Below, piece by piece: positions 1 through 64,000 of a stretch of DNA of 64,000 nucleotides; positions within the stretch are counted from its first letter, which is position 1, and the number at the start of each line of letters is the position of its first letter. The stretch is taken from NCBI GenBank assembly GCA_963707485.1, contig CAVPQS010000065.1:654-64653 (forward strand). Reading direction: 5' to 3'. The notes below the pieces were generated by a model. It saw only the letters and a program-made list of their open reading frames with translations. It ran no database searches and was not told where the DNA came from. The translations under genes were made by a program, and so were the position numbers. This stretch comes from an uncultured bacterium. Lineage in GTDB: Bacteria; Zixibacteria; MSB-5A5; CAIYYT01.

Positions 1-160
1 TGCCGGGGGTGACGTTGCCGAAAATGAAGGTCGAATCGACGGCGGTAATCCTCTGGTTCGGCGCCGGATAGATGACCACGATGCGCGGCGTGTTTTGCGC
101 GGCAACGAAACCGACCAGGAACAAAAATACCACTGCCGTGGGCGCGAGTCTATTAAGCAA
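1..160 (-). CDS. Partial CDS (N-terminus only; runs off the window start): secreted protein of unknown function, probable 4th gene of the murein-peptide operon
   Basis: Reverse-strand reading from TTG at 160..158 gives LLNRLAPTAVVFLFLVGFVAAQNTPRIVVIYPAPNQRITAVDS..., a signal-peptide-like N-terminus. GGAGGAGG lies 6 nt upstream. The start overlaps the stop of the epimerase gene by 8 nt. The ORF is not in the provided track because it is open-ended. Confidence 0.35.
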   Translation of the reverse strand, partial: MLNRLAPTAVVFLFLVGFVAAQNTPRIVVIYPAPNQRITAVDSTFIFGNVTPG

Positions 161-1172
161 GAACAACCTCCTCGGATGTGATGCCGATTCCGGGGCCGCC
201 GGGCAGGACCAGAACATCGGCGTCGAAATGTGCGCCCCAATAGGGATCGTTTTCGGTCAGCATGATGGCGTCGAGGTCGAAATAATCGAACAGCGAAGAC
301 AGGTGCAGGGCGGCGGTGATACCGATTGCCGATTCCAACATGCAGCCAAGCAGCAACTGCAATTTGTGTTCGCGCGCGATTTCCGCCAATGCAATTACGC
401 GCTTGATGCCGCCGTTTTTGGAGAGCTTCAAGTTTACGCCGTTGACGACTTTGTAAAAGCGCTCGATGTCTTTCTCCGCAATGACTGATTCATCGAGGAA
501 TAATTTGCATTCGACCTTGGTTTTGATGCGGTCGAGCTCGCGGACGGTCGGTTCGGCCAATGGCTGCTCATAAAATTCGACCGGATACCCGCGCAGCGCT
601 CTGATGTGCTCGATGGCGTCGTCGCGCGTCCAGCCGCCGTTGGAATCGAGATAGAGCCGTTTCTCGCCCTGCTTGAGGACGAGGTCGATAAACTTGAGAT
701 CGCCGGCAAAACCGACTTTGAGTTTGAGGTTGCGGAACGCCGAGGCCGATTCGAGTTGCCGCATCACGTCGTCATCGGAAGCATGAGTGATCGTAAAAGC
801 GCTGACAGCCTTTTTCGGCGCCGGAAGTTGCAGATATGTATGCAGCGGCAGTTCGAGTTCTTTGGCGAGATGATCGAGCATCGCCATTTCGATGGCGCAG
901 CGGGCGACGTTGAGCGAGGGCGGCAAATTGCCAATGAATTTCTTGAGCGCGGCGACGTTCCAGTCTTCGTGGAATTTTTGCAGACGCTGTTGAGTTAGTT
1001 CGAGGCATTGCTCCGATGAGGCGCCATAGTGAATGGACGACGAACCCTCACCGATGCCGCGTTTGTAGCGCGCAACCAGAGTTTGCTTTTGCGCCGCGCT
1101 GCCTTTCGAAATGTTGAAGGCGCGCTTGAGACGAAGCTCGAGCAATTTCAATTTGACGGCGGAATCAGCCAC
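153..1172 (-). CDS. L-Ala-D/L-Glu epimerase (enolase superfamily; mandelate racemase/muconate lactonizing enzyme (MR/MLE) family dipeptide epimerase)
   Basis: 339 aa with MR/MLE-type motifs (KLKVG, DSNGGW, LFLDES, EQP). Sits in an operon with an LD-carboxypeptidase and an NlpC/P60 peptidase, as in the B. subtilis ykfABC murein-peptide operon. Confidence 0.8.
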   Translation of the reverse strand: MADSAVKLKLLELRLKRAFNISKGSAAQKQTLVARYKRGIGEGSSSIHYGASSEQCLELTQQRLQKFHEDWNVAALKKFIGNLPPSLNVARCAIEMAMLDHLAKELELPLHTYLQLPAPKKAVSAFTITHASDDDVMRQLESASAFRNLKLKVGFAGDLKFIDLVLKQGEKRLYLDSNGGWTRDDAIEHIRALRGYPVEFYEQPLAEPTVRELDRIKTKVECKLFLDESVIAEKDIERFYKVVNGVNLKLSKNGGIKRVIALAEIAREHKLQLLLGCMLESAIGITAALHLSSLFDYFDLDAIMLTENDPYWGAHFDADVLVLPGGPGIGITSEEVVLA

Positions 1173-2103
1173 TGGTAACCTCTTGAAGCAGCGTCAAAGA
1201 GTGGGCGTCGGCATTGAGACGCGCGCGGGCGCCAAACGGAATGGTGATCGACTTATCGCAATGGCCATAGCGAACACCGGTGATGACAGGAATCTCGCGC
1301 CGGAAAATGGTCTTGATGCGTTCGCGAAAAAGCGCGTCATGTTTTTTACTCGAAGTCAACGGAGTTGTTTCACGCCAATCGGTGTCGCCGATGACAACGC
1401 CTTGCACGCCATAGAGCAATCCCGCGAGTTTGAAGTGATTGAGGAAGCTGTCGAGGTGATCCACGGTTTCGTTGACGTCTTCGAAAAACAGGATGGTATT
1501 GTCAAAGCGGGGGAGATAGCCGGTGCCGATAAGCTGCACGAGCGAGAAGAGATTGCCGCCCATGAGGATTCCTTCGGCAGCGCCGGGATTGACGACTTCG
1601 ACATCGTCCTGATTATCCGCGGGGATCAATTCCCTGCCGGTGCAGTCGCCGCAGATGAGCGGCAAGAGCGCGTCGCGGCCGTCGGCATCCATGGCGGCAA
1701 GCAGCGGGCCGGAGAACGTGACGAGACCGGTTTTGACATAGAGAGCGCTCTGGAGAATTGTCAGGTCGGAGAGTCCGATGACGACCTTGGGGCGATTTTT
1801 GACGGCGGCGTAGTCGATGAGATTGAGCAGACGAAGAACGCCGTAACCGCCGCGGCCGGCGATCATGCCTTGAATTTTCGGAGAGCGAAATGCGTCGTTG
1901 ATTTCGGCGGCGCGTTGTTCGTCGGCGGCGGAGAAGCCGTTGTGTTCTGAGTCAAGGAGACGCGAGCCTTCGAGCGTGAAATGTTTTTCCATCAGTGTGG
2001 CGCCATGATTATAGTAGCGCGTCATCGCTTTACCACTCTTGAGCGAGCTAGCAGGAAAGAAAATCTTGAGGCGGCTTTGCTGATGGAGACGCTTGGCGAT
2101 CAT
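1165..2103 (-). CDS. ldcA: LD-carboxypeptidase (muramoyltetrapeptide carboxypeptidase, peptidase S66)
   Basis: 312 aa with an S66-like core (GYGVLRLL, GLSDLTIL, catalytic Ser context). Overlaps its neighbours by 4-8 nt, which indicates an operon. Confidence 0.75.
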   Translation of the reverse strand: MIAKRLHQQSRLKIFFPASSLKSGKAMTRYYNHGATLMEKHFTLEGSRLLDSEHNGFSAADEQRAAEINDAFRSPKIQGMIAGRGGYGVLRLLNLIDYAAVKNRPKVVIGLSDLTILQSALYVKTGLVTFSGPLLAAMDADGRDALLPLICGDCTGRELIPADNQDDVEVVNPGAAEGILMGGNLFSLVQLIGTGYLPRFDNTILFFEDVNETVDHLDSFLNHFKLAGLLYGVQGVVIGDTDWRETTPLTSSKKHDALFRERIKTIFRREIPVITGVRYGHCDKSITIPFGARARLNADAHSLTLLQEVTSG

Positions 2104-2849
2104 GACTCCAGAATCCGTTTGACGGTTGTGATCGCGCCGGCAAGATCGCTGCGGAATTTCGGATGATTTGGGGCGAGCGATTCGAGCGCGACCATTCCAC
2201 GAAGGCGCGAGGCGTGGAGTATCTTGCGGTCAGTAAGAAGAATCGCAACGTGGCCGGGGAAAAATATCAGGTCGCCGGCGACGGACTCTTCGAGAGTCAC
2301 TTCCGTGCCAACGAGGGTCTGGTCCTTACTGTCGCGCGGCAAGTTGACGCCGACTCGACGATAGAGGGTTTGCGTGAAGCCGGAGCAGTCAAAGCCGAGG
2401 CTGGAGCAACCGCCCCACAAGTACGGCGACGACACGAGCGAGATTCCTTCAGCAATAATGCGGTTAAGCGGAACGTCTTCGATGATGTCGAGGCGCCCAA
2501 ACAGCAATATCAATTCGGCGCCGTCGTGTGCGTAAAAAAGGTCGCCGCCTCCGGACGCGATGAGCGAACCGAATGGGAGTACCAGTCGACCGTTGCCGGT
2601 CTGGTCGTCAAGTATGGCGATATTTGATGTGACGACCGTGAGATTGGACTGCGGTTTGTCGGCGGTGACCAGATAGGAAGAGCCGATCCAGCCGCGATAG
2701 CCGTCCTCGGATTCGCAGAGTGCAAATGTGTCCCGGAACTCGAGCTGCTTGACGATGTGGCCGTAGAGCACCTGCGAGACCCGTTCAGAGCGATGATCGG
2801 GAGCACGGCGCATGTCAGCAACGGGAATGATTGGTTGCGCTGGTTGCAT
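2100..2849 (-). CDS. NlpC/P60 family gamma-D-glutamyl-L-diamino acid endopeptidase with N-terminal SH3-like domain
   Basis: 249 aa; C40 catalytic core YLWGGCSSLGFDCSGF (Cys) plus a downstream His context. First gene of the minus-strand operon. Confidence 0.75.
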   Translation of the reverse strand: MQPAQPIIPVADMRRAPDHRSERVSQVLYGHIVKQLEFRDTFALCESEDGYRGWIGSSYLVTADKPQSNLTVVTSNIAILDDQTGNGRLVLPFGSLIASGGGDLFYAHDGAELILLFGRLDIIEDVPLNRIIAEGISLVSSPYLWGGCSSLGFDCSGFTQTLYRRVGVNLPRDSKDQTLVGTEVTLEESVAGDLIFFPGHVAILLTDRKILHASRLRGMVALESLAPNHPKFRSDLAGAITTVKRILES

Positions 2850-3000
2850 GGTCTAAAGGTCGGCAAATGCAAGTCGGGATTCAACAAAAAGGTGTTGTTG
2901 CGTACTGTGTGGAAATACAACTCACTTTCCACCTCTGCGAAGGGGGAATAACGAACAGAGAATGCTGCCGCTGATTCGATCTATTCTCCCCTATCAAGGA

Positions 3001-3123
3001 CTGTTGAAAAAGTCCTCGCCCATGTCATCCTGAACGAAGTGAAGGATCTGCTTCGGTTGCCAATGAACAACTTACAGATTCTTCGCTTCGCTCAGAATGA
3101 CAAGATTCGACTTTTTCAACAGT
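3001..3123. repeat. MITE-like palindromic element (about 48-nt imperfect inverted arms around a 28-nt loop)
   Basis: Outer arms ctgttgaaaaagtc / gactttttcaacag are a perfect 14 nt match. Inner arms gtcatcctgaacgaagtgaaggatc / gattcttcgcttcgctcagaatgac match at 21 of 25 nt. The inner-arm core recurs, 27 nt identical, at 44492-44518. Confidence 0.6.
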
Positions 3124-3406
3124 CACATCAAGGGGAGTGGTTTTGCGTTCGAGGAACGAGAACGCAAAACCGAGGGGTGTCTTTGATTGAGTGACTCCGG
3201 TTTGCTCTGAAGCAGCGTTAGGTCGCCCTCGTTCCGGGTTAGTTGGGTAAGATCGCCGTGAGCTTTCGACGGCGGGACTCGGCAGACCTGACACAACGTG
3301 AATTCCCAGCGCAAACGCTGGGGCGCCTCCGTGAAGTATTTCAGGCGGTAAACAAAAGGCCGGCGAAGAAAAGCTCCACCGGCCTGAATAGACGAGAGTG
3401 GTTCGC

Positions 3407-4441
3407 TTAGAAGGCGAACTTGACCGTGAAATATTGATTATCGTCGAAGCCGGTCACATCGACCTGCTGCCAGGAGTAGTCAAAACTCACGTGCGAGTTG
3501 CCCCAATTGAACTTCACACCAGCGCCGAACGAACCGCCGTACGAGAAATCATCCTGGCTTGAGCCGACGAAACCGCCGCGCAAGAAGAATGTGTCGTTAA
3601 ATCCGTACTCGGCGCCACCCTTGAACTCATCCTGTGAGAAGTTGTTGCTCTGGAAAGTGCCGGAGAGTTCGAGATCGTTTTTCTCGTTGTTCTGCAGCGC
3701 ATTCCAAGCCACGCCAAACTGGATTGAGGAGGGCAGATCGAAACCTTCGCTCTCGGTGCGAACCGTTTTGGGAGCGGAGTTTGGATCGTTGGCATCGGGA
3801 ATGGTCTTGATGTCGAAGCCTGCGCCAGTGAACTGCATTTGCGGTCCAATGTGCTTGACGACGACGCCAAATTTCAGTCCCTGCCAGTTGGGCTGGTAAG
3901 TAAAGCCGAAATCAAACGCTGTTCCGCGGGCGGAGACTTGCTCGACCTTCTCATTGACAAAATAAGCGGTCGCGCCGAAAGACACGCGATCAGTAAACTG
4001 GCGCGCGTAGGTCAGGCCGATGACGGAAAACGTCGGGTTGAAGGTTTCACCACTGGATCCCTGCTGGTCGTCCCAAGTGGTTTTCAACATATCGCCGATC
4101 GAGAGCACCTTGACGGAGGCGCCGAGGGTGCCAAAGCCTTCAACGGTCGTGGTGACGGCGACATATTCGAGGTTCATATCAGCAAAGTACTCGAGATGCG
4201 AGAACATCGCCTCGGTACCAGCCTGATTAGCGGCTCCAGCCGGATTCCAGTAGAGCGCTTCAGCGCCGTAGGAATTGGCGATCATAGCGCCGCCTAAGGC
4301 CGAACCGCGCGAACCGACCGGAATGCGCAATTCCTGGGCTCCGGCGGTTCCGATTTTAATCTCATTGCCGGCGAGGAGCATCGCGCTCGTGAGAATCAGC
4401 AGCGCCGACGAAAGCAAGAATATCTTTTTCATCGTATTCAC
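3407..4441 (-). CDS. porV: PorV/PorQ-family outer-membrane beta-barrel (FadL-like fold), T9SS-associated shuttle/porin candidate
   Basis: 344 aa with a signal peptide. The N-terminal motif GAQELRIPVGSRGSALGGAMIA...EALYWNPAGAA matches the PorV/PorQ family signature. The C-terminal F is typical of OM barrels. Immediately downstream of a T9SS-CTD cargo gene. Confidence 0.55.
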   Translation of the reverse strand: MNTMKKIFLLSSALLILTSAMLLAGNEIKIGTAGAQELRIPVGSRGSALGGAMIANSYGAEALYWNPAGAANQAGTEAMFSHLEYFADMNLEYVAVTTTVEGFGTLGASVKVLSIGDMLKTTWDDQQGSSGETFNPTFSVIGLTYARQFTDRVSFGATAYFVNEKVEQVSARGTAFDFGFTYQPNWQGLKFGVVVKHIGPQMQFTGAGFDIKTIPDANDPNSAPKTVRTESEGFDLPSSIQFGVAWNALQNNEKNDLELSGTFQSNNFSQDEFKGGAEYGFNDTFFLRGGFVGSSQDDFSYGGSFGAGVKFNWGNSHVSFDYSWQQVDVTGFDDNQYFTVKFAF

Positions 4442-4449
4442 TCCTCTCC

Positions 4450-7400
4450 TTAGAAGGTATCCAATTGTTCGACTTCAGGGAAGATCGCCATTTTGCCGAA
4501 CTTTGTTCCCAAGCCATCAGCTTCGATGACCCAAATGTAAATACCGGAAGCGACCCAAAGGCCGGCTTCGGTTTTGATATCCCAAACGAATTCGGGATCA
4601 GAAGTGCCTCCGCTTCGCTCCAGCGTGCGCACGAGATCACCGGCGATATTGTAGATTTTGATCTTCATCGCCTGATTAGGAGGAAGATTTATGAACTTGA
4701 TGATGCGATCAAACTGGTCGATTTCTTCCGGATAGAAAGCGTAGTACGGATTGGGCACTGTTTTGACCTGATCAAGACTGTTGGTAATGAGAACATCGTC
4801 GCCACTGGCGGCTTCCGGCTTCACCGTCGTGAAAGTATATCTCACGGCCGGATTGTTCGGATTATTCTTCGTTATTATCAGCTTCTGTCCATCCGCAAGT
4901 TCATCCGCCGGTACATGACCGGGACGGATGCGCGGCCACAGGGAGTAAAGAACGTCCATATCGGCGGCGTCGTTGCTCATGTTCTGCGAGGCGTAAGTCG
5001 GATCGGGGTTGCCGGTGTAAGTACTGTTCATGATGAACAAATACTCGCGTCCGGTGCCATCCTCATCACATGGGAGCCAGGTAGAATCGAAGCAGGGATC
5101 GCCGTATTGCTCCGCAATTAAGACGTTCAGTTGACGTTCCGGAACAGTACTGACATCCCAAGCGGTGAATGGGACGTCAAAAAAGCCATTGTAACAGTAA
5201 CTTCCGCCGCAAAGGGGTGTGCCACTGCGAAGATAGAAATGACCCTTCTGCGTTGTTGTGAAGCTCCAACGAATTTCGACGTTTTTGTAGTCGAGTGGAC
5301 CTACACTTGAGCCAAAGAAGTCTGCTCCATTTCCGAGTGCCCCGAAGAATTGCGGCAGGCCGGTATCCACGCCGGTGATCCAGCGAGTGCCTACCCATTC
5401 GTAGCCCTTGATGCCCGGCGTCGGTCCGACAACGCGAACCTGGATTCCTTCGACAACGGGATACCCGTAATCGTCGGCCTGGGTTGCGATACTATCGAGC
5501 AGAAGCGTTCCGGTCGTCAGATTCTTGAGGTTCCAGGTCAGATCTTCGTTGAAGGTAACTTCATAATCATCCCCGGTGACGTCACCGGGATTGATATACT
5601 CTACAGTCGTCACTCCATCGCTGCTGCCTTCCGGTTCTTGCGTTGCAGTTTGGCTCAGAGCGCCGACAAAGGTATACGGCTTGACTACAAACGGAATAAG
5701 AGGACTTTCCAGCGTCTCCGTGATGTAACCCAGGAAGTTTCCACTGGCGTCGTCGAATGGTGTAATATTCAGATAATCGTATGAATAAGCCGTCACTGCG
5801 AAGTAGTACGGCTGGTTGTTCTTCAGCGGTACTCCCGTTATTTGGCTATTTGTGAATGTCTGATTGTAGACCAATCCGGAGTTTGACCCTTTCTGAAGGA
5901 TAATTCTTTGTGAACCACCAGCAGATGCGTCGACAACGTCACCGTATATCAACGATACTGGTTCTTCCTGATCATCCACGGCGAGATCGTAAGTGGCAAA
6001 TTTGGTCCAGGGACCGTTTGCAGATTCACCTTGATACAGGTTGTATCCTTCAAAATGGAATTCCTGGCCTAGCTTCGCGTTAGCTTCGACATTTCCGACT
6101 GGTTCGGTTCCCCAGATCATCTCAACCGCTCCGTCCAAGCCACGCAGAAATACTGACGGCGATGGCGGCGGATCCGGGATGTCAAAGTTAAGATCAAATA
6201 CGGCCTGTGCGGCAACGTCAGCCGCCTTCAAAGCGGAAATCGAATTCAACGGGCTCGAACCCTGGGCGACGATAACGGCCGCGACCACTTCCTGAGTATC
6301 GCCGACGGCCATCGTAAACGGACCGGCAGACATCATGTAGCGGCGGTCGGCGGAGGCTTCATCAAGCCATCCGGTTTGCGTTACCGGATCACCGGAGACA
6401 GCATAAGTGGTAATAGCGCTGTCGGCTTCATTATAAGTATGGGTCGGAACCATATCGCCAGTTGCCGGGTCTTTGGTGAGACCCTGCATGTAGCCGTAAG
6501 TTTCCACACGGCTGGCAGGATCGGTACCATTGATGTACTTGTTAAATGACGCCATTGGCAGGTTTCTAAAGCCCTGGCGCCATTCTCCGTTTACCAGTGC
6601 GGAGTCGCCTTCAGACGGGACAATCGGTCCCTCGAAGAAGTCGAATCCAACGGCGGGCGGAGCCGCACCATAGTTAGCATCATCGCCTTCGTTGTAACAA
6701 TAGCCCAATGACAGCAGCGTGTCGCAACCGACCAAGTCGTCGGAGGCGTTACCAAGATCGGGGTCGGCCCAGAGGGAGATATAAGTGTCTCTCAGGTCGT
6801 TCGCGCCTTTATTGATGATTTTGTACTTGAAGAACACGGTGTTTCCAAGTGCGCCACCGCGCGCGAAGGCGAAGGCAGACATTTGCACCTCGAGACCAAG
6901 CGGGGCTGTGCTGGCGGCATTGTTGATGTGGCCAGCCGGGTCGGCATCATTAAATACTGACCAAGCCATTTGATTGCCAAGAATCAACGGTTGACCGAGC
7001 GAATCTACCGGAGCGCCCTGCTCTACCGGCCAGTTCGCGTAGTCCGGATTCGAGGAGGCGTCGTCGCCTTTAGCAACCTTATAAACTCGGAATCCGGCAT
7101 TATCAGTTTGATAGGTCCCGTCTGCCATCGGACCGGGAGTAAACTCCGATGAGTATTCGGCGATGGCGAGGCGGATCGAATCCGGACCGGTTCCTACCTT
7201 TGCGCCGATCCAGAGACCGGCGGAGTAGATGACGGTCTTCTTGGTTCCACGCGGGAAGTAGAGACCGTCAGTCTTGCCCAGCACGTTGGCATTATCATAG
7301 GCAAAGTTACCGTCGTTATAGACAAACATTTCGAGGTTGTTAATATCTATACGGGTATCAGTGTCGAGGATTAATGCCGTCTGCGAGCCATGCCACTTCC

Positions 7401-7515
7401 CAGTAACGTTACTGAGACCCCACGCGACCGTGGTCATCAACAGGAACATCAGCAGGGAATAGAATAATCTCGTTTTCTTCATCAGCTTCCTCCTGAAGCG
7501 TTCAGGTTCATTCAC
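4450..7515 (-). CDS. Large secreted protein (1021 aa) with C-terminal T9SS sorting domain (Por_Secre_tail-like); N-terminal domain paralogous to the protein at 56560..58773
   Basis: Signal peptide. C-terminus VPNPYY...MKIKIYNIAGDLVRTLE...FVWD...ASGIYIWVIEADG...KFGKMAIF fits the T9SS CTD pattern (PNPF.. / IYD.xGR.V / WDG / SGVYFY / KK). The N-terminal ~300 aa align with the 737-aa protein (SEFTPGPMADG / SEFSPGPIGSNG; ANWPVEQGAPVDSLGQPLILGNQ / RNWPASDGAPVDALGRPLIKGSQ; FNDAD; PDLG / PDIG). Confidence 0.7.
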   Translation of the reverse strand: MNEPERFRRKLMKKTRLFYSLLMFLLMTTVAWGLSNVTGKWHGSQTALILDTDTRIDINNLEMFVYNDGNFAYDNANVLGKTDGLYFPRGTKKTVIYSAGLWIGAKVGTGPDSIRLAIAEYSSEFTPGPMADGTYQTDNAGFRVYKVAKGDDASSNPDYANWPVEQGAPVDSLGQPLILGNQMAWSVFNDADPAGHINNAASTAPLGLEVQMSAFAFARGGALGNTVFFKYKIINKGANDLRDTYISLWADPDLGNASDDLVGCDTLLSLGYCYNEGDDANYGAAPPAVGFDFFEGPIVPSEGDSALVNGEWRQGFRNLPMASFNKYINGTDPASRVETYGYMQGLTKDPATGDMVPTHTYNEADSAITTYAVSGDPVTQTGWLDEASADRRYMMSAGPFTMAVGDTQEVVAAVIVAQGSSPLNSISALKAADVAAQAVFDLNFDIPDPPPSPSVFLRGLDGAVEMIWGTEPVGNVEANAKLGQEFHFEGYNLYQGESANGPWTKFATYDLAVDDQEEPVSLIYGDVVDASAGGSQRIILQKGSNSGLVYNQTFTNSQITGVPLKNNQPYYFAVTAYSYDYLNITPFDDASGNFLGYITETLESPLIPFVVKPYTFVGALSQTATQEPEGSSDGVTTVEYINPGDVTGDDYEVTFNEDLTWNLKNLTTGTLLLDSIATQADDYGYPVVEGIQVRVVGPTPGIKGYEWVGTRWITGVDTGLPQFFGALGNGADFFGSSVGPLDYKNVEIRWSFTTTQKGHFYLRSGTPLCGGSYCYNGFFDVPFTAWDVSTVPERQLNVLIAEQYGDPCFDSTWLPCDEDGTGREYLFIMNSTYTGNPDPTYASQNMSNDAADMDVLYSLWPRIRPGHVPADELADGQKLIITKNNPNNPAVRYTFTTVKPEAASGDDVLITNSLDQVKTVPNPYYAFYPEEIDQFDRIIKFINLPPNQAMKIKIYNIAGDLVRTLERSGGTSDPEFVWDIKTEAGLWVASGIYIWVIEADGLGTKFGKMAIFPEVEQLDTF

Positions 7516-7517
7516 CC

Positions 7518-10376
7518 TTAGAACATTAAGCGCAGGCCGAGACGGACCTGACGCGGCGTATCGTAACTGCCCGGATTATTCTGCTTGAAGGTGTACTTCG
7601 CAAGACCCTCTTCACCGTAGTTGTTAAGGAATTCTTGTCCGGGAGCAGTCGACAGCCAGCCGGTGTTATCAGCACGGCCAGTACCCTCGTAAACATCCAA
7701 TGCGTTCTCGGTGTCGAAAATATTGATTACCCAAAGGTAAACATCAAAAGTGAGACGAGCGAGCTCAAAGGCTTTGCTGGCCTTGAGATCGAGTCTATAG
7801 GTCCACGGGCCGGTCCGCGAGTTGATCTTTCCGATTGGGGTCGGGTTCGTTGACGCCAGCGAGATTTCATTATAAACCTCGACCGGAGTGTACGGAGTGC
7901 CCGATCCGGCGCGGAAGACGAAGTTGATACCGGCGTTTTCGAACGGGTGCATGTTGCCCAGCTTGGGACCCTGGCCGGCGCCGGCGCGAACGTCGACAAT
8001 AGCCGTGATTTTGTGCCGCTGATCGTAGTCGAGCGGCGAAATACGAATCGGGCGCTCGGAGTTAACCCAGGCAACGTTGCCCTGCGAAGTCGCATAGGAA
8101 CCGGTACCGGCAGCATACGAAAGCGAGTAATTCAACTCGGCTGCGACCGAACGGGTACGGCGCATTTTAAGGGCGAAATCCAGACCCTTGATGGTGCCGA
8201 AGTCGTGGTTGCGATAGGTCGCAAATGCGTTCGGCGAGGAGGGCTGGTTGATTACTTCGGTCTGGCCATTAACGTCTTTGTAGTAAGCTGTGACGTTAAG
8301 GCTCGTGAAGTCACCCAACTGGTGGGCGAGGCCGACTTCGTAAGCCGTCGTTTCTTCGGGCTCAAGATTCGGATTGCCGATAGGCGCGTAGTACGGGGCG
8401 TCCGCGACCATTCGTTCGAGGAAGCGAGTGCCAACGTAGAGGTACTGCAATTCCGGGCGCTGGAAGAACTTGCCGTAGTTCACATGGAATACGGTGCGGT
8501 CGGAGACCGGAAAACCAACGCCGAGACGCGGAGATACCTTCTGTTCGGCCTTTGCCGGTTCGAAATCGCCATCGTCGAGTTTTGTGGCATTGAGGATCTC
8601 TTCATTGGTGTGCGAACCCGGATCGGCCAGAATGTTTGTCGGGTCGAGCGGACGCTCTTCGTTTTTCAAGCGATCGGTATTAGCGTTCAGGTAGTCGTAA
8701 CGAATACCGGCATTAACCACCAGTCCTTCGAATTCGAACTTATCCTGAAGATAAACCGCGAACATATACGGCTTCTTGGCGCCGTCGGGACCGTCATCGA
8801 CATTGCTTTGGCCGGTCTTGTCGTAGCCAAAGAAGTTGGCATCACTCCAGGACGTGCGATCAAACTCGATGGGGTCGGTGATGGTAGTGTCGATTTTGGT
8901 CGGGTCAAGATGATCATAATAACGCAAGTTGTGGCGTTCGAATTCGGCGCCAAACTGCATTTCGTTATATTCGTTGACCTGGCTGGTCAGATCGAAGTTG
9001 ACGCCGACATAGGACGAACTGCGTTTGAGCACATCTTCCCAAACGTGGCCTTCGTCTGCGGCCGTAGCCGGATCGTCGCCGATCCAGAACAAGTTGGTGG
9101 GGTCGAAGTTCGGGTTGCCACCGGGACGGCTGTAACCAAGAATGTCATCCCAAATGGTTTCATCGCCGCGGAATCTCTTCGTCAGGTAGTAGGTACCGCC
9201 CAACTCAAAGAAGGTCTTTGGCGAGATGTTATTCGTCCACTTGCCGTAGTAGGAATAGTTCTCGTCGAGATAGCGCGGAGCATGGCTGCCATTGAAATAG
9301 TAGTTCATGCGGAACTCGCGCCACTCTTCGTAGCTGCCGAGAGTTCCAAAACGCAGCACGTTCTGTTTGTTCAGATCGTAACGCAGTTTGCCTTGCCAGC
9401 TCCAGCCGGACAAGTCGTTGTGCGGTAAAATTCCATCAGCAATCGCACGGGGTTGACGATCGCCGAGACGGCGGCGTTCCATCGATGCGAAAAAGCTGGC
9501 TTTATCGTTATTGGGAAGAATCGGACCGTCAAGGTTGAAGGCGAGGACATTGTAATTGAAGCGGCTGTCCGAACCCATGAACTCATCGGTTGATGCTTCA
9601 AAGGCGCCGGAATACTCCTTGGCGCCTTCTTTGGTGGTAACGTTGATTGCGCCGGAAGAAATCCAGCCGTATTCGGCGTTGAAACCGCCGGTCGAAATCG
9701 AGATTTCTTCGATAGCATTGTTATTGATGGCTGTTGTCGACATGTTGGTCAACGGATCCTGTTGAGAGAAACCGTCGACGAAATAGGCGACGTCACCCTG
9801 ACGACCGCCGCGGATGTTGAGCGCGGGCTGGTTGCTCTGCTCGCGACCGCCGCGGGTACCGACTGCGGAAGCTTCCACGTTTTCGGAATACGCGACGACA
9901 CCGGCGGACAGACCGACAACGTCGGTATAACCGCGGGTGGGAAGTTGCTGAATTTCGTCACCAGAGACGATTTTCAGCGACTTGGTTTGATCGAGGATGA
10001 TGAGGGGACGTTCAGCAATAACGACCTGAACTTCGCCAGTGAGAGATTTTGAGGATAATTGGAAATCTGCATTCGTGGTGAGATCGACCGAGACGCCAAG
10101 TCCCTGCAATTCCACCGGAGCATATCCAATTAGTTCTGCTTTCAGAGTGTATTGACCAACGGGGACGTTCAAGATAAAGAACTTTCCTTCGACGTCGGTT
10201 AACGCTCCCATTGTGGTGCCGACGATTGTCACCGCCACACCGGGAAGAGCGGATCCCGTTTCCTTGTCGGTGACTTTTCCGCTGATTTTGCCGACGGTAG
10301 CCGCCTGTGCAAAGACGCAGAGTGCCATGACGAGGATGAGGATCAGAGCTACTTTTGGTTTAAGATTCAAAACCAA
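7518..10376 (-). CDS. TonB-dependent receptor with N-terminal carboxypeptidase-regulatory-like (CarbD) domain
   Basis: 952 aa; signal peptide; CarbD motif GKVTDKETGSALPGVAVTIVGT...TDVEGKFFI; plug domain; C-terminal RLGLRLMF (terminal Phe). The start is TTG, preceded by AGGAGG. Confidence 0.85.
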   Translation of the reverse strand: MVLNLKPKVALILILVMALCVFAQAATVGKISGKVTDKETGSALPGVAVTIVGTTMGALTDVEGKFFILNVPVGQYTLKAELIGYAPVELQGLGVSVDLTTNADFQLSSKSLTGEVQVVIAERPLIILDQTKSLKIVSGDEIQQLPTRGYTDVVGLSAGVVAYSENVEASAVGTRGGREQSNQPALNIRGGRQGDVAYFVDGFSQQDPLTNMSTTAINNNAIEEISISTGGFNAEYGWISSGAINVTTKEGAKEYSGAFEASTDEFMGSDSRFNYNVLAFNLDGPILPNNDKASFFASMERRRLGDRQPRAIADGILPHNDLSGWSWQGKLRYDLNKQNVLRFGTLGSYEEWREFRMNYYFNGSHAPRYLDENYSYYGKWTNNISPKTFFELGGTYYLTKRFRGDETIWDDILGYSRPGGNPNFDPTNLFWIGDDPATAADEGHVWEDVLKRSSSYVGVNFDLTSQVNEYNEMQFGAEFERHNLRYYDHLDPTKIDTTITDPIEFDRTSWSDANFFGYDKTGQSNVDDGPDGAKKPYMFAVYLQDKFEFEGLVVNAGIRYDYLNANTDRLKNEERPLDPTNILADPGSHTNEEILNATKLDDGDFEPAKAEQKVSPRLGVGFPVSDRTVFHVNYGKFFQRPELQYLYVGTRFLERMVADAPYYAPIGNPNLEPEETTAYEVGLAHQLGDFTSLNVTAYYKDVNGQTEVINQPSSPNAFATYRNHDFGTIKGLDFALKMRRTRSVAAELNYSLSYAAGTGSYATSQGNVAWVNSERPIRISPLDYDQRHKITAIVDVRAGAGQGPKLGNMHPFENAGINFVFRAGSGTPYTPVEVYNEISLASTNPTPIGKINSRTGPWTYRLDLKASKAFELARLTFDVYLWVINIFDTENALDVYEGTGRADNTGWLSTAPGQEFLNNYGEEGLAKYTFKQNNPGSYDTPRQVRLGLRLMF

Positions 10377-10862
10377 ACCTCCTGTTAATGAATTGAATTC
10401 GTACGCAAAAGTGCGAAGTCGTTAAAGAACAGATTCAAATTCCTACCTCCTGTAGAAGTTGTGGGTTAATCACTTCAAAAACTTGAATTTCCTCCATCAC
10501 CAAGGACGCGGAAAACCGTACGCCGTGTATCCTTTTATCCGGTTAAGAACTGTCGCAAGAGCTAATGAGGAGGCGGCCAGCCGGAAATCCATTTTGCCTA
10601 ATTGCTTGCCGCACAATGAGATGTGTCTTGCTCCGTCGATCCTTGCCGGAGTAGGATAAAAGCTATGCTGATATCTTGATTTGAAAATTGTCTCGTCCAC
10701 GTTTAATGTCAACATAAAACTTTAGGCTAACTATAAGTCAGATCAGCGCTTTAGTGATTTGATCGACCATTTGGGGTAATTGCTTTAGCGGCTTTTGAAC
10801 AGATTTGTGAGATTTTTGAACAACGATGTGCGAAAAATGGAACGAAAATAGAGGCTAATTAG

Positions 10863-11525
10863 CTACAAAGTCGTGATTACGCCGAACACCTGTTCGATAG
10901 CGTTGGTGAGTTGGTAGAACGCTTTCGATTTATCGGTGGCTTTGCCGGTGAGTTGCTCGAGGCTGGTAACTGAATCAGGAGAGAATCCGCAGGGATTGAT
11001 TAGCTGGAAGTAGTTCAAGTCAGTATCGAGGTTCAGCGCCAAGCCATGATAGCTAACCCAACGTTTGACGGCGATGCCGATGGCGCAGATTTTTTTGTCA
11101 CCAACCCAGACACCGGTTTTTCCAGCGGCGCGGGTGCCGACGATGTCGTAGTTCTTCAGAAAAACGATGACGATTTCTTCGAGATTGCGCAAGAATTTGT
11201 GCAGGTCTCTTCCCCGCTGGTCGAGGTCGACTATCGGATAGATCACTTGCTGGCCGGGCCCGTGGAATGTGACGTCGCCGCCGCGTTCGACCTCGTATTT
11301 TTTTACGCCGCGTTGGGCAAGGATTTCGTCGGAGACCAGAACATTGGCGCTGCCGCCGCCGCGACCGATCGTGATGGTTGGCGAGTGCGTCGTGAAGATG
11401 AAAGTGTCGGGGGCTTCGCCGGCGATGCGTTTATCGACCATCTGCAATTGCAGTTGTCGGGTCTTGTCGTAGTCTGACAAGCCGAGGTCGAAGATGCGGG
11501 CTTTGGTGGTGGTGGTCATACTCAT
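10863..11525 (-). CDS. lipB: Lipoyl(octanoyl) transferase
   Basis: 220 aa with LipB motifs TITIGRGG, FHGPGQQVIYPI, ICAIGIAV, GLALN. Confidence 0.85.
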   Translation of the reverse strand: MSMTTTTKARIFDLGLSDYDKTRQLQLQMVDKRIAGEAPDTFIFTTHSPTITIGRGGGSANVLVSDEILAQRGVKKYEVERGGDVTFHGPGQQVIYPIVDLDQRGRDLHKFLRNLEEIVIVFLKNYDIVGTRAAGKTGVWVGDKKICAIGIAVKRWVSYHGLALNLDTDLNYFQLINPCGFSPDSVTSLEQLTGKATDKSKAFYQLTNAIEQVFGVITTL

Positions 11526-11592
11526 CTACTTCTCTTGCGCAATTCACTGCTGATTCGATAGCGGGTCGATGTTAGAGCGAACTTCAGAAATA

Positions 11593-12405
11593 TCAATCAT
11601 TTGCGAGTCGATCTCGATACGATTTGAGTTCGTCTTCGCTTAATTCGTTCGCGGCGACAAGTCGATACTGCCGTTCGGTACTGACCCTCAAGCCATCGAC
11701 AGTCATTTCAAACAAAAAAACAGCTATGAGGTCCTCTTGAACATACTGGGCGGCAACCGGCTTGCAGACAAGCGCGGGATATTTGGCAGCGCATAATTCG
11801 CAGTCTTGTTCAATCTGGACCACGCCAATTCTGTCCGAACGCCCTTTCGCTTGAACGGGCACAATGTAATGGACGCCTGACCTGTCAACTCCGACATACA
11901 TTTCATCCGTTTCAACCTGGCCGATACTCGCGACGGAAGTTCGGAGATGGCTTTGCAGTGAATAACAAGTAATGCCGAGAAAAATATCGATTAATCGATT
12001 GTACCTAAGTTTTGCAAGAAGACTCTGCTCGTCATTCAGAGCGTACTTGACGACGATGGCCGGCGTTGCGTCCGGGATCTTGGTCTCAGCGCGATTGGGG
12101 TCCGGACGAACATGGACGATTCGGTTCAGCTTAAATTCGTACCGAGCTCTTCCTGTCCCTCGAATTATCCACTCCCAGCCTTTTGGCGCTTTCTTTAGGA
12201 TCGAGGCAGGGAGATTGCTTCGATAGCGGAAGCTGTAAATTATGTCGCCAAGATTCTTGGGGAGCTTGATCTTGAGTCGCTTGGCAATCGCCTCTATTTC
12301 ATCCCGCGTAAATTCAATTGAGCTTGCGCCCTCTGAATAGTTGTCGAAGAAGAGTTTTTCGACAATTAGTGTATAGCGATTCTTACTAACATCTTGTGGC
12401 GACAT
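11593..12405 (-). CDS. Putative type II restriction endonuclease (cognate R subunit of the adjacent methyltransferase)
   Basis: 270 aa from ATG at 12405 (MSPQDVSKNRY...). The ATG lies 1 nt after the TAA of the upstream methyltransferase, which implies translational coupling. Possible PD-(D/E)xK-like segment VGVDRSGVHYIVPVQAKG. No confident family assignment. AT-richer than the flanking genes. Confidence 0.4.
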   Translation of the reverse strand: MSPQDVSKNRYTLIVEKLFFDNYSEGASSIEFTRDEIEAIAKRLKIKLPKNLGDIIYSFRYRSNLPASILKKAPKGWEWIIRGTGRARYEFKLNRIVHVRPDPNRAETKIPDATPAIVVKYALNDEQSLLAKLRYNRLIDIFLGITCYSLQSHLRTSVASIGQVETDEMYVGVDRSGVHYIVPVQAKGRSDRIGVVQIEQDCELCAAKYPALVCKPVAAQYVQEDLIAVFLFEMTVDGLRVSTERQYRLVAANELSEDELKSYRDRLAND

Positions 12406-12406
12406 T

Positions 12407-13753
12407 TTACCCCTTCCAAGAGAGTCGAATAACTTCTTCACGAAGCGACGATCTTGTTGCCGTTGCGGCGCGCATTCTGTAGAGGTCAATTCCGTCGACC
12501 TGGTACCCCAACTCAGAGGCAATTTCACCGAGCAACTCACCCGTTTTTATCATTACCTGAAGGTACGACGCCTGGTCGCCGACAACATAAGCCAGCTTTG
12601 CGCCGGGTCGCAGGGCTCTTCGGAGCTCCGCAAAATGACGGGTCATGCCCCCAAAATAAAGTTTGGTGACCCGAGCGTAGAGTTTTTCAAACCCAGATGT
12701 CTTTCCGAGTTTAAGTCTTCGTCTTTCGATTTCAGTCGCTATTGAGTCGATCTTGTCGTTTGTCGAGACCCAAAGATCGTCCTCGTCTTCTTTGTATGCT
12801 CCGCGAGTGTTAGACCTGAGCAGCCCCTTCTTCATAAGCCGTAGCTCAGCCTTGTTGTTGACAAACCCCAAAATGACGGACTCCAAACGAGTCGTTCGAG
12901 TATAGTCCTTTTCATTGGGGTAAGGCGGCGAAGTGATTACCGCGTCAACGCTGCCGGGTTCGATCAAATTGCCGATCTGCCGCGCGTCACCCTCGATAAC
13001 ACTCGCTTCAGGATAACTCTTACGCCTGAGCGCACATATGTCCGCAGCAACTCTCTCAATTTCCTGCAGCCAAGGACCCACAACTGGTGTATCCACTTTG
13101 ACCTTGCCCAAGCCCACTTCGGGCCCGAACCGCAAATTGCTATAGGAGAAAACCAGACACTTTGCGAATACAAGTCGGAGGTGCCCGTGAATTTGCTTTT
13201 CTTTTGTTGCGTCAATTAATTCAAGCAGAATTAATGCCTTGTGGAGTGGCAGTGGGCTGATCGAGTTTGTAATTAAGACCGCCAACTTGTCATCCGCTAC
13301 CGTTCTTAAATGACCCGACGGGGGTTGGCTCTTACAGTGTTTGCTATCCACAAAGCCGGAATCAGCAATTTTGCGTTCGGCGACGTCAGCGATTTCATGT
13401 GCGTGAGCAAGCAGCAGCTTCGGATCGACCGACCAGTCGAGCTTGACGTTAGAAGCGAATGCGGCGACGGGATTCGCTTCGACGCCGATTGCCTTCATTC
13501 CATTCAGCCTTGATTGGATTAGGGTGGTACCGGTGCCGCAAAACGGATCAAGCACAGTTGCTCCCTCTGGCAAAGCGAATAATTTGGTATACCGATCTAC
13601 AATTTCAGGGGGATAGGCAAGCACGAAACGATACCAATTGTGAATTGGATAGTCTGCAGGCAGCAATCCCGCATTGAACCGCTTCCGCCCGAAACTCTTT
13701 AACAATGAGTCGGGAGATTCGAGTGTCAAAAAATCATGTGACCAGTCAGCCAT
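12407..13753 (-). CDS. DNA methyltransferase (N4-cytosine or N6-adenine; motif I N-terminal, motif IV SPPY C-terminal)
   Basis: 448 aa; motif I VLDPFCGTGTTLIQSRLNGMKAIGVE; motif IV DAVITSPPYPNEKDY (SPPY is more typical of N4C MTases). Forms an R-M operon with the downstream ORF. Confidence 0.8.
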   Translation of the reverse strand: MADWSHDFLTLESPDSLLKSFGRKRFNAGLLPADYPIHNWYRFVLAYPPEIVDRYTKLFALPEGATVLDPFCGTGTTLIQSRLNGMKAIGVEANPVAAFASNVKLDWSVDPKLLLAHAHEIADVAERKIADSGFVDSKHCKSQPPSGHLRTVADDKLAVLITNSISPLPLHKALILLELIDATKEKQIHGHLRLVFAKCLVFSYSNLRFGPEVGLGKVKVDTPVVGPWLQEIERVAADICALRRKSYPEASVIEGDARQIGNLIEPGSVDAVITSPPYPNEKDYTRTTRLESVILGFVNNKAELRLMKKGLLRSNTRGAYKEDEDDLWVSTNDKIDSIATEIERRRLKLGKTSGFEKLYARVTKLYFGGMTRHFAELRRALRPGAKLAYVVGDQASYLQVMIKTGELLGEIASELGYQVDGIDLYRMRAATATRSSLREEVIRLSWKG

Positions 13754-13931
13754 TTATTCCAATCTGCAAGATTCCTGATAGGCACAACCAAGTGGAATCT
13801 CACCTGCGACACTATGAGCGGGGCGAGAATCCAATGTCAATCACTTTAGCAAAAGTCGCAATCGCTTTCCGACTGGACAACCAATCAAGAACCCCATCGT
13901 GGAAATCTCTTCAAATGGCTTCCTTCGATCA

Positions 13932-15215
13932 TTACAGCAGCAGCAATTCCGGTTCTTCGATGTAGCCGATCAGCTTGCGCAGGAACTGGACGGCGTAAGC
14001 GCCGTCGATCAGGCGATGATCGAAAGACAATCCGAAGTTCATCATGTCGCGGATGACGATCTGACCGTCGCGGACGACCGGACGTTTTTGGATTGCGTGA
14101 ATGCCGAGAATCGCGACTTGCGGCTGGCTGATGATCGGGGTCGAATTAAGCGCGCCGTAACCGCCGGCGTTGGTCAACGAGAAAGTGCCGTCTTCGATGT
14201 CGGCGGGCATCAGGCGATCGGCGCGTGCGCGGTCGCCGAGGTCTTTCATTTCCTTGGTGATCTGAATGATGCCTTTCTGGTCGGCAGCTTTGATGACCGG
14301 AACGATCAGCCCGGATTCGCGAGCGACGGCGATACCGATGTTGTAGTAGTGCTTGACGATGACTTTGTCGACGGTCATCGAGGAATTCATCAGCGGGAAA
14401 TCTTTCAGCGCTTTGCAAGCTGCAACGACTATGAAAGGCATGTAGGTTATGCGAATGCCGTGTTCTTTTTCGATGCGTTCGACGTTTTTGGTGCGGAACT
14501 CGACCAGGCGCGTGAAGTCGCATTCATCGAAAGTCGTTACATGCGGCGAAGTCTGTTTCGATTTGACCATGTGGTCGGAGATGAGCTTGCGAACGCGAGT
14601 GAGTGGAAATTCCTCGACGCGTTTGCTTGTGTCATATACCTGCTGGGGCGCAGCCGGCGCCGCAGCCGTTGTTCCGGCTGCTGCAGGAGTTGCAGCGCCG
14701 CCGGCGCCTTTGGAGGCGATAAATTCTTCGACGTCTTTTTGGGTCACGCGACCACCGCCGCCGGTACCGTGCAAGAGCGAGACATCAATGCCGTGTTCTT
14801 TGATCAGGCGGCGAACGACGGGAGATAATTTGACTGGACCCTCGGAGGCTACGGGTGCACTGACCGGCGCCGGAGCAGCGGGAGCAGCTTTGGCGGCAGT
14901 TGGTGCGGGTGCGGGTGTGGGTTTCGCAGCAGCGGCAGGAGCTGGAGCGGATTCGACAGCAGCGCCGGCTTTCTCGCCCGGGGCGCCGATGACGGCGATT
15001 TCCCTTCCGACAGGAACGATATCGCCGACATTGGCTTTGATTTCGAGTAAGACGCCGTCAGCCTCGGCGGGCACCGAGACATTGACTTTGTCGGTCAGTA
15101 ATTCGACGATCGGTTGATCTTTCTTGATTGTGTCGCCGACTTTGACAAACCACTGATTAATTGTGCCTTCGACGACTGATTCCCCCATTACGGGGACTTT
15201 CATGATATAAGCCAT
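13932..15215 (-). CDS. Dihydrolipoamide acyltransferase, E2 component of a 2-oxoacid dehydrogenase complex
   Basis: 427 aa; N-terminal lipoyl domain (VVEGTINQWFVKVGD...LLTDKV), Ala/Pro-rich linkers, peripheral subunit-binding domain, catalytic domain ending DHRLIDGA. Confidence 0.85.
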   Translation of the reverse strand: MAYIMKVPVMGESVVEGTINQWFVKVGDTIKKDQPIVELLTDKVNVSVPAEADGVLLEIKANVGDIVPVGREIAVIGAPGEKAGAAVESAPAPAAAAKPTPAPAPTAAKAAPAAPAPVSAPVASEGPVKLSPVVRRLIKEHGIDVSLLHGTGGGGRVTQKDVEEFIASKGAGGAATPAAAGTTAAAPAAPQQVYDTSKRVEEFPLTRVRKLISDHMVKSKQTSPHVTTFDECDFTRLVEFRTKNVERIEKEHGIRITYMPFIVVAACKALKDFPLMNSSMTVDKVIVKHYYNIGIAVARESGLIVPVIKAADQKGIIQITKEMKDLGDRARADRLMPADIEDGTFSLTNAGGYGALNSTPIISQPQVAILGIHAIQKRPVVRDGQIVIRDMMNFGLSFDHRLIDGAYAVQFLRKLIGYIEEPELLLL

Positions 15216-15332
15216 TATCCAGACTCCTTAAAATCGGAAACTTTTTCGAATCGTAACGGTGTCGAATCCCCGCGGAGTTGTTTGATTTGGACGCGATCGG
15301 CAAGGAGGGGTTTCGACTTCCACTATTTTCAA

Positions 15333-15347
15333 CCGGACACTGTCCGG
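15333..15347 (-). terminator. Candidate hairpin downstream of nadA (weak U-tract)
   Basis: Perfect palindrome ccggacactgtccgg. On the minus strand it is followed by TTGAAAAT, only partially U-rich, 25 nt after the nadA stop. Confidence 0.3.
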
Positions 15348-15371
15348 GAATAAAATGCGATAATAACAACA

Positions 15372-16463
15372 TTAGCCGGTGATCGCAAGCATTCTTTCCA
15401 AAGCAATGCGAGCGTGAACTTTAATGTCATCGTCGACCGACATTGGTTTAATTGTCTCAATGTTATCAAGCGTGTATGCCAGATCGTTGAGAGTCGTGCG
15501 ATACATGTTTACACACATGGCACAGGTGTTCCCTGCCAGTTCGAGGATTTTTTTGTCCGGGTGCATGTGTGATAGCCGATCGACAAGATTCAATTCAGTG
15601 CCAACCGCGATGACGCTCCCTGCCGGTTGCTCGGCGACGAATTTCACGATGTGGCTGGTGGAACCGACTGAGTCGGCCATCGCGACCAATTCTTCGGTGC
15701 ATTCCGGATGAACGACAATTTTGATGCCGGGATAGTCCTTGCGCATTTGTTCGATATGGTGCGGCCGGAACACCGAGTGGACGTGGCAGTAGCCCTTCCA
15801 GAGAATCACCTTGGCCCGCGTCAAGGCTTCGACATCGCGTTTGGCGGGATTGGCATTGAAATCCCAGACGAACATTTCGTCTTTCTTGATGCCGTATTTG
15901 TTGGCGGTGTTTCTGCCGAGATGTTCATCGGGAAAGAAGAAGATTCTATCACCGCGATAGAAAGCCCATTCGAAGGCCTTGTGCGCATTCGAAGACGTGC
16001 AAATCACGCCGTCGTTCTTGCCGCAGAATGCTTTGAGGTCGGCGGCAGAATTCATATAAGAAATCGGAATGATCTTTGAGCCGGGCAAGTGATGCTGCAA
16101 CTCGTCCCAGGCGGCAAAAACGGAATCGATCGCGGCCATATCAGCCATCGGACAACCGGCCAGCGGATTGGGGAGGTAAACTTTCTGGTCGGGACGCGCG
16201 AGGATGACGGCGCTTTCCGCCATAAAATGCACGCCGCAGAAGACGATGTATTCGGCTTCAAGGTCAGCGCCGATCTTGCAGAGCGCATACGAGTCGCCCT
16301 GATAATCGCCGAATTCAACGACGCCGAGGCGTTGATAGTGGTGAGTGAGAATGACCAGATTTTTGCCATGCTCAAGCTTTTTGGCTTTGATCCGCTCGCG
16401 CAATTCCGCGTCGGGCATGGCGCGATAGTTGTCGGGAGTTCTGGTGTAGGCGGCGGGCATCAT
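15372..16463 (-). CDS. nadA: Quinolinate synthase A
   Basis: 363 aa; NadA motifs FCGVHFMAE and HPEC, plus Cys ligands for the 4Fe-4S cluster. Confidence 0.9.
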   Translation of the reverse strand: MMPAAYTRTPDNYRAMPDAELRERIKAKKLEHGKNLVILTHHYQRLGVVEFGDYQGDSYALCKIGADLEAEYIVFCGVHFMAESAVILARPDQKVYLPNPLAGCPMADMAAIDSVFAAWDELQHHLPGSKIIPISYMNSAADLKAFCGKNDGVICTSSNAHKAFEWAFYRGDRIFFFPDEHLGRNTANKYGIKKDEMFVWDFNANPAKRDVEALTRAKVILWKGYCHVHSVFRPHHIEQMRKDYPGIKIVVHPECTEELVAMADSVGSTSHIVKFVAEQPAGSVIAVGTELNLVDRLSHMHPDKKILELAGNTCAMCVNMYRTTLNDLAYTLDNIETIKPMSVDDDIKVHARIALERMLAITG

Positions 16464-16568
16464 ATCGAGTTGGTCCTTCTCGCCGGCAAAACGACGGCCT
16501 CAAATAACATCACAACACGTACGAGTGCCAATTGAGTCATCTTTGAAAAATCGCAGGCGGTTCGGCAG

Positions 16569-17939
16569 CTACAATTCGTCATCTCCGTTCGGCTTTTCGA
16601 TGCCGTACTCTTTCATTTTTTGGCGCAGTGTGTTGCGGTGGATGCCGAGCACGTCAGCGCTTTTTTGCAGGCTGAATTCATTGGCGCTGAGCACGTTTTC
16701 GATGTGTTCTTTTTCGAGGTCGCGCAAGGTCATCGTCGTTGTAATCGAAGCGCCGGTCGAGGCGTTTGCGCCGGCAGCGATCTGGGCGAAGTCGGCGGCA
16801 TCCAGCGTTTCGGTGCGGCTCAGGACGGTGGCGCGTTCGATAACATTTGCCAGTTCACGCACGTTGCCGGGCCAGTCGTAAGCGAGCAAGCGATCTTTGG
16901 CGGCGGGCGTAATCTTGCGCGGCGGCCGATTGGTTTTTGTCGCGCTGAGATTCAGAAAATGATCCACAAGCGGCATGATGTCGTCGCGGCGTTGGCGCAA
17001 TGGCGGGATGTGCAAGTGGACGACGTTGATGCGGAAATAGAGGTCCTCGCGGAAACGACCGGATTTGATTTCATCCTGCAGGTTGCGATTGGTCGCGGCG
17101 ATCAGGCGGACGTCAGCGCTGATTTCCTCTTCCCCGCCGAGCCGCTCGAATTTGCGCTCTTCGAGGAGGCGAAGCAGTTTGACCTGGATCGACAGCGGCA
17201 ATTCGCCGATTTCATCGAGCAAGACTGTGCCGCCTTTGGCAAGTTCGAATCTGCCGAGGCGGCGTTTTTCCGCTCCGGTAAAAGCGCCGCGCTCATGTCC
17301 CAATAGTTCTGATTCAATCAGAGTCTCAGGTATCGCCGCACAACTGACGGCGACGAAGCGATTTTCGCGACGCGGCGAGAGTTCGTGAATACTGCGGGCG
17401 AGCAGCTCTTTGCCGGTACCGGATTCGCCGGTGATCAGGACGGTGGCTTCAGTCGGCGCGACGCGGGCGACTTCGGAAAGCAACGATTTGATCTTATCAG
17501 AGACACCGACGATCTCATCGACATGAAGCTGTTCAAGGCGTTCGCGGAGATTGCGATTTTCCGCGAGGAGAAAATGACGCTCGCCGGCTTTGTGAATCAG
17601 TTCCTGCAATTCGGCGAGGTTGACCGGTTTGCTGATGTAATGGTACACGCCGGCGCGCATTGCCTCGACCGCGGACTCGACATTGCCGAAGGCGGTGATC
17701 AGGATGACCTGCATTTCGGGATCGCGTTCGTGGATCCGTTGGAAGAGCTCGAATCCCGAGAGGCCGGTCATTTTCATGTCGAATAGGCCGATTTCGAATG
17801 AGCGGGTTTCGAGCAGCTTGAGGGCGACTTCGGCGGACTCGGCGGTCGCGACGCTGTAGCCGGCTTTTTTGAGGAATCCGGCGAGCATTTCGCGCTGATT
17901 GGCTTCGTCGTCGACGATGAGAATTCGCAATTGCATCAT
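16569..17939 (-). CDS. Sigma-54-dependent response regulator (NtrC family: REC + AAA+ sigma54-interaction + Fis-type HTH)
   Basis: 456 aa; receiver domain (DDE...D, K); Walker A GESGTGKE; GAFTGA motif; ESELFGHE-like ESELLGHE; C-terminal HTH. No histidine kinase gene is adjacent. Confidence 0.9.
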   Translation of the reverse strand: MMQLRILIVDDEANQREMLAGFLKKAGYSVATAESAEVALKLLETRSFEIGLFDMKMTGLSGFELFQRIHERDPEMQVILITAFGNVESAVEAMRAGVYHYISKPVNLAELQELIHKAGERHFLLAENRNLRERLEQLHVDEIVGVSDKIKSLLSEVARVAPTEATVLITGESGTGKELLARSIHELSPRRENRFVAVSCAAIPETLIESELLGHERGAFTGAEKRRLGRFELAKGGTVLLDEIGELPLSIQVKLLRLLEERKFERLGGEEEISADVRLIAATNRNLQDEIKSGRFREDLYFRINVVHLHIPPLRQRRDDIMPLVDHFLNLSATKTNRPPRKITPAAKDRLLAYDWPGNVRELANVIERATVLSRTETLDAADFAQIAAGANASTGASITTTMTLRDLEKEHIENVLSANEFSLQKSADVLGIHRNTLRQKMKEYGIEKPNGDDEL

Positions 17940-18061
17940 GCCGTTGAATGGTATCGGGTTAGTAAGAGAATTGCAACAGGTTTTAAGTAGACGGGGAGGA
18001 GGAGATAGCTCAAGACCCGCGATTTAGCAACGTCTGGAGCGGTTGGGAACGAAAAAATGGT

Positions 18062-18090
18062 TTGACACCTCGTTAAACAGATGCTATACT
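18062..18090 (+). promoter_or_regulatory. Near-consensus sigma70 promoter (TTGACA-N17-TATACT)
   Basis: TTGACA at 18062-18067, a 17-nt spacer, TATACT at 18085-18090. Plus strand, about 360 nt upstream of the ATG at 18453. Confidence 0.45.
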
Positions 18091-18452
18091 TACGCTAAAG
18101 CACTCAGAAATAACACGGTCTTACTATCGCGCGAGTGATTATGGGTGAGTGATCGACAACGCGCATTATTTCCACGGCTCAATAAGTACTACTAACCCGG
18201 ACTTTCGCGAGCCATTTCCTCTTGAGCGATCACACGACCATCCGAATTCGCCGATAGCCAATATCGACTGATGTGACCATTAAAAAAATCGATCAAATTG
18301 GGTAGCTCTGATTTCAGAACCGGTAACGGTCCATTCGGTTCATGCTATCCGAGGGAGGTGGTCAACCCGAGAGACATGTTCCGTTTGTGTTCACTTGTCT
18401 ATAGCTAATTGCAACGTTTCTATTATTTCACTCTGAAAGGAGCAACAGAAAC

Positions 18453-21400
18453 ATGAAAAAACTCGCATTGTTGGTCGTGAGTTTTGTCTACGTGATTTCC
18501 CTGTTGTCGGTTTCGGTATTCGCAGCCAAAGCAAAAGAATCTTCTGCGAGCGGAATTGACCCCAGGGATATCGTGGCGGAGAGCTCCAAGAATCCGCTGA
18601 CAGACATTCAGCTTGAGCAGTTGAATCGATCCGGTTCGAAGCCGGGAGCAGACATGGGCCAGACTTCACTGGGCTTCATGGCGTCTCCGGGCATAATGAT
18701 CGGTAACACCGGCTACGACATTCAGCATAACAGCCGCATGGGCCGCCAGATTGTCCAGGGCCCCAGCGGCCGCGTCCATTTTGTCTGGACACACAAATTG
18801 GCGGGCGTCGGTTCGACTATTCGCGAAATTCGTTATGGATCTTATGTTCCGGGAACGGGTTTCTTCGATCTTCCGGGCGGTCTGACGATTTCTGATGGTC
18901 GCGAGGGCCACATGTGCTCAATCGATCAATTCGGCAACCGGGCACTTCCCGTCTGGCGCTACGGGGCGACGTTTGCCGCCTATCGTTCGACTTCGGCACT
19001 CGACTTTGCAGCCGGCGCGGGCAGTTTCACGATCGTCGATTTGCCGTCAGCAGCGAACAACTGCGAAGGCATCTTCTGCGGCGCGATTCTTGAGCCATAT
19101 GTTTGGCCAGTGGTTGCGGCCGACGTTGACGGCGGCGGAAACCCAATTTCTCATATCGTTGCGATGGAGGGAAATTCAGGTTCGGAATACTCAGCCATGA
19201 CATACTACCGCGGTACCGGCGTCAGTTTCACCAACTACGGCACCTGCGGGATGTTCATGGACTCGACGACGGCGATCAGCTACACGATCGCACAGGATCC
19301 GGGCTCGAACAAGGTTGCGATTGCCTACGCCAAAGCGCGTACCGCTGCGACCAGCCGCGAGAACAATGATCTTGCTTATCGCATGTCAACGGACCTGGGC
19401 GTGACCTGGAGTCCGGTAGTTAACGTGACGAATTACGCATCCAGCGCCCTGGAGCGCGTTTCGCAGGAGACGTCCTCGATGTTCTCGGCGGATGGATGTT
19501 TCCACATCCTGTATACCGCCGCATTTTATGATTCGGCCGCGGCGCAGGTGGCCGATCAGGAAGCTAAACTTTATCATTGGGACGACTGTCAGAATTGTAA
19601 GTCCTTGATTCTTGACGCCAATAATTTCCATGCCAATTGTAACATGAAGGCGTTTGAGCATAACGTTTGCCGCATCAGCATGACGGAGTGCACGGTCGCC
19701 GCGACCAAGACGCTTTATGCCGTTTACACCCGTTACGTCGGCGACACCGACCCGGGCACGCCGGCCCTTACGGACTGCTCGGCTGGACAGTTCCCGAACG
19801 GCGAGATTTACGCGTCGGCTTCATCGACAGACGGCGAGACCTGGGGACCTCCGGTCAATTTGACTAATTCACGCACCGATAATTGCGCTTCGGGCGCATG
19901 CGATGACGACAACTTCTCGAGTGCGGCGATGTACAGCACAGATTCGCTGCGCATCGAGTACTTGAATGACAAGGATGCCGGTTCGGGTGTCGGCAACGAC
20001 GGCACCGCGGAGACTTACAGCCCGGTCATGTTCCTGAGTCATCCTTGCTTTGCGATGTCGACGTATCGCAGCTTGTCTTCAACACCGTCAGGGATTCTCT
20101 ATCCGTTCCATGCCGCAGCGAATGCCGCCGCCAACACGAATATTGTGCTGACGAACGCGGGCAACGCGACAGCAAACTGGACGCGGACGATTGCTTACGA
20201 TATCGGCTCGGGCTGGCTGACAGTTCCCGCGGCGGGTCTCGTAACAGCGGGATGCACGAATTCGCAGAATCTGGCCATTACTGCGGGACCGATCGCCACC
20301 GAGGGTTACTATTCGGCGACGATTACGTTCACGTATGAAGGACCGACATCCTTCGATGTTCCGGTAGAATTCTATGTATTCAACAGTTTCTTCCTGCCGC
20401 AGGATCAGGCGATCCGGACCTCGCTGGTTCGTATGAATGTGAACCAGGCGGGACGCAATTCGCATCAAGAGACCGGCCGCATGTTCTTCTCGTTCAACGA
20501 TGGACTTGAGCCGTTCTATGATGGTTCGCTGGTACTGGGTAATTCGGCCGCCAGTTTGAGCTGGTTGATATTCGAAGGCGGCGGCAATGTGCCGAGCGCT
20601 TCGAATCCGTTCGGATACCTTTATGCCTTGTCGAATACGACTTACGATTCGACCGGAAACGCGAATTACCGTTTTGCCTCAGGCAAGGGAACGAACCGCG
20701 ACTCCACTCTTGGATTCAGCGTCACTTATTATGCTCCGAAGCACCCGGATTCTTCGACATTCATCGCAGCGGTATACAAGCTGTACAAAGGCGCGAAGAA
20801 CCCATCGGGCAGCGTGACGAATTTGACCGTCGCGTACGCGGCGGACATCGACGTACCGGACGACAGTTCGGACAACATCGGCGGCGCGGATGCTTCGCGT
20901 CAGACGATTTACCAGAAGGGCCGTTATGCCCCGGATGATCTGCGTTTTGCGGGCGTTCGCGGTGTGATCAAGAACGGCAGTCCGGTCACCGGCGGATTCA
21001 ACTGGGAAAATGATGTAACCGTCTACCCGCTCGGCGGCTTCGAGAACGACACGCTTTGGAACAAGCTTCAGGCTGTGACCGGATACAGCGTAACGGACTC
21101 CACCGAAGATTTGAACTCCGTGCTTACAGTGGCGCGCGGGATCACGATCAACGGCAGCGCCAACGATACGCTGGATTTTGCGATCCTGTTCGTCGGAACC
21201 GACGGAATCCAGAGCCTGGCTAACTTCCAGACCCAGCTTGACAAAGCGATGGCCTGGGTATGCGGGCATGTTTATGCCGGCGCCGACGCTTGCGCAAATT
21301 GCGCTTGCGGTGATGCCGACAACACAGGCATCATCACAATCTCCGACGCCGTGTATTTGATCAACTACATCTTCGCGGGCGGACCGGCTCCGGTTCAGCT

Positions 21401-21503
21401 TTGCCTTGGCGACGCAGACGGCACCGGAATCATCACGATTTCCGACGCTGTGTTTTTGATCAACTACATCTTCGCCGGCGGACCGGCTCCTTCGGGCTGC
21501 TAA
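18453..21503 (+). CDS. Secreted BNR/Asp-box repeat protein (sialidase-like beta-propeller fold) with C-terminal tandem dockerin-like module
   Basis: 1016 aa; signal peptide; AAAGGAG Shine-Dalgarno; Asp-boxes STDLGVTW and SSTDGETW. The C-terminal 68 aa hold two repeats GDADNTGIITISDAVYLINYIFAGGPAP..C / GDADGTGIITISDAVFLINYIFAGGPAPSGC that resemble dockerin EF-hand repeats. Confidence 0.8.
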   Translation: MKKLALLVVSFVYVISLLSVSVFAAKAKESSASGIDPRDIVAESSKNPLTDIQLEQLNRSGSKPGADMGQTSLGFMASPGIMIGNTGYDIQHNSRMGRQIVQGPSGRVHFVWTHKLAGVGSTIREIRYGSYVPGTGFFDLPGGLTISDGREGHMCSIDQFGNRALPVWRYGATFAAYRSTSALDFAAGAGSFTIVDLPSAANNCEGIFCGAILEPYVWPVVAADVDGGGNPISHIVAMEGNSGSEYSAMTYYRGTGVSFTNYGTCGMFMDSTTAISYTIAQDPGSNKVAIAYAKARTAATSRENNDLAYRMSTDLGVTWSPVVNVTNYASSALERVSQETSSMFSADGCFHILYTAAFYDSAAAQVADQEAKLYHWDDCQNCKSLILDANNFHANCNMKAFEHNVCRISMTECTVAATKTLYAVYTRYVGDTDPGTPALTDCSAGQFPNGEIYASASSTDGETWGPPVNLTNSRTDNCASGACDDDNFSSAAMYSTDSLRIEYLNDKDAGSGVGNDGTAETYSPVMFLSHPCFAMSTYRSLSSTPSGILYPFHAAANAAANTNIVLTNAGNATANWTRTIAYDIGSGWLTVPAAGLVTAGCTNSQNLAITAGPIATEGYYSATITFTYEGPTSFDVPVEFYVFNSFFLPQDQAIRTSLVRMNVNQAGRNSHQETGRMFFSFNDGLEPFYDGSLVLGNSAASLSWLIFEGGGNVPSASNPFGYLYALSNTTYDSTGNANYRFASGKGTNRDSTLGFSVTYYAPKHPDSSTFIAAVYKLYKGAKNPSGSVTNLTVAYAADIDVPDDSSDNIGGADASRQTIYQKGRYAPDDLRFAGVRGVIKNGSPVTGGFNWENDVTVYPLGGFENDTLWNKLQAVTGYSVTDSTEDLNSVLTVARGITINGSANDTLDFAILFVGTDGIQSLANFQTQLDKAMAWVCGHVYAGADACANCACGDADNTGIITISDAVYLINYIFAGGPAPVQLCLGDADGTGIITISDAVFLINYIFAGGPAPSGC

Positions 21504-21551
21504 GGAGATGTCTGATTAATTAGGAAGTCATTCGTCTTTTTGACTCCTTTC

Positions 21552-21594
21552 ATCGCTGCATTCGGCGCAAGCCGGGTGCAGCGATTTTTTTCTT
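21552..21594 (+). terminator. Rho-independent terminator after the BNR/dockerin gene
   Basis: 9-bp perfect stem atcgctgca / tgcagcgat with a 16-nt loop, followed by TTTTTTTCTT. Confidence 0.6.
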
Positions 21595-21639
21595 AGCACG
21601 ATTGGCGCTGTGTGCCGTTATAATCCCAGACATGTTGTT

Positions 21640-23793
21640 ATGGAATTTCAGATAATCATGAGACGCAGGTATGCGGTTATTGCCGCTTTCATCGTCGCCG
21701 TCATTTCCGCTTCGTTGTTTGCCGCGGATGATGATTCGCTCGACTATGAGCAGGTAATGAAATCGCATATGGCACGATTGTCGCGTTACGCGCAATCGCT
21801 GGCCAGCCTCGGCGCGACGGCAAATCAAAACGACTTCGATATCAACTATTATGACATCTCCATTCGCATTCACGCAGAGACAAACACGATTGCGGGCGAA
21901 GTCGGGTTTTCGGCGACAACGCTGCAGCCGCTTGATTTTGTCGAGTTAAACCTCGACCAGACAATGATTGTCGACTCCGTCACAACGTCCGGGGCAGCCA
22001 CAACATTCCAGCACCAAGGGAATATTTTGACGATTGTGGTGCCGCAACACGGCACTGGCGAATTCATTGGCGCGACGGTGTTCTATCACGGGAGGCCCAT
22101 TTTTGACGGGTTCGGGTCGTTTTCATTCAATAAACATAATGATCTGCCGCTGGTGTCGAGTTTATCAGAGCCATTTTATGCACGGACGTGGTGGCCCTGC
22201 AAGGATCATCCTTCCGACAAGGCCGACTCGGTGGATATGCGAGCGACGATTGACAGCCGCGTCACTGTCGTTTCGAACGGCACTTTGGCCGGCATAACAG
22301 CCAACGGCGACGGCACCAATACAACGCATTGGCATGAGTCGTATCCGATCGCGACCTATCTGGTGAGCCTGGCGATTGCCGATTACGAACATTATGCGGA
22401 TACGTTCCACTACGAAGGCGAATCGATGCCGGTAGATTTTTACATGTTGTCGGGACTGGTCGAACAGCATTTTGCGGTAAACGCCAAGGTCGTGGGTATG
22501 CTGGAATATTTCTCGTCGATATACGGGACCTATCCGTTCATCCGCGAGAAATACGGCCATGCACAATTTGCCTGGGGCGGCGGAATGGAACATCAGACTT
22601 GTTCATCGATCGGCGCATTCCCAGAGTCGCTGCTGGCGCATGAATTGGCGCATCAATGGTGGGGCGACATGATTACCTGCGGCACGTGGCACGACATTTG
22701 GTTGAACGAAGGATTTGCGCGCTATTCGGAAGCCCTGTGGCTGGAGCACGTCAATGGTCCGCAAGCGCTGCAACAATACATGAATTCGCTGACGCGACTC
22801 GACCAGCAGGTGTATGTGGCGGACACGACTAACGTCAACACCATGTTTGACCGCGTGGTGTATGACAAGGGCGCCATGGCGCTGCACATGCTGCGGTTCA
22901 ATTTAGGCGATGAGATGTTTTTCCGGGTCATTCGGGCGTACGGCGAATCGCGGCACAAGTACAACAGCGCAACGACGTCGGATTTTCAGGCTCTTTGCGA
23001 AGACATATCCGGCCGCGACCTGCAATACTTCTTTGATCAGTGGGTTTATCAGCCGTCAATGCCGGATTATCGATTCGGATTCTTCTCATATGAAACGGAT
23101 TCCGGTTGGGTGACCGATTTGCAGATGCAACAAGTCCAGACAGCGTATGAGTTATTCAAGACCGACATGGATGTGCGCTTTTGGTTTGCAAGTGATTCGT
23201 TGACGTTACGAGTGAGCAACGACCGGCGCAAGCAGAACTTCCGGTACCTGTTGCCGGACGAGCCGATCAAGTGCCGCATCGATCCGGACAATTGGATAAT
23301 CAACAAATACACGGAAGTCGCGCTCTTGCCGCAGGCGACCGTCGATACGTTGCCGACGGCGGCGGTCGGGGCGCCTTACAGTTTGCGGCTTTCGGCGATT
23401 GGCGGCGAGCCGCCGTTTACGTGGTCGGAGTTTGCGGCGTCGATGCCGGAAGGATTCGCAATCGACGACGACGGGCTACTGCACGGCGTTGCCGCCGACA
23501 CCGGCAGCTTTGAAATTTCCGTGCAGATTGCGGACTCGAGAATACCGGCAAATCGTGCGACCTCGAACTTGAAGTTGCAGATTCACAGAGCCCGGGGCAA
23601 TGTCGACGCTAATCCCGGCATGGCGTTGGGCGACATATTGTACTTCATTCGTTACCTCTATCGCGACGGTCCACCGCCCGCGGATTTGACGGCTGCGGAT
23701 GCCAATTGCGACGGCGATGTTGACATTCTCGATGTCATGACGATTCTCAACTTTCTGTATCAGCAAGGTCCCCTGCCCTGTTTCGAATCATAA
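21640..23793 (+). CDS. M1-family zinc metallopeptidase (aminopeptidase N-like) with Ig-like domain and C-terminal dockerin-like module
   Basis: GGMEH (GAMEN-like) and HELAHQWWGD...LNEGFARY (HExxH-x18-E). Signal peptide (MRRRYAVIAAFIVAVISASLFAA). The C-terminus has two dockerin-like repeats (GDILYFIRYLYRDGPPP; DANCDGDVDILDVMTILNFLYQQGPLPC). Exact start is uncertain (21610, 21640 or 21658). Confidence 0.8.
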   Translation: MEFQIIMRRRYAVIAAFIVAVISASLFAADDDSLDYEQVMKSHMARLSRYAQSLASLGATANQNDFDINYYDISIRIHAETNTIAGEVGFSATTLQPLDFVELNLDQTMIVDSVTTSGAATTFQHQGNILTIVVPQHGTGEFIGATVFYHGRPIFDGFGSFSFNKHNDLPLVSSLSEPFYARTWWPCKDHPSDKADSVDMRATIDSRVTVVSNGTLAGITANGDGTNTTHWHESYPIATYLVSLAIADYEHYADTFHYEGESMPVDFYMLSGLVEQHFAVNAKVVGMLEYFSSIYGTYPFIREKYGHAQFAWGGGMEHQTCSSIGAFPESLLAHELAHQWWGDMITCGTWHDIWLNEGFARYSEALWLEHVNGPQALQQYMNSLTRLDQQVYVADTTNVNTMFDRVVYDKGAMALHMLRFNLGDEMFFRVIRAYGESRHKYNSATTSDFQALCEDISGRDLQYFFDQWVYQPSMPDYRFGFFSYETDSGWVTDLQMQQVQTAYELFKTDMDVRFWFASDSLTLRVSNDRRKQNFRYLLPDEPIKCRIDPDNWIINKYTEVALLPQATVDTLPTAAVGAPYSLRLSAIGGEPPFTWSEFAASMPEGFAIDDDGLLHGVAADTGSFEISVQIADSRIPANRATSNLKLQIHRARGNVDANPGMALGDILYFIRYLYRDGPPPADLTAADANCDGDVDILDVMTILNFLYQQGPLPCFES

Positions 23794-24053
23794 TCGATTT
23801 CAATCGGGTCAAGCGTGTCGTGGCGTTTGCGCATGCTTCCGCCCAAATGTCCGATTAGCTCGTTGACGATGATTTCCTGCGCGGACGCCATCGCCGCGAG
23901 TACCGGCAGCATGGCGCGAACGGAAATGCGCACCAGATCGGCGACATTGACGCCGTATTGGCGGGCAGCTTGATTAAGGGCGGCCTTCAGTTCCGATGTG
24001 ATGAAGATATTAAGCGCCGAGTCGTTTTTTCGGCGCGGTGTCGCGGTTGGCAT
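23760..24053 (-). CDS. Ribbon-helix-helix (CopG/Arc-like) DNA-binding protein
   Basis: 97 aa; RHH-like N-terminus KNDSALNIFITSELKAALNQAARQYGVNVADLVRISV. GGAGG lies 5 nt before the ATG. The 3' end overlaps the convergent peptidase gene by about 34 nt. Confidence 0.5.
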   Translation of the reverse strand: MPTATPRRKNDSALNIFITSELKAALNQAARQYGVNVADLVRISVRAMLPVLAAMASAQEIIVNELIGHLGGSMRKRHDTLDPIEIDYDSKQGRGPC

Positions 24054-24064
24054 AAGTTCCTCCG

Positions 24065-24553
24065 TTAGCCGTGATATTTGTTGTGCCCGATAATTGTCAT
24101 AACCGAAACGATATCGACATTAAAGCGACTTCGGATAACGCGCATGACTTCGCGGTAGGATGATCCGGGCGGCGCTGCTTTGAGCAATTTGTCGATTTCG
24201 CTTCGGTGCGGCGAATTGCAAATCACGCAGCGGGCATTTGCCGCAGTGAATTTGAACTCGCCGGCGGCAAAGGTATTGAGTAATTTTCGGAGACGCCGCA
24301 GCGCACGCCGGTGCGAGTTGAGGATGAGCGCGAGCGGGAATCCCGACTGTCGGGCAAACTCCTGTAAAGTTGCGCCCTCGAAATGGACGCGGATAATGAT
24401 CTCGCGCTCCAACGGCGAAAGCCGGGCGAGCGCATCTTGCACCGCATCAATCCGGCGTTGTTGTATTTCGCGTTCGGCGGCATCAAGCTGTTGGTTCATC
24501 CAGAACGGCGTGACCGGCTTCCGGCGGGACCTGGGCAAATATCGTGTCGTCAT
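24065..24553 (-). CDS. Stand-alone sigma-70 region-4 (ECF-type sigma70_r4_2) HTH protein with C-terminal CxxC/HxxxH segment
   Basis: Region-4 signature LSPLEREIIIRVHFEGATLQEFARQSGFPLALILNSHRRALRRLRKLL, with no region 2 present. C-terminal CVICNSPH...HNKYH. Start chosen at ATG 24553, with AAAGGAG 9 nt upstream. Confidence 0.6.
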   Translation of the reverse strand: MTTRYLPRSRRKPVTPFWMNQQLDAAEREIQQRRIDAVQDALARLSPLEREIIIRVHFEGATLQEFARQSGFPLALILNSHRRALRRLRKLLNTFAAGEFKFTAANARCVICNSPHRSEIDKLLKAAPPGSSYREVMRVIRSRFNVDIVSVMTIIGHNKYHG

Positions 24554-24616
24554 GAATTGGTTCTCCTTTCCGGGCGCAATCAAACGCCGGAGCGGAGGCG
24601 AGTAAATCATGTGACT

Positions 24617-24682
24617 ATCGCATTGGGAGTCGCATGACCAAGGCGCGATGCGATATCAATTGCGATTGAAATGCGATTGAAT
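24617..24682. promoter_or_regulatory. Array of TGCGAT / ATCGCA hexamers including a tandem 11-nt repeat, in the divergent promoter region
   Basis: atcgca (24617-22), tcgcat (24630-35), gcgatgcgat (24645-54), tgcgattgaaa/tgcgattgaat tandem (24661-24682). Lies between the divergently transcribed sigma-r4 gene and the small-TM/CPBP genes. Confidence 0.3.
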
Positions 24683-24729
24683 TAGAATAGTGACGAAGGA
24701 TCACCAATTTAACCTCTGGGGAGAAAACG

Positions 24730-24930
24730 ATGCAGGAAGTTAACAACGACGACAAGAAAACGTACAGCTACACATTCGGCGGCAACATGACCGGCGGCTT
24801 GATTGTGCTTGGCATCGGCGTATTTTTCTTGCTCGTTAATCTTGATGTACTGCCTCCGCTTCGCACAACATGGCCGTTGATTTTGATCGTGGTGGGAGCA
24901 GCGCTGATCATCTCGAAGATGCGCCGCTGA
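24730..24930 (+). CDS. Small membrane protein (2 predicted TM helices)
   Basis: 66 aa; GGLIVLGIGVFFLLVNL and WPLILIVVGAALII hydrophobic segments; GGAGA Shine-Dalgarno-like. Directly precedes the CPBP protease gene. Confidence 0.45.
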   Translation: MQEVNNDDKKTYSYTFGGNMTGGLIVLGIGVFFLLVNLDVLPPLRTTWPLILIVVGAALIISKMRR

Positions 24931-25634
24931 CTCCGCCGGAATCCACACCGGAGTCGCAGCCGCGTCTGACGCTGATCAGTTATCTGGTGCTCGGACTATT
25001 GGCTATTATCTGGCCTTTTAGTTCGTTTGTATTTCTGGATTCACAGCTTGAACTGGCGAGCGAAGTTGTCGATCCCATTCTTGAAATCTACCTGCCCACG
25101 ATTCTCATCCAATTGCTGATCATGGCGGCAATCGTCATTGCCATCCGTTCGGAGCAGGCGCGCCCCGGCGACATCGGAGTCAAGAATTTCTCGCGCTGGA
25201 GTTTTCCGCAGGCGATTGCATTCTTGCTGCTGGCGAATATCGTATTGTCGTCGGTGCAGATCACGATTGCGGCGCAGTCGCCGGACGCCTTCACGGAATT
25301 CGGCTCTCTGCTGCCAAAGACAATGGCGGAGAAGTCAATCTGGGTCGTGCTGTGCGCGATTATCGCGATCTGCGAGGAGGTCACGTTTCGCGGCTACATC
25401 TTAACGCGAGTGACGCAAATCGCACGCGGTCGGATTTGGATTGGCGTGTTGGTGTCGACGCTGGCGTTCGCGAGCGGACATCTCTACCAGGGTTTGGGCG
25501 GATTCGTCTTGATATTCGTGTACGGGCTGATGTTTTGCGGGTTGTGTTTGTACACCGGTTCGCTTTACCCCGCGATTATCGCGCATTTCTTGCAGGACGC
25601 CGGTGTCCTGTTCCTGCCCGACACATTCAAATAA
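24870..25634 (+). CDS. CPBP family intramembrane glutamic metalloprotease (CAAX protease / Abi family)
   Basis: Motif 1 CEEVTFRGY (EExxxR), motif 2 FASGHLYQG, motif 3 AHFLQD; multiple TM segments. The N-terminal boundary is uncertain: the ATG at 24870 overlaps the small ORF by 61 nt, and a later non-ATG start is possible. Confidence 0.7.
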   Translation: MAVDFDRGGSSADHLEDAPLTPPESTPESQPRLTLISYLVLGLLAIIWPFSSFVFLDSQLELASEVVDPILEIYLPTILIQLLIMAAIVIAIRSEQARPGDIGVKNFSRWSFPQAIAFLLLANIVLSSVQITIAAQSPDAFTEFGSLLPKTMAEKSIWVVLCAIIAICEEVTFRGYILTRVTQIARGRIWIGVLVSTLAFASGHLYQGLGGFVLIFVYGLMFCGLCLYTGSLYPAIIAHFLQDAGVLFLPDTFK

Positions 25635-25646
25635 ATTGCGGAATCC

Positions 25647-25994
25647 TCAGACAGCGGCTTCCAATTCGTCGAGTAAATCGACGGCGCGGCGCAAATGCGG
25701 AATCACTATCGAACCGCCGACGACCAACGCGACATTGAAGATCTCGAACATTTCGGCGCGGGTAACGCCTTCTTTCTTGGATTGAATGACGTGATAAGCG
25801 ATGCAGTCATCGCAGCGGAGCGCCATCGAGGCAACCAAACCGAGCATCTCTTTGGTGCGCGAATCGAGAGCGCCGTTTTCGTAAGTGCGGGTGTCAAGCG
25901 CGAAGAAGCGGTTGATTTGCTGGTGCTGCTCGCCGAAAATGCGTTCGTTCATTTTTTCGCGGTACTTGCGAAATTGTTCAAGCCGGTCGGACAT
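25647..25994 (-). CDS. Carboxymuconolactone decarboxylase family protein (AhpD-like)
   Basis: 115 aa; AhpD core motif ALRCDDCIAYH. Confidence 0.75.
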   Translation of the reverse strand: MSDRLEQFRKYREKMNERIFGEQHQQINRFFALDTRTYENGALDSRTKEMLGLVASMALRCDDCIAYHVIQSKKEGVTRAEMFEIFNVALVVGGSIVIPHLRRAVDLLDELEAAV

Positions 25995-26046
25995 GGATTG
26001 CTCCTTTATCGGAATTCATTCTGTAAGCCAAAACTGAACTGACGGG

Positions 26047-27207
26047 TTATTTGCCGAGGTATTCACGGATGCGGCGGACAGCCTCGCGCAGGTTTTCAGT
26101 CGAGTTGGCGTAGCTGAGACGCAGGTAGCCCTCGCCCTGCGCGCCGAATGCGGTACCGGACAAAACGGCGACACCGGCGTCTTCAAGCAAACGCTCGGCG
26201 AGTTCGCGCGATTTGCGGCCCGTCGCAGTGATGTTCGGGAAAACATAAAATGCGCCGCGCGGTTTGCGGCAGGAAAATCCGGGAACGGTGTTGAGCTCGG
26301 CGACCAGCATGTCGCGACGGCGGCGAAATTCGGCGACCATGTCGTCGGTGGGCTTCTGCGTTCCCTGCAGGGCGGCGATGATCGCACGCTGGCTGAAGGA
26401 CGCGGTACAAGAATTACTGTTAGTCATCAGGCGGCTGACGAGGAAGGCGAGATCGTTGGGCATCACGCCGTAGCCGAGCCGCCAACCGGTCATGGCGTAG
26501 GCTTTGGAGAGACCGTCGAGAATGATCGTGCGCTCGACAAGACCGTCGAATTGCGTGATCGATTCGTGCTTGCCTTCGTAGATAATGCGGCCATAAATCT
26601 CGTCCGACAAAACCCAGAGATCGTGCTTGAGCGCAAGCTCGGCGATTGCCTCCAACTGCTCGTGACTGAGAACGCCGCCCGTAGGATTGCCGGGAGAATT
26701 GATGATGATCATGCGAGTGCGTGGCGTGATCAGACGTTTGAGCTCGCTTAAGTCTATCTGGAAGTCGTTGCTTTCGCGCAATGGAATCGGCGCCGGATGT
26801 GCGCCGACGAAGTTAATGACGGATTCGTAAATCGGAAAGCCGGGATCAGGGTAGATGACCTCGTCGCCGGTTTCGATGGCAGCCAGAGCGGTGAAGAACA
26901 AGATGGGTTTGGCGCCGGGAGTAATGACAACGTGGTGCGGTCCGAGACTGAGTCCCCGTGTGCGGTTGACCTCGTCGATGATGACCTGGCGGACCTCGGG
27001 AAGACCGGCGGAAGGACCGTAATGAGTGAAACCGTCTTTGAGCGCAGCGACGCCGGCATCAACGATGTGTTGCGGCGTATCGAAGTCGGGCTCTCCAATT
27101 TCCAGATGCACGACATGCTTGCCCTGAGATTCCAGTTCGCGCGCGCGCGCTAAGACTTCGAAGGCGGTCTCGGTTCCGAGACGGCCCATGCGGCTGGCAA
27201 ATTTCAC
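26047..27207 (-). CDS. Pyridoxal-phosphate-dependent aminotransferase, class I (aspartate aminotransferase-like)
   Basis: 386 aa; PLP lysine context SKAYAMTGWRLGY, NPTG and fold-type I motifs. Confidence 0.85.
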   Translation of the reverse strand: MKFASRMGRLGTETAFEVLARARELESQGKHVVHLEIGEPDFDTPQHIVDAGVAALKDGFTHYGPSAGLPEVRQVIIDEVNRTRGLSLGPHHVVITPGAKPILFFTALAAIETGDEVIYPDPGFPIYESVINFVGAHPAPIPLRESNDFQIDLSELKRLITPRTRMIIINSPGNPTGGVLSHEQLEAIAELALKHDLWVLSDEIYGRIIYEGKHESITQFDGLVERTIILDGLSKAYAMTGWRLGYGVMPNDLAFLVSRLMTNSNSCTASFSQRAIIAALQGTQKPTDDMVAEFRRRRDMLVAELNTVPGFSCRKPRGAFYVFPNITATGRKSRELAERLLEDAGVAVLSGTAFGAQGEGYLRLSYANSTENLREAVRRIREYLGK

Positions 27208-27589
27208 TTTGTAACAACTACCCTGTTATATTCGAAACAGCCCCGATATGGATTTCAGACAATCGCCACCACTATCGGTTGCGCCCTCACCTCCTGCGAA
27301 GCGCGGGATCTTCGACCTGCGCCTCTCCCAGTGGGAGAAGGATCCCGACAAGCACGGGATCTGTCGCCGCGTCCCTACGAATTCGACGGCAAATTGATCT
27401 CACCGCGAGCTGATTGTCAAAAAACGAAGTTGCCGGAAAAGCTGTCACTCATTGTTCAAAACATCTTGCTGGACGCCTTCGGCAGCCGCCTGCGCGGGAA
27501 TGACTTAGCTGGATGACGGCGCACAATCAGCAAGTCGCTTCGGCACTAATTTAGATTTTCTCAACAGTCCCCGAGCGGTGGGGCGCCAA

Positions 27590-28549
27590 TTATTTTTTGC
27601 GTTTCAGAACGCGTTTGACGGCGGCGACGACATCTTTCGATTTTAATCCGAATGCCGCCATCAATTCATCCGGCTTGCCGGACTGACCAAATCGATCCAT
27701 GACCGCCACAAATTCCTGCGGCACCGGATGGTGCGATGCGAGAACTTCGGCGACAGCGCCGCCGAGTCCGCCGTTCACCTGGTGCTCTTCAGCGGTGACG
27801 ATGGCGCCGCATTCGCGCGCGGCTTTGATAATCGTCTCGCGGTCGAGCGGTTTGATCGTGTGCATATCGATGACGCGGCAGTCGATGCCCTCGGAGGAAA
27901 GGACATCCGCGGCCACCAGTGATTCATAAACGAGCACGCCGCAAGCGATGATCGCGACGTCGCCGCCTTCGCGATAAGTGTTGGCTTTGCCGAAAACAAA
28001 CGGCGTTGATTCGTCGGTCACAACGGGCACGGGTTCGCGGCCAAAGCGGATGTAGACCGGACCGGGCGTTGCCGCAGCAGCATGGGTGGCTTTGCGCGTT
28101 GCCCAGTAATCGCACGGCACGATGACCTGCATGTTCGGAATCGAGCGCAGAATCGAGAGCTCTTCCATGGCCTGATGCGTGGCCCCATCGGGACCGACGG
28201 AAATACCGCCGTGCGCGCCGCCGATTTTGACATTGAGATTCGAGTAGCAAAGCGTGATGCGGATCATGTCGAGGCAGCGATAGGACGCGAAGGCGCCGTA
28301 GGTCGAAAAGAACGGAATCTTGCCGATGAGAGACAAACCGGCGGCGACCAAGGCCAGGTTCTGTTCGGCAACGCCGACCTGGACAAAGCGGTGCGGGAAT
28401 CTTTCGGCAAAGAAGTTGACGCAGGTTGACTCCATCAGGTCGCCGACGAGCACGACAATGCGGTCGTCCTTTTCGCCCAAGTCCACGAGACCGTGTCCGA
28501 AACCGACACGGGTTTTTTCCATTTTCACTTCAGTCATTTGTTTCAACAT
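27590..28549 (-). CDS. Transketolase, C-terminal (pyrimidine-binding + C-terminal domain) subunit
   Basis: 319 aa; VGVAEQNLALVAAGLS, GGAHGGISVGPDGATHQ; pairs with the upstream N-terminal subunit (split tkt). Confidence 0.85.
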   Translation of the reverse strand: MLKQMTEVKMEKTRVGFGHGLVDLGEKDDRIVVLVGDLMESTCVNFFAERFPHRFVQVGVAEQNLALVAAGLSLIGKIPFFSTYGAFASYRCLDMIRITLCYSNLNVKIGGAHGGISVGPDGATHQAMEELSILRSIPNMQVIVPCDYWATRKATHAAAATPGPVYIRFGREPVPVVTDESTPFVFGKANTYREGGDVAIIACGVLVYESLVAADVLSSEGIDCRVIDMHTIKPLDRETIIKAARECGAIVTAEEHQVNGGLGGAVAEVLASHHPVPQEFVAVMDRFGQSGKPDELMAAFGLKSKDVVAAVKRVLKRKK

Positions 28550-28552
28550 ATC

Positions 28553-29440
28553 CTATCCTGCCAGAAGGCGCGCCGACCAATCCGAGTAAGTCGTACCGAG
28601 TTCTTTCAGCGCCATTTCTCCTTCATCGGGTTTGGGCGGTTTTCCATGCCATTGATATTTGCCTCTCATAAACGAAACACCCTCGCCCATGAGCGTGTGC
28701 GCAATAATCACGGTCGGTTTGCCCTTGTAGGCGGCCATCGACTCGAAGGCTTCGACGATTTCCGCCATGTTGTGGCCGTCGATTTCGATGACGTTCCAAT
28801 TGAAGGCGCGCCATTTGTCGGCGAGCGGAGCGATGTCCATGATGTCCGAAACGAAACCGTCGATCTGGGCTTTGTTGTAGTCGACGATGACGCCGAGATT
28901 GTCGAGCTTGTAGAAGCCGGCGAACATCGCGCTTTCCCAGCAGGAGCCTTCTTCCAATTCGCCGTCGCCCATGATGCAATAAACGCGGCGCGGATGCTTG
29001 TCCATTTTGGAGCCTTTGGCAACGCCGCAAGCGACGCCGAGTCCTTGCCCGAGCGAGCCGGAGGAGACTTCAATGCCGGGGGTATCGAGGCGATGCGGAT
29101 GACCCTGGAGATGGCCGTCGAATTTGCGGAATTTCATCAAATCCTTGAGCGGGAAGTAACCGCATTCGGCGAGCATCGAATAGTTGATTGGAGTGACGTG
29201 GCCGATTGAGTAGAAAACGAAATCGCGGTCGAGCCAGCCTGGATCTTTGGGATTATGATTCAGGAAACGGAAATAGAGCGCCGTCGCAAAATCGGTGCAG
29301 GACAGCGGTCCGCCGGTGTGCCCGGATTTTGCCTCGACCAGCATCGTGATGATATCACGGCGAACTTCGACGGTCTTAGCTTTGAGTTGTTCTATCGAGT
29401 AATTGAAAGGGTTCAAACTTCCTCCCGACAAAAAATCCAT
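28553..29440 (-). CDS. Transketolase, N-terminal (TPP-binding) subunit
   Basis: 295 aa; HTGGPLSCTDFATALYF, GDGELEEG (thiamine pyrophosphate (TPP)/Mg binding), GHP. Confidence 0.85.
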   Translation of the reverse strand: MDFLSGGSLNPFNYSIEQLKAKTVEVRRDIITMLVEAKSGHTGGPLSCTDFATALYFRFLNHNPKDPGWLDRDFVFYSIGHVTPINYSMLAECGYFPLKDLMKFRKFDGHLQGHPHRLDTPGIEVSSGSLGQGLGVACGVAKGSKMDKHPRRVYCIMGDGELEEGSCWESAMFAGFYKLDNLGVIVDYNKAQIDGFVSDIMDIAPLADKWRAFNWNVIEIDGHNMAEIVEAFESMAAYKGKPTVIIAHTLMGEGVSFMRGKYQWHGKPPKPDEGEMALKELGTTYSDWSARLLAG

Positions 29441-29472
29441 GAAGCGAGAACATAAGCCAAAAGCGGCTTAAG

Positions 29473-30087
29473 TCAATCAAATTTCTGGCCCGAATGTTGC
29501 ACTAAGCGGGCATACAAACGCCACGTTTTTTGCACCAGTTGGTCGGTGGTGCCGTTGTTGCAGATGACGGCATCCGCCATTTTGCGCAGTCGATATTTGG
29601 GAATCTGGCGTTTTATGCGCTGCATCGCGTCCTGGCGGCTCCTCCCTGCCTTCTTGAGTCGCGCGAGCTGGTTCTTGAGCGTGCTGTCGACGACGATTAC
29701 GACATCCAGTTCGCGATCGAGTTTCCAGTCAAAAAGCAAGGCGGCATCAACGACGAGCAATTTTGTGCGCCGCGACCGGCTGTGCCGGGCGATCTGTTTG
29801 CGGAGCAAAGCCAGCAGCGCCGGATGGACGATGGCATTGAGTTTGGCGGTGTTTTCCTCGGTGGCAAATGCTTTCGATGCGAGCTTCGTGCGGTTGAGCT
29901 TGCGATTGGTGAAGACGTTGTCGGCGCCGAAGGCGGTTTTGAGACGCTTGAGGACGGTGGCATTGGTCGCGACGACTTCCTTGCCCAAATCGTCGGCATT
30001 GATCACGACTGCGCCCAATTTCTGTAGTTCGCGTGCGACGGTGCTCTTGCCGCAAGCCATTTGTCCTGTCAGTCCAACGGTGTACAT
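29473..30087 (-). CDS. coaE: Dephospho-CoA kinase
   Basis: 204 aa; P-loop GLTGQMACGKST, INADDLG. Confidence 0.85.
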   Translation of the reverse strand: MYTVGLTGQMACGKSTVARELQKLGAVVINADDLGKEVVATNATVLKRLKTAFGADNVFTNRKLNRTKLASKAFATEENTAKLNAIVHPALLALLRKQIARHSRSRRTKLLVVDAALLFDWKLDRELDVVIVVDSTLKNQLARLKKAGRSRQDAMQRIKRQIPKYRLRKMADAVICNNGTTDQLVQKTWRLYARLVQHSGQKFD

Positions 30088-30090
30088 GAC

Positions 30091-31335
30091 TTATTCCCCG
30101 GCGTAATCTTTCGCCCAGGCTTTGCCCGCCTCACCGGAGCGGAGGTATTCATCTTGCTTGAGTCCTTTCAAGAAGACCAGGTTCAAATCCGCGGTATAGA
30201 GGTTCTTCGATGTAAACTTAAATTTGTCCGCCAGAGTACCCGCCGCCATAAAATATTTACGCGCGTTGAAGTAATCCTGTTGTCGGCGATAAATGCCGGC
30301 GAGATCGTTGAGGTTGTCGACGACGTCGGCGCCGCTCTGGAGGTTGCGCCAAAGTTGCAGCGACTTTTGCAGGTTTACCAGCGCCGAATCAAGCGAGCCG
30401 GAATCGCGCTGCACTTTGCCGAGCACGTGCAAGGCAAATGCAGTAGTGCCGTCGGCGGCGCCGCCGGTGATGACGTGGTTCAACTGCGTCAAGGTTGCGC
30501 GCGCGGAGTCGAGCATTCCGGCGCGCTGGTAAAAATCGGACATTCCCGACAGAGCCAAATTCCGGAAACTTTCGGAGGATTCGCCGCGATAGTCCAGCAA
30601 TTTAGTGAAAATCGATTTCGCCAAATCCATGCTGTCGACGCGCACAGCGGCAAAGGCAAGACCGGCGCGGGCTAGAGCGATGTGGAAGGTGTCGCCGACC
30701 GCGATGGCGGCGGCTAAAGCCTCCGTGCCGACGATAAAGGCCGAGTCCTGCTTTTCCGAGGAGCGGTAGGCGTTGGCGAGCACCAAATCGGCGGCGAGAA
30801 TCGCGGTCGAGTCATTTTCGCCGCGCGCCTGCTCGAGCGCGCCGTGAGCCAAGCGAGACATGGCATCGATATCGCCGCGCAACTCGAAGACCTGCGCCAT
30901 CGTCACCTGCCCGACCAATGATGACGGGAACTCATTTGCGAGTTGATTGGCGGCAGAGTGGACGATATCGAGCGTACCGCCGCGCGACATATTGTCGCGT
31001 GTGCGCGCAAGAAAATACTCGCGCTGAATCAGCTTGTCGTCGGGGTCGGCGTTGAGCGCTTTGTGGTAGTTGAGGACCGCGACATCGAAATCGCTGAGCA
31101 TCATTTGACGGCGGGCAAGGACGACATATTCTTCTTTAGTCAGGGTGACTTCGCGGTTGACAATCAGCGAATAACCGCCCCAAATCGCGACAATTCCGAC
31201 GATGACGGCGCCGGCATAGAGCAATGATTTTTGGATTTGCGCTTTGTTATGGCGATAGTAACGACCAAGGCTGAAACTTTGCCGGCGCGGTTGCGGGCGC
31301 GGAGTTGTTTGTCGACGCGATTTTTTCTTGGCCAT
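30091..31335 (-). CDS. Membrane-anchored TPR-repeat protein
   Basis: 414 aa; basic N-terminus plus one TM segment (LLYAGAVIVGIVAIWGGYSLIV), followed by TPR-like helical repeats. Confidence 0.55.
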   Translation of the reverse strand: MAKKKSRRQTTPRPQPRRQSFSLGRYYRHNKAQIQKSLLYAGAVIVGIVAIWGGYSLIVNREVTLTKEEYVVLARRQMMLSDFDVAVLNYHKALNADPDDKLIQREYFLARTRDNMSRGGTLDIVHSAANQLANEFPSSLVGQVTMAQVFELRGDIDAMSRLAHGALEQARGENDSTAILAADLVLANAYRSSEKQDSAFIVGTEALAAAIAVGDTFHIALARAGLAFAAVRVDSMDLAKSIFTKLLDYRGESSESFRNLALSGMSDFYQRAGMLDSARATLTQLNHVITGGAADGTTAFALHVLGKVQRDSGSLDSALVNLQKSLQLWRNLQSGADVVDNLNDLAGIYRRQQDYFNARKYFMAAGTLADKFKFTSKNLYTADLNLVFLKGLKQDEYLRSGEAGKAWAKDYAGE

Positions 31336-31344
31336 GCGCTGCTG

Positions 31345-34059
31345 CTACTTACTCTCGAGCCAGTTGTCGCCGACGCCCATTTCGACGGTGATCGGGACTT
31401 TGAGTTTGACGCAATTCTCCATGCGGTCGCGGACGAGCGCTTTCATTTTTTCGAGTTCCGATTTGTGCACGTCGAACACCAATTCGTCGTGCACCTGCAT
31501 GATCATCATGGATTTCATACCTTCCATTTCGCGGTCGATTTCGATCATGGCAATTTTGATCATATCTGCGGCGGTGCCCTGGATGATCGAGTTGACGGCT
31601 GTGCGCTCGGCGAACTGGCGCAGCGAGACGTTGGAGGAATTGATCTCGGGCAGATAGCGCCGACGACCGAACAAGGTCGTGACATAACCCTCGACGCGCG
31701 CGGTATTAATCGAGCTGTCGATAAACTTGCGGATCATCGGGTAGCGATTGAAATAGATGTCGATGAATTCTTTCGCCTCCGGAACACTCATGTCCGATTG
31801 CTGCGAGAGGCCGAATGCCGTGACGCCGTAGATCACAGCGAAATTGGCGGTCTTGGCCATGCGCCGCATCTGCGGAGTGACGTCTTTAAGCGCGACGCCG
31901 TAAACTTCGGACGCCGTGCGCGAGTGAATGTCTTCCTTATTTTGGAACGACTTGATCAGGGTCTCCTCATCGGCGAAATGCGCCAGGACGCGGAGCTCGA
32001 TCTGCGAATAGTCGGCAGTGAGAATCTTGCGCGCGGGTTCGCTGGGAATAAACGCTTTGCGAATCTGGCTGCCCTCTTCGGTCTTGATCGGAATATTCTG
32101 CAAGTTGGGATCGTTCGAAGAGAGCCGGCCCGTTGCCGCGACAGCCTGAGAGTATGAAGTATGCACGCGGCCGGTCACCGGGCTGACGGAGGCAGGCAAT
32201 GCGTCAACATAAGTCGATTTGAGTTTCTGCAATTTGCGAAAATCGAGAATCCGGCGCGGCAGATCGTGAACCTTGGAAAGTTCGGTGAGAACATTGACGT
32301 CTGTAGAGTATGCCGTTTTCTTGGCGGTCTTGCGCATCGGTTTCAGTTTGAGCTCGTTGAAAAGAATATCGCCCAATTGCGCAGTGGAATTGATGTTGAA
32401 TTCCTTGCCGGCGAGGGTGTAAATGTCGTGAGTGATTTTCACGAGTTCGGCGGCGATCTCGCCGGACATTTTCTTGAGGAAATCGGAATCGATGCGCACG
32501 CCGTTGGCTTCGACTTTCGCGAGCACTTTGCACAGCGGCATTTCGATTTCGTGCAGTAATTTCTCCGCGCCAATCGCGGCGACTTTGGGTTTCAGCTTGT
32601 GCATCAGGCGCAAAGTGAAATCGGCGTCTTCGGCGGAATAGAATGTCGCCTTGTCGATCGGAACGCGGTCGAATGTAGTTTGCTTCTTCCCGGCGCCGAT
32701 CAAGTCGCTGATCGGCTGCATGCGATAGTCGCAGTGTTTCATCGCGAGCGCGTCGAGTCCGTGCTGTCCGGCAGGGTCGACGACGTAGCTGGCGAGCATC
32801 GGGTCGTAATCGAAAGACGAAATCTGATAGCCGGCCTGAGTCATAATGTGGTAGTCGAATTTGAAATTCTGCGCGACGCGCGTGAGTGTGGGATCAGACA
32901 TCAGCGGGTTGAGAATCTTGTGACACGTCGCCGGGTCGAGATTCTGACCTTCCGTGTGCGCCAGCGGGATGTAATATGCTTCGCCCTCAGCGACGGCGAT
33001 GGAAATACCGACAAGTTTGCAGGCGAGCCAATCGAGGCCGGTGGTTTCAGTATCGAAGGCAAAAACCTTGGCCTCCTTGATGCGCGCGGCGAGTTTTTTG
33101 AGATCGGCTTCGGTGGCAACGGTCTTGTAGACTTGCTTGGTCTGCGATTGCGCCGGTTCGGGTGTTTCCTCGCCGAAGAGATTAGTCTGTCCGAGCGAAC
33201 GGAGCAACGACGTGAATTCGAGTTCAAGGAATAAGCTGCGCAGTTGGGCGGTGTCGAGCGAAGGGACCTTGAGATTTTCCAGCTTGTAAGCGACCTTGGC
33301 GTCGTAATCAAGCGCGACTAATTTCTTTGTCAATTCGGCGCGTTCGCGGAAGGCGATCAAAGACTCGCGCAACTTGGGCTTGGTGATTTTCTCCGCATTG
33401 GCAAGCACGGCATCGAATGAGCCGTACTCGGAGATCAATTTGACCGCCGTCTTGGGGCCGACGCCTTCGACGCCGGGGATGTTGTCGGAGGTGTCCCCCA
33501 TCAGAGCGAGCAGGTCGACGATTTGCTCGGGGTAAACACCCATCTTCCCTTTGACGGCTTCGCGATCGTACCATTCGCCTTCTTCGGAGAGCTTTTTCAA
33601 ATTCCAAATTTTAGTTTTGTCGTTGACGAGTTGCATCAGATCTTTATCGCTGGTAACGACGACGACTTCCCAGCCGGCGGCTTCGGCTTTTTTCGTGAGC
33701 GTGGCGATGATGTCGTCTGCCTCAAAACCGGGCTGGCGCAAATGGGCGACTTTCATCGTATCGAGCAAGTTGTCAAGCCGCGGCAATTGCTCGACCATTT
33801 CGTCCGGCATGGTCGCGCGATTGGCTTTGTACTGGCCGTACATGTCGTGGCGGAAGCTGGGTTCTTTGGTGTCAAGAACGACAGCCAGGTGCGACGGGCG
33901 TTCTTTGGTGAGAATGCGCATTAATGTCGCTGCAAAGCCAAAAACGACCGAAGTCGGTTCGCCGCGCTTGGTGCGAAGCGGGTTTTGCGCAAAAGCGAAA
34001 TATGAGCGATAGGCGAGCGCCGAGCCGTCGATCAAAAATAGTCTATTTTGAGCCATCAT
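31345..34059 (-). CDS. polA: DNA polymerase I
   Basis: 904 aa; 5'-3' exonuclease N-terminus (LFLIDGSALAYRSYFA), 3'-5' exonuclease (FDTETTGLD), and polymerase motifs (DYSQIELR, QVHDEL). Confidence 0.9.
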   Translation of the reverse strand: MMAQNRLFLIDGSALAYRSYFAFAQNPLRTKRGEPTSVVFGFAATLMRILTKERPSHLAVVLDTKEPSFRHDMYGQYKANRATMPDEMVEQLPRLDNLLDTMKVAHLRQPGFEADDIIATLTKKAEAAGWEVVVVTSDKDLMQLVNDKTKIWNLKKLSEEGEWYDREAVKGKMGVYPEQIVDLLALMGDTSDNIPGVEGVGPKTAVKLISEYGSFDAVLANAEKITKPKLRESLIAFRERAELTKKLVALDYDAKVAYKLENLKVPSLDTAQLRSLFLELEFTSLLRSLGQTNLFGEETPEPAQSQTKQVYKTVATEADLKKLAARIKEAKVFAFDTETTGLDWLACKLVGISIAVAEGEAYYIPLAHTEGQNLDPATCHKILNPLMSDPTLTRVAQNFKFDYHIMTQAGYQISSFDYDPMLASYVVDPAGQHGLDALAMKHCDYRMQPISDLIGAGKKQTTFDRVPIDKATFYSAEDADFTLRLMHKLKPKVAAIGAEKLLHEIEMPLCKVLAKVEANGVRIDSDFLKKMSGEIAAELVKITHDIYTLAGKEFNINSTAQLGDILFNELKLKPMRKTAKKTAYSTDVNVLTELSKVHDLPRRILDFRKLQKLKSTYVDALPASVSPVTGRVHTSYSQAVAATGRLSSNDPNLQNIPIKTEEGSQIRKAFIPSEPARKILTADYSQIELRVLAHFADEETLIKSFQNKEDIHSRTASEVYGVALKDVTPQMRRMAKTANFAVIYGVTAFGLSQQSDMSVPEAKEFIDIYFNRYPMIRKFIDSSINTARVEGYVTTLFGRRRYLPEINSSNVSLRQFAERTAVNSIIQGTAADMIKIAMIEIDREMEGMKSMMIMQVHDELVFDVHKSELEKMKALVRDRMENCVKLKVPITVEMGVGDNWLESK

Positions 34060-34631
34060 TCCTCGCGATAAAGTTGATGCGACTCAATATAAGCAATCAC
34101 GGCGTCGGGCACAAGAAAACGCACCGAATGTCCGGCGCGCAAGCTGTTGCGCAATTCGGTGGCGGAGATGTCGATTTCGGGCATGTCGATGCGGACAAAA
34201 GGATAGTGGCTTTGATGCGGGTGGCCGCTGCGAGACGCGACAGCGAGACGCGCGAGTTTGCAGATTTTGTCGGGCTGGTGCCACGACTCAATTTGCGACA
34301 AGCTGTCGGCGCCCATGAGAAAGGTGAACTCGGCCAGCGGATAGATCGACTTGAATTTCTCGAGCATCTTGATGGTGTAAGTCGGCGGCTCGATCTCGGA
34401 TTCGATGGTCGAAAGCGCGCATTTTTCGATGCCGGCGATGGCAAGCTCGATCATGGCGCAGCGATGCTCGAATGCCGTCGGGATAATTTTGTGCGTGTTT
34501 GCCGGCGCAAAGGTCGGCACAAACAAAACCTGATCGAGACCAAACTGCTCGATAGCGGCTTGCGCGATGGTCAGGTGGCCGAGATGAACAGGATCGAATG
34601 CGCCCCCCAGGATACCGAGACTTTCACTCAC
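34056..34631 (-). CDS. nadD: Nicotinate-nucleotide adenylyltransferase
   Basis: ILGGAFDPVHLGHL (HxGH). Probable GTG start at 34631 inside the overlap GTGAGTGA with the bamD stop. The ATG at 34730 would overlap bamD by about 100 nt. Confidence 0.8.
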   Translation of the reverse strand: MSESLGILGGAFDPVHLGHLTIAQAAIEQFGLDQVLFVPTFAPANTHKIIPTAFEHRCAMIELAIAGIEKCALSTIESEIEPPTYTIKMLEKFKSIYPLAEFTFLMGADSLSQIESWHQPDKICKLARLAVASRSGHPHQSHYPFVRIDMPEIDISATELRNSLRAGHSVRFLVPDAVIAYIESHQLYREE

Positions 34632-35439
34632 CTTTTGGTTCGCTAAGTTGGGCAGCCGCAGCGGAATCTTTTGCGGCCGCGGCGATTTTGGTCTCGATTT
34701 TTGCCTTGAGTTTGACGGCTTTCGGCACAAAAGTGGAATTGGGGAATGTGGCGACGAGGTTGTTCAGCTTGTCGCGCGCATCGATAAATTTGGATTCTTT
34801 TTCATCAATTTGCGCGAGCGTAAACAGCGCCTCGGCAGTATAGCCGGACTCGGGATACTCAGTGATAAGATCCTCGAAATAGAGGCGCGCGGAAATCCGG
34901 TTGCCCATGCGGTAGTATTGCCTGGCGGCACGGAACTGTTTCTCTACTAGCCGCTCAATGGCCCGGGAAAGCATGATCTCACCCTCGGCGCGACGGTCGG
35001 AACCGGGATAGTCTTCGAGGAAGGCTTTAAGTTCGCGGATCGCCGATTGCGTGTCGGCCTGATCGAGACCGACGTTGCCGGGAGCAGCATCAAAGTATGA
35101 TTTGCCGACCATAAACTGGGCGTCATCAACAAGCGCAGAACGCGGGAAACTGGACATCAAGCGGCGAAATTCGGCGACGGCAAGATGGAAATCTTCATTT
35201 CCGTAGTAGGACATTGCGAAGTAGTATTGGACGCTATCGATATAACTGAGACCGGGGTTAGAGAGCACAATTCGCTGGAGCATATTTTGGGCATCCATGA
35301 ATTTGCCGTCATTTATTTTTGCCACCGCCTGGTCGTAAGCGACTCTCGGGTCGACGGTCGAGCTTGCGTTTTTGGCCGCACACCCAGCCAGCAGAGCCAC
35401 CAGACCGGCAGCCAAAAACATCCACGAAAATTTCTTCAT
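34624..35439 (-). CDS. bamD: Outer membrane protein assembly factor BamD (YfiO/ComL-like TPR lipoprotein)
   Basis: Lipoprotein signal MKKFSWMFLAAGLVALLAGC (lipobox) followed by TPR-like repeats. Start chosen at Met5 of the ORF. Confidence 0.7.
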   Translation of the reverse strand: MKKFSWMFLAAGLVALLAGCAAKNASSTVDPRVAYDQAVAKINDGKFMDAQNMLQRIVLSNPGLSYIDSVQYYFAMSYYGNEDFHLAVAEFRRLMSSFPRSALVDDAQFMVGKSYFDAAPGNVGLDQADTQSAIRELKAFLEDYPGSDRRAEGEIMLSRAIERLVEKQFRAARQYYRMGNRISARLYFEDLITEYPESGYTAEALFTLAQIDEKESKFIDARDKLNNLVATFPNSTFVPKAVKLKAKIETKIAAAAKDSAAAAQLSEPKGE

Positions 35440-35460
35440 CCACAACCTCATTAAGTGTAA

Positions 35461-36081
35461 TCAGCGCGACGCAAAGAACAGGTAGACTAAGACGCCCGTA
35501 ATGCCGGCGATTACGCCCGGTTCAATCAATCGCTGAAAAGTTGTCGGCGGCAGGGCCGGTGCGAGAAACGTGTCATCGCCGCGAGCCCGCCGAGCCTGGT
35601 CAAAACTGAGAGTATCGGCTACCATTAAAGTTCGTGTTTCCAGAGTGCGCTCAAGCCTGCCGTCGGAGGCCAGCAAAGCGCCGGCTGCGCTGATCGAGAA
35701 CTCGCGCGCCACTTTGCCTTGTCGAAAGACACCGCCGCCAATACCGACGTACCTAAGGCTATAGTCGTTGATCGTGCTTTGCAATAATAATCTATCGCTA
35801 TTGTCGTCGGCTGCCGCGTAATACACGGTTTTTCCGCGTTTAGTTAACGAAGCGGCGATACTGCTGCGCAAAGCTTCGCCGAAACGTCCTTCAATAGTTG
35901 ATACAATTATCCGCGAGAATTCGCTTGAATTGAGGTCATTGGCAAAAAGCGCGCCGGTGCTGTCGACGCCGCGGCTGCATAATTGCAGATTGGTGAGAAC
36001 GTCCGCCCGAACGGTCGGAGCGGATAGAAATGTCAGTAAGAACAGCAGCGGAGCGAATTTAACCATGCGGATATTTTTCAC
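35461..36081 (-). CDS. Hypothetical secreted/envelope protein
   Basis: 206 aa; N-terminal signal peptide and a C-terminal hydrophobic segment (GVIAGITGVLVYLFFAS). No recognised family. Confidence 0.45.
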   Translation of the reverse strand: MKNIRMVKFAPLLFLLTFLSAPTVRADVLTNLQLCSRGVDSTGALFANDLNSSEFSRIIVSTIEGRFGEALRSSIAASLTKRGKTVYYAAADDNSDRLLLQSTINDYSLRYVGIGGGVFRQGKVAREFSISAAGALLASDGRLERTLETRTLMVADTLSFDQARRARGDDTFLAPALPPTTFQRLIEPGVIAGITGVLVYLFFASR

Positions 36082-36706
36082 AAAGCTCTTTATAGCGCTC
36101 CATCACCTTGCGCAGATATTGTTGCGGCATTTTTTCACCGGTGACCAGCCGGTCACGCAGTTTTGTTTCGCCGACATTATAAGCAACCAGAGCTTTCTTG
36201 ACATCCCCAAATTTCAAAATCAACTCAAAGAGATAGAGGCTGCCGAGTTTGACATTGTAGGCAGGATTAGAGAGCGAGAGTTGTCCCCCGTAGGCGATGC
36301 CATTGCGCATGGCCAAGTCGGCGGCAACAAAGGGCTTCATTTGCATTAAGCCATGTGCGCCCAAATTGGTGGAGTCGGCCTTGCGCAGCGAGCTTTCAGT
36401 GAGAATTACAGCCAGCAGCAGGCGCGGGTCGTAGCCGTATTTTTTGCTTTCGCTGACAATGACATTCGCGAGCGCGGCGACTTCCCGCTGGTTGAATCCA
36501 ACCTGGAAATCCTCGATAATGTTGAGGATTTTGAGCTTCTCCTCAAGTTCGGTGATGCGCTTTTGCTGGTAGAAGATCGTTTGCTGGTTGTCATAGTATT
36601 CGTAGACAAAATAGATGAGGACGGAAGACTGAATCAAATAGATCAGGAAGAAAAGAAAAGCGATCGGCTTGGACAGCATCACGCCAAGTTTTCGTTCGAA
36701 GGTCAT
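36059..36706 (-). CDS. Lytic transglycosylase (SLT domain), membrane-anchored
   Basis: SLT catalytic region LAVILTESSLRKADSTNLGAHGLMQ (ES...GLMQ) with an N-terminal TM. Start set at Met50 of the ORF, directly after the rimO stop. Confidence 0.7.
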   Translation of the reverse strand: MTFERKLGVMLSKPIAFLFFLIYLIQSSVLIYFVYEYYDNQQTIFYQQKRITELEEKLKILNIIEDFQVGFNQREVAALANVIVSESKKYGYDPRLLLAVILTESSLRKADSTNLGAHGLMQMKPFVAADLAMRNGIAYGGQLSLSNPAYNVKLGSLYLFELILKFGDVKKALVAYNVGETKLRDRLVTGEKMPQQYLRKVMERYKELCEKYPHG

Positions 36707-36708
36707 GT

Positions 36709-38049
36709 TTACCCTCCATTGTTGGCAATGGGCACGAACTCGCCGACGAAGCCTTCTGGGCCGGTGTCGACGACACGAACCTGATGGAATCCGAGCGGCT
36801 GGGGTTTGCCGCACGGGACACGAATAGAAAAGTCGATTTCCGGCGCGTCGCAATAGAGTCGGCCGGTCACCGAAAGATTTTCCGAGTCGAATTCTTCGAC
36901 GATCATCGGGAGTTGTTTGCCGACGAGGGTCGAGTTGAAATCGTCCGCGTTTTCGTTAATGATGCGCATCAATTCTTCCTGGCGCGCTTTAATCTTTGCC
37001 TGCGTGTGGACGGTTTTGTATCGGAACGACGCGGTTCCCTCTTCGTGGCTGTAGCCGAAAACGCCGGCGCGGTGGATTTTTTGATCGGCGACAAAGGAGC
37101 ACAGTTCGTCGAAGTCCTTTTCAGATTCGCCGGGAAAACCGACGATGAAGGTGGTGCGCCAGACGGCGTTCGGGAGTTTGGCGCGCATGCGCTCAATCAT
37201 GTCGTAGACCTGGTCGCGATCGTAGCCGCGATTCATTTCCTTGAGCTGGGTATTTGAGATGTGTTGAATCGGGCTCTCAAGATACTGGCAGAATTTTTTC
37301 GACGCGGCGAAAAAGTCGAGGATATCGTTGGTCATGTGCTTGGGATGCAGATAGAACGGCCGCACCCAGAAATTGCCGGGCTTGGACTCGAGCATTTCCA
37401 GCAGCGCCAAAGGCCCCTTGCCGATATCGAAGCCATAATAGGCGACATCTTGCGCGATTAAGTCAAGCTCGACGACGCCGTGAGCGAGCAAGCGGTCGAC
37501 GTCGGATGAGATGGCATCGATCTTGCGCGAGCGAAAATCACCGCGCATCATCGGAATGGCGCAGTAAGAACAGCGGCAGTCGCAGCCGTCGGCGATCTTG
37601 AGATACGCAAACGGACGGTCGCGCAGAACCTGAACGGCGTGGGCTTCCTTGTACATGCTGGGCGGACGCGTGATGTAGGCTGAATCGGTGTCGAGCAAGG
37701 CGCCGATCTTGTCGTATTCGTCGATGCCGATCATGCCGTCGATTTCGGGCATTTCATTTAACAACTCATTAGGATAGCGTTGCGAGAGGCAGCCGGAAAC
37801 CAGCAAGCGCTGCTTCTTGCCGTTTGTGTTCTTAACGGCGGCGAGTTTGAGAATCTCTTCGATGGATTCTTCCTTGGCGGATTGGATAAACGCGCAGGTA
37901 TTGACCAACAGATAATCGGCCTGGTCGACGGAATCGGTTGTCTCGATGCCGCGCTGCTTGAGGTAGCCGAGAATTACGTCGCCATCGACTTCATTCTTCG
38001 GACACCCCAGTCCTTTGAAATAGACAAGCTTCTTGCCGTTATCGCTCAA
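36709..38049 (-). CDS. rimO: Ribosomal protein S12 methylthiotransferase (MiaB-like radical SAM + TRAM)
   Basis: MTTase N-terminal domain (GCPKNEVD), radical SAM CDCRCSYC, C-terminal TRAM. Probable TTG start at 38049 forming a TTGA overlap with the lolA-like stop. Confidence 0.8.
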   Translation of the reverse strand: MSDNGKKLVYFKGLGCPKNEVDGDVILGYLKQRGIETTDSVDQADYLLVNTCAFIQSAKEESIEEILKLAAVKNTNGKKQRLLVSGCLSQRYPNELLNEMPEIDGMIGIDEYDKIGALLDTDSAYITRPPSMYKEAHAVQVLRDRPFAYLKIADGCDCRCSYCAIPMMRGDFRSRKIDAISSDVDRLLAHGVVELDLIAQDVAYYGFDIGKGPLALLEMLESKPGNFWVRPFYLHPKHMTNDILDFFAASKKFCQYLESPIQHISNTQLKEMNRGYDRDQVYDMIERMRAKLPNAVWRTTFIVGFPGESEKDFDELCSFVADQKIHRAGVFGYSHEEGTASFRYKTVHTQAKIKARQEELMRIINENADDFNSTLVGKQLPMIVEEFDSENLSVTGRLYCDAPEIDFSIRVPCGKPQPLGFHQVRVVDTGPEGFVGEFVPIANNGG

Positions 38050-38672
38050 GGTACGCGGACCTCCTCGACGCCGGAAGGCGTTTTGAAGCGGAATTGGGTC
38101 GGAGCGATTGTCTCGCCGAGTTTCCAATCCTTGAAATCGAGAGTAATGTTGTTGTCGTTCATGTCGCGATAGATGACGCGGCGAACCAGCGACGTTTCGG
38201 TATCGATCAGGACTTTCATTGAGCGCACGTATTGGCTGTCATCCTTGGATTTGAGTGATATCTGATGGTACGGCTGCTTAGCGATTGTCGCAATAGAATC
38301 GTAGGAAAGCTCATAATGTTCCTTGAATCTAAAGAGATAATCGGCAGGAGTCACGACATCTTCGAGCCTGTCCATCGGCTCAATCGTAACCTGTTTATTC
38401 TCAACGGAATAGGTCCAAAGCGAATCGCCATCGGAGACCAGCGTTTGCTCGGGTGTTTCGACCCGAAATTTCTCGGGATACGAAAGCAACATAGCGCCGG
38501 AGGATTTGTCGTCGTCGAAAAAGTCCCCGGAAGCAACTACCTGCGTGAATTTGACGGAAAAGGTCTTGTTCTTGGCATAGACGGCCTCCGTCTTTTCGAC
38601 CACTTGGTTGGCCGTTACTGCCAAAAGTCTGGAAGTCACAATAAGGCATAAGAGGGTAATTCGCAAAAGCAT
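38046..38672 (-). CDS. lolA: LolA-like outer-membrane lipoprotein carrier protein
   Basis: 208 aa; signal peptide; LolA-fold-like sequence (SFTQ..., open beta-barrel family). Sits in a cell-envelope biogenesis cluster. Confidence 0.6.
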   Translation of the reverse strand: MLLRITLLCLIVTSRLLAVTANQVVEKTEAVYAKNKTFSVKFTQVVASGDFFDDDKSSGAMLLSYPEKFRVETPEQTLVSDGDSLWTYSVENKQVTIEPMDRLEDVVTPADYLFRFKEHYELSYDSIATIAKQPYHQISLKSKDDSQYVRSMKVLIDTETSLVRRVIYRDMNDNNITLDFKDWKLGETIAPTQFRFKTPSGVEEVRVP

Positions 38673-38691
38673 AATGGGTTATACTATCACT

Positions 38692-41100
38692 TTAAGCTGA
38701 AGGTTTATCTTTTTTAAGTTGTTCGAGATACGACTTGTCGACCAAAACTTCGCGGGCTTTGGAGCCGTCGTACGGTCCGACAATGCCGGTTGCCTCGAGC
38801 TGATCCATAATTCGCGCCGCGCGCTGGTAACCAATGCCGAGCCGGCGCTGGAGCAGCGATACTGAACCCTGCTTGTGGCGAATGACGAGTTCTCTGGCTT
38901 CAGGCAGTAATACGTCGTGATTGTTGCGCTCGATCATCGCCTTTTCGGATTCTTCAGAGAAAGCCTGCATCGGCTGAATTTCGGGCGCGGTTTCCTTGAA
39001 GAATCCGACCAGTGATTCGGTTTCTGCTGACGAGACGTATGCGCCATGAATTCGCAGCGGTTCCGGTTCCCCGGCGAGCAACAGTAGCATGTCGCCCATA
39101 CCCAAAAGTTTCTCGGCTCCGTTAGCATCGAGAATCGTGCGGCTGTCTACCTTTGAGGCGACCTGGAAGGCGATACGGGACGAGAAGTTGGCTTTGATCA
39201 AACCGGTGATGACATCAACCGAGGGCCTTTGCGTCGCCAGAATCAGGTGGATACCGACGGCGCGAGCCATTTGAGCAAGCCGCGTAATCAGAAGTTCGAT
39301 CTTGGCGGCCGAACCGGACATCATCATGTCGGCGAGTTCATCGACGACGATGAGCAGATATGGCAGCCGGTCGGCCTCGGGGACCTTGGCATTGTAGTCA
39401 TCGAGCGAACGCACGGACTGGGTCGCTAGACGCTTGTAGCGCTCTTCCATCTCGTTAACGGCGCCGGCAAGGACGGACTCGGCCATTTTCGGTTTGGTCA
39501 CGACGGGGCGCGCAAGGAACGGAATGTCGGCGTACACCGAGAGTTCGAGAATTTTCGGGTCGATGAAAATGAAGCGCAAAGTCTTTGGGGTATGCTTATA
39601 GATCAAGCTGGTAATAATCGTGTTCAAGCAGACCGATTTGCCGGAACCGGTCGAACCGGCGATGAGCAGGTGCGGCATGCGCGCGAGATCGACGACAAAG
39701 GGCTGCCCCATCGTGGTCTTGCCGAGCGCAAGCGGGAGCTTGTATTTACCACGCTGGTAGGCATCGGACTGCAGGATTTCGCGGATATAGACCTTCTGCG
39801 CCTTGCGATTGGGAATTTCGACACCAACGGCGGATTTGCCCGGCACCGGCGCGATAATGCGGATGCGGGAGGCTTTGAGCGCAAGCGCCAGATCATCGGC
39901 CAGATTGACGATCTGATTAATTTTGATGCCGGGCGCAGGCTTGAATTCGAAGCGCGTGATGATCGGGCCGGGATATTTTTCCAAGCTTCCGGGGATGACC
40001 TCGACGCCAAAGGTGTTGAGCGTCGACAGCAATGCCGTGGCGGTTTCTTCCAAGTCGGCGGCAGAGACAGTTGGTTCGTTCGACGGCGGGATTTGCATGA
40101 AATCGAGGGCCGGGAAAGTATAGCCGTCTTTGGTCACCCGCTGGGCACGGTTACTGAATTTGAGTTTGCCGCGTTTTTCCTGAACATCGTCAAGCGAAAG
40201 CGGTAGCTGCTCCGGCTCTTTGCGCTGGGCTTTAGTAATTTTTGATTCGGCGCGCTGAAGCTGCTCTTCGAAATCGCTTTCCGGTTGTGCAACCGGAGTG
40301 GTTTTCGGTTCAGCGACTTCATCAAGTTCCGGATCCGGTTTGCGTTCGCGGTGGAACAGGGCTTTGAGGCTCGGCCACCAACTGCGTGACTGCTCGCGCA
40401 AATGCACGGCAGCGGTTTTCGAAGAGCGGCCCGCGACCGCTACGCCGGTATCGATTCCTTTGCGAATAGCGCCGGGGCGAAATGGGATTATCGTGAAAAG
40501 CAGGAAAATCGCGGCTGCGCCAAGAATCGCAAATCCGCCGGCCACAGCAAACAGCGAGCGCGAAATCTTCGCCAGCGACCAGCCGATACTGCCGGCAAGG
40601 CTCTCCGTCAGCGTCGAATCGATGTTGGGATTGTCGAGGTCGAACAGATGGAAGATCGTGCCGACCACAAACACGAAGAGAAAAACCTGCAGCAGCTTGT
40701 TGCGCAGCCAGTTGTTTTCGTACTGGAAGAGCAAGCGCCAGCCAATGACGGCAAGAACAAAGGTCAGCAAAAATGAGCTCAGCCCGAGGATACGGAGAAT
40801 ATATTCGGAGACGCCGGCGCCGACGATTCCGGCGCTGTTGGCGACGTGGACATCAAGCATCTCGGAAAACGTCAGGCTGCGGTCGATTTCTTCTTCGGCA
40901 ATTGCGGCTTCGTCGTTGAGATAGTCGCCCTCGCTGATCGAATAGTCGGGGTCGCGCACTTCGACAGGTTTCTCGAAGCGCGAAATATCGGTCTTGTCGT
41001 GGCTCGCCAGGGAAATAAATAAGAAGATGGCGAACACGACGATCATGAAGCCGAGGATTTCCTTGCGGGAGCCGGACTGGAAGTAGGATTTCACACCCAT
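38692..41100 (-). CDS. ftsK: DNA translocase FtsK
   Basis: 802 aa; N-terminal TM helices; motor domain with Walker A GSTGSGKS; C-terminal gamma domain (winged helix) LLQRRLGIGYQRAARIMDQLE. Confidence 0.9.
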   Translation of the reverse strand: MGVKSYFQSGSRKEILGFMIVVFAIFLFISLASHDKTDISRFEKPVEVRDPDYSISEGDYLNDEAAIAEEEIDRSLTFSEMLDVHVANSAGIVGAGVSEYILRILGLSSFLLTFVLAVIGWRLLFQYENNWLRNKLLQVFLFVFVVGTIFHLFDLDNPNIDSTLTESLAGSIGWSLAKISRSLFAVAGGFAILGAAAIFLLFTIIPFRPGAIRKGIDTGVAVAGRSSKTAAVHLREQSRSWWPSLKALFHRERKPDPELDEVAEPKTTPVAQPESDFEEQLQRAESKITKAQRKEPEQLPLSLDDVQEKRGKLKFSNRAQRVTKDGYTFPALDFMQIPPSNEPTVSAADLEETATALLSTLNTFGVEVIPGSLEKYPGPIITRFEFKPAPGIKINQIVNLADDLALALKASRIRIIAPVPGKSAVGVEIPNRKAQKVYIREILQSDAYQRGKYKLPLALGKTTMGQPFVVDLARMPHLLIAGSTGSGKSVCLNTIITSLIYKHTPKTLRFIFIDPKILELSVYADIPFLARPVVTKPKMAESVLAGAVNEMEERYKRLATQSVRSLDDYNAKVPEADRLPYLLIVVDELADMMMSGSAAKIELLITRLAQMARAVGIHLILATQRPSVDVITGLIKANFSSRIAFQVASKVDSRTILDANGAEKLLGMGDMLLLLAGEPEPLRIHGAYVSSAETESLVGFFKETAPEIQPMQAFSEESEKAMIERNNHDVLLPEARELVIRHKQGSVSLLQRRLGIGYQRAARIMDQLEATGIVGPYDGSKAREVLVDKSYLEQLKKDKPSA

Positions 41101-41179
41101 ACAGCGAATTTAGGCTTGATGCAAGGCAACGTCAACAATAATAAAAACAAGGGTATTGGCGCGGGGACGGCGATTTGGG

Positions 41180-44100
41180 CTAATTCTGGAAGGACGAAAT
41201 GCCGCCGAAGAGCGCATCGCGGATGCCGCTTTCCGACTTTTCGAATTTAATGTCGGGCAGCAGCTTGACGTTAAGGCGGAAATAGTAGCCCTGGCGCGAG
41301 CCGTCGGGAATCCAGGTGAAACTTCCCTCCCAACAGTGCAAATCGCGATGGAGTTCGACAACCTTCTCGGTGCTTTCGTGGCCGCGGATGTTGTAGTTCT
41401 GGCGGAAGCTCATTTTCCAGTTTTTCGTAATCGAGAGTTGCACGCCGAAATCGATCCAGTTGGAGATGCTGGTCCGGCCGGATGATCTCGTTTCGGTGTA
41501 GCGCTGCGAAATCGTGTACTGCACGAGGCGGCTTGAAGTCTCGCCGGTAAGCGGATCATCGGGACTGTCCGAGTATGGTCCAACCGGAATTTTGAATGAG
41601 CCGCTGTAACCGGTGTTAATGCTGATGCTCTTTAGATACGGGTTCCACCACTGGAGCTTGCCGGTGTTGGGATTGTAGACATCGTGAGTCATCGAAATCT
41701 GGAACGTCAAATTCCGGATGGTCGGCGCGCGCAAAGACGAACTGACATCGGACCAATTGCGGGTTTTGCGCTCGAAATCGTAACTGGCAGAGACATCGTA
41801 GTTGAGGAAGTTGACCTTCTGCTCTTTCTCGGCGCGGAGATACTTCATCTGGAATTGGTTCGCCAGACGGAAGCTGACATTGCGACTGCGCGAACCTGAG
41901 CTGCCCCTGCCGGTGAACGCCGCATATTCCTGATTGTGGGTGATCTGCGGTTGATAATTGAAACTTGCCGACGGCGACATAACATGCCGCAGACCGGTCA
42001 CGCCGAGGATGTTCGGTGCGACCGTGCCGTAGAGATTGCTCGACAGGCTGACCGACGCGTTCCAACTTTGACGGCTGTGAAGTGATTCCATCGCGAGACC
42101 GGCGCTGTCAGCCTGGTCGGAATACGGCAGATAGTACCAATTGTCGCGGACGGCAACAGAGGGAGAGAGCGTGAACATGGCGGCCTTAAGCGGAGCGTTC
42201 AGGCGGAGATTCTGATCGAAGGCGGCGAATTTTCTGCGGGTTGCGAGACCGCCGGTGAGGACGGATTTGCTTTGCGAATTCACGAGCGAGTTGTCATAGG
42301 ACACATAGATGTCATGGTACCAGTGTTTGTCCTCGGCTTTTAGCGGCGAGCCGAACATCGGGCGCTGCGGGCGCGAGAAAGTCAACGACGGTAGACGCTC
42401 GGAATGGGCGTTGTTGTCAATGTCCTTTGTCTGGTCAATCGCAGCCGTGAATGAAGCCGACTCCCAGCGTTTCGAAACGCTGAATTGCGAACGCAACTGG
42501 CGGTCAAGACGCTCAGCGAGATTCGTCGAGTAGTCCGTAAAGTAGCTTTTGTCGGAGACGAAGGTGCCGCTTCCGGCCATCGAGATGGTTGGGTCAATTG
42601 TGTGACTATGAGAAAAGGTCAACTGCCCGCGTGTCCGCCGCCCGCGCGTGATATTCGAGAAGACAGTCTCGCGCGCATAGGAAGCCGATATCGAGCCGTT
42701 TAGTTTATAGCGCAATGCGTAGCGGACACCGGTGTTAAACTTCACGCCGATGTCGGAAAGGTCCATCGAGGTCTTCAAATCCCAGTAGTCGTTAACGGCC
42801 CAGTAATATCCGACATTGTTGACGAAGCGCGAGCCGCGCTCGAAATTGCCGAATTGCAGCGGCAGAAACCCCGAGTGGCGCTCTTTCTTGATCGAGAAAA
42901 CGAAATACGGCAGCGCCAGCACCGGCAGCGATTCGATATAGAGAACGACCGGACGAGCAAAGACTTTGTCATTGGTGACGAGTTTCATGTTGGAGGACTG
43001 GAAGTGAAAGTGCGGGTCCTCATTTTCGCAGGTCGTGTAGGCGCCGTCTTTGACGAGCACCGCATCTTCTTCCTCTTTGCGCAGGACGTTGCTTGAGTAA
43101 AACGCCTGCTCAAGTTGTGTGCGGCTCTTCTTAATCTTGCCGCGCATGTCGGAAAGATTGTAGACCAGCTCTTCGCCGGTGATGGCTTCTCCCCTATCCG
43201 TCAGTGTGAGTGGTATGACGCGGCCCGGGATCGTGTCGGGTTCGGCATAAGCAAAGACGATTTTACTATTGAGATCGTAGTCGATGCGGTGAGCATCGAG
43301 CACAATGGTCTGCTGTTTGACTTGCGCAGTTTGCTCGAGCTTGATCAGCCGCTCGGCGATTTTGAAGTGAATGCGGTCGGCTTTGTACGCGACAGTGTCA
43401 ATCTTGACGACATTTCCCACGGAGTCGACGCCGACGGGGTTCATGTAGACGCCCTCGGCGGAGGTGACGACTTTGACCTCGGAGAGTTCGCCAAAGAGAA
43501 ACAACAGCGTTGTCGAGTCGCCGGAGGCAATGTTGGAGCCGCTGCTGGAGGTGTCCTCGGGCGCCGGAGTGTAATAGGTGTAACTGTTGCCTTGAGCTTT
43601 GATCAAGTGCAGCAGATCGTCGGCGAAGAAGAAATCGATGCGTTCGGCGGTGAGGCGGCTTTCGTTGAAAATCAGCGTATCGGATTCCATGCCGGTTTTG
43701 GCGAGCTGGCGGAAGACGGCTTCGCCGCCCTCGTAAACTTCGATCTTCTGCAGCACTTTGTCTTTGGATTTGATAATCATCTTTTTGCCGCTCAGCTCGG
43801 AGCTGCGCTGGGAGGCTTGGACATTTCCGAAAAGAGTGATTTCCTCGCCGCTGGGGCTGACATTTGCGGAGTCCGATTCAGCGTTGAGACTTCCCTGCCG
43901 GATCTTGACATTGCCGATGGCGATTACCTGGTCGGTGGCGGCGAAGAATCGAATCGTGTCGGCGTTGATAATGGTTGGCACTTTCGGCAGGTCGAAATCG
44001 ACGGTCAGCTCGGGTTCGCCGGTCATGAACATCGACTTGTCGCGCTCGGCAAAGATTCCGCGTTTGCCGGTAATGCGCACATGGCGCGATTGGTCCTCGA

Positions 44101-44464
44101 CGACAACCGTGCCCCAGGCGCGTGTGATCTCGGTGCGTTGATCAAAGTGAACGCTGTCAGCGGCCAGCGCCTGATTGGGCTGGCGAACGCGAACATTCCC
44201 GAGCAGGCGGACGAATTGTTGGGCTTCGTACAAAACGCCATAATCGGAAATCAAATCAGAGGAGTCCTTGACGAAATGCACGTTGCCGATGAATTCGATG
44301 ACGGCGCCGGCGGGAGTTGATGTTGAACGGAGCGAGTCGGAGCCCTCGAAGCGAATTTTGGCGGCATCCGCGTTCGACGGCGCCAAGAGCCAGATCGCAA
44401 GTATGAGCGGAAGAAGTACGTTTCTCACGAGAATTAGATAACGATTCTCTTGGCGATTTCGCAA
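41180..44464 (-). CDS. lptD: LptD-like LPS-assembly outer-membrane protein (OstA N-terminal domain + large beta-barrel)
   Basis: 1094 aa; signal peptide; OstA/LptA-like repeats (GNVHFVKDSSDLISDYGVLYEAQQFVRLLGNVRVRQ...ADSVHFDQ); long C-terminal beta-rich region. Confidence 0.55.
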   Translation of the reverse strand: MRNRQENRYLILVRNVLLPLILAIWLLAPSNADAAKIRFEGSDSLRSTSTPAGAVIEFIGNVHFVKDSSDLISDYGVLYEAQQFVRLLGNVRVRQPNQALAADSVHFDQRTEITRAWGTVVVEDQSRHVRITGKRGIFAERDKSMFMTGEPELTVDFDLPKVPTIINADTIRFFAATDQVIAIGNVKIRQGSLNAESDSANVSPSGEEITLFGNVQASQRSSELSGKKMIIKSKDKVLQKIEVYEGGEAVFRQLAKTGMESDTLIFNESRLTAERIDFFFADDLLHLIKAQGNSYTYYTPAPEDTSSSGSNIASGDSTTLLFLFGELSEVKVVTSAEGVYMNPVGVDSVGNVVKIDTVAYKADRIHFKIAERLIKLEQTAQVKQQTIVLDAHRIDYDLNSKIVFAYAEPDTIPGRVIPLTLTDRGEAITGEELVYNLSDMRGKIKKSRTQLEQAFYSSNVLRKEEEDAVLVKDGAYTTCENEDPHFHFQSSNMKLVTNDKVFARPVVLYIESLPVLALPYFVFSIKKERHSGFLPLQFGNFERGSRFVNNVGYYWAVNDYWDLKTSMDLSDIGVKFNTGVRYALRYKLNGSISASYARETVFSNITRGRRTRGQLTFSHSHTIDPTISMAGSGTFVSDKSYFTDYSTNLAERLDRQLRSQFSVSKRWESASFTAAIDQTKDIDNNAHSERLPSLTFSRPQRPMFGSPLKAEDKHWYHDIYVSYDNSLVNSQSKSVLTGGLATRRKFAAFDQNLRLNAPLKAAMFTLSPSVAVRDNWYYLPYSDQADSAGLAMESLHSRQSWNASVSLSSNLYGTVAPNILGVTGLRHVMSPSASFNYQPQITHNQEYAAFTGRGSSGSRSRNVSFRLANQFQMKYLRAEKEQKVNFLNYDVSASYDFERKTRNWSDVSSSLRAPTIRNLTFQISMTHDVYNPNTGKLQWWNPYLKSISINTGYSGSFKIPVGPYSDSPDDPLTGETSSRLVQYTISQRYTETRSSGRTSISNWIDFGVQLSITKNWKMSFRQNYNIRGHESTEKVVELHRDLHCWEGSFTWIPDGSRQGYYFRLNVKLLPDIKFEKSESGIRDALFGGISSFQN

Positions 44465-44491
44465 GGTTTTCGGCTTAGGCGTTTTCCAACG

Positions 44492-44540
44492 GATTCTTCG
44501 CTTCGCTCAGAATGACAATGTTCTGTTTTTCCACAGCCTA
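44492..44540. repeat. Solo arm of the MITE-like palindromic element family
   Basis: 27 nt gattcttcgcttcgctcagaatgacaa identical to 3077-3103, plus a degenerate outer arm (tgttctgtttttccacag versus gattcgactttttcaacag). Confidence 0.5.
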
Positions 44541-44574
44541 TTGATCTACAAATCGGATGCGGACACCGAGAATG

Positions 44575-45348
44575 TTACGAATCGAGCTTGGCGTAGTTCC
44601 GCAAGATTCCGACGCCCTCAACTTCGATTTCGACTGTGTCACCATCGGACATAGGCCCAACGCCCTCGGGAGTGCCGGTAACTATCAAGTCGCCTGCGTT
44701 CAGCGTCATGACGTGATTCATGAACGAGATCAACTGCGGGATCGAGAAAATCATGTTCCGGCTGTTCGAGGATTGCCGGGTTGTGCCGTTGAGGCGCGAT
44801 GTGACATTCAACGCGAGACAATCCAGGCCGGTGACGAGATACGGACCGACGGGACAAAAAGTGTCGAAGCCTTTGCCGCGCGTCCATTGGACATCCTTTT
44901 TCTGAAGATCGCGGGCGGTGACGTCGTTGACGCAGGTGATGCCGAAGATGTTTTCGGCGATCTGTTCGGGCGACAATTTGCGGCAGGTTCGCGATAAGAC
45001 GACGCCGATTTCGCCCTCGTAATCGACGCGCTTGCTTGCGAGCGGCATGCGGATTGTGTCCTCCGGGCCGATGATCGCGGTGAGCGGTTTCATGAACGTG
45101 ACCGGTTCCTCGGGAATGGCGTTGGCAGACTGGCTCTCTTTGACATGGTCGGCGTAGTTCAGGCCGACGCAAACAATCTTGGTCGGAGTGACCGGAGCAA
45201 GCAGCTTAGCGCCCGCAAGCGGGACTGTGCGCCTTGTGACAGCATGCTTGCCAAGCAGATCACCTTCGATGGTCGCGATGTTGTCACCATCAATAATTCC
45301 CCACGTCGGCTCACCGTCGACGGCGATGCGGCAATATTTCCTAATCAT
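44575..45348 (-). CDS. Fumarylacetoacetate hydrolase (FAH) family protein
   Basis: 257 aa; FAH-fold motifs (VGLNYADH, YEGEIGVV, GTPEGVG). Confidence 0.8.
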   Translation of the reverse strand: MIRKYCRIAVDGEPTWGIIDGDNIATIEGDLLGKHAVTRRTVPLAGAKLLAPVTPTKIVCVGLNYADHVKESQSANAIPEEPVTFMKPLTAIIGPEDTIRMPLASKRVDYEGEIGVVLSRTCRKLSPEQIAENIFGITCVNDVTARDLQKKDVQWTRGKGFDTFCPVGPYLVTGLDCLALNVTSRLNGTTRQSSNSRNMIFSIPQLISFMNHVMTLNAGDLIVTGTPEGVGPMSDGDTVEIEVEGVGILRNYAKLDS

Positions 45349-46279
45349 CCAAGAGTCCTTTCACGTGTTCGCAGACTGAACGCCCGAGCGCGTCGAGCTC
45401 GTAACCGCCCTCAAGAAACGAGACGATTTTTCCAGCGCAATGTTTATTCGCGACACCGCAGATCATGCGGGTGATATTGTAGTAGTCCTCGTCGTGGAAT
45501 TGTGCCGATGCCAACGGATCTTCGGCGTGGCCATCGAAACCGGCCGAGATGAATATCAACTCGGGCCTGAATTCCGCCATCGCCTGCTCGAATCGCGGTT
45601 GGAGTTTGGCAAGTGCGGCGATGCCGGTTGTGCCGGCCTCGAGCGGAATGTTGATAGTGTAGCCCTCGCCGGGGCCGCTGCCCTGCTCGTGCGCAGCTCC
45701 TGAACCGGGATAAAACGGCCATTGATGCATGCTGGTGAAATGAACGGTGTTATCCTCGTAGAAGATAGCCTGCGTACCGTTGCCGTGATGAACGTCAAAG
45801 TCGATGATAGCGACACGCTTGAGTCCGCGGACGCTGCGGGCATATTGCGCGGCGCCGGCGATGTTGTTAAACAGGCAGAACCCCATAGCGCGGTCGCGTT
45901 CGGCGTGGTGTCCGGGAGGGCGAACGGCGCAGAAGGCGCGGTCAATTTCGCCGCTAAGCAGTAAATCAACGGCTTTGATACCGGAGCCGAATGCCAACAG
46001 CGCGGCGCGGGCAGAATGTCTGTTGATATAAGTGTCGGCGTCGAGCAAGCGCACGCCGTCAGGCTTGATACGCATGATTGAGCGGACGTAGTCGTGGTCG
46101 TGGACCAATTCAACATGCTCGATAGTCGCGAGCGGCGGCTCGAGCTCGACCAGTTGCTTCATCAGGCCGCTGGTGTAGATGGTTTTGTCGAGAGTAGCGA
46201 GACGGGCGGCGTTTTCGGGATGACCGTCGCAAGTATGCAGCAAGCAGTCTTCGTGGGTAATGTAGGCAACACGTTTCAT
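45341..46279 (-). CDS. Histone deacetylase family protein (AcuC/HDAC-like)
   Basis: 312 aa; RPPGHHA, DFDVHHGNGTQ, GFDGH motifs. Confidence 0.8.
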   Translation of the reverse strand: MKRVAYITHEDCLLHTCDGHPENAARLATLDKTIYTSGLMKQLVELEPPLATIEHVELVHDHDYVRSIMRIKPDGVRLLDADTYINRHSARAALLAFGSGIKAVDLLLSGEIDRAFCAVRPPGHHAERDRAMGFCLFNNIAGAAQYARSVRGLKRVAIIDFDVHHGNGTQAIFYEDNTVHFTSMHQWPFYPGSGAAHEQGSGPGEGYTINIPLEAGTTGIAALAKLQPRFEQAMAEFRPELIFISAGFDGHAEDPLASAQFHDEDYYNITRMICGVANKHCAGKIVSFLEGGYELDALGRSVCEHVKGLLDD

Positions 46280-46315
46280 AATCGGTAAATCAACTCGCGC
46301 ATAAATTGTGACACG

Positions 46316-47719
46316 CTACGGTTCGGGATTGGTGATCGGCAGACCGGCCTGCGCCTGCTCGTCGAGATGAATCTGCCGCTGCTTCCATTTCCCGCGGCTA
46401 AACCAGAATAATAAGATGATGCCTTTGACGATCGTCGTCAAGGTGATTGACCACCAAACGCCGTTGACTCCGACTTCCAAATCGTAGCAAATATATTGCG
46501 CCAAGGGCACGCGCGCAAATGATCCAATCAAAGACACGAGCATCGCGGGCATGGTATTCCCGGCGCCGGTGAATGCGCCTTCCATGACGATCTCGACCGC
46601 CATGAATGTCTGCGAGAGAGCGAGAATGATCAAGTAATCGGATGCGATTTCGATGACGCGCGGGTCGCTGATAAATCCGGAGGCGATGATGTCCGGGATT
46701 GTCAGGAATGCTGCCGAGATGATGCCGGTGGAAATTCCGGTGAAGAGAATTGCAAACCAGACCGATTTAGCGGCGCGGTCGGGTTTGTGGGCGCCAAGAT
46801 TTTGCCCCACCAAAGTTGACACTGCCAACGAAAAACCAAAGCAAGTCAGGTATGAGATCGACTCGCAGCGATTGCCGATACCGAGAGCGGCTATTGCCTC
46901 CGTTCCGAATCCAGCCGTGATGCGATTCATGAATAAGTAAACGACTGAGAATGTGACGCCGGCGGTTGCCAACGGTGAACCGATACGGATCAGTTCCTTG
47001 ACGACTTTGAAATCGGGGCGCACGGCGCGGGTGAAATTGAATTTGAAGGTCAGCCGGCCGCGGCGAATTAGGATGATGTAAAGGCCGGCGCCGATCAGAT
47101 AAGAAATTACACTTGCCAAGGCAGCGCCGGGCACACCGAGTTTCGGAAACGGGCCAATGCCGAAGATCAACAGCGGGTCGAGGACGATATTCAGCAGTGT
47201 GCTGACGATGGAAATTTTCAGCGGCGTGCGCGTGTCGCCGGTGGCTCGAAATATCGACGCGAATAATTCCGGCAGCATGATCAGCGCGGACGATGCAAAG
47301 AGAATCTGCAAGTAACTTGTGCCCAACCCGGCGACAATTGGGTCGGTGTGCATGACGGCGAACAAGTCGCGAGCGTAGTAGACGCCAAGGACCGAGACCG
47401 GAATTGCGGCGGCAATTCCGGTGATAATCGCCTGCCTGCCGGTGTGCGAGACAACATCAAACTGGCGCGCACCGTAGAAGCGGGAGATCACGGCGACCGC
47501 GCCGATCCAGACGATGTCAAAAAGGCTGAACAAAATCCAGATGACGAACATCGAGCTGATGACGGCGGCCATTTCGTCAGCGCCGAGTTGGCCCACCCAG
47601 ACGGCGTTGATAATGGTCAGCGCCGTTCGGAAGAACATGGCGCTCACCGCCGGCCAGGCGAGTCGAATTAACTGCCTGGGAATCGAGCCTTCGGTGATAT
47701 TAATGATGTTTTCTGACAT
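46316..47719 (-). CDS. MATE family efflux transporter
   Basis: 12 predicted TM segments in two MATE repeats. Start set at MSENIINITEGS (Met41 of the ORF), just after the upstream stop. Confidence 0.8.
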   Translation of the reverse strand: MSENIINITEGSIPRQLIRLAWPAVSAMFFRTALTIINAVWVGQLGADEMAAVISSMFVIWILFSLFDIVWIGAVAVISRFYGARQFDVVSHTGRQAIITGIAAAIPVSVLGVYYARDLFAVMHTDPIVAGLGTSYLQILFASSALIMLPELFASIFRATGDTRTPLKISIVSTLLNIVLDPLLIFGIGPFPKLGVPGAALASVISYLIGAGLYIILIRRGRLTFKFNFTRAVRPDFKVVKELIRIGSPLATAGVTFSVVYLFMNRITAGFGTEAIAALGIGNRCESISYLTCFGFSLAVSTLVGQNLGAHKPDRAAKSVWFAILFTGISTGIISAAFLTIPDIIASGFISDPRVIEIASDYLIILALSQTFMAVEIVMEGAFTGAGNTMPAMLVSLIGSFARVPLAQYICYDLEVGVNGVWWSITLTTIVKGIILLFWFSRGKWKQRQIHLDEQAQAGLPITNPEP

Positions 47720-47744
47720 GAAAGCCTGGGCCGCTTGTGTGCCC

Positions 47745-49067
47745 CTATGCCTTAGTGGAAAGCAGCGCGACGAGGCGGTCGAAGTTCGCGCCCCAGCGGT
47801 CGTGTGCCGCGCCCAGGTCATCGACTTCGAGGCGAGCAACGGTGCCGAGCGGCGCCGCGGCGGCCATCAGCGCGCAGACGGGATCGTGATTGGTTGTGAT
47901 GGCGTCAGCGGTCAATTGCTCGCGGCCCTCCATGACAATGCCGTCGCCGATCTCGGCAATTTTGATCCCGAGCCCGCGAATCAAGTTGCAGATGCTCTTG
48001 CGGCGGGATTCTTCGCGATCGGTGTTGAACGGCGAGGAGCGAATTACCGCGGTGCCGCCGGTGCGGGCGTTCGCGAGCGCAATGGCGCCGACACTGTCGG
48101 GATAGTCGTGAAGTTGATCGTAACTGACTGAGCGCGATTTGACTGTCGAATGAGCAATGACGAGATTAGTCTTGCCGCTCTCGCGAACGGTGCTGACCTC
48201 AACGCCCATGCGGCGCAGTTGCGCCAGTGGCGTAAATGTCAGGTCCTCGCTGTGAATGTTGCGCAACACGAGTTTGCCCTTGCCGTGACTGATCACTGCG
48301 GCAGCAAGATAGGCGGCGAATTCGGAGTCCGGGCGCAAGTCGACGGGCTCGGCAGATTGAACCATGCCGCCGCTAAGAGTCACGCGGGACTTGAATTCCG
48401 CAACCTTGGGCGAGTGCTTGGCGAGACGGCGTTCGAGTTCGTCGCTCGGATCGATCTTGACCAGATTTTCACGCCGGAAGTTGCTGATAAACCGCTCGAA
48501 CAAATAGTCAAAGCGGCTCGACTCGAACAAGTCCAGAAGCTCAGATGATCCACCTTGCGCAGCCATGGCGATCATCAGTTGCGGCACGATCTTGGCATTC
48601 TCGCGCTTGAGGTGGTATTTCATTTCGCGCGAGATCGGCGCGATGATTTCGACGTGGGGCGTGGCGCCGTTGCGGAATTCCAGCTCAGCGCCCATGCGGC
48701 GCAAAGCGAGAACGATCATCTGCACCGTGTTGTCAAGCTCGGCAACGATAGTAATACGACTTCCCTGCCGGGTTGCGGCGAAAGTGAGCAGGTACTTGAA
48801 CATGTCGTAGTCGGCAATCGGTTCAAGGTAATCGAACGGCTTCGGATCGCCGACTTCGACGGTAACGGAATTTTCCTTCCAGTTCAAAGTTATTCCCGCG
48901 GATGCGAGGATCGGTTCGATTTGCGCGAGCAACGGCGTGCGTTCAATATTGGTGAGTGTCGTGCTGCCCGGAACAAGCGCCGCGAAGGAAATTGCAGTCA
49001 ACGCAGTTATGTAATCAGTAGTCGTATCGATAACCAATTCGTAATCTTTTGGCCGGGTCAGTAACAT
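47745..49067 (-). CDS. EPSP synthase-like enolpyruvyl transferase (EPT) fold protein, divergent
   Basis: Start at MLLTRPKDYEL (Met89 of the ORF, abutting the argS stop). Repeated EPT-type units, with a C-terminus DHDPVCALMAAAAPLG resembling AroA DHRIAM. The N-terminal PGSTTLTNI aligns to AroA PGSKSISNR, but the Lys and Arg appear substituted. Confidence 0.55.
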   Translation of the reverse strand: MLLTRPKDYELVIDTTTDYITALTAISFAALVPGSTTLTNIERTPLLAQIEPILASAGITLNWKENSVTVEVGDPKPFDYLEPIADYDMFKYLLTFAATRQGSRITIVAELDNTVQMIVLALRRMGAELEFRNGATPHVEIIAPISREMKYHLKRENAKIVPQLMIAMAAQGGSSELLDLFESSRFDYLFERFISNFRRENLVKIDPSDELERRLAKHSPKVAEFKSRVTLSGGMVQSAEPVDLRPDSEFAAYLAAAVISHGKGKLVLRNIHSEDLTFTPLAQLRRMGVEVSTVRESGKTNLVIAHSTVKSRSVSYDQLHDYPDSVGAIALANARTGGTAVIRSSPFNTDREESRRKSICNLIRGLGIKIAEIGDGIVMEGREQLTADAITTNHDPVCALMAAAAPLGTVARLEVDDLGAAHDRWGANFDRLVALLSTKA

Positions 49068-49068
49068 T

Positions 49069-50781
49069 TTACATTCTCTCCAAAGGTTCAATTCCCAACA
49101 TGCGCAGGCCGTCGGCAAGATTAACGCGCACGGCGTAGGCCATCTGCATGCGCGCCTGCGTGAGTTGGGCATCGTCGGTGATGATGCGGATGCGCTGCCA
49201 ATAACTGTTGAACGCGCCCGCAAGATTGAGCAGATAGTCCGCCAGCGCCGAAGTTTCGTAAGTCTCCGCAACCTGCGCGAGTTTTTCCGGATACAGCTCA
49301 AACCACTTGATGACGCCCTTGTCTTCTTCACCGAGCAACGACAAGTCGGCGTCGGACTCAGGCAACGTCTTGCCGTATTTCTGAATTAACGACGACAAGC
49401 GCGCGTGCGTGTACTGCAAATATGGACCGGTCTCGCCCTTGAACGACAATGCTTCTTCCCAAACGAAATTGACATCCTTGTTGCGGCGAACGCGCAGTTG
49501 CGTGAAAATCAAGGCGGCGACGGCGACGCGCTCGGCGGTCCAGTCGACATCTTTGACGTCGGGATTTTCGGCGCTGATGATATCGCGCGCGATGGCTTTG
49601 GCTTTGCTGATGACGTCCTCGAAGAAGATCAATGTGCCGCTGCGGGTGGACATCGCCTGCTCGCCGAATTTCACCCAGCCGAATTCGACATGAACGGCAT
49701 CTTTGACCCAGTCGTTGCCCAGCAATTCGGCGACTTTGAAGAACTGCTGGAAATGCAATTTCTGCGCGGAGCCGACGACATACAGTATCTTATCAAAGTT
49801 GAAATGCTTTTTCCGATAGAGCAATGCCGCCAGGTCGCGCGTGGCGTAAAGCGTCGATTCATCGGATTTCTTGATCAGGCAAGGCGGCAGTCCGTACGGT
49901 TCGAGATCGACGATGGTTGCGCCTTCGCTCTGCTTGAGCAGTCCCTTGTCCTCGAGCTGCTTGATGACGTCATCCATCTTGTCGCGATAGAACGCCTCGC
50001 CGGTGTAGTAGTCGAATTCGACGTTGAGCATTTTGTAGACGCGGTGAAAGTCGATCATACTGTAATCGATAAAGCGTTGCCACAGCCCCTGATTTTCCGG
50101 GTCGCCCTGTTCGAGCTTGCGGAACTCCTCGCGGCCGCGGTCGGCAAGCGCCGGATCGTTTTTGGCGGCGTCGTGATAACGAACGTAGAGCTGATATAAG
50201 TCCATGATCGGTTGCTCGGTGAATTTGTATTCACTTCCCCACAGGCGATAGGCGGCGATGAGATTGCCGAATTGCGTGCCCCAGTCGCCGAGGTGGTTGA
50301 TGCGGACCGTTTCGTAGCCGAGCTTGGCGTAAACCCGCGCCAGGGCCGCGCCGATGATTGTCGTGCGCAGATGGCCGACGCCAAAAGGCTTGGCAATATT
50401 GACAGAGGAAAATTCGACGAGGACCTTCTTGCCGGCGCCGATTTTGGACGAGCCGAAGTCGGCGCCCAGTTTCAAAACCGCTTGAAGAGCATTCGCCAAA
50501 GTCGCTCCGGTATCGAAAGTGAAATTGATGTAGCCGCCCATTACTTCGACGCGGGCGATGCCGCTTGGGAAGCCGGAAGCGAAGCACTTTTCGTGGATTT
50601 CCTGCGCGATTACGGGCGGGGCTTTGCGGAGTTGCCTGGCGAAGCGGAAGCACGGCAGCGCCAGGTCGCCATGCTCGGGCTGTTTGGGAAGCTCGAACAT
50701 GCCGGCGATTTCGGACGCAGGAACACCGGCCACTTTGGCGACCAGTTCGGCTAAGTGATTTTTGATATCCTGAGCGCTCAA
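49069..50781 (-). CDS. argS: Arginine--tRNA ligase
   Basis: 570 aa; class I HIGH-like region (SVNIAKPFGVGHLR), ArgS N-terminal domain and anticodon-binding domain. Confidence 0.9.
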   Translation of the reverse strand: MSAQDIKNHLAELVAKVAGVPASEIAGMFELPKQPEHGDLALPCFRFARQLRKAPPVIAQEIHEKCFASGFPSGIARVEVMGGYINFTFDTGATLANALQAVLKLGADFGSSKIGAGKKVLVEFSSVNIAKPFGVGHLRTTIIGAALARVYAKLGYETVRINHLGDWGTQFGNLIAAYRLWGSEYKFTEQPIMDLYQLYVRYHDAAKNDPALADRGREEFRKLEQGDPENQGLWQRFIDYSMIDFHRVYKMLNVEFDYYTGEAFYRDKMDDVIKQLEDKGLLKQSEGATIVDLEPYGLPPCLIKKSDESTLYATRDLAALLYRKKHFNFDKILYVVGSAQKLHFQQFFKVAELLGNDWVKDAVHVEFGWVKFGEQAMSTRSGTLIFFEDVISKAKAIARDIISAENPDVKDVDWTAERVAVAALIFTQLRVRRNKDVNFVWEEALSFKGETGPYLQYTHARLSSLIQKYGKTLPESDADLSLLGEEDKGVIKWFELYPEKLAQVAETYETSALADYLLNLAGAFNSYWQRIRIITDDAQLTQARMQMAYAVRVNLADGLRMLGIEPLERM

Positions 50782-50881
50782 CCTTGATTCCTGCAGTACT
50801 TCGGCTTTGTCAAAATGTCCGCCCGTTGGGGCCAGTATCGAGTTTGATATATAGTAATTTTAGCCGCGTAAACAATAACTA

Positions 50882-52162
50882 TTAGCGGATTGCCGAGCGG
50901 TCGATTTTGATGCTGTCGCCGCTGCGAATTTCGCATTTGGAGAAATAATAGTAGAAGCTGAAGGCTGATGCCAGGTAAAGCCCGATTGCCCAATAGAAGG
51001 ACGTTTCGAAGCCGCTTTTTTCGATAATTGCGCCGCCGATCTGGGTGGAAATTGCCGAAGAAACGGTCCAGGACATGGAAGAAAACGAATTGACGATGCC
51101 GTGCAACTCGGCAGGGACAGCTTCCATCATGAAGCTGGTTGTGACCGGGCTGCCCATATTCATCAAGGCGCCGCGAAACAGGAAAGCCCAGAACGCCATG
51201 GAAAGATCGTTCGTCAGGCAGAGAATTAACATAAACGGGATAGAGAGCAACTCAGTCAGAACTACAGTATTGATGAAGCCAAGGCGCTTTTTGAGAACCG
51301 GCACGAGCATAACAGCGCAGAGCATGACGACGCTCAAAATCGAGAAGTAAGCGCCGATCTGCGTCGCGTTAAGACTGAAGCGCTCGCGAAAATATAGATT
51401 CAAGAACGGGATAATCAGGCCGGCGCCGGCGCCAAGCAACATGTATGGGAGGTTGAGCTTGAACAGCAGCCGCCAGTTGGCTTTGAGTGCGGTATAGGAG
51501 AATGCGCGCTTGAGTTCCTCCCGGTCCGGAGCCTTTGCTTTGATAAACAGAAACGGCACGACCGCGAGCAGGCCGATGCCGGAAGTTACCACCATAGCGT
51601 ATCGGTACGCCTGAATTTCGGCCTCGCCGGCGGACATTTGGAGAGAGAAATAATCGCGGAAGTATTCATGCAGCCAGCCGCCGAGGTAAGAACCGATAAT
51701 CGCGGCGACCATCCAGAGCGAGTAGTTGGCCGTAAAGACCAGCATACGCTCGCGCTCGCTGGAGTTGCGCATGATGAAGGGCGCGGAGATTACGCTGCGG
51801 ATGGTCGAGGAAAAACCGAACCCGAGCGCGGCTGCCAGCAGGATCATCTCCGAGCCGGTGTGACCCATGACGAAGAACGTAACCGCCATCAGCAGCGTGG
51901 ACACGATGAGAATCGGCTTGATATGGTAGCGAGCGGCCATGTAGGCCGCGGGCAAGGCGGCAAAGACAGCCCCGATGGCGCTAATCGAAAGCGTACGGCC
52001 GATAAACGACTCGCCGTAGCCCATGTCTTTGAGATACAAATTCATCAGCAATTGCATCGAGGCGGCGAGCAAACCCATAAATAGGCCGCCGAGCAAAAAC
52101 AGATGAATGTTGCGGGTAATGAGCTTGAGATCGATTAGATAATCAACGATGATTTTTCGCAT
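50882..52162 (-). CDS. MFS transporter
   Basis: 426 aa; 12 predicted TM helices. The 5' end overlaps dapF by 20 nt, so the true start may be internal. Confidence 0.75.
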   Translation of the reverse strand: MRKIIVDYLIDLKLITRNIHLFLLGGLFMGLLAASMQLLMNLYLKDMGYGESFIGRTLSISAIGAVFAALPAAYMAARYHIKPILIVSTLLMAVTFFVMGHTGSEMILLAAALGFGFSSTIRSVISAPFIMRNSSERERMLVFTANYSLWMVAAIIGSYLGGWLHEYFRDYFSLQMSAGEAEIQAYRYAMVVTSGIGLLAVVPFLFIKAKAPDREELKRAFSYTALKANWRLLFKLNLPYMLLGAGAGLIIPFLNLYFRERFSLNATQIGAYFSILSVVMLCAVMLVPVLKKRLGFINTVVLTELLSIPFMLILCLTNDLSMAFWAFLFRGALMNMGSPVTTSFMMEAVPAELHGIVNSFSSMSWTVSSAISTQIGGAIIEKSGFETSFYWAIGLYLASAFSFYYYFSKCEIRSGDSIKIDRSAIR

Positions 52163-53006
52163 GGTGTTCGAACCAGTAACCGCCAGTGCAGATATACGTT
52201 GATGGACCGGTAAGAATAATCGGTTGATCCAGTGAATCGATGCGAAGTGTAAGTTTGCCTGCCGGTTCGACGACGGTCACGACGTTGTCGAGCAGACCGT
52301 TGATGATGCCGGCGGCGACCGTCGAAGCGGCTCCGCTTCCGGAGGCCGACGTTTCACCGACGCCGCGTTCCCAGATGCGGTGCTCGATGCGTTTGCGCGT
52401 CTTGACAACGGCGAATTCGACATTGGTTTGCTGCGGGAAGCGTTTGTCCGTTTCGACCTCGCGGCCAAAAGTACGCCAGTCGAAATCGAAGTTATCGACG
52501 AAGAAGACAATATGCGGATTGCCGACATTGACCGCCGTGCCGAGAAGCTCGCCTGATTTGGTCTTGAAGGGCTGGCGGATGAAGAACTGCGCGCGGACCT
52601 TCATCGGCACCTGGCGGACATCGAAGCTCGGCGGCGACATCGTAACGCTGCTGATCATGTGCTCGGCCTTGCCGGATTTGATTTGAATGGTATGCGTGCC
52701 GGTTTCGGATTCGATGACAAAATTTTTCAGTTTGGTTTCGGCGCAGGAATAAATGTGATGAGCGAGAATGCGCAGGCCGTTGCCGGAGATTTCAGCCTCT
52801 CCCCCGTCGGCATTGAAAATGCGCATGATATACTTGCGGCGAATCTCGTCGTAGATGATCACGCCGTCGGCGCCGACGCCGTTGTGCCGGTCGCAAATCG
52901 CACGAACGGCGCGCGGAGTTTGGGCGGGTGTCAATTTCGAGAGGCGTTTGTGCAAGACAATGAAGTCATTGCCGAGAGCGTGGTATTTATGGAAAGCGAT
53001 GATCAC
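52143..53006 (-). CDS. dapF: Diaminopimelate epimerase
   Basis: 287 aa; HALGNDFIV (active-site Cys context GNxF), second active-site region GSGAAS. Confidence 0.85.
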   Translation of the reverse strand: MIIAFHKYHALGNDFIVLHKRLSKLTPAQTPRAVRAICDRHNGVGADGVIIYDEIRRKYIMRIFNADGGEAEISGNGLRILAHHIYSCAETKLKNFVIESETGTHTIQIKSGKAEHMISSVTMSPPSFDVRQVPMKVRAQFFIRQPFKTKSGELLGTAVNVGNPHIVFFVDNFDFDWRTFGREVETDKRFPQQTNVEFAVVKTRKRIEHRIWERGVGETSASGSGAASTVAAGIINGLLDNVVTVVEPAGKLTLRIDSLDQPIILTGPSTYICTGGYWFEHHAKNHR

Positions 53007-53232
53007 GAACGAATCTCCTCTGCGATCGCATCGAATAAACTAAGGGGCTTGCTGGATTCCCGCATTCGCGGGAACGACAGCAAACACTCCACCTCGCGTT
53101 TCGCTTCAGGTGGACTACCTTTTAATGATTGAGTATAGCACTTATTCCGAGCGGGATACAAGCAAGAACTTGGGAAGCGCTTACCAAGACGCGGACAATT
53201 CACGATTTCAGCCGGACTTTGACGGAGACGAA

Positions 53233-54456
53233 TTAGCAGTATTGCTGGAGCACGCCGCCAAGACGCTTGATGCCTTCGATGATTATCTCCGGGCTTGATG
53301 AGGCGAAATTCAGGCGCAAAGTGTTGTCGCCGGCGCCGTCGGGATGGAACGGGCGGCCATAGATAAACGCAACTCCCGCATGGAGCGCCTGCTGGAACAC
53401 CAGTCTCGAGGAAACGTGGTCGGGCAGTTGCACCCACAAGAACAAGCCGCCATCCGGATGCGGCCAGCGCACCGACGGGGGGAAGTGTTCTTTCATGGCG
53501 GCAATCATAGTATCGCGTTTGAGCGCATAGGCGGTGCGAATCTGCTCGATATGCGGGTCGAGATAGCCGCGCTTCATGAATTCCGCGGCGATAAACTGCG
53601 TAAAGGTTGACGAGTGCAAATCGACTGCTTGTTTGGCTTTTTCGATAATCTCAATCGCGGAGACGGGCGCACAGATCCAGCCGATGCGCAACCCGGGCGA
53701 AATCAATTTGGAGAATGTGCCGAGCTGAATGACGGCATCGCCGCCGAGACCGCGCAGCGACGGCAACGGCGTGCCGGAATAGCGCAGTTCGCCGTATGGA
53801 TTGTCGTCGATCAGGGCGATTTGGTGCTGGTAGACAAGGTTCATCAGGGCTTTGCGGCGCTGATAGGACATCGTGATGCCGGAGGGATTCTGGAAGTTCG
53901 GTACGACATAGATCATCTTCGGACGATATTTGATGATCTTCTCTTCGAGTTGGTCGATGATCATGCCGTCGTCGTCCATAAGGATCGGGGCATAGCGGCA
54001 CTGATAGAAGTTGAACGCCTGCAGTGCGCCGAGGTAAGTCGGGGATTCGGTAATGACATAATCGCCCGGTTCGATGAAGACGCGGCCAATCAAATCGAGT
54101 CCCTGTTGGGAACCGGTTGTGATCAGGATATTGTCGGCGCTCACCGGCAGGCCCTGGCGCGAGATTCGCTGGGCGATTAATTCGCGCAATACGGGCACGC
54201 CCTGCGAGATTGAATATTGCAGCGCCTGGGCGGCGTGATCGGTCAGAACATTGTCGACGCATTCGGCAATTTGGTCAACTGGAAGCAAATCGGAGGCGGG
54301 CAACCCGCCGGCAAAATTGATAGTGCCCGGTTTGCCGGATATCTTAAGAGTTTCGCGAATGACCGACGCTTCGAGAGATGTCGCCAATTTGGAAAACGGC
54401 CAATTAAACACAGAAGAAATCCTCTCCTTCTCGCTCTCGTTGACAAACGTTACCAC
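53233..54456 (-). CDS. PLP-dependent aminotransferase, class I/II
   Basis: 407 aa; FSKLISPGLRIGW (PLP-lysine), fold-type I. Confidence 0.8.
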   Translation of the reverse strand: MVTFVNESEKERISSVFNWPFSKLATSLEASVIRETLKISGKPGTINFAGGLPASDLLPVDQIAECVDNVLTDHAAQALQYSISQGVPVLRELIAQRISRQGLPVSADNILITTGSQQGLDLIGRVFIEPGDYVITESPTYLGALQAFNFYQCRYAPILMDDDGMIIDQLEEKIIKYRPKMIYVVPNFQNPSGITMSYQRRKALMNLVYQHQIALIDDNPYGELRYSGTPLPSLRGLGGDAVIQLGTFSKLISPGLRIGWICAPVSAIEIIEKAKQAVDLHSSTFTQFIAAEFMKRGYLDPHIEQIRTAYALKRDTMIAAMKEHFPPSVRWPHPDGGLFLWVQLPDHVSSRLVFQQALHAGVAFIYGRPFHPDGAGDNTLRLNFASSSPEIIIEGIKRLGGVLQQYC

Positions 54457-54507
54457 AGCGCCAATCTACGTAAATGGACGATTTTGTCAAATAGTACTTA
54501 CTCCCAA

Positions 54508-55695
54508 TTATTCTTCGTGCGAACCGAGTCCACCGGCTCGCTTGATTATATTATCGCCGAACTTGGTGCGAAGGTTGTGGATCGAGCGATTTAAATGTTC
54601 CTGTCGCCGCTTTTGGCCATCGAATAGGTCCAATTGGCTCAATTCGGAGACATGAACGAGATTCGACGATCGGACGCCGACTAACCTAACCCCTTTCCTG
54701 ATAACTTGTTCGGTTGGCACAAGCGACGATGCGGCGCTGAGAATCTCGGCATAGTCGACCGAAGGGTGCGCCAGGGTTTTGTCGCGGGTAATCGTTTTGA
54801 AATCCGGATAGCGCACACGGATACCGATTGTGCGCGCCAGCCAGTCGCCGCGATAGAGCCGGATGACAACCTTCTCAGCCAAATGCGCCAAGAGCCGATG
54901 GACATGTTCGGGGTCGTGAGAATTTTCGCCCAGCGTGGTTTCGTGCGACATCGATTTTTCGAAGTGCAGTTCATCGTGGTCGCGGACAAGGCGGTCATCC
55001 TCGCCGCGGGCGCGCGCCGCCAAAGTATGACCGTAATCGCCGAGCAGGGATTTGAGCGAAGATTCATTGAGATTCGCGAGATCGCCGATGGTTTTGACTC
55101 CGTGTTTCAGCAGGCGCTCGTATGTCACCGGCCCAACGCCCCAAAGTTTGTCCACCGACAGCGGAAAGACTATAGTTGCGATTTCGTCTGCTTTGATGAT
55201 GGTGAGTCCGTCGGGTTTGTTCAGACCGCTGCCGAGTTTTGCCAGCAGCTTGTTGGGCGCAATCCCGACGGTGCAGGTGATGCCGATCTCATCGCGTACG
55301 GCATTCTTGATTTTAACAGCCGTCAATTCGACCGGACCGTGAATTTTCTCGGTGCCGGTGGCGTCGAGAAAGGCCTCATCAATCGAGACCATTTCGACCG
55401 CGGGTGAAAAACGGAGCAGGATTTCTTCGATCAGGTGCGAGGCGTGATGATACGACGAGAAGTCGCCGTGCAGGAAGATGGCCTCGCGGCACAGGCGATA
55501 TGCCTCCCCTGCCGGCATGGCGGAATGAATGCCGTATTTGCGGGCTTCGTAGGATGCCGTCGAGACCACGCCGCGCCCACCGGGGCTGCCGCCGACGACA
55601 ACCGGCTTGCCCTGCAGGTGCGGGTTGTTGCGCAGTTCGATTGCCGCAAAGAAGGCGTCCATATCGACGTGCATGATAGTGCGTTGACTTGGCAT
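54508..55695 (-). CDS. dinB: DNA polymerase IV (Y-family)
   Basis: IMHVDMDAFFAAIE, SIDEAFLD; little-finger domain. Start set at MPSQRTIMHVDMD. Confidence 0.85.
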   Translation of the reverse strand: MPSQRTIMHVDMDAFFAAIELRNNPHLQGKPVVVGGSPGGRGVVSTASYEARKYGIHSAMPAGEAYRLCREAIFLHGDFSSYHHASHLIEEILLRFSPAVEMVSIDEAFLDATGTEKIHGPVELTAVKIKNAVRDEIGITCTVGIAPNKLLAKLGSGLNKPDGLTIIKADEIATIVFPLSVDKLWGVGPVTYERLLKHGVKTIGDLANLNESSLKSLLGDYGHTLAARARGEDDRLVRDHDELHFEKSMSHETTLGENSHDPEHVHRLLAHLAEKVVIRLYRGDWLARTIGIRVRYPDFKTITRDKTLAHPSVDYAEILSAASSLVPTEQVIRKGVRLVGVRSSNLVHVSELSQLDLFDGQKRRQEHLNRSIHNLRTKFGDNIIKRAGGLGSHEE

Positions 55696-55771
55696 AGCTC
55701 CGCTTCGCCCCAGATTACACATTAGACGTATTGAATGAACACGTCAATCGCTTTTCGGGCGGAACGCACCG

Positions 55772-56551
55772 CTACATTGCAAATTTGAAATTGATGAAGT
55801 AACAATCGAGGGCTTTCAACTCGGCCGCCCACTTTGGCTTGACCAGAAGCAGCAAATCGTAGAGCGTGGCGCCGACACCGACAAAGTACTCGGATTGGAC
55901 GTCGTCGCCATCAACGTACTTGATCCCGTACCCCAAGCCGATGGAAACAACTTTGGGGGTATAGGTCGCCCACCAGATGAAATTGGCGAATTCCTCGTTT
56001 TTGCCGGCGAGGAATTTGTTGTCGAATTTCCAGGGCGGTCGATGGAGCGAGAATTTCATGTCGAAATTGTTCGGGTATTTGTCTTTCAGCAGCGCGAAAC
56101 CGATGCCACCATAGTCGAGAACGATATCGCTGACGCCGAAACCCTGATCGGGATTGAAGGCATCCATCGGGACCTCGACCAGCGTCAGGATGATCGCCGA
56201 TTGAATCGCGCCGTACTTTACCTGCTTTGACTCGGGCATCTTCAGCATCCGAAACAACCAGCGAAAACCATCAGCCAATTTGTATCCGGCGTAGAAGTGA
56301 CTTATTTCATCCGTAAAGGCAACATTGTCATGAAGTTCGTCTTTGAAATGAAACTTCCCGTCCGGCGCGCCCCAGGTGTTCTTGAAATAGAAATAAGCGC
56401 CGGTACCGACGACGATGTTGCCGATCAGCATGTTGCGGTCGACGTGCGACTTCGTGTGCGTGGTCGAGTCGGGTGCAAGCGATTCGGACCGCGCAACATT
56501 GTAGCCGGAACAAAGAAGCGACGCGATCACGAGACAGCGCAGGAGCAACAT
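55772..56551 (-). CDS. Hypothetical secreted or outer-membrane protein, immediately downstream of the dockerin-bearing paralog
   Basis: Signal peptide MLLLRCLVIASLLCSG; ends FKFAM. No recognised family. 9 nt downstream of the 56560 gene stop. Confidence 0.45.
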   Translation of the reverse strand: MLLLRCLVIASLLCSGYNVARSESLAPDSTTHTKSHVDRNMLIGNIVVGTGAYFYFKNTWGAPDGKFHFKDELHDNVAFTDEISHFYAGYKLADGFRWLFRMLKMPESKQVKYGAIQSAIILTLVEVPMDAFNPDQGFGVSDIVLDYGGIGFALLKDKYPNNFDMKFSLHRPPWKFDNKFLAGKNEEFANFIWWATYTPKVVSIGLGYGIKYVDGDDVQSEYFVGVGATLYDLLLLVKPKWAAELKALDCYFINFKFAM

Positions 56552-56559
56552 GTTCGATT

Positions 56560-58773
56560 TTACTGCGACTGGCACGGCAGCGGCGTGCGCTCATAGAGGA
56601 AATTCACGAATGACATCAGATCGATCAGGTTAAAGCGCTGATTGCAGTCGGCATCAATTTGGCGCAGGGGCGTGACGATGGGATCGTCGCGATAAAGTAT
56701 GCGCACCATGTGCAGCAGGTCGATCAAATCAAAGACACCGTCGTTGTCGGCGTCGCCGCTGACCGACAGAGTAGCCGGCGTGATGACAAGTGGCAGCATG
56801 AGGTGCTCTTCAAGGAAGCCATACAAGTCGATTAGGATTTCAACCTGCGCGGACGGGTCGAAGGGCGTCGTCGAGTACAGTGTTACATATTGACTGGCGC
56901 CGACGCCGAGATCGAAACTCGAAGTCGAAAAGCTGATACTTTGCACTCGGGACGAAGTCAAGTTGATCGTCTGAACGAAATCGGTTAGGTTCGTAAATTC
57001 GAGCGTCAGTGATGATGGCGCCTCGCTGGAGGGTTCCGAGATTTCGATTACATCGGCGAGCTCAGTCAAGTCGGCATTCATTTGCGTGCCGTCGAGCGAA
57101 ATTGATGTTCCCGACAATTCGCCAAGCGGCTGATCGAGATTGACCGCGTACAACAAGTGCTGCGCCAAACTTGCGAGTGTCGTGCCGCCCGCACCGAAGT
57201 TCGCACCATACTCGATGTCGGTCAATATCAGCGGGTCGAGTTTGCCTTCGGAGTTTGACAGGGTACCATCATCCTCGACGTCTATATAAAAACACTCGCG
57301 CCGAGCGCCTGCGATGGTTAGCGCTATTCCGGTCGGGCCAGCAGCATCACCGGCATACTTCAACATAGAGCCATCGTGCACGAAGCGGCGAACACGCGTA
57401 TCTCCTGCTGTTCCGAAAGCGAGCTCTGCGTCCGGTTGCGTGGATGGAACGTCAAGATCAGGCAGATATCTCTCTACTACATCAATGCCGCCGCCAAGGA
57501 AGCGACCGCCCCAGTCGCGACCGAGGGCACGTGTGCCACGAACGACGACTGCGGACTCGCCGGAAATCTTGACTACAGGATTAAGCGTTTCGTTCTGCTG
57601 GAGAGATCGCAACATCTGCACGGTTTCAAGAAATCGACTAACGCCGTTTTTCGTCGAGGTCCCCTGCGCTACCACGAGCGCGGCCCTGAGCACGATGCTG
57701 TCGCCCGGTTCAAGATTGACGGGTAGAGTATTCAACAAGAAGCGGTAGTCGCGCGAGAGTTCGTTGATCCAGCCGGCGCCGGCTTCGGGGTCGCCATCGA
57801 AAGGAAATGTCGTCGGAAAAGTCGTTATCGGGTTGAAGTATGGCTGGCCATTGGGGCGCAATCCGCGGATAAGATTGAGGACCTCGGTCAAAGTATCGAC
57901 TCGGACGCACTCAGGAAATAGGAACGAGCAAGGATAATAGTAGTTCATCGAGGCGGCGAGCGTGGTCAGAAACGTCATACCCACGACCGGCGGAAACTTG
58001 CCGTACTCCGAATCGAAGTCGGCTTCGTCGTAAACGTAGGCGCATTGCAGATCAGCGCGCGAGCCGATGCGATCGTTCCGGTTGAAGCCAATGTCGGGAT
58101 CAACATAAGTCGAGACGATGCAGGAATCGATCGGGCCGTCGCCGCGATTGGTAATCGTGTAATCCATAATTACGACCTGGGCGAGCATGGTGTCGAACAA
58201 CTGGTAGTCATTGTCCCAAGTGTGCGCGAAAAGTTTGACTTCGACATCAAGCGGAAGCGTCCCGGCAAATCCGTCGAAGACATGCTGGGAGGAGTCGGCG
58301 TCGTTGAACATGGTGTAGAGGACCTGGGAGCCTTTGATCAGCGGGCGTCCGAGGGCGTCGACCGGCGCGCCGTCCGAAGCGGGCCAATTGCGATAATCGT
58401 CGCTGACGAGATAGTTCTCGCCGCGCGTGATTTTGTATGGTCGAAATGTTGTGTCGGCGGGGAGACCGTTGGATCCAATCGGGCCGGGTGAAAATTCACT
58501 GTCATCGCCCGAAATCGTGAGCCGCCATTCGCCGTCTTTCTTCCCCGCGACCCAGATTCCGCCGCCGCCCATTAATCCTCTGAAGGAGTCGCGCGGATAA
58601 TACAGCCCGGCAAAACCGTTGCGGGTGGTTTCGAAATCGATGCCGAAACTGCCGGTGTTGAGGATGAAGAATGCGAGCGCGCCGTCGTCGATGACTTTGG
58701 CTTGCGGATAGACGGCAAGGGCGGATGCGCACAGAAGCAGCGTGGCAAGGATGGCGATTAGGAGATTCCTCAT
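56560..58773 (-). CDS. Large secreted protein (737 aa), paralog of the T9SS-CTD protein at 4450..7515, with C-terminal tandem dockerin-like module
   Basis: Signal peptide. The N-terminal ~300 aa are homologous to the 1021-aa protein (see 4450..7515). C-terminus GDADNDGVFDLIDLLHMVRILYRDDPIV...DADCNQRFNLIDLMSFVNFLYERTPLPCQSQ. Confidence 0.75.
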   Translation of the reverse strand: MRNLLIAILATLLLCASALAVYPQAKVIDDGALAFFILNTGSFGIDFETTRNGFAGLYYPRDSFRGLMGGGGIWVAGKKDGEWRLTISGDDSEFSPGPIGSNGLPADTTFRPYKITRGENYLVSDDYRNWPASDGAPVDALGRPLIKGSQVLYTMFNDADSSQHVFDGFAGTLPLDVEVKLFAHTWDNDYQLFDTMLAQVVIMDYTITNRGDGPIDSCIVSTYVDPDIGFNRNDRIGSRADLQCAYVYDEADFDSEYGKFPPVVGMTFLTTLAASMNYYYPCSFLFPECVRVDTLTEVLNLIRGLRPNGQPYFNPITTFPTTFPFDGDPEAGAGWINELSRDYRFLLNTLPVNLEPGDSIVLRAALVVAQGTSTKNGVSRFLETVQMLRSLQQNETLNPVVKISGESAVVVRGTRALGRDWGGRFLGGGIDVVERYLPDLDVPSTQPDAELAFGTAGDTRVRRFVHDGSMLKYAGDAAGPTGIALTIAGARRECFYIDVEDDGTLSNSEGKLDPLILTDIEYGANFGAGGTTLASLAQHLLYAVNLDQPLGELSGTSISLDGTQMNADLTELADVIEISEPSSEAPSSLTLEFTNLTDFVQTINLTSSRVQSISFSTSSFDLGVGASQYVTLYSTTPFDPSAQVEILIDLYGFLEEHLMLPLVITPATLSVSGDADNDGVFDLIDLLHMVRILYRDDPIVTPLRQIDADCNQRFNLIDLMSFVNFLYERTPLPCQSQ

Positions 58774-58837
58774 TACGAAGGAATATACGTCTCAGCCGTA
58801 AGGATGCAAAATGTTGATTTGAAGAAGAAAGATGATC

Positions 58838-61800
58838 TTACTTGAGCAGGACCAGTTTGCTGACCAGGGAAATGCCGCCCGCTTGCAAGCGTACGAAGTA
58901 AATGCCGGTGCCGAGCGTGCGTCCGAAATTGTCGTCGCCGTCCCAGGTGGCATAATACGATCCGACGCGCTGATTGCCGGAGAAGATCGTTTTGACCTGC
59001 TGGCCAAGGATGTTGAGTATTTCGAGAGAGACTTCGCCGGAATTGGCAAGGCTGTATGGAATCGCAGTTGAAATGTTGAACGGATTCGGAAAATTCTGTT
59101 CGAGCTTGTATTCACTCGGCAAAACCGGGCTATCGACCGGATAGACGGGCGTCGCAGCGCCGACGGCGATTGATCCGCCCAGACTGTGCGCTGCAAAAGT
59201 CATCAGAGTCGAATCACACACTGTCGCGGACGGACTGATGGTGCATTCGCCTTCGATGGCGGAATCCTGCACGGTCAGGTAGACATAGGCGATTGGTCCG
59301 GCGCCGACGGGAATCGCGAGCGATTCATTTTGCGACTCGATAGCAACCTCGGTGGCGCCGAGAGTTTGCGATGAAATGATGCTGAAATCGAGTTTGCCCA
59401 TGGCGCGTCCTGCGGCAGTAACGGAATCGACGCGAAGAGCGGCATCGTCAAATTGCAGGGCGATGGCCATGCTGTCGACGGGAACAAAATTGTGGAGGGC
59501 AATTTCCATTTCAGTGGCGCTGCCGGGAATGGCGTTGCCGGATGATAGACTTAGTGTATCGACGGGGACTACGTTCAAGGTTATCGGCAGCAAGAACGGC
59601 GAATTCCCTGCCTGAGCGGAGGTAATGGTCAATTGGCCGGTGTATTCCCCGGCGGCAAGTGATGTCGCATCGACAATAACTTGCGCTGTTGTGCTGTCGC
59701 CGCCATTGGCGGGATTGATCGAGAGCCACGGTTGATTTGCAACCGCCGTCCAGTTCAGGCCGTCGGCGCCGCAGTTGTTGATTATGACATCTATGGTGTC
59801 GAAGTCCGCGATGCCGCTGCGCGAGATCGCATTCAGAATTAACGGTGAAGTACAGATCGCCGGTGGCGGTGGAGTTACGCTTGCATGAACAGTCAAGTTT
59901 TTGGGCGAATTGTAGGCGTTGGGATCGGAGATCGACAACGTGGTGTAATGTTCGCCTTTGGTGAGAATTCCGGGTTGAATGCCGATGTTGACGACCGCGT
60001 CGCCGAAGCCATCTTCGGTATCGATTGTAACCCAGATCGCGTCGGCGGCAATGAGCCAGTCGATTGTTCCGGCGCCGGTGTTGAAAATCACGAGTTCTTG
60101 AGTGGCAATCGTCGAGGCATTGGCCGCAAAACTAAAATGCACAGTATCGGGATCGACGGAAATCATCGGAACATCGGTGGAGTGCGACAGATTAACGGTA
60201 AATTGTTGCGGCGAATTGACCGCTTGCGGCGAGGTAATGCTCAAGTTTGCCGTGTAGTCACCGGTGCCGGGGAGCGAATCGGGGTAGAAAATCAAGTCAA
60301 TTGCCGATGGCGCAGCTCCTGAGAGCTGCGACAGTCCCAGCCAATTCGGCTTGCCGGTAATTGTCCAGTCTACCGTGCCTGAGCCGGAATTCTCAATCAT
60401 GAAATATTTGTCATCCGGCGGCGGTGTTCCGAGTTGCGTCTCGACGGATACCGAGCCGGGCGTGATTTTCAACGTCGGCGCGGTGATTGTCAAAGCGACA
60501 ACCGCTGTGCGCGAGGAATCCTTGCCGGTCGCATCAGCGATCGTGATTCTGCCGGAGTATTCGCCGTACGCGAGTCCGGCTATATTGACAGAGACAATCG
60601 CCGTCGTCGGCGCAGCGCCGGAAGTCGGCGTTACCGAGAGCCAGGCCTGATTATCGGTTGCGGTCCAGTTGAGAATGCCGTAGCCGGTGTTGTTGATGAG
60701 CAAACTTTGCGAGGCGGGATTGCTGCCGCCGAGTTGCGCGTTGAACTGAAACGAATTCGGCGAAATGACAATAGCGGGCGCACCGTACTCGGTGATGCGC
60801 GCGAAGACATCGAAGCTGCCGTTGCGGTCGTCAGTCCACGTGTAGTAGATGTTGATGCCATCCATCGTGACATTCGGAAATGACTGCGTGCTTGTGGTCG
60901 CATCGGTGTTGACGCGGTAATTGCCGCCGAGGATGTTGCCGTCGGCTTTGAAATACTGCGCGAAAATATCGTTGTTCCCCTGCCGGTCATCGCGCCAGGC
61001 GGTGATGAAATTGCCGAAATAATCCATGCCGACCACGACCTCGGCTTGCGAGCCGTTGGCGCCGTCGCTGTTGATGCGATAGTTCGCGCTGCGGCTGTCG
61101 CCGTTCGCCCAATAGTTGCGGCCATAAACGTCGGCATTATTCGGATAGTTACCGTTGCGATAATCGATCCAGACGACGGTGAAATTACCGGCGTAATCGC
61201 AGGCGACATCGGGGACGACACATTTGTTGCCGGTAAGATTGTCGCTGATCAGAAAATTCGTGTTTTGCGCGACGCCGGAGGCGTTGTAGCGCTGGCCCAT
61301 AATCAAGTCGAGCCCCTGCCGGTTGTCGTACCAGACCACGACGAAATCGCCGTCGCCATCGACTGCAACTTTGGGGTTGTGTTGATAGGCGGCGCCCGCG
61401 TCATCGTTGATGCGGAAATTCACGCCGAGTTTGGCGCCGGATTTATGATAGCGCTGTCCGTAGACATCGTAATTGCCGTTGCGGTTGTCCTCCCAGACGA
61501 GGACGTAGTTGCCGAAATCATCGGCGTCGATATCCTGCCAGCCTTGTGTTTCCACGCCAAAATCGTCGTTGATTTTGGTATTCGCTGCGGCTGCCGAGCC
61601 GTCGGCATTGTAACGCTGGCCGTAGATGTCGGCATTGAAGGGATAGCCGGTGACGCGGTAGTCCTGCCACGCGACGACGAATTTGCCGAGTTGGTCTTTC
61701 ATCATCGAGGGGCGGAATTGTTCGTTGCCGATCGGGTCGTCGTTGACGCGGCGGTTTGTTCCCTGCCGCGTGCCGAGCCGGTCGAAAAGCTGGATGTAAA

Positions 61801-62005
61801 TATCATTATCGCCGTTGCGTTTGTCGTACCAGCAGACGACGAAGTTGCCCTCGAGGTCGGTGGCGATATTGGAGTAGCCCTGATAGCTCATTCCGAAGTC
61901 GTCGTTGACGCGGAAGTCCGGGACATTGCCGGCGTCCGAGTCAAGGAACCAGAGAATGCAGGTCAGGAAAAAGCAGAGTAATGCCAAACGCGCTTTCATG
62001 CGCAT
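58838..62005 (-). CDS. T9SS-sorted surface protein: 7-bladed beta-propeller repeat + 4 Ig-like (BACON-like) domains + cohesin-like module + Por_Secre_tail CTD
   Basis: Signal peptide. Seven ~50-aa repeats (RxNDD...GNFVVVWxDxRNGNxD(I/V)YGQRY). Repeated ~100-aa Ig-like domains (NTGxGxLxWT). A ~145-aa segment AIPGSATEMEIALHNFVPVDSMAIALQFDDAALRVDSV...GAGPIAYVYLTVQ fits the cohesin pattern. Canonical T9SS CTD: LEQNFPNPFN...LEILNILGQQV...WDGDD...GIYFVRL...KLVLLK. Confidence 0.8.
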   Translation of the reverse strand: MRMKARLALLCFFLTCILWFLDSDAGNVPDFRVNDDFGMSYQGYSNIATDLEGNFVVCWYDKRNGDNDIYIQLFDRLGTRQGTNRRVNDDPIGNEQFRPSMMKDQLGKFVVAWQDYRVTGYPFNADIYGQRYNADGSAAAANTKINDDFGVETQGWQDIDADDFGNYVLVWEDNRNGNYDVYGQRYHKSGAKLGVNFRINDDAGAAYQHNPKVAVDGDGDFVVVWYDNRQGLDLIMGQRYNASGVAQNTNFLISDNLTGNKCVVPDVACDYAGNFTVVWIDYRNGNYPNNADVYGRNYWANGDSRSANYRINSDGANGSQAEVVVGMDYFGNFITAWRDDRQGNNDIFAQYFKADGNILGGNYRVNTDATTSTQSFPNVTMDGINIYYTWTDDRNGSFDVFARITEYGAPAIVISPNSFQFNAQLGGSNPASQSLLINNTGYGILNWTATDNQAWLSVTPTSGAAPTTAIVSVNIAGLAYGEYSGRITIADATGKDSSRTAVVALTITAPTLKITPGSVSVETQLGTPPPDDKYFMIENSGSGTVDWTITGKPNWLGLSQLSGAAPSAIDLIFYPDSLPGTGDYTANLSITSPQAVNSPQQFTVNLSHSTDVPMISVDPDTVHFSFAANASTIATQELVIFNTGAGTIDWLIAADAIWVTIDTEDGFGDAVVNIGIQPGILTKGEHYTTLSISDPNAYNSPKNLTVHASVTPPPPAICTSPLILNAISRSGIADFDTIDVIINNCGADGLNWTAVANQPWLSINPANGGDSTTAQVIVDATSLAAGEYTGQLTITSAQAGNSPFLLPITLNVVPVDTLSLSSGNAIPGSATEMEIALHNFVPVDSMAIALQFDDAALRVDSVTAAGRAMGKLDFSIISSQTLGATEVAIESQNESLAIPVGAGPIAYVYLTVQDSAIEGECTISPSATVCDSTLMTFAAHSLGGSIAVGAATPVYPVDSPVLPSEYKLEQNFPNPFNISTAIPYSLANSGEVSLEILNILGQQVKTIFSGNQRVGSYYATWDGDDNFGRTLGTGIYFVRLQAGGISLVSKLVLLK

Positions 62006-62175
62006 GACACCTGTTCAAATTTTGTGCCGGAATTTTCAAGTGCTTGTGCGAGTGCTAAGTAGCGATTTTCGCGAAGCTCTGAGTTTGGTCAAAATGGGAA
62101 TAAAGTTCCGGGGGAGGGGGAAGGAATGGGGTAGAGACGAAATTAAGTCGAGCCAAGTAATCTATTGCCCAAACT

Positions 62176-62922
62176 TTGTACCCCACCCAACGGGTGGGTT
62201 TGGTCATCGAAGCGGCAAGTCTTGGTCCTTGGTCCGGCTTCCCGAAACGGCAGAATTGTCTCCTGCGGATAAATCAATCTCCAGCAATGTGTCGGGTATT
62301 TCCAGATAGTATTTGTAGCTCGACCACTTCCAATTTTCCGGCGATCCAACCAGTTTTCTCTTTACAGGATTCATGTGACAATAGTTAACCTTGCGCCAAA
62401 CTTGATTTTCAGTCCTACAGTTGTGGTCAAAACACCGCCTCAGCCAAAGGGCAATGCGTTTTTGTCCATCCCTGACAACTTCCAAATTCCGGATGAGATC
62501 AGAGTGCGATGCCCTTAGTTTCTCTACTATCTGCACCGCGATGCGTCGCTTAAGTTCGCCGATTTCGGGGCCGAGTTTCATCAATTTCCGCGGAACAATA
62601 ACTAAGTGCACATGCTCGGGCATGATCACATATGACAATAAGCGCGCCTGCGATTCTTGACAAAAACGCACGATTTCATCCAAGACTATTTGGCGGAAAA
62701 CATCATTCGTGAGTATTGGTACCTTTTTGTGCGTGCAAAAAGTCACGAATCGAGCGCGGCCATCATGGTCGTAGTGTTTGAGATGCATACTACAAATTGC
62801 GCTTTGGATGCGAATGAAGGCAATCACATTTTTAGCGGTGAATTTTACATCTGCTCACTGCTTCATCGTTATTTGAGATATGCCGATTCGATCGCTAGGC
62901 CCACCCGTTGGGTGGGGTACAA
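62176..62922. mobile_element. REP-flanked RAYT unit: perfect 23-nt inverted repeats (each an internal hairpin) bracketing a tyrosine transposase gene
   Basis: Left ttgtaccccacccaacgggtggg (62176-62198). Right cccacccgttgggtggggtacaa (62900-62922), its exact reverse complement. Each contains the CCCACCC-N3-GGGTGGG hairpin. Additional direct repeats GTTCCGGGG(G/A)AGGGGGAAGGA(A)TG at 62105-62131 and 62923-62946. Confidence 0.65.
62204..62788 (-). CDS. REP-associated tyrosine transposase (RAYT; IS200/Y1-HuH transposase-like)
   Basis: HuH motif YVIMPEHVHLVIV; C-terminal RAYT signature FDHNCRTENQVWRKVNYCHMNPVKRKLVGSPENWKWSSY (catalytic Tyr). Lower GC than the surroundings. The start (Met1 or Met14) is uncertain. 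Confidence 0.75.
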   Translation of the reverse strand: MHLKHYDHDGRARFVTFCTHKKVPILTNDVFRQIVLDEIVRFCQESQARLLSYVIMPEHVHLVIVPRKLMKLGPEIGELKRRIAVQIVEKLRASHSDLIRNLEVVRDGQKRIALWLRRCFDHNCRTENQVWRKVNYCHMNPVKRKLVGSPENWKWSSYKYYLEIPDTLLEIDLSAGDNSAVSGSRTKDQDLPLR

Positions 62923-63071
62923 GGTTCCGGGGAAGGGGGAAGGATGTTAGCTCAACGCTGAAGACGAGTGCATCCTTGACTTGCTTATGCAATTGTCAAT
63001 ATTAGACGGGAATATGTCAACTTGAGGCATCTAATCAAAATAGTCTGGTCCAATTAGAAACCGAGGACGCC

Positions 63072-63446
63072 ATGGGATTAAGAGATCGCGCTGAAATAGT
63101 CGCGTTCAAAAATGCCGCCGAACAATTCTGCACTATCATTGAGTCGGAGCCGGTGGAGATCCGCAGTTGGGGCGAAGAAGTGGTTCTATCACTATCAATG
63201 CTGTACGCCTATGGGGGACTGCTACCACCTGAGAGTGACTTTCCGGAGGACTTTCCCGATCTGCCTGACGAGTCCGAACTTTCGCATGACGAGTGGTCGA
63301 AGGTTTTCAACAAGATCGCGCTTTACTTGCATCCACAGCGAAGCGATTGGAAATGTCACATTTGCCCGGACAACGCAGAACCACATGATATTAGTGGCAT
63401 ACTCGCTGACAACCTGGCCGGCATCTATCGCGCTTTGAGGAGTTAA
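63072..63446 (+). CDS. Hypothetical acidic protein
   Basis: 124 aa ORF with no recognised motif; ends 4 nt before the IS256-like left end. Confidence 0.4.
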   Translation: MGLRDRAEIVAFKNAAEQFCTIIESEPVEIRSWGEEVVLSLSMLYAYGGLLPPESDFPEDFPDLPDESELSHDEWSKVFNKIALYLHPQRSDWKCHICPDNAEPHDISGILADNLAGIYRALRS

Positions 63447-63449
63447 TTC

Positions 63450-64000
63450 CAAAAGTTGTGTAAAAGGCAAAAAAGTAGCGTAGCCTTTTCTAAACAACAG
63501 TTCCGGCAAGAGGCCTTGAGGAGAGGCTTCTTCAAGAAAGGATACGCCGATGTCAAAGTATGAGAAGTTGAATGTATCGACAAGTGAAAAGCTTGCCGGG
63601 GAGGCGTCCGGATTGAGTCTTGATCTGGATGAGATTGCTCGAAAGGGCGCCTTGCGGATGTTAAGCGAGGTCTTGGAGGCTGAGGTTGAGGAGTTTTTGG
63701 GTCGCAAGCGTCATGAGCGGTTGGGCGCCGGTCACAGTCGCGGCGGCGAGGTGTTCAAAGGCTATCGCAATGGTTATGGCCAGGAACGGCAGGTGACCTT
63801 GGGTAGCGGAACCTTGGCGATTAAGGCGCCGCGGGTGCGAGAGACGAATGAGAAGTTCGAGTCGCAAGTTCTACATTCTTACCAGAAGCAATCCTCTCAA
63901 GTCAAAGCTTTGATTCCCGAACTGTATGTTCAAGGGCTGGCGCATGGGGACTTTGAGCCGGCCTTAAGGGGACTTTTGGGAGAAGCGGCCGGCCTGTCGC
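63450..64000 (+). mobile_element. IS256-family insertion sequence, partial (left end and N-terminus of transposase; truncated by the window end)
   Basis: Left-end sequence agttgtgtaaaaggcaaaaaagt resembles the IS256 IRL core (TGTGTAAAAG). ORF from ATG 63550 (AAAGGA Shine-Dalgarno) encodes MSKYEKLNV...EEFLGRKRHERL...GYRNGYGQERQVTLGSGTLAIKAPRVRE...VLHSYQKQSSQVKALIPELYVQGLAHGDFEPALRGLLGEAAGLS, typical of mutator/IS256 transposase N-termini. Confidence 0.75.

Follow-up and report, generated by a model that had tools for sequence, protein, structure and literature searches.

What kind of outer-membrane system is formed by a TonB-dependent receptor whose gene is followed by genes for a large surface protein and a PorV-like barrel? 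We analyzed such a cassette in the window, the whole 64-kb stretch of DNA studied here. Our preferred reading, at a probability of about one half, is that the three products would act as one outer-membrane machine for nutrient capture and import, with a surface partner that is exported by a C-terminal sorting domain and anchored by the barrel, and with peptidoglycan fragments as the substrate. No published description of the three-gene cassette was found in the literature. The genes, in the order receptor, large surface protein (BIG), barrel, and the element that follows them are:

7518..10370, minus strand: Oar/CarbD-type TonB-dependent receptor, 950 aa (Pfam matches; NCBI gene call of 950 aa)
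4450..7482, minus strand: BIG, uncharacterised protein of ~1010 aa with an SPase-I signal peptide, predicted surface protein
3407..4432, minus strand: PorV/PorQ-family 14-strand outer-membrane barrel, 341 aa (NF033709, profile and fold)
3357..3385, minus strand: intrinsic terminator-like hairpin (8 GC pairs in a 12-bp stem) followed by TTTGTTT

The longest open reading frames extend over 10376..7518 (receptor, 952 aa), 7515..4450 (BIG, 1021 aa) and 4441..3407 (barrel, 344 aa), all on the minus strand, and these confirm the three co-directional, tightly spaced genes of the preliminary description. Its gaps of 2 and 8 nt hold for these longest frames. Likelier starts lie further in (receptor TTG 10370, BIG ATG 7482, barrel ATG 4432); they were chosen from Shine-Dalgarno spacing, signal peptides, sequence and the NCBI gene calls of the same species (950, 1010 and 341 aa, respectively). 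With these starts the gaps become 35 nt (receptor/BIG) and 17 nt (BIG/barrel), each with GGAGG ahead, and the spacing is still tight. The hairpin begins 22 nt past the stop codon of the barrel gene, and this intrinsic terminator directly 3' of the gene supports a three-gene unit, which is presumably transcribed as a single operon.

The linkage was examined in 80 related genome loci, drawn from several phyla of the FCB group, counting only CTD-type BIG homologues (those with the C-terminal sorting domain) with enough flank. The barrel gene was directly downstream of the BIG homologue in 60/60 and the receptor gene directly upstream in 53/55; the two remaining loci were coordinate-threshold artefacts, and the receptor was present in both. 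The same-strand order receptor, BIG, barrel recurred in Zixibacteria and Eisenbacteria, and also in MAGs with the labels Latescibacterota, Gemmatimonadota and Bacteroidota. Such recurrence far exceeds what chance would give, and the synteny comparison that had been proposed as a check thus revealed conserved linkage of the three families. Dockerin-type paralogues share the N-terminal ~700 aa with BIG and carry a dockerin in place of the CTD; both partner genes were missing beside them (0/8). It is therefore the CTD module that the barrel and receptor accompany, and the N-terminal domain is not simply a lid of the receptor. Further pairs of a CTD protein and a PorV-like barrel gene directly downstream were present at L038 (13543-16131 with 16398-17393) and L052 (927-3395 with 3431-4417), where no cassette-type receptor gene was detected directly upstream.

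The receptor consists of a signal peptide, a CarboxypepD_reg N-terminal extension (63 bits), a TonB-box-like EVQVVIAERP, a plug (37.5 bits) and a 22-strand barrel (TonB_dep_Rec, 99.8 bits). All three Pfam scores exceed their cut-offs, bearing out the earlier assignment as a CarbD-type TonB-dependent receptor. Membership of the SusC family was rejected (TIGR04056, 63 bits versus a cut-off of 368).

The domains of BIG, all on the minus strand and numbered by residues of the 1021-aa frame, are:

aa 50-445, nt 7368..6181, minus strand: N-terminal beta-supersandwich (Foldseek on the AF2 model)
aa 446-615, minus strand: FN3-like domain
aa 616-705, minus strand: mid domain
aa 706-905, nt 4801..5400, minus strand: variable domain, allele class A in the window copy
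aa 906-1021, nt 4453..4800, minus strand: predicted C-terminal sorting/anchoring domain (CTD), weak profile matches

BIG belongs to a family of at least 3903 50%-identity clusters at E<=1e-30. No Pfam domain was found in the initial 900 aa of the 25 members examined, and searches of BIG revealed no domain of the peptidoglycan-binding types LysM, SPOR or SH3b. In the AF2 model (pLDDT 78.7), the N-terminal domain matched the N-domains of GH116, GH94 and dextran dextrinase at a Foldseek probability of 1.0; its fold is the non-catalytic, sugar-binding-type supersandwich of GH116, GH94 and GH65 enzymes. This is also the most conserved part of the protein, with 65-82% column identity. The variable domain of ~200 aa occurs in two allele classes, ~20% identical between and 45-93% within classes. 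Its class does not track the N-domain phylogeny and is also shared with the dockerin-type paralogues. Judged from these alignments, BIG is a mosaic protein whose variable-domain alleles have been swapped between lineages and paralogues.

The preliminary description regarded BIG as T9SS-CTD cargo. The C-termini of the family carry the motifs PNPY, IxIYNxxG, ASGIY and GKxAxF, followed by a conserved, atypical, family-specific tail, [FT]EVEQLxx[FY]-COOH. Aligned C-termini (n=15) gave weak matches to the type-A model TIGR04183 (15/15, best E=9e-6), the PorU CTD (15/15) and the PorZ CTD (12/15); the best PDB sequence match was the PorU CTD (E=0.01), and FlgD_ig matches were seen in 22/25 family members. 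The window copy matched the PorZ C-terminus (E=1.2e-5), but fell under the curated cut-offs (FlgD_ig 19.3/27 bits; TIGR04183 18-21 bits versus 23). These results point to a type-A-like CTD, with the cargo assignment standing in part. No T9SS core genes were seen within the 64-kb window, which holds a second CTD protein (58838..62005) without an adjacent receptor. As described earlier, BIG is not a SusD lipoprotein, because its signal peptide is of the SPase-I type and both a lipobox and a SusD domain are missing.

The barrel scored 164.7 bits against NF033709 (PorV/PorQ family, cut-off 90), in agreement with the earlier assignment, and an identical protein is named 'PorV/PorQ family protein [Candidatus Zixiibacteriota]' by NCBI. 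It fell under the equivalog cut-offs of PorQ (87.7/220, the best equivalog match) and PorV (62/250). The family profile matched F. johnsoniae PorV in the PDB at E=6.9e-15 and TodX at E=0.15. The best fold match of the model (pLDDT 81.8) was PorV 8gl6_F at TM 0.69, with FadL and TodX next at ~0.55; BamG chains were also among the matches, ranked lower than PorV. A generic FadL transporter had been named as the outcome that would count against a T9SS link, and by both profile and fold the barrel is closer to PorV.

Downstream of the cassette lies a block of overlapping genes (1..2849, minus strand) with a putative role in murein-peptide catabolism:

2849..2100, minus strand: NlpC/P60+SH3b protein (Pfam and NCBIfam family-level match)
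2103..1165, minus strand: LD-carboxypeptidase S66 (Pfam and NCBIfam family-level match)
1172..153, minus strand: L-Ala-D/L-Glu-epimerase-like MR_MLE protein (Pfam and NCBIfam family-level match)
160..1, minus strand: N-terminus, with signal peptide, of an Amidase_3 protein (620 aa), cut by the window edge

The first three proteins lack signal peptides, whereas the Amidase_3 protein has one; its N-terminus in the window is 58% identical to the L001 counterpart. Across the sample, peptidoglycan-peptide families (Amidase_3, NlpC/P60, LD-carboxypeptidase, L-Ala-D/L-Glu epimerase, S13 DD-peptidase) adjoin ~30/~61 cassettes, compared with 0/12 dockerin-paralogue loci. They do so in at least three independent arrangements. 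Amidase_3 begins 0-100 nt past the barrel gene in L019, L029, L035, L041 and L063; S13 DD-peptidase and LdcA lie 3' of it in L033, L034, L043 and L068; and NlpC/P60 is upstream of the cassette in seven Eisenbacteria-type loci. In the clade of the window, the NlpC/P60-LdcA-epimerase block stands between the barrel gene and Amidase_3; this block is also found downstream of the cassette in L001-L013 and L018. Within Zixibacteria, part of this association may reflect a gene order passed down by descent and not separate events. For half of the cassettes, no peptidoglycan enzyme is encoded within 8 kb, and a two-component system adjoins some of these. In the window, the terminator and a 557-nt spacer part the cassette from the peptidoglycan genes.

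Several known systems resemble parts of the cassette. As in the SusC/SusD and RagA/RagB 'pedal-bin' systems, the gene for a CarboxypepD_reg-extended TonB-dependent receptor immediately precedes that of a surface-exposed partner, and the two are presumed to capture and import oligomeric nutrients. The cassette differs from them in its non-SusC receptor, in a partner that is a ~1010-aa, all-beta protein with a CTD instead of the SusD/RagB lipoprotein, in an obligatory third gene for a PorV-like barrel, and in a partner N-domain that can exist without the receptor. A type-A-like CTD would stay uncleaved on its PorV-family barrel anchor, as in PorQ-PorZ and PorV-PorU of the T9SS attachment complex; PorZ remains attached to PorQ by its CTD, and cognate PorV-like barrels are proposed to shield CTDs from cleavage (PMC10202324). 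The BIG-family CTDs match the PorU and PorZ C-termini and PorQ is the best equivalog of the barrel, although it stays under both equivalog cut-offs. Outside the CTD, BIG is unrelated to PorZ and PorU, and a TonB-dependent receptor is coupled to the BIG-barrel pair, which is known here from gene adjacency, with CTD-barrel binding putative. Type-B cargo genes are found in clusters with PorP/SprF genes, as for SprB with SprF, its own PorV-like barrel and proposed anchor (PMC10202324); BIG has a type-A-like CTD instead, its barrel is of the PorV/PorQ rather than the PorP/SprF family, and SprB-SprF includes no receptor. In the BAM complex of Bacteroidota, the 14-strand FadL/PorV-like barrel BamG is the platform for a large extracellular protein, BamH (PMC12578637). 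BamH, however, is a lipoprotein whose N-terminus wedges it in place, and the cassette has no BamA context. The downstream enzymes resemble B. subtilis YkfA/YkfB/YkfC and E. coli LdcA/YcjG in combining an LD-carboxypeptidase, an NlpC/P60+SH3b endopeptidase and an MR_MLE epimerase, and the Xanthomonas TonB-dependent transporter NixC is implicated in the uptake of peptidoglycan degradation products (PMC4173781). The equivalog scores of the downstream enzymes are all below cut-off. To our knowledge, no CTD-type surface protein or PorV-like barrel has been reported for the murein-peptide catabolism systems or NixC.

We propose the following mechanism. BIG would cross the inner membrane via Sec and be brought to the cell surface by its T9SS-type C-terminal beta-sandwich. 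Its CTD would be neither cleaved nor LPS-linked and would stay on the dedicated PorV/PorQ-like barrel, which would therefore be its membrane anchor; the earlier description placed a cognate PorV-like shuttle in the same operon, and the adjacent gene agrees with this, but the data suit an 'anchor' better than a 'shuttle'. The supersandwich, a carbohydrate-binding-type fold, and the swappable variable domain would bind substrate at the surface and hand it to the adjacent Oar/CarbD-type receptor for import powered by TonB energy. The substrate is probably bacterial cell-wall debris, namely muropeptides from dead cells. Exported Amidase_3 would remove the stem peptide, to be taken apart in the cytoplasm by the LD-carboxypeptidase, the YkfC-like gamma-D-Glu-diamino-acid endopeptidase and the L-Ala-D/L-Glu epimerase. 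The cassette would thus play a nutrient-capture role like that of SusC/SusD or RagA/RagB of Bacteroidota, but with different parts.

A doubtful but possible alternative is that BIG is an abundant S-layer-like or adhesive coat protein or antigen anchored by the barrel, with a receptor that is merely co-transcribed or for which BIG is only a scaffold. The variable domain would then reflect phage or predator pressure, and two deeply divergent classes swapped by recombination are typical of exposed antigens. T9SS-exported S-layer proteins are known in Tannerella, and BIG has weak fold matches to S-layer and adhesin repeats. MreB and envelope genes lie close to the cassette in Eisenbacteria loci, and the link to peptidoglycan enzymes could therefore reflect a neighbourhood of cell-envelope housekeeping. 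Nevertheless, the receptor is adjacent in all CTD-type loci that have sufficient flank, in different phyla and with the 35-nt coupling, which is difficult to account for unless the products function jointly; the conservation of the supersandwich argues for a conserved ligand or partner over pure antigenic variation; and in several lineages the barrel gene is overlapped or directly adjoined by a gene for Amidase_3 or the S13 peptidase.

It is unlikely that the receptor works outward, moving BIG across the outer membrane to be held by the barrel, so that the cassette would be a dedicated three-gene surface-display system and not an importer. The receptor has the Oar-subclass architecture of Myxococcus xanthus Oar (PF13620 N-terminal extension, TonB-box plug, barrel), and Oar is needed for TonB-dependent secretion of PopC (PMC6434023). 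The likeness is one of architecture: PopC lacks both a CTD and a PorV-like partner, and the direction of transport by the cassette is only presumed. The receptor keeps strictly to CTD-type proteins and is missing beside dockerin-type paralogues, and the T9SS translocon of the source organism is likewise only presumed. Type-A CTD motifs and the receptor-less second CTD protein, however, point to general CTD export; the L038 and L052 pairs also count against outward transport; a ~110-kDa multi-domain beta protein fits a plugged 22-strand barrel poorly, and the adjoining catabolic peptidoglycan enzymes fit import better. Very improbable is a FadL-type channel, in which the 341-aa barrel would carry a hydrophobic or amphipathic substrate parallel to the receptor, without contact with the C-terminus of BIG. 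PorV is itself a member of the FadL superfamily, FadL and TodX rank next after it in the fold comparison, and several homologues of the barrel have precomputed Toluene_X (PF03349) matches. Against this stand the closer PorV profile and fold, the NF033709 score, the perfect co-occurrence with the CTD, the absence of the barrel beside dockerin-type paralogues, and again the L038 and L052 pairs. Nutrient capture and import remains our preferred reading.

The region upstream of the receptor contains:

10377..10862, minus strand: cassette 5' leader and promoter region, with a conserved TTGACA box and three GGAGG boxes
10385..10438, minus strand: 17-codon upstream ORF (MNLFFNDFALLRTNSIH, then stop), with its own AGGAGG 7 nt upstream

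The TTGACA box is at 10712..10707, and ~330 nt of the leader are conserved in 9-13 relatives. A riboswitch search had been suggested; none was found, as the Rfam search of the leader gave no match, the consensus fold was weak (-9.9 kcal/mol) and the single-sequence fold was not significant (z = -0.35). The previously described duplication of the Shine-Dalgarno-plus-start context is real, with ACAGGAGGT-N6-TTGAATCT at 10453..10431 and 10385..10363, but the spacing is 68 nt, not 60. The 17-codon upstream ORF was also present as described (10438..10385); its initial 8 nt duplicate the receptor start, and its TAA stop sits just ahead of the Shine-Dalgarno sequence of the receptor. Among the leaders of 13 relatives, the ORF was absent in 2 and had CTG in place of TTG in 4; in the other 7, its position and TTG start were kept, with a length of 16-17 codons and an in-frame 3-nt indel.

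The three genes of the cassette were confirmed on the minus strand at the sites assigned to them in the preliminary description, with likely starts slightly inside the open reading frames:

10376..7518, minus strand: Oar/CarbD-type TonB-dependent receptor; likely start TTG at 10370; 950 aa in the NCBI gene calls of the same species
7515..4450, minus strand: large surface protein (1021-aa ORF); likely start ATG at 7482; 1010 aa in the same calls
4441..3407, minus strand: PorV/PorQ-family barrel; likely start ATG at 4432; 341 aa in the same calls
3385..3357: strong terminator hairpin, followed by a 557-nt spacer

The later starts were preferred because Shine-Dalgarno spacing, signal peptides and the NCBI gene calls agree. 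With these starts, the gaps between the genes become 35 and 17 nt instead of the 2 and 8 nt first reported, but the tight co-directional spacing stands. The terminator and spacer part the cassette from the peptidoglycan-enzyme genes in the window.

Linkage of the three families was conserved in related genomes. A scan with one genome per species yielded 575 confirmed loci, and the best 80 of these were examined with 8-kb flanks; they were labelled Zixibacteria, Eisenbacteria, Latescibacterota, Gemmatimonadota and Bacteroidota, several of them as 'uncultured Ignavibacteria'. Among homologues whose large protein ends in the weak T9SS type A-like C-terminal domain (CTD) and which had enough flank, a PorV-like gene lay directly downstream in 60 of 60, and a receptor gene immediately preceded 53 of 55. 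Both exceptions were coordinate-threshold artefacts, the receptor being present in each. Gene order and strand were constant in the CTD-type loci of these best 80 of 575. Relatives matching only the first ~700 residues ended in a type I dockerin, also in precomputed Pfam annotation, and those with intact flanks had a receptor or barrel in 0/8 to 0/10 cases. Since the dockerin paralogues lack both, receptor and barrel travel with the C-terminal and not with the N-terminal module. No description of the cassette was found in full-text literature searches.

Assignment of the receptor to the CarbD type was borne out by Pfam, which identified a CarboxypepD_reg extension (PF13620, aa 31-108, 63.1 bits against a cut-off of 32.3) before the plug (PF07715, 37.5 against 23.9) and a 22-strand TonB_dep_Rec barrel (PF00593, 99.8 against 27). 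A putative TonB-box-like stretch, EVQVVIAERP, was read after the N-terminal extension. The receptor was rejected as SusC/RagA, as TIGR04056 scored 63 bits against 368 with an alignment confined to model positions 2-209.

The barrel matched the PorV/PorQ family model NF033709 as expected (164.7 bits against 90; aa 33-344 on model positions 2-326), and the identical NCBI protein is named 'PorV/PorQ family protein [Candidatus Zixiibacteriota bacterium]'. It was rejected as an orthologue of PorV (NF033710, 62 bits against an equivalog cut-off of 250) and of PorQ (NF033711, 87.7 against 220), and as PorV2 (63.6 against 325). A profile of 26 homologues retrieved F. johnsoniae PorV from the PDB with E=6.9e-15, and the next match was TodX of the FadL family (0.15). 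The AlphaFold model (pLDDT 81.8), a 14-strand FadL-like barrel, was closest to PorV of the T9SS translocon (8gl6_F, TM 0.69, E=6e-14; 6h3i_F, TM 0.68); FadL and TodX (both about 0.55) and Bacteroidota BamG were weaker matches (TM 0.46-0.58 overall). With PorV best in both profile and fold, the protein did not turn out to be a generic FadL transporter.

The claim that the large protein is T9SS cargo stood in part. An N-terminal Sec signal peptide (MKKTRLFYSLLMFLLMTTVAWG, read by eye) and the CTD motifs PNPY, GIY and K-x-A-x-F were present, but the CTD score was under the curated cut-off. No domain of the 1021-aa ORF exceeded its threshold; the last ~100 residues matched FlgD_ig, Por_Secre_tail and the PorZ C-terminus weakly, and in a test with TIGR04183 / PF18962 the TIGR04183 score was 18-21 bits against 23. 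The motifs PNPY, IxIYNxxG, ASGIY and GKxAxF were found in 15 aligned C-termini, all of which weakly matched TIGR04183 (best 9e-6) and the PorU CTD; the PorZ CTD was matched by 12 of the 15. In the PDB, the best sequence match of the CTD was the PorU CTD (E=0.01). From these sub-threshold scores, membership of T9SS type A appears plausible. After the last strand of the CTD there is a conserved family-specific tail with an aromatic end, [FT]EVEQLxx[FY]-COOH (window 4453-4480, minus strand), which is atypical for T9SS-type CTDs and recalls an outer-membrane-protein beta-signal or a docking strand. As described earlier, the protein is not a SusD lipoprotein: there was no SusD/RagB Pfam match, the signal peptide ends in AWG without a Cys, and the model is almost all beta, in contrast to the SusD-like TPR fold.

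No T9SS core genes (SprA/Sov, PorK-N, PorU) were seen within the 64-kb window, and full-text literature searches returned no description of T9SS in Zixibacteria. A second CTD protein in the window (58838..62005, minus strand, 1055 aa, BACON plus FlgD_ig/Por_Secre_tail) suggests a general CTD export route in this organism. It has no adjacent PorV-like gene, and the next gene (56560-58773, 737 aa) had no Pfam match. Elsewhere, two unrelated CTD proteins, of 863 aa in the compared locus L038 and of 823 aa in L052, each have their own PorV-like gene directly downstream (gene pairs at 13543-17393 and 927-4417), with no cassette-type receptor gene detected directly upstream. These phyla may generally pair a cargo with a private barrel.

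The large protein belongs to an unannotated family with at least 3889 relatives in a word-indexed search and at least 3903 50%-identity clusters at E<=1e-30 in an exhaustive one. No known domain was found in the first 900 aa of 25 members even at E<=10, and this region had no PDB sequence match. Foldseek searches with the model (pLDDT 78.7) returned only generic supersandwich, FN3 and Ig-type matches before the CTD. Among these, the N-terminal ~400 residues corresponded to the non-catalytic beta-supersandwich N-domains of GH116, GH94, GH149 and dextran dextrinase (probability 1.0), and to a GH65 supersandwich in the viral library (probability 1.0).

Conservation along the large protein was uneven, the N-domain having the highest column identity (65-82%) and residues 690-900 the lowest (39-50%). 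Receptor, N-domain, CTD and barrel of close relatives were 62-96% identical to the window copy. Domain-wise comparison resolved aa 706-905, the variable domain, into two classes with ~20% identity between and 45-93% within them. Discrete non-homologous cassettes in aa 616-905 were rejected, as all copies are linked by homology and aa 706-905 represents two deep allele classes. Locus L004 illustrates the pattern: it is 83% identical to the window in the N-domain, 22% in the variable domain and 80% in the CTD, and its variable domain shares 69% identity with the one in the dockerin paralogue L032. Because the two classes are at odds with the N-domain tree and also occur in dockerin-type paralogues, we infer that the variable domain has been exchanged by recombination. 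It may serve substrate specificity or antigenic variation.

Downstream of the cassette, four overlapping genes were found:

NlpC/P60 plus SH3b endopeptidase
S66 LD-carboxypeptidase
MR_MLE epimerase of L-Ala-D/L-Glu type
Amidase_3 protein (620 aa, exported), of which only the start lies in the window, whose edge cuts it

Peptidase_S66 N and C, NLPC_P60 with SH3_16, MR_MLE_C and Amidase_3 all scored above the Pfam cut-offs. Equivalog identity was rejected for LdcA (152 bits against 378), AmiA (73.9 against 400), L-Ala-D/L-Glu epimerase (101.6 against 500) and DgcA racemase (151.6 against 400). Murein peptides are handled by the cytoplasmic YkfA/B/C and LdcA/YcjG route, and the NlpC/P60, S66 and MR_MLE proteins, all without signal peptides, match its cytoplasmic set.

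The ORFs of all 80 loci were clustered and Pfam was run on representatives. In other Zixibacteria clades Amidase_3 starts 0-100 nt past the barrel gene, one Eisenbacteria/Bacteroidota-labelled group has an S13 DD-peptidase and LdcA after it, and another Eisenbacteria group has NlpC/P60 upstream of the cassette. A peptidoglycan-enzyme neighbour accompanied ~30 of ~61 cassettes, whereas none of the 12 dockerin-paralogue loci had one. That five enzyme families occur in at least three arrangements speaks for a functional connection with peptidoglycan fragments. Such a neighbour is lacking in the remaining half of the cassette loci, MreB is nearby in some loci, and gene order is in part inherited; a CoaE-transketolase-aminotransferase block recurs upstream.

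Two further neighbours were observed. In loci L001-L013, L019, L029 and L063, the Amidase_3 gene is immediately followed, on the opposite strand, by the genes of a CUT1-type ABC transporter (SBP_bac_1 plus two BPD_transp_1 permeases), at about 14.8-19 kb in locus coordinates and beyond the left edge of the window. Several Zixibacteria clades preserve this pairing, and the transporter could carry the sugar portion of muropeptides across the inner membrane. In the Eisenbacteria-type loci L062, L067, L068, L072, L075, L079 and L050 (about 3.1-4.9 kb), the NlpC/P60 and receptor genes are separated by the gene of a ~420-450-aa protein with a weak PopA-family porin-like match (66 bits against 150), perhaps a fourth outer-membrane component of this lineage.

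These observations support the original reading of the cassette as a nutrient-capture unit with a T9SS-sorted surface partner. Beyond families, folds and linkage, we infer the following mechanism. After export, the large protein would stay attached to the surface through its uncleaved CTD, which would bind the private PorV-like barrel non-covalently. Precedents for such an anchor are PorZ on PorQ, PorU on PorV and type-B cargo with PorP/SprF (PMC10202324), as well as BamH on the FadL-like BamG (PMC12578637). Supersandwich and variable domain would bind the substrate, probably cell-wall debris, and the neighbouring receptor would import it; in Xanthomonas, a TonB-dependent transporter has been suggested to take part in the uptake of peptidoglycan products (PMC4173781).

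Three other explanations were weighed against this uptake mechanism. The large protein might form a surface coat or act as an antigen, the receptor being incidental, a reading that would fit the two allele classes of the variable domain; the presence of the receptor in every CTD-type locus with enough flank makes this unlikely. Myxococcus Oar, whose PF13620-type N-terminal extension architecture the cassette receptor shares, is needed for secretion of PopC (PMC6434023), so the receptor might instead export the large protein. We consider such export rather more doubtful than a coat, in view of the T9SS-like CTD motifs, the CTD proteins that exist without a receptor and the catabolic gene neighbours. 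Least probable is that the barrel is a FadL-type lipid channel, an idea contradicted by its PorV-specific similarity and its co-occurrence with the CTD.

The cassette fits best among known kinds, namely TonB-dependent uptake aided by a surface partner, and anchoring of CTDs by PorV-family barrels; to the first reading, the analysis adds the connection with peptidoglycan and the mosaic nature of the surface protein with its two alleles. The understanding of TonB-dependent transporters that have surface partners comes almost entirely from the SusCD and RagAB lipoprotein systems of Bacteroidota. The present data suggest that sister phyla solved the surface-partner problem differently, by delivery through a CTD route and a private PorV-like clamp. 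Tentatively, with a probability of roughly 0.3, TonB-dependent barrel, PorV-like barrel and CTD protein may form one obligate complex. Such a class of outer-membrane machine would have gone unrecognised so far and would be widespread among the uncultured phyla of the FCB group. As an importer, it may take up peptidoglycan (necromass), with a secretion-system adaptor turned permanent anchor and the variable domain setting specificity; in a more radical version, it may be an exporter, an Oar-like, TonB-powered display of its own cargo without the canonical T9SS translocon. If the uptake reading is true, the known roles of the PorV family would widen from shuttle and part of an attachment complex to permanent anchor of a nutrient-uptake machine. 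If the peptidoglycan link is functional, the loci would qualify as candidate 'peptidoglycan utilisation loci' of bacteria from sediment and groundwater and would bear on the recycling of microbial necromass. With two alleles swapped between paralogues that are anchored differently, the variable domain offers a natural experiment in how modular surface proteins are designed.

Upstream of the receptor, the duplicated Shine-Dalgarno-plus-start motif and the 17-codon upstream ORF noted earlier were both real in the sequence. Seven of 13 related leaders, including ones with receptors only ~66% identical, retain the ORF at the same position and length, with its TAA stop immediately ahead of the receptor Shine-Dalgarno, and the peptide sequence diverges. 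The start position is CTG in 4/13, and the ORF is absent in 2/13. This fits, and does not prove, a coupling or leader ORF derived from a duplicated receptor initiation region. The search for a riboswitch upstream was negative, Rfam at E<=1 giving only a spurious miRNA match. Nor was a structured leader detected by RNAalifold on nine leaders (-9.9 kcal/mol, almost no covariation) or significant structure in the single-sequence fold of the leader (z = -0.35); a candidate CUUUUG/CAGGAG anti-SD pairing was invariant. Sigma-70 and sigma-54 promoters were both rejected: no consensus sigma-70 site was found, and the window does not conserve a TGGC-N-TAGC motif.

The spurious Rfam match (mir-1677) falls on a palindromic repeat element in the post-cassette spacer (2986-3137; core arms 3024-3048 and 3077-3101). 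Its core, GTCATYCTGARCGAAGYGAAGRATC, is flanked by CTGTTGAAAAAGTC inverted repeats, and a further copy of the core lies at 44492-44516, after the LptD gene; zero matches are expected by chance. The sister contig JBATEE010000028.1 stops ~230 nt past the barrel gene, probably through a break of the assembly within or close to the spacer.

Two adjacent secreted proteins of the window terminate in type I dockerin repeats. The first (18453-21503, plus strand, 1016 aa) has no other domain, and the second (21610-23793, plus strand) is an M1 aminopeptidase. Paralogy of the first with the large protein was rejected, and no cohesin partner for either was seen in the window. Together with the dockerin-for-CTD paralogues, they point to a second, cohesin-type surface anchoring in a diderm candidate phylum. 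The E2 acyltransferase and LipB genes, adjacent in related loci, are separated in the window by a DNA methylase (N6_N4_Mtase, 448 aa) and a hypothetical gene (11593-13753, minus strand), neither of which has a counterpart in any of those loci; the insertion is probably strain-specific and possibly a restriction-modification remnant. Near the right end of the window, an IS200/Y1-type transposase fragment was found (62204-62827, minus strand), and the GC content falls to 0.49.

Follow-up and report, generated by a model that had tools for sequence, protein, structure and literature searches.

Two large open reading frames on the minus strand of the window, the whole 64-kb stretch of DNA analysed here, encode the proteins that we refer to as A (4450..7515, 1021 aa) and B (56560..58773, 737 aa), both of which are present at these coordinates; all other features given below for the two loci are encoded on the same strand. 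While the mechanical reading frame of A extends to 7515, its true start is probably Met12, at an ATG at 7482 that has an AGGAGG 6 nt upstream, and approximately 100 full-length orthologues of 975–1017 aa align from residue 12, giving a likely coding sequence of 4450..7482 for a protein of 1010 aa. A predicted Sec-type signal peptide (MKKTRLFYSLLMFLLMTTVAWG, 7417..7482) can be read off the sequence, and appears as an N-terminal helix in the AlphaFold model of A (pLDDT 90.5, pTM 0.82). The window comes from a MAG of Candidatus Zixiibacteriota, and protein B, which is 100% identical to a protein from such a MAG (P0241), has 37 orthologues of 724–746 aa, and its model has a pLDDT of 75.5.

A shared head followed by unrelated middles

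The initial annotation had described N-terminal homology between A and B over ~300 aa, and this is borne out and exceeded in length. BLASTP returns a single alignment, of A residues 56–427 with B residues 28–379 (32% identity, 48% positives, E = 2e-49), which spans the entire ~380-aa N-terminal domain, holds all of the motifs cited earlier and is not of low complexity. The shared head so aligned occupies 6196..7368 in A (ORF residues ~50–440, with a long helix at its end) and 57595..58692 in B (residues ~28–393, including the terminal helix), and a family HMM finds the domain in A (E = 1e-178) and B (E = 6e-105) and in no other open reading frame of the window. On domain annotation, the head of either protein matched no Pfam or NCBIfam model (NCBIfam at E ≤ 1), and in the structure models it forms a beta-supersandwich. 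A and B belong to a family that is very large, with 6,480 representatives in the sequence library, and has no name. Its members, which would be surface proteins exported through Sec, are all predicted to carry a ~390-aa all-beta supersandwich head closing in a long helix, everything past that helix being modular. Members are spread across Zixibacteria and the neighbouring FCB-group phyla Eisenbacteria, Latescibacteria and Delongbacteria.

The best structural match of the head, in both models, is the N-terminal beta-sandwich of the GH94, GH116, GH149 and GH161 families and of dextran dextrinase (prob 1.0, 300–460 aligned columns), at a sequence identity of just 8–15% and a high RMSD. With the A head, Foldseek retrieved the N-terminal domains of GH116, GH94, GH149 and dextran dextrinase (prob 1.0), and with the B model the same GH94/GH116/ExoMA2 N-terminal domains; the fold match is modest, with a TM of about 0.2 on full length and an RMSD above 10 Å. 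The (alpha/alpha)6 catalytic domain that GH94, GH116, GH149 and GH161 enzymes require is missing from both proteins, the models being all-beta after the head and no Pfam glycoside hydrolase model matching, and A and B therefore lie outside those enzyme families. Their reading as GH94/GH116-type glycoside hydrolases or phosphorylases is rejected, as the N-terminal sandwich alone is matched, and the fold match suggests a head that probably binds ligands or glycans.

Between head and C-terminal tag the two proteins are unrelated by BLASTP, over ~500 aa in A and ~290 aa in B. The A-type-specific body (4765..6195, ORF residues 441–917) consists of FN3/Ig-like and further beta domains, is all-beta in the model and is kept in 120 orthologues at 30–91% identity; it is absent from B, to which BLASTP finds no significant similarity. 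The B-type-specific middle (56767..57594, residues 394–669) is likewise made of beta domains, among them an MSP/ASH-like Ig domain (Foldseek MSP-domain matches, TMt ~0.6), and is kept throughout the B-type alignment and modelled at a pLDDT of 80–95.

C-terminal modules and their exchange

The proposal made at the outset, that A and B are paralogues whose C-termini carry different targeting modules, a T9SS CTD and a dockerin, stands. The predicted T9SS-type CTD of A (4483..4764, ORF residues ~918–1011) runs through the motifs VPNPYY, IKIYNIAGDLVRTL, ASGIYIWV and GKMAIF. Curated models score it below their thresholds, TIGR04183 at 18.0 bits (cut-off 23) and PF13860 at 19.3 bits (cut-off 27), and PF18962 was not reported on A. 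Despite these sub-cut-off scores its identity is confirmed at the level of profiles and models: an HMM built from the Pfam-flagged tails of relatives in the lineage matches at E = 2e-8, a profile of A-type tails retrieves the CTDs of PorU (E = 0.0025) and PorZ from the PDB, a model of the PorZ C-terminal end matches at 24 bits, and the AlphaFold model contains a confident C-terminal beta-sandwich, the region for which the top Foldseek match is PorZ (5m11). The dockerin of B (56569..56766, residues 670–735) contains two calcium-loop-plus-helix repeats, GDADNDGVFDLIDLLHMVRILY and IDADCNQRFNLIDLMSFVNFLY, together with an invariant cysteine pair; the repeats fit two tandem loop-and-helix segments of ~22 residues, and the model places helices at 683–695 and 716–728 with a pLDDT of ~90. 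Though PF00404 remains below its cut-off of 22.9 bits on B itself (15.0 bits for the whole protein, 21.1 bits for the tail alone), this predicted module is confirmed in the same way, with a match to the lineage dockerin HMM, built as for the CTD, at E = 5e-15, with dockerins as all of the top seven PDB matches to the B-type tail profile, covering both repeats (best E = 1.5e-4), and with Dockerin_1 (PF00404) matching 16 of 16 orthologous B tails (best E = 2.9e-7).

The CTD of A does not end where its last strand ends. It continues into the C-terminal extension PEVEQLDTF (4453..4479), for which the consensus at the C-terminus is x-E-x-E-x-L-x-x-F/Y; 118 of the 119 A-type CTDs continue for 9–10 residues past the last strand and close with F or Y, which none of 53 ordinary CTDs from short members of the family does, those ending in K or R. 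The A CTD is a distinct, atypical subtype ending in ExExLxx[F/Y], and to our knowledge the extension has no counterpart. In this the A CTD departs from the usual type A CTD, where the last strand closes the protein with a basic residue.

Comparison across the family shows that the extreme C-terminus is an interchangeable address label, a putative T9SS-type CTD in some members and a dockerin in others. The 122 family sequences considered include 54 with a CTD and 34 with a dockerin, and among 132 unbiased representatives the figures are 85 (~65%) and 32 (~25%). When tag type was mapped onto a tree of 237 sequences (a distance-based neighbour-joining tree without support values), Fitch parsimony gave at least 13 switches between CTD and dockerin, compared with 60.7 when the labels were shuffled. 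Individual exchanges can also be seen: P0029 and P0030 have 86% identity over residues 1–417 and then continue into unrelated tails, a clean recent swap, and P0161 joins an A-type body to a dockerin at a clean junction. The modular exchange of tags suggested by the initial annotation therefore holds for the family, but not for A and B themselves, each of which has its own orthologue group with a stable tag (CTD in 119 of 120 A-type proteins, dockerin in 37 of 37 B-type proteins) and a middle unrelated to that of the other. By their sequences, A and B are old paralogues and not the products of a recent tag swap.

The situation resembles that of the ‘choice-of-anchor’ families, a name that NCBIfam gives to homology domains occurring with one or another C-terminal sorting signal, in that one extracytoplasmic domain is joined at a sharp boundary to varied surface-targeting signals. 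It differs in that the alternative to the T9SS CTD is a dockerin, a module for protein–protein docking, and not another signal for sorting to a membrane or cell wall, and at E ≤ 1 neither head is matched by any named choice-of-anchor NCBIfam domain.

Neighbouring genes as candidate surface receptors

The gene for A lies between two genes for outer-membrane proteins. Immediately upstream is a TonB-dependent receptor with an N-terminal CarboxypepD_reg domain (7518..10376; Pfam Plug, TonB_dep_Rec_b-barrel and CarboxypepD_reg), which reaches 63 bits against the SusC/RagA model TIGR04056, short of the cut-off of 368, and 8 bp downstream is an outer-membrane barrel of the PorV/PorQ family (3407..4441), which scores 164.7 bits against NF033709 (cut-off 90) and falls below the equivalog cut-offs for PorQ (87.7/220, the best), PorV (62/250) and PorV2 (63.6/325). 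An orthologue of the TonB receptor stands upstream of the A-type gene in five of five loci, barrel orthologues follow directly 3' of it (L001, L002/L003, L028, L029), and the order TonB receptor, A-type, PorV-like is kept in all five loci, from three phyla. The PorV-like gene is absent beside the short CTD-bearing relatives, and also at the one locus, located at a contig edge, where an A-type protein (P0161) ends in a dockerin. Signs of a T9SS within these 64 kb include the PorV/PorQ-family gene next to A and a second clear CTD protein.

A CTD-bearing surface protein paired with a PorV/PorQ-family barrel is familiar from the T9SS attachment complex of P. gingivalis, in which PorU is bound to PorV and PorZ to PorQ, both with their CTDs still in place (PMC5562754; PDB 5m11, 6za2). 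The CTD of A has its closest likeness in PorZ and PorU, whose CTDs stay uncleaved, and retention of the A CTD is a prediction from this likeness; the body of A, in contrast, is unrelated to the beta-propellers of PorZ or the peptidase of PorU, and A and its barrel share their operon with a TonB-dependent transporter. A would most likely leave through the T9SS and then be held on the neighbouring barrel by its uncleaved CTD, as PorZ is on PorQ, which would set the head of A beside the TonB transporter and able to capture substrate. The covalent T9SS anchoring that the initial annotation ascribed to A was an assumption; since its CTD is atypical, with the F/Y extension and a resemblance to the retained CTDs of PorU and PorZ, and since a private PorV/PorQ barrel gene adjoins, we consider PorZ/PorQ-style non-covalent retention at least as likely as covalent anchoring. 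The arrangement also recalls the SusC/SusD pairs of Bacteroidota, where a TonB transporter with a CarboxypepD_reg-like domain likewise stands beside a large, surface-exposed, non-catalytic protein, although here there is no SusD/RagB homologue, and A, rather than being a lipoprotein, is T9SS-type cargo that comes with a barrel of its own.

The gene for B is part of a different cluster. Upstream is protein U (58838..62005, 1055 aa), which has a repeat-rich N-terminus followed by BACON domains, one predicted cohesin and a T9SS CTD (Pfam BACON_2, FlgD_ig and Por_Secre_tail; TIGR04183 at 32.4 bits, above the cut-off), and downstream is a DUF2279 protein (55772..56575, Pfam DUF2279 at 29.9 bits), whose start overlaps the stop of B by 16 bp. 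The predicted cohesin of U (59093..59560, residues ~816–971) stands just ahead of the CTD and is the only one in the window; the copy in the window scores 14.8 bits with Pfam Cohesin (PF00963; cut-off 24.1), which matches 12 of 16 U orthologues (best E = 2.2e-6), and with the profile of the orthologues five of six PDB matches are cohesins (best 4uyp_A, E = 6.9e-6). Every U orthologue has exactly one cohesin, adjoining the CTD. Of the 17 Zixibacteria loci that could be assessed, 16 have U ahead of the B-type gene, with identities as low as 37%, and all 17 have the DUF2279 gene after it. From this conserved adjacency and the identity of the domains, B would most likely dock non-covalently on the single cohesin of U, itself anchored by the T9SS, and U is a likely candidate for the surface receptor of B. 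The two-tier display model put forward earlier is in this respect supported.

A T9SS-anchored cohesin scaffold with dockerin display has already been proposed for Cloacimonadota, in the cellulosome-like system of Ca. Stygibacter, where a tandem-cohesin scaffoldin with a T9SS CTD is accompanied by dockerin-bearing enzymes (PMC8542988). Both systems come from candidate phyla of the FCB group and combine a cohesin protein anchored by a T9SS CTD with Sec-exported dockerin proteins that are presumed to dock on it. U differs in having a single cohesin and BACON domains rather than tandem cohesins with CBMs, in that the partner gene is immediately downstream, forming a conserved 1:1 pair together with DUF2279, and in that the cargo, B, offers a non-enzymatic head instead of a glycosidase or peptidase. 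For Zixibacteria, no report of such a cohesin-CTD/dockerin arrangement was found in the literature searched.

Other explanations bear on the tags as such and on the way A is held. Were the end of A a FlgD-type Ig domain and that of B a generic EF-hand pair, neither with any role in sorting, this would fit the standard-model scores for the two tails, every one of which is below its curated cut-off, and the FlgD and EF-hand proteins among the weaker profile matches; such a mis-call is extremely improbable, being largely refuted by lineage-specific HMMs that are significant for both tails, by top PDB profile matches to T9SS CTDs and to dockerins across both repeats, by the position of both modules at the extreme C-terminus in hundreds of relatives and by the adjoining genes for their cognate partners, a barrel of the PorV family for the one and a cohesin for the other. 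The CTD of A could instead be ordinary and cleavable by a PorU-like sortase, leaving A covalently on a lipid or LPS anchor and the PorV-like barrel as a general shuttle. PorV does have that function for CTD cargo in P. gingivalis (PMC5562754), and the A tail matches type-A CTD profiles, yet we regard this account as unlikely in view of the extra C-terminal segment that sets A-type CTDs apart from the ordinary CTDs of the same family, of best database matches to PorZ and PorU, whose CTDs are retained, of the strict co-inheritance of the PorV-like gene with A-type genes across three phyla and its absence beside short CTD-bearing relatives, and of barrel scores nearer PorQ than PorV.

For B, the dockerin might not be meant for the cohesin of U, their adjacency reflecting co-regulation or a shared function, with another cohesin elsewhere or a role as calcium-binding stabiliser. 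Both dockerin and cohesin of the window are weak by Pfam, EF-hand models match B-type tails too, no cohesin adjoins two more dockerin proteins in the window (18453..21503 and 21610..23793), and we know of no partner for many non-cellulosomal dockerin-like modules. Against this, the order of U then B persists in nearly all assessable loci down to low identity, the dockerin is of a distinctive subtype and present in all B orthologues, and the U orthologues without exception keep exactly one cohesin beside the CTD, and we hold this reading to be distinctly improbable. How B would reach the surface is a further matter, as it has no recognisable signal for outer-membrane crossing. Because B has only a Sec signal, the single cohesin of U adjoins a T9SS CTD and the genes for U and B are inherited together, it is conceivable, if quite doubtful, that the dockerin of B binds the cohesin of U in the periplasm and that the folded complex crosses the T9SS translocon on the CTD of U. 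To the whole explanation that we prefer, in which A and B would be ancient paralogues with modular address tags, each gene being linked to its own surface receptor (the barrel for A, the cohesin for B), we assign a probability of about 0.65.

Meaning for the family and its hosts

Zixibacteria and related bacteria, abundant in sediments and soils, are uncultured, and their cell-surface biology is essentially uncharted. What is new here is the protein family, whose head domain, with thousands of members, had no prior Pfam or NCBIfam model, and its two gene clusters, which are undescribed so far. Anchor swapping and the T9SS-anchored cohesin scaffold are ideas that precede this analysis, interchangeable C-terminal anchors and such a scaffold being already known (PMC8542988); with the general principles published, the advance lies in scope and detail rather than in kind.

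The TonB transporter, the A-type protein and its private PorV/PorQ barrel, a trio kept in at least three phyla, could be a functional counterpart of SusC/SusD outside Bacteroidota, and as such a candidate system for nutrient capture, and the 1:1 pair of cohesin-CTD and dockerin genes represents a minimal anchoring unit. Both modules yield predictions on the non-covalent anchoring of T9SS cargo, and the dockerin proteins pose the question of the route to the surface in a diderm cell. If B did travel on U, the dockerin would act not only as an anchor but also as an adaptor for secretion, and the swap of one small module would switch a protein between direct export, by its own CTD, and hitch-hiking export, by a dockerin. 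As the type of anchor is the sole systematic variable of the family, it offers a natural test bed for the exchange of surface-targeting modules.

A shared head and two divergent tails

The initial annotation had recognized two homologous secreted proteins in the window, ending in different C-terminal targeting modules (hereafter tags), and this observation is confirmed. Protein A (4450..7515, minus strand, 1021 aa) and protein B (56560..58773, minus strand, 737 aa) give a single BLASTP alignment (A56-427 / B28-379, 32% identity, E=2e-49), which spans the entire N-terminal domain, here called the head, and is not of low complexity. An HMM of the head matches exactly two ORFs within the window, A and B. 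Sec-type signal peptides are predicted from sequence at both N-termini; for A, the annotated GTG start is probably wrong and the ATG at 7482 the likely one, as the alignments of around 100 orthologues begin at residue 12 and this ATG has an AGGAGG 6 nt before it. A protein 100% identical to B is present in a Candidatus Zixiibacteriota MAG.

Neither tag passes curated thresholds, with the tail of A scoring 18 bits against 23 for TIGR04183 (the T9SS C-terminal domain, CTD) and 19.3 against 27 for FlgD_ig, and that of B scoring 15 bits against 22.9 for Dockerin_1, and for this reason independent tests of tag identity were run. Searches of PDB sequences with A or B alone gave no matches. HMMs made from those tails of relatives that Pfam had flagged match the tail of A at E=2e-8 and that of B at E=5e-15. 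For a profile from 16 tails of B-type proteins (the orthologues of B), all 16 of which match Pfam Dockerin_1, the seven best PDB matches are dockerins, aligned over both Ca-loop/helix repeats. The A-type family profile matches no PDB sequences other than the FlgD Ig domain and the CTDs of PorU and PorZ. The AlphaFold model of A (pLDDT 90.5, pTM 0.82), for which PorZ is the best Foldseek match, has a confident beta-sandwich at its C-terminal end, and that of B closes with two helices, a loop leading into each. With lineage HMMs, PDB profiles and structure models in agreement, both tags are kept as called, each a divergent member of its family. The B-type dockerin (B residues 670-735, 56569..56766, minus strand) also has a conserved MVRILYR helix, with one invariant cysteine in its second Ca loop (DA-N/D-C-D/N) and another near the C-terminus (P-C), and is plausibly a disulfide-stapled variant; the same PC ending is seen in other dockerins of the head family.

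No Pfam or NCBIfam model matched the head when A and B were scanned, but a full HMMER scan over 1.84 billion cluster representatives retrieved 6,480 family members at E<=1e-3, of which 1,862 reach E<=1e-30, with named sources in Zixibacteria, Eisenbacteria, Latescibacteria and Delongbacteria. A conserved Asp cluster (DPDLG...DDLVGCD) lies within the head. The models of A and B independently match the N-terminal beta-supersandwich of dextran dextrinase and of GH94, GH116, GH149 and GH161 enzymes; the catalytic (alpha/alpha)6 domain of these enzymes is missing from both proteins. Across 23 long family members scanned, no catalytic domain is fused to the head, only binding or structural domains (FG-GAP, BNR, CBM20, beta-helix, He_PIG and, once, cohesin), which together with the missing catalytic domain makes the head most likely a binding module. 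Short family members are stand-alone genes with no conserved partners. Some relatives, with either tag, have a head interrupted by ~300-370 inserted aa, always at one site (family HMM position ~171), and others carry two heads in tandem (among P0339-P0396 and P0281, P0282, P0300 and P0303), and one relative, P0041, has a precomputed ExbD/TolR (PF02472) match.

Tag exchange and the history of A and B

It is a recognized pattern for a single homology domain to carry alternative C-terminal anchors, as in the NCBIfam 'choice-of-anchor' families. The 120 best relatives of the N-terminal domain, taken together with A and B, include 54 proteins with a CTD and 34 with a dockerin, the remainder being mostly fragments, and an unbiased set of 132 representatives contains 85 and 32, respectively. 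Mapping the tags onto a neighbour-joining tree of 237 tagged heads requires 13 switches by Fitch parsimony, compared with 60.7 (minimum 51) when labels are shuffled on the same tree; tags are thus mostly inherited, yet have been swapped repeatedly. The junction is sharp: P0029 (CTD) and P0030 (dockerin) share 86% identity across residues 1-417 and are unrelated beyond. P0161 resembles A-type bodies up to about residue 868 and then continues into a dockerin. In P0300 a dockerin is internal and a CTD terminal. Two further long, dockerin-tailed proteins, P0311 and P0410, were considered as A-type tag swaps and rejected, as only the head and first FN3-like domain are common with A.

The proposal of modular exchange therefore holds for the family, but not as a recent event between A and B themselves. 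A has ~120 full-length orthologues (975-1017 aa), with a CTD in 119 of the 120, and B has 37 (724-746 aa), every one with a dockerin; the regions between head and tag (~480 aa in A, ~275 aa in B) are unrelated by BLASTP, and both types can co-occur in one genome, as on the 1.9 Mb contig behind loci L001 and L004. On these sequence comparisons, A and B are old paralogues. A recent derivation of A from 500-aa dockerin proteins was suggested by a first tree of the N-terminal domain, which placed A within their clade; this tree lacked the ~120 full-length orthologues, later retrieved by searching with the C-terminal half of A, making the placement an artefact, and the derivation was rejected after the tree was rebuilt.

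The A operon and its private barrel

The gene for A is preceded, at 35 bp, by that of a TonB-dependent receptor (7518..10376, minus strand) with Plug, barrel and N-terminal CarboxypepD_reg domains, and followed, at 8 bp, by a PorV/PorQ-family barrel gene (3407..4441, minus strand; 164.7 bits for NF033709, cut-off 90), whose closest equivalog is PorQ. All five A-type loci compared, drawn from Zixibacteria, Eisenbacteria and Delongbacteria, retain this order. Its sequence marks the A-type CTD as a subtype of its own, with 118 of 119 members ending in (K/R)-h-A-(V/I)-F-x-E-x-E-x-L-x-x-(F/Y); in short family members the ordinary CTDs terminate in K or R, and none of 53 has the extension. No PorV-like gene was found beside short CTD-bearing relatives at the loci examined, nor downstream of P0161, the sole A-type protein with a dockerin, where a gene for a Wzi-family (Caps_assemb_Wzi) outer-membrane protein (L027 3057..4562) occupies the usual slot of the barrel. 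In L001, a Zixibacteria locus, the PorV-like gene (11058..12081) that follows the A-type gene is broken between two reading frames (residues 1-90 and 90-344), which reflects a frameshift or else a fault of assembly.

In P. gingivalis, PorU and PorZ retain their CTDs and are held at the surface by PorV and PorQ (PMC5562754). By analogy, A would be exported via the T9SS and then retained on its own private barrel, next to the TonB transporter. The initial annotation had instead assumed covalent anchoring, and the CTD of A may be cleaved and the protein then attached covalently; it is the analogy with PorU and PorZ that leads us to propose barrel retention.

Just downstream of the operon (153..2849, minus strand) lie genes for an NlpC/P60 protein with SH3, an LdcA-like muramoyltetrapeptide carboxypeptidase and an L-Ala-D/L-Glu epimerase-like MR_MLE protein, and NlpC/P60, MR_MLE, Amidase_3 and Peptidase_S13 genes recur nearby in one other Zixibacteria and one Eisenbacteria genome (L001 12247..15904; L002 3968..4756 and 12791..14152). 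These genes may point to uptake of muropeptides or peptides, or their synteny may be coincidental; an assignment of the operon to peptidoglycan-peptide uptake was set aside because they are absent from L028 and L029.

A probable cohesin partner for B

Upstream of B by 64 bp is the gene for U (58838..62005, minus strand, 1055 aa), a protein whose N-terminus is rich in repeats and which has BACON domains and a T9SS CTD that is clear (TIGR04183, 32.4 bits, over cut-off). A segment of ~150 aa, set between this CTD and the last of the BACON domains, has in three orthologues a weak Pfam Cohesin score at the same position; a profile of 16 U orthologues, 12 of which match Pfam Cohesin, returns cohesins as five of its six PDB matches (best 4uyp_A, E=6.9e-6). 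Each U-type protein has one such putative cohesin, and that of U is the only one in the window. Downstream, the start of a DUF2279 gene (55772..56575, minus strand; a predicted periplasmic lipoprotein family) overlaps the B stop by 16 bp. A cohesin-CTD protein lies directly upstream of the B-type gene in 16 of 17 assessable loci and DUF2279 downstream in all 17, an order kept down to 37% identity. There is thus good comparative evidence that U and B form a dedicated cohesin-dockerin pair with a T9SS-anchored cohesin partner, which fits the two-tier display originally suggested. A comparable arrangement was inferred in 2021 for Cloacimonadota, that of dockerin enzymes and a cohesin scaffoldin anchored through a T9SS CTD (PMC8542988).

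Residues ~30-400 of U, its N-terminal third, contain repeated W-x-D-x-R-x-G-x-x-D-I/V-Y-x-Q-R-Y/F units with a weak match to the TIGR04275 beta-propeller repeat, probably a propeller at the distal end of the anchor. Many genomes with clear B-type orthologues and Zixibacteria-type synteny (L006-L019) are titled 'uncultured Ignavibacteria bacterium', probably a placeholder or mislabelled taxonomy. The window also encodes a 1016-aa dockerin-tailed protein with no other recognized domain (18453..21503, plus strand) and, adjoining it, an M1 aminopeptidase with a dockerin tail (21610..23793, plus strand); their dockerins are more canonical than that of B (lineage HMM E=4e-24 and 2e-19), and no cohesin is encoded near them.

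The mechanisms proposed for A and B are drawn solely from sequence, structure prediction and synteny, and the initial interpretation is supported in part. Our literature search returned no paper combining Zixibacteria with dockerins or with type IX secretion, and three elements appear to be undescribed: a very large head family matching no Pfam or NCBIfam model; the A-type subtype of CTD, together with the private PorV/PorQ barrel and the TonB transporter that accompany it; and a conserved 1:1 gene pair of cohesin-CTD and dockerin proteins.

What the first reader, a model, noticed from the sequence alone, without database searches (positions are those of the whole stretch)
56560..62005. Candidate cohesin-dockerin display system anchored by type IX secretion
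The 1055-aa protein at 58838..62005 combines a canonical T9SS C-terminal sorting domain with a ~145-aa module whose pattern matches cohesin domains (AIPGS..E.EIAL.NF.PVDS.AIALQFDDAALRV.SV ... GAGPIAYVYL.V). Cargo with that sorting domain is normally covalently attached to the cell surface.

The adjacent gene (56560..58773) and two genes about 35 kb away (18453..21503 BNR protein; 21640..23793 M1 peptidase) end in tandem dockerin-like EF-hand repeats (GDADNDGVFDLIDLLHMVRILY; GDADNTGIITISDAVYLINYIF; DANCDGDVDILDVMTILNFLY).

A T9SS-anchored cohesin scaffold recruiting dockerin-tagged enzymes would be a cellulosome-like architecture built on a different anchoring machinery. I am not aware of it as an established system.
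Basis: partly seen in the sequence, partly recalled or inferred. Interest (0 to 1): 0.85.

Follow-up and report, generated by a model that had tools for sequence, protein, structure and literature searches.

The report
Cohesin–dockerin surface display in Zixibacteria
An uncultured Zixibacteria genome encodes a secreted protein with a previously unannotated cohesin module next to a type IX secretion tail, always beside a dockerin-tagged partner gene, so this Gram-negative lineage probably hangs some exoproteins on its surface cellulosome-style, an arrangement predicted once before in another phylum but never tested.

Summary
All four ORFs exist as stated.

- **P1 (58838..62005):** it has a T9SS type A sorting domain (TIGR04183 32.4 bits, cutoff 23).
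- **Cohesin module (about residues 815-950):** it scores below Pfam's threshold alone (15.1 vs 24.1 bits). A profile of its relatives hits only cohesins in the PDB (6e-10). A confident AlphaFold model (pLDDT 90.7) matches only cohesins among the top 50 solved structures.
- **Dockerin tails:** P2, P3 and P4 end in paired EF-hand dockerin repeats.

New comparative evidence:
- The order P1, P2, DUF2279 is conserved in 16 related MAG loci. Each has one cohesin beside the CTD and a dockerin on the neighbour.
- P2's body belongs to a large Zixibacterial exoprotein family whose tails are either CTD (108) or dockerin (11), never both.
- The window also encodes a PorV/PorQ-family protein.
- The dockerins fall into two subtypes. 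Only P2 and P4 share the subtype linked to this cohesin.

Binding, surface attachment and outer-membrane passage of the CTD-less dockerin proteins remain inferred.

It is not a cellulosome proper: one cohesin, no CAZyme cargo. A CTD-bearing cohesin scaffoldin was already proposed in silico for Cloacimonadota in 2021 (PMC8542988), so the concept is not new. It is new for Zixibacteria, and the gene pairing is new.

The parts
58838..62005 (-). P1: 1055-aa secreted adaptor with a signal peptide, about 7 propeller-like repeats, BACON/Ig-like modules, one cohesin and a T9SS CTD
   Evidence: ORF. BACON_2 E 8e-23 and the CTD hits. Six clear repeats of about 55 aa plus a probable seventh. NCBI names it only 'FlgD immunoglobulin-like domain containing protein'.
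59156..59563 (-). Cohesin module of P1 (about residues 815-950)
   Evidence: Pfam Cohesin 15.1 bits, sub-threshold. 21 of 28 relatives carry Pfam Cohesin. Orthologue P0004 passes the cutoff at 25.3 bits. Profiles hit only cohesins in the PDB. AF2 model pLDDT 90.7. Top 50 Foldseek PDB hits are all cohesins.
58838..59092 (-). T9SS type A C-terminal sorting domain of P1 (residues 972-1055, plus stop codon)
   Evidence: TIGR04183 32.4 bits against cutoff 23. Por_Secre_tail 25.5 bits. FlgD_ig 34.4 bits.
60806..61918 (-). N-terminal repeat region of P1 (about residues 30-400), a probable 7-bladed beta-propeller
   Evidence: Six clear repeats of 54-58 aa with the motif G.F.V.W.D.R.G..D.Y.Q, plus a probable seventh read from the sequence. 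TIGR04275 beta-propeller repeat hit. The fold itself is inferred.
59576..60793 (-). BACON-type Ig-like modules of P1 (about residues 405-810)
   Evidence: BACON_2 E 8e-23 in 3 stretches, and BACON E 1.7e-6.
56560..58773 (-). P2: 737-aa dockerin-tagged exoprotein of unknown activity, the conserved neighbour of P1
   Evidence: ORF. Orthologue directly downstream of P1 in 16 related MAG loci. About 40 homologues, all unannotated; the few that carry an organism name are Zixibacteria. N-terminal 380 aa are homologous to the protein at 4450..7515 (E 2e-49).
56563..56757 (-). Dockerin of P2 (residues 673-737), subtype A
   Evidence: Dockerin_1 21.1 bits when scanned alone. Family profile hits only dockerins in the PDB, best 6kg9_A at 1.5e-4. 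10 of 11 orthologues hit Dockerin_1. Subtype assignment.
55772..56575 (-). DUF2279 protein, third member of the conserved triad; its start overlaps the end of P2 by 16 nt
   Evidence: PF10043 E 9e-7. Conserved directly after P2 in 16 related MAG loci. Role unknown.
21640..23793 (+). P4: M1 aminopeptidase with a C-terminal subtype A dockerin (about 23599..23790), a candidate second cargo of the P1 cohesin
   Evidence: Peptidase_M1 E 1e-30 and Dockerin_1 23.0 bits (27.3 for the tail alone). Same subtype as the P2 dockerins.
18453..21503 (+). P3: 1016-aa exoprotein with a C-terminal subtype B dockerin (about 21309..21500); its partner cohesin is probably elsewhere in the genome
   Evidence: Dockerin_1 28.2 bits for the tail alone. 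Subtype B. NCBI names it 'dockerin type I repeat-containing protein'.
3407..4441 (-). PorV/PorQ-family outer-membrane protein (a T9SS component)
   Evidence: NF033709 164.7 bits against cutoff 90.
4450..7515 (-). 1021-aa paralogue of P2's body that carries a CTD-like tail instead of a dockerin
   Evidence: BLASTP against P2 gives E 2e-49. CTD-like tail found with my own HMM at E 4e-6 and by weak NCBIfam hits. In its family 108 members have a CTD tail, 11 a dockerin tail and none both.

Best explanation
P1 is exported by the type IX secretion system through its C-terminal sorting domain. It is probably left on the cell surface, with its single cohesin closest to the membrane and its propeller and BACON modules pointing outwards. 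The cohesin binds, in a calcium-dependent way, the subtype A dockerin at the C-terminus of the co-transcribed neighbour P2, and possibly that of the M1 aminopeptidase P4. Exoproteins that lack a sorting domain of their own would thereby be tethered to the surface. In this lineage the dockerin is an alternative to the CTD: one is indirect, non-covalent display through a cohesin adaptor, the other direct T9SS attachment.

Shown: the identity of the domains, the conserved gene pairing, the tail swapping, and a T9SS component in the same genome.

Inferred: the physical cohesin-dockerin interaction, attachment rather than release of P1, and the route by which P2 and P4 cross the outer membrane.
For: Cohesin identity:
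- An exhaustive HMMER search with the module finds 29 proteins. Of the 28 besides its own fragment, 21 carry Pfam Cohesin, 13 Por_Secre_tail and 9 CHU_C.
- Orthologue P0004 has the same architecture and passes the Cohesin cutoff.
- Profiles hit only cohesins in the PDB: 6e-10 for the 30-row profile, 8e-4 for the close subfamily alone.
- The AF2 model has pLDDT 90.7, and the top 50 PDB structural matches are all cohesins.

Dockerins.

T9SS: P1's CTD is above the TIGR04183 cutoff, and a PorV/PorQ-family gene lies in the window.

Linkage:
- P1, P2 and DUF2279 are in the same order in 16 related MAG loci, with P1 at 39-79% identity. Every P1 orthologue has exactly one cohesin beside its CTD, and every P2 orthologue has a C-terminal dockerin.
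- The P1-P2 gap is 64 nt with no terminator-like site, and P2 overlaps DUF2279 by 16 nt.

Tail equivalence:
- In the family that shares P2's body, 108 members have a CTD, 11 a dockerin and none both.
- An M1 peptidase like P4 in a Ca. Eisenbacteria MAG carries a CTD instead of a dockerin.

Other:
- Subtype A dockerins occur only on P2 orthologues and on P4.
- Further dockerin-tagged genes (a lipase, a beta-helix protein) lie next to P1 orthologues in other MAGs.
Against: - No binding test or complex prediction could be run.
- The cohesin and the P2 dockerin do not co-diverge beyond what their host proteins predict (partial Mantel r = -0.08, p = 0.74).
- Exposed residues on the canonical 8-3-6-5 binding sheet are no more conserved than those on the opposite sheet (0.45 vs 0.50, p = 0.72). 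Both tests are crude.
- P2, P3 and P4 have Sec signal peptides (read from the sequence; no predictor was run) but no CTD, so their passage across the outer membrane is unexplained.
- Many type A CTD proteins in other T9SS organisms are released rather than attached (my own knowledge).
- Dockerin-like modules are known to occur in organisms with no cohesin (Peer et al. 2009, cited in PMC8542988; paper not held).
- The window's own cohesin and P2's dockerin are each below Pfam's curated cutoff when scored alone.
Confidence: 0.58

Rival explanations
1. Piggyback export. P1 binds the dockerin of P2 (and perhaps P4) in the periplasm. The folded cohesin-dockerin complex is then carried through the T9SS translocon on P1's CTD. 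On this reading the dockerin serves as an indirect secretion signal as well as a tether.
For: - P2, P3 and P4 have signal peptides but no CTD.
- Their paralogues or orthologues with the same bodies carry a CTD, so the same kind of protein is expected outside the cell.
- The cohesin sits immediately beside the CTD in every P1 orthologue.
- P1 and P2 are probably co-transcribed.
- T9SS moves folded cargo (my own knowledge of the field).
Against: - No precedent for non-covalent hitchhiking through T9SS is known to me.
- A type II secretion system or vesicles could export the dockerin proteins instead, and their presence could not be checked.
- Nothing in the sequence separates this reading from simple extracellular docking.
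Confidence: 0.12
2. P1 is secreted by T9SS but released rather than attached. With P2 it forms a soluble or substrate-bound complex (the propeller and BACON modules binding a polymer) instead of a cell-surface display.
For: - Only a PorV/PorQ-family gene was found. No PorU sortase or PorZ was identified in the window.
- In other T9SS organisms many type A CTD proteins end up in the medium (my own knowledge).
Against: - The window is only 64 kb, so the absence of PorU means little.
- The cohesin directly beside the CTD mirrors the membrane-proximal cohesins of anchoring scaffoldins.
Confidence: 0.15
3. The cohesin and the dockerins are not partners. The dockerin-like EF-hand pairs act as calcium-dependent stabilising or glycan-binding tails, or bind cohesins encoded elsewhere. 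P1's cohesin acts as a stalk or binds something else. The P1-P2 adjacency reflects a shared process, not direct binding.
For: - Both co-evolution and conserved-face tests were negative.
- The cohesin is the fastest-diverging part of P1 (mean pairwise distance 0.64, against 0.39 for the N-terminal part).
- Dockerin-only genomes are known (cited in PMC8542988 and PMC10266427).
Against: - One cohesin and one dockerin are strictly co-conserved in adjacent genes across 16 related MAG loci, down to 27-39% identity.
- Subtype A dockerins are restricted to P2 orthologues and P4.
- The best solved matches for the cohesin and for the P2 dockerin are the two halves of one known complex, CaCohA2 and CaDoc0917.
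Confidence: 0.15

Closest known systems
Predicted cellulosome-like complex of Ca. Stygibacter (Cloacimonadota), Williams et al. 2021, PMC8542988
   Same: It is also from an FCB-group diderm known only from MAGs. It has a cohesin-bearing protein with a T9SS C-terminal domain proposed to attach it to the cell's own surface. Signal-peptide-bearing hydrolases, including peptidases, carry C-terminal dockerins. Cellulose is not the proposed substrate.
   Different: The Stygibacter scaffoldin is 3,755 aa with tandem cohesins and CBM2/CBM3 modules. P1 has one cohesin, a propeller and BACON modules, and no CBM was detected. Here the cohesin gene is paired with a dedicated dockerin gene in a conserved triad, and CTD/dockerin tail swapping is documented; neither point appears in the passages of that paper I read. 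Both systems are in silico only.
Single-cohesin anchoring proteins of the Clostridium (Acetivibrio) thermocellum cellulosome (SdbA, OlpA, OlpC)
   Same: Each has one cohesin placed next to a cell-envelope anchoring module and tethers dockerin-bearing partners to the surface. The OlpA and OlpC cohesins are among the structural matches (3ul4_A, 4dh2_A).
   Different: They are anchored by SLH repeats to a Gram-positive wall, not by a T9SS CTD to an outer membrane. Their partners are cellulosomal scaffoldins or CAZymes. They have no propeller or BACON modules. (The clostridial proteins' architecture is from my own knowledge.)
C. acetobutylicum CaCohA2-CaDoc0917 type I cohesin-dockerin complex (PDB 6kgc-6kgf, 6kg9)
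   Same: It is the best solved match for both halves. The cohesin model matches 6kgf_C at E 1.2e-10 and 6kgc_A at TM 0.81, and the module profile hits 6kgc_A at 5.8e-10. The P2 family profile hits the dockerin 6kg9_A at 1.5e-4.
   Different: Sequence identity is only about 16%. The Zixibacterial dockerins carry a conserved Cys in the second calcium loop and a C-terminal Pro-Cys, probably forming a disulfide.
'Planctosome' of freshwater Planctomycetes (Andrei et al. 2019, PMC6461901)
   Same: It is a predicted non-cellulolytic cohesin-dockerin complex in a diderm, with peptidases as cargo, inferred from MAGs.
   Different: Its proposed anchor is a lamin-tail domain rather than a T9SS CTD, it includes an adaptor protein carrying both a dockerin and a cohesin, and it comes from a different phylum.

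Membership tests
Cohesin (Pfam PF00963) | Sequence match to the family profile at or above the curated cutoff (24.1 bits) | tested here: inconclusive
   The window module alone scores 15.1 bits, E 0.027, below the cutoff, although Cohesin is its only hit. Orthologue P0004, linked to the window module at E 9e-20, scores 25.3 bits over profile positions 3-138 of 139. 21 of 28 relatives hit Cohesin, best E 2.4e-61.
Cohesin (Pfam PF00963) | Nine-stranded beta-sandwich (jelly-roll) fold like solved cohesins | tested here: met
   AF2 model has pLDDT 90.7 and pTM 0.78, is all-beta, and has 11 strand elements (some strands read as two). The top 50 Foldseek PDB hits are all cohesins, with probability 1.00 and TM up to 0.81. 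Sequence profiles hit only cohesins.
Cohesin (Pfam PF00963) | Binds a dockerin | not testable with these tools
The indirect tests were uninformative. Conserved adjacency to a dockerin gene supports binding.
Dockerin type I (Pfam PF00404) | Two tandem segments of about 22 residues, each a calcium-binding loop followed by a helix, with starts about 33 residues apart | tested here: met
   Loops of the form D-x-[DN]-x-[DNT]-G-x-[IVF]-x-x-x-D followed by hydrophobic helices occur in P2, P3 and P4, with starts 33 residues apart. The first loop of P4 is degenerate, two residues short.
Dockerin type I (Pfam PF00404) | Profile match at or above the curated cutoff (22.9 bits) | tested here: met
   Tails scanned alone: P3 28.2, P4 27.3, P2 21.1. 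Whole proteins: P4 23.0, P3 22.1, P2 15.0. So P3 and P4 pass and P2 is marginal, but 10 of 11 P2 orthologues hit the family (best 2.6e-6), and the P2 family profile's nine best PDB hits are all dockerin-bearing chains, with generic EF-hand proteins only lower down.
T9SS type A cargo (TIGR04183 / PF18962) | C-terminal sorting domain at the extreme C-terminus, above the curated cutoff | tested here: met
   P1 scores 32.4 bits on TIGR04183 (cutoff 23) at residues 972-1052 of 1055. The Pfam model scores 25.5, slightly under its cutoff of 27.
T9SS type A cargo (TIGR04183 / PF18962) | The organism encodes the T9SS machinery | tested here: inconclusive
   A PorV/PorQ-family protein is in the window (164.7 bits, cutoff 90). 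The core genes (SprA, PorK/L/M/N, PorU, PorZ) are not in the 64 kb and the whole genome could not be read. The 1021-aa gene upstream of the porV-like gene is a CTD cargo, not a recognisable PorU.
T9SS type A cargo (TIGR04183 / PF18962) | CTD cleaved and cargo covalently attached to the surface | not testable with these tools
   This needs proteomics or biochemistry.
Cellulosome (sensu stricto) | Scaffoldin with multiple cohesins that integrates several enzymes | tested here: not met
   There is exactly one cohesin in P1 and in each of its 16 orthologues. Multi-cohesin CTD proteins exist among more distant relatives (P0005-P0009), but none was found in this window.
Cellulosome (sensu stricto) | Dockerin-bearing glycoside hydrolases acting on plant cell wall, plus a cellulose-binding CBM | tested here: not met
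   The cargo is an M1 aminopeptidase, a BNR-like protein and a protein of unknown family. No CBM or GH family was detected. Related MAGs tag a lipase and a beta-helix protein.

The most novel reading that the evidence does not exclude
The cohesin-CTD protein acts as a secretion chaperone. It captures dockerin-tagged, CTD-less exoproteins in the periplasm and carries them as a folded non-covalent complex through the type IX translocon. The dockerin would then be a transferable, indirect T9SS export-and-display signal. That would explain why homologous exoproteins in this lineage carry either a CTD or a dockerin but never both.
Probability: 0.12. Interest if true: 0.85.

Novelty: new variant of a known kind. 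Interest (0 to 1): 0.55.

Why it matters
Cohesin-dockerin display has been shown experimentally only in Gram-positive cellulosome producers, where anchoring uses SLH repeats or sortase.

Here a widespread uncultured sediment and soil phylum appears to couple the same protein glue to the type IX secretion system. It uses it for peptidases, lipases and unknown exoproteins rather than cellulases.

The conserved P1-P2 gene pair gives a minimal two-protein system that could be expressed and tested directly.

The CTD/dockerin tail swap raises a concrete question: how do dockerin-tagged proteins without a sorting domain cross an outer membrane?

It also shows that divergent cohesins are missed by routine annotation. 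NCBI names P1 after its FlgD-like fold only. Cohesin-dockerin systems in FCB-group bacteria are therefore probably under-counted.

Tried and rejected
1. A first AlphaFold run on a two-sequence alignment gave pLDDT 27 and was discarded.
2. phmmer of the cohesin segment alone against the PDB found nothing. The word-indexed homologue search found one protein only. The exhaustive HMMER search was needed.
3. A partial Mantel test for cohesin/dockerin co-divergence across 17 gene pairs (the window and 16 related loci) gave r = -0.08, p = 0.74, so it was uninformative.
4. A test of conservation on the putative binding sheet against the opposite sheet showed no difference. It was crude, because strand faces were assigned by hydrophobic alternation without coordinates.
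5. I tested whether 4450..7515 is the PorU sortase, given its position upstream of the porV-like gene. I rejected this: it has no PorU, C25 or PDB match, and it is a CTD-tailed paralogue of P2.
6. I tested whether P3 belongs to the same family as 4450..7515. It does not.
7. The P2 body has no Pfam, NCBIfam or PDB family.
8. The promoter and terminator scan was at chance level. One 'terminator' hairpin lies inside the dockerin coding sequence.
9. The AFDB fold library was unavailable.
10. Literature searches for Zixibacteria with dockerin or type IX secretion, and for Latescibacteria with cohesin and dockerin, returned nothing in the held library.

Full report
**What is in the sequence.** The four ORFs named in the finding exist at the stated coordinates.
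- P1 is at 58838..62005 on the minus strand, 1055 aa.
- P2 is at 56560..58773 on the minus strand, 737 aa.
- P3 is at 18453..21503 on the plus strand, 1016 aa.
- P4 is at 21640..23793 on the plus strand, 717 aa.

All four begin with what look by eye like Sec-type signal peptides; no predictor was available. The window comes from a diderm bacterium: it encodes LptD, a TonB-dependent receptor, PolA, FtsK and ArgRS. P2 is 100% identical to an NCBI protein from a Candidatus Zixiibacteriota MAG. P1, P3, P4 and the DUF2279 protein are found in records of the same organism.

**T9SS sorting domain.** P1 ends in a type A C-terminal sorting domain. TIGR04183 scores 32.4 bits against a cutoff of 23, at residues 972-1052. 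Pfam Por_Secre_tail scores 25.5, just under its cutoff of 27. FlgD_ig scores 34.4. The window also encodes a PorV/PorQ-family outer-membrane protein at 3407..4441 (NF033709, 164.7 bits, cutoff 90). At least part of the T9SS apparatus is therefore present in this genome. The core translocon and sortase genes are not in these 64 kb, and I could not read the rest of the genome.

**The cohesin.** Scanned alone, residues about 812-957 give one Pfam hit, Cohesin. It is below threshold (E 0.027, 15.1 bits against 24.1) but covers profile positions 4-115 of 139. The single sequence finds nothing in the PDB, and the word-indexed search found only one homologue.

The exhaustive HMMER search of 1.8 billion representatives found 29 proteins at E up to 0.001. 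I scanned the 28 besides the module's own fragment:
- 21 carry Pfam Cohesin (best E 2.4e-61);
- 13 carry Por_Secre_tail;
- 17 carry FlgD_ig;
- 9 carry CHU_C;
- 5 carry Dockerin_1.

Several contain the module two to four times in tandem. P0004, linked to the window module at E 9e-20, has P1's architecture, and its module passes the Cohesin cutoff over the whole profile (25.3 bits, positions 3-138 of 139).

A 30-row alignment of module instances hits cohesins in the PDB down to E 5.8e-10, and cohesins dominate the hit list. To exclude profile drift I repeated the search with only the five closest sequences. The best four hits are still cohesins; only the first is significant (4uyp_A, 7.9e-4) and the other three are at E 0.14-0.2.

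AlphaFold on the 30-row alignment gave a confident all-beta model (pLDDT 90.7, pTM 0.78). The first attempt on two rows had failed. The 50 best Foldseek matches in the PDB are all cohesin modules, with probability 1.00 and TM up to 0.81. They are mostly type I, and include the single cohesins of OlpA and OlpC. The module is a divergent cohesin. NCBI's annotation does not recognise it and names P1 'FlgD immunoglobulin-like domain containing protein'.

**The dockerins.** All three C-termini contain two EF-hand-like segments whose starts are 33 residues apart.
- Scanned alone, the tails score 28.2 bits (P3), 27.3 (P4) and 21.1 (P2) on Dockerin_1, whose cutoff is 22.9.
- For P2 the family evidence settles it. 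A profile of 11 orthologues matches the PDB only through its last 60 or so residues. Its best hits are all dockerins (top hit 6kg9_A, 1.5e-4), with generic EF-hand proteins only lower in the list.
- 10 of 11 P2 orthologues hit Dockerin_1.
- The first loop of P4 is degenerate.
- Nearly all of these dockerins share a Cys in the second calcium loop and a C-terminal Pro-Cys, which suggests a disulfide.

**Comparative evidence that the modules work together.** A scan of one genome per species found P1 relatives in 18 loci (a nineteenth matched only the CTD). They come from MAGs labelled Zixiibacteriota, 'uncultured Ignavibacteria' (probably a loose label) or unclassified.

In 16 related MAG loci (15 from that scan plus L002, the contig that encodes P0004) the order P1, P2, DUF2279 is the same as in the window. 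P1 identity ranges from 79% down to 39%, and P2 identity from 74% down to 27%. Every P1 orthologue has exactly one cohesin module directly before its CTD. Every adjacent P2 orthologue keeps a C-terminal dockerin. In the window the P1-P2 gap is 64 nt with no terminator-like site, and P2 overlaps DUF2279 by 16 nt, which fits a single transcript.

**An unexpected second line of evidence.** I tested the 1021-aa gene at 4450..7515, directly upstream of the porV-like gene, as a possible PorU sortase. It is not one. Instead its N-terminal 380 residues are homologous to P2's body (32% identity, E 2e-49). It belongs to a large family with 3,889 hits; the members that carry an organism name are almost all Zixibacteria.

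Among the window protein and its 120 best relatives, the C-terminal tail is CTD-like in 108, a dockerin in 11, both in none, and missing in 2 truncated sequences. In a Ca. Eisenbacteria MAG (L020), the M1 peptidase that matches P4's body at 40% identity likewise ends in a CTD rather than a dockerin. Within homologous exoproteins the dockerin and the T9SS CTD are therefore mutually exclusive alternatives. That is what one expects if both deliver the protein to the same place.

The dockerins I hold fall into two subtypes.
- Subtype A (…RILYRDxP…DxNCDxRFxLxDL…) occurs on 16 of the 17 P2 family members examined (the most distant one is too divergent to classify) and on P4.
- Subtype B (…SDAVYLINYIFxGGxAP, two nearly identical halves) occurs on P3. 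It also occurs on a class-3 lipase and a beta-helix protein next to P1 in other MAGs, and on the dockerin-tailed paralogues of 4450..7515.

By association, P1's cohesin is the partner of subtype A, that is P2 and perhaps P4. P3 probably docks to a different cohesin encoded outside the window. P1 has one cohesin, so it is a monovalent adaptor, not a multi-enzyme scaffold. No CBM or glycoside hydrolase is involved. It is cellulosome-like in logic but fails the defining features of a cellulosome.

**Mechanism and its weak points.** My best reading has four steps.
1. P1 is exported by T9SS and probably retained on the surface.
2. Its membrane-proximal cohesin holds the dockerin of P2, and maybe that of P4.
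3. The propeller (6-7 repeats of about 55 aa) and the BACON modules project outwards, perhaps binding substrate.
4. The DUF2279 protein is part of the conserved unit, with an unknown role.

What is shown is domain identity, gene linkage, tail swapping and a T9SS component. What is inferred is binding, attachment, and above all how P2, P3 and P4 cross the outer membrane, since they have signal peptides but no CTD.

Two cheap indirect tests for binding were uninformative. There was no excess co-divergence of cohesin and dockerin (partial r = -0.08, p = 0.74). There was no extra conservation on the canonical binding sheet. The cohesin is the fastest-diverging part of P1. That is compatible with rapidly evolving specificity, but also with a non-binding role.

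The outer-membrane puzzle leaves room for a more novel reading. P1 might pick up its dockerin partner in the periplasm and carry it through the T9SS. I give that about 12%.

**Relation to what is known.** The idea of a cohesin scaffold anchored by a T9SS CTD is not new as a prediction. Williams et al. [quoted passage not shown] They also described dockerin-tagged GH18, GH57, S8 and C25 enzymes (PMC8542988). A peptidase-bearing 'planctosome' was proposed for Planctomycetes (PMC6461901).

Public MAG proteins that combine Cohesin, sometimes Dockerin_1, and a T9SS CTD are easy to find, including a three-gene cluster in L023. None of this has been tested experimentally. The held library has no paper mentioning Zixibacteria together with dockerin or type IX secretion.

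Four things are new here:
- the phylum;
- the recognition of an unannotated divergent cohesin;
- the conserved minimal cohesin/dockerin gene pair;
- the CTD/dockerin tail swap.

I rate it a new variant of a known kind, with moderate interest. The finding is still real, and it gives a compact system that can be tested.

Noticed in passing
window 3407..7515 (-): A PorV/PorQ-family gene (3407..4441) lies directly downstream of a 1021-aa exoprotein (4450..7515) with a CTD-like tail. It mimics the porU-porV arrangement, but the upstream gene is a T9SS cargo paralogous to P2, not a sortase. A TonB-dependent, SusC-like receptor follows at 7518..10376.
   Followed up: yes
relatives of window 4450..7515 (P0070-P0189): Within one exoprotein family the C-terminal tail is either a T9SS CTD (108 members) or a dockerin pair (11), never both. 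The dockerin forms are about 945 aa and the CTD forms about 1000 aa.
   Followed up: yes
L020 14202..17474 (-), a Ca. Eisenbacteria MAG: An M1 aminopeptidase 40% identical to P4's body carries a T9SS CTD where P4 carries a dockerin. This is a second case of tail swapping, across phyla.
   Followed up: partly
window 56563..56757, 21309..21500, 23599..23790, and dockerins in loci L002-L019: Nearly all of these dockerins have a Cys at position 4 of the second calcium loop (D-x-N-C-D) and a C-terminal Pro-Cys (C710 and C734 in the P2 family alignment). A disulfide is likely. I do not recall this feature in clostridial dockerins.
   Followed up: partly
L004 5815..7674, L010 6046..7884, L009 1836..5171 (-), L008 7732..8205 (-), L018 18395..20218 (-) and 22742..23029: Further dockerin-tagged genes sit within a few kb of P1 orthologues in other MAGs. 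They include a class-3 lipase (GHSLGG motif) with an N-terminal dockerin and a right-handed beta-helix protein with a C-terminal one. All are subtype B.
   Followed up: partly
L023 5556..17468 (GCA_030606335.1): Three adjacent genes in another MAG each combine Cohesin with a T9SS CTD, and two of them also carry a Dockerin_1. This suggests chains of self-assembling, surface-bound adaptors.
   Followed up: no
window 62204..62827 (-): An IS200/Y1 transposase-like gene lies immediately upstream of P1, and also in the independent Logan contig L001. In other MAGs the upstream neighbours differ.
   Followed up: no
L019 10001..13164: The P1 orthologue is split over three reading frames near its 5' end. 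This is either indel errors in a long-read MAG or a pseudogene.
   Followed up: no
window 55772..56575 (-): A DUF2279 protein (annotated as a predicted periplasmic lipoprotein) is conserved as the third gene of the P1-P2 unit in 16 related MAG loci. Its role is unknown.
   Followed up: partly
window 24065..25634: A small sigma-70 region-4 protein (24065..24610, -) lies next to a CPBP-family intramembrane protease (24870..25634, +), just downstream of the two dockerin genes P3 and P4. It may be a regulatory pair. It was not examined further.
   Followed up: no
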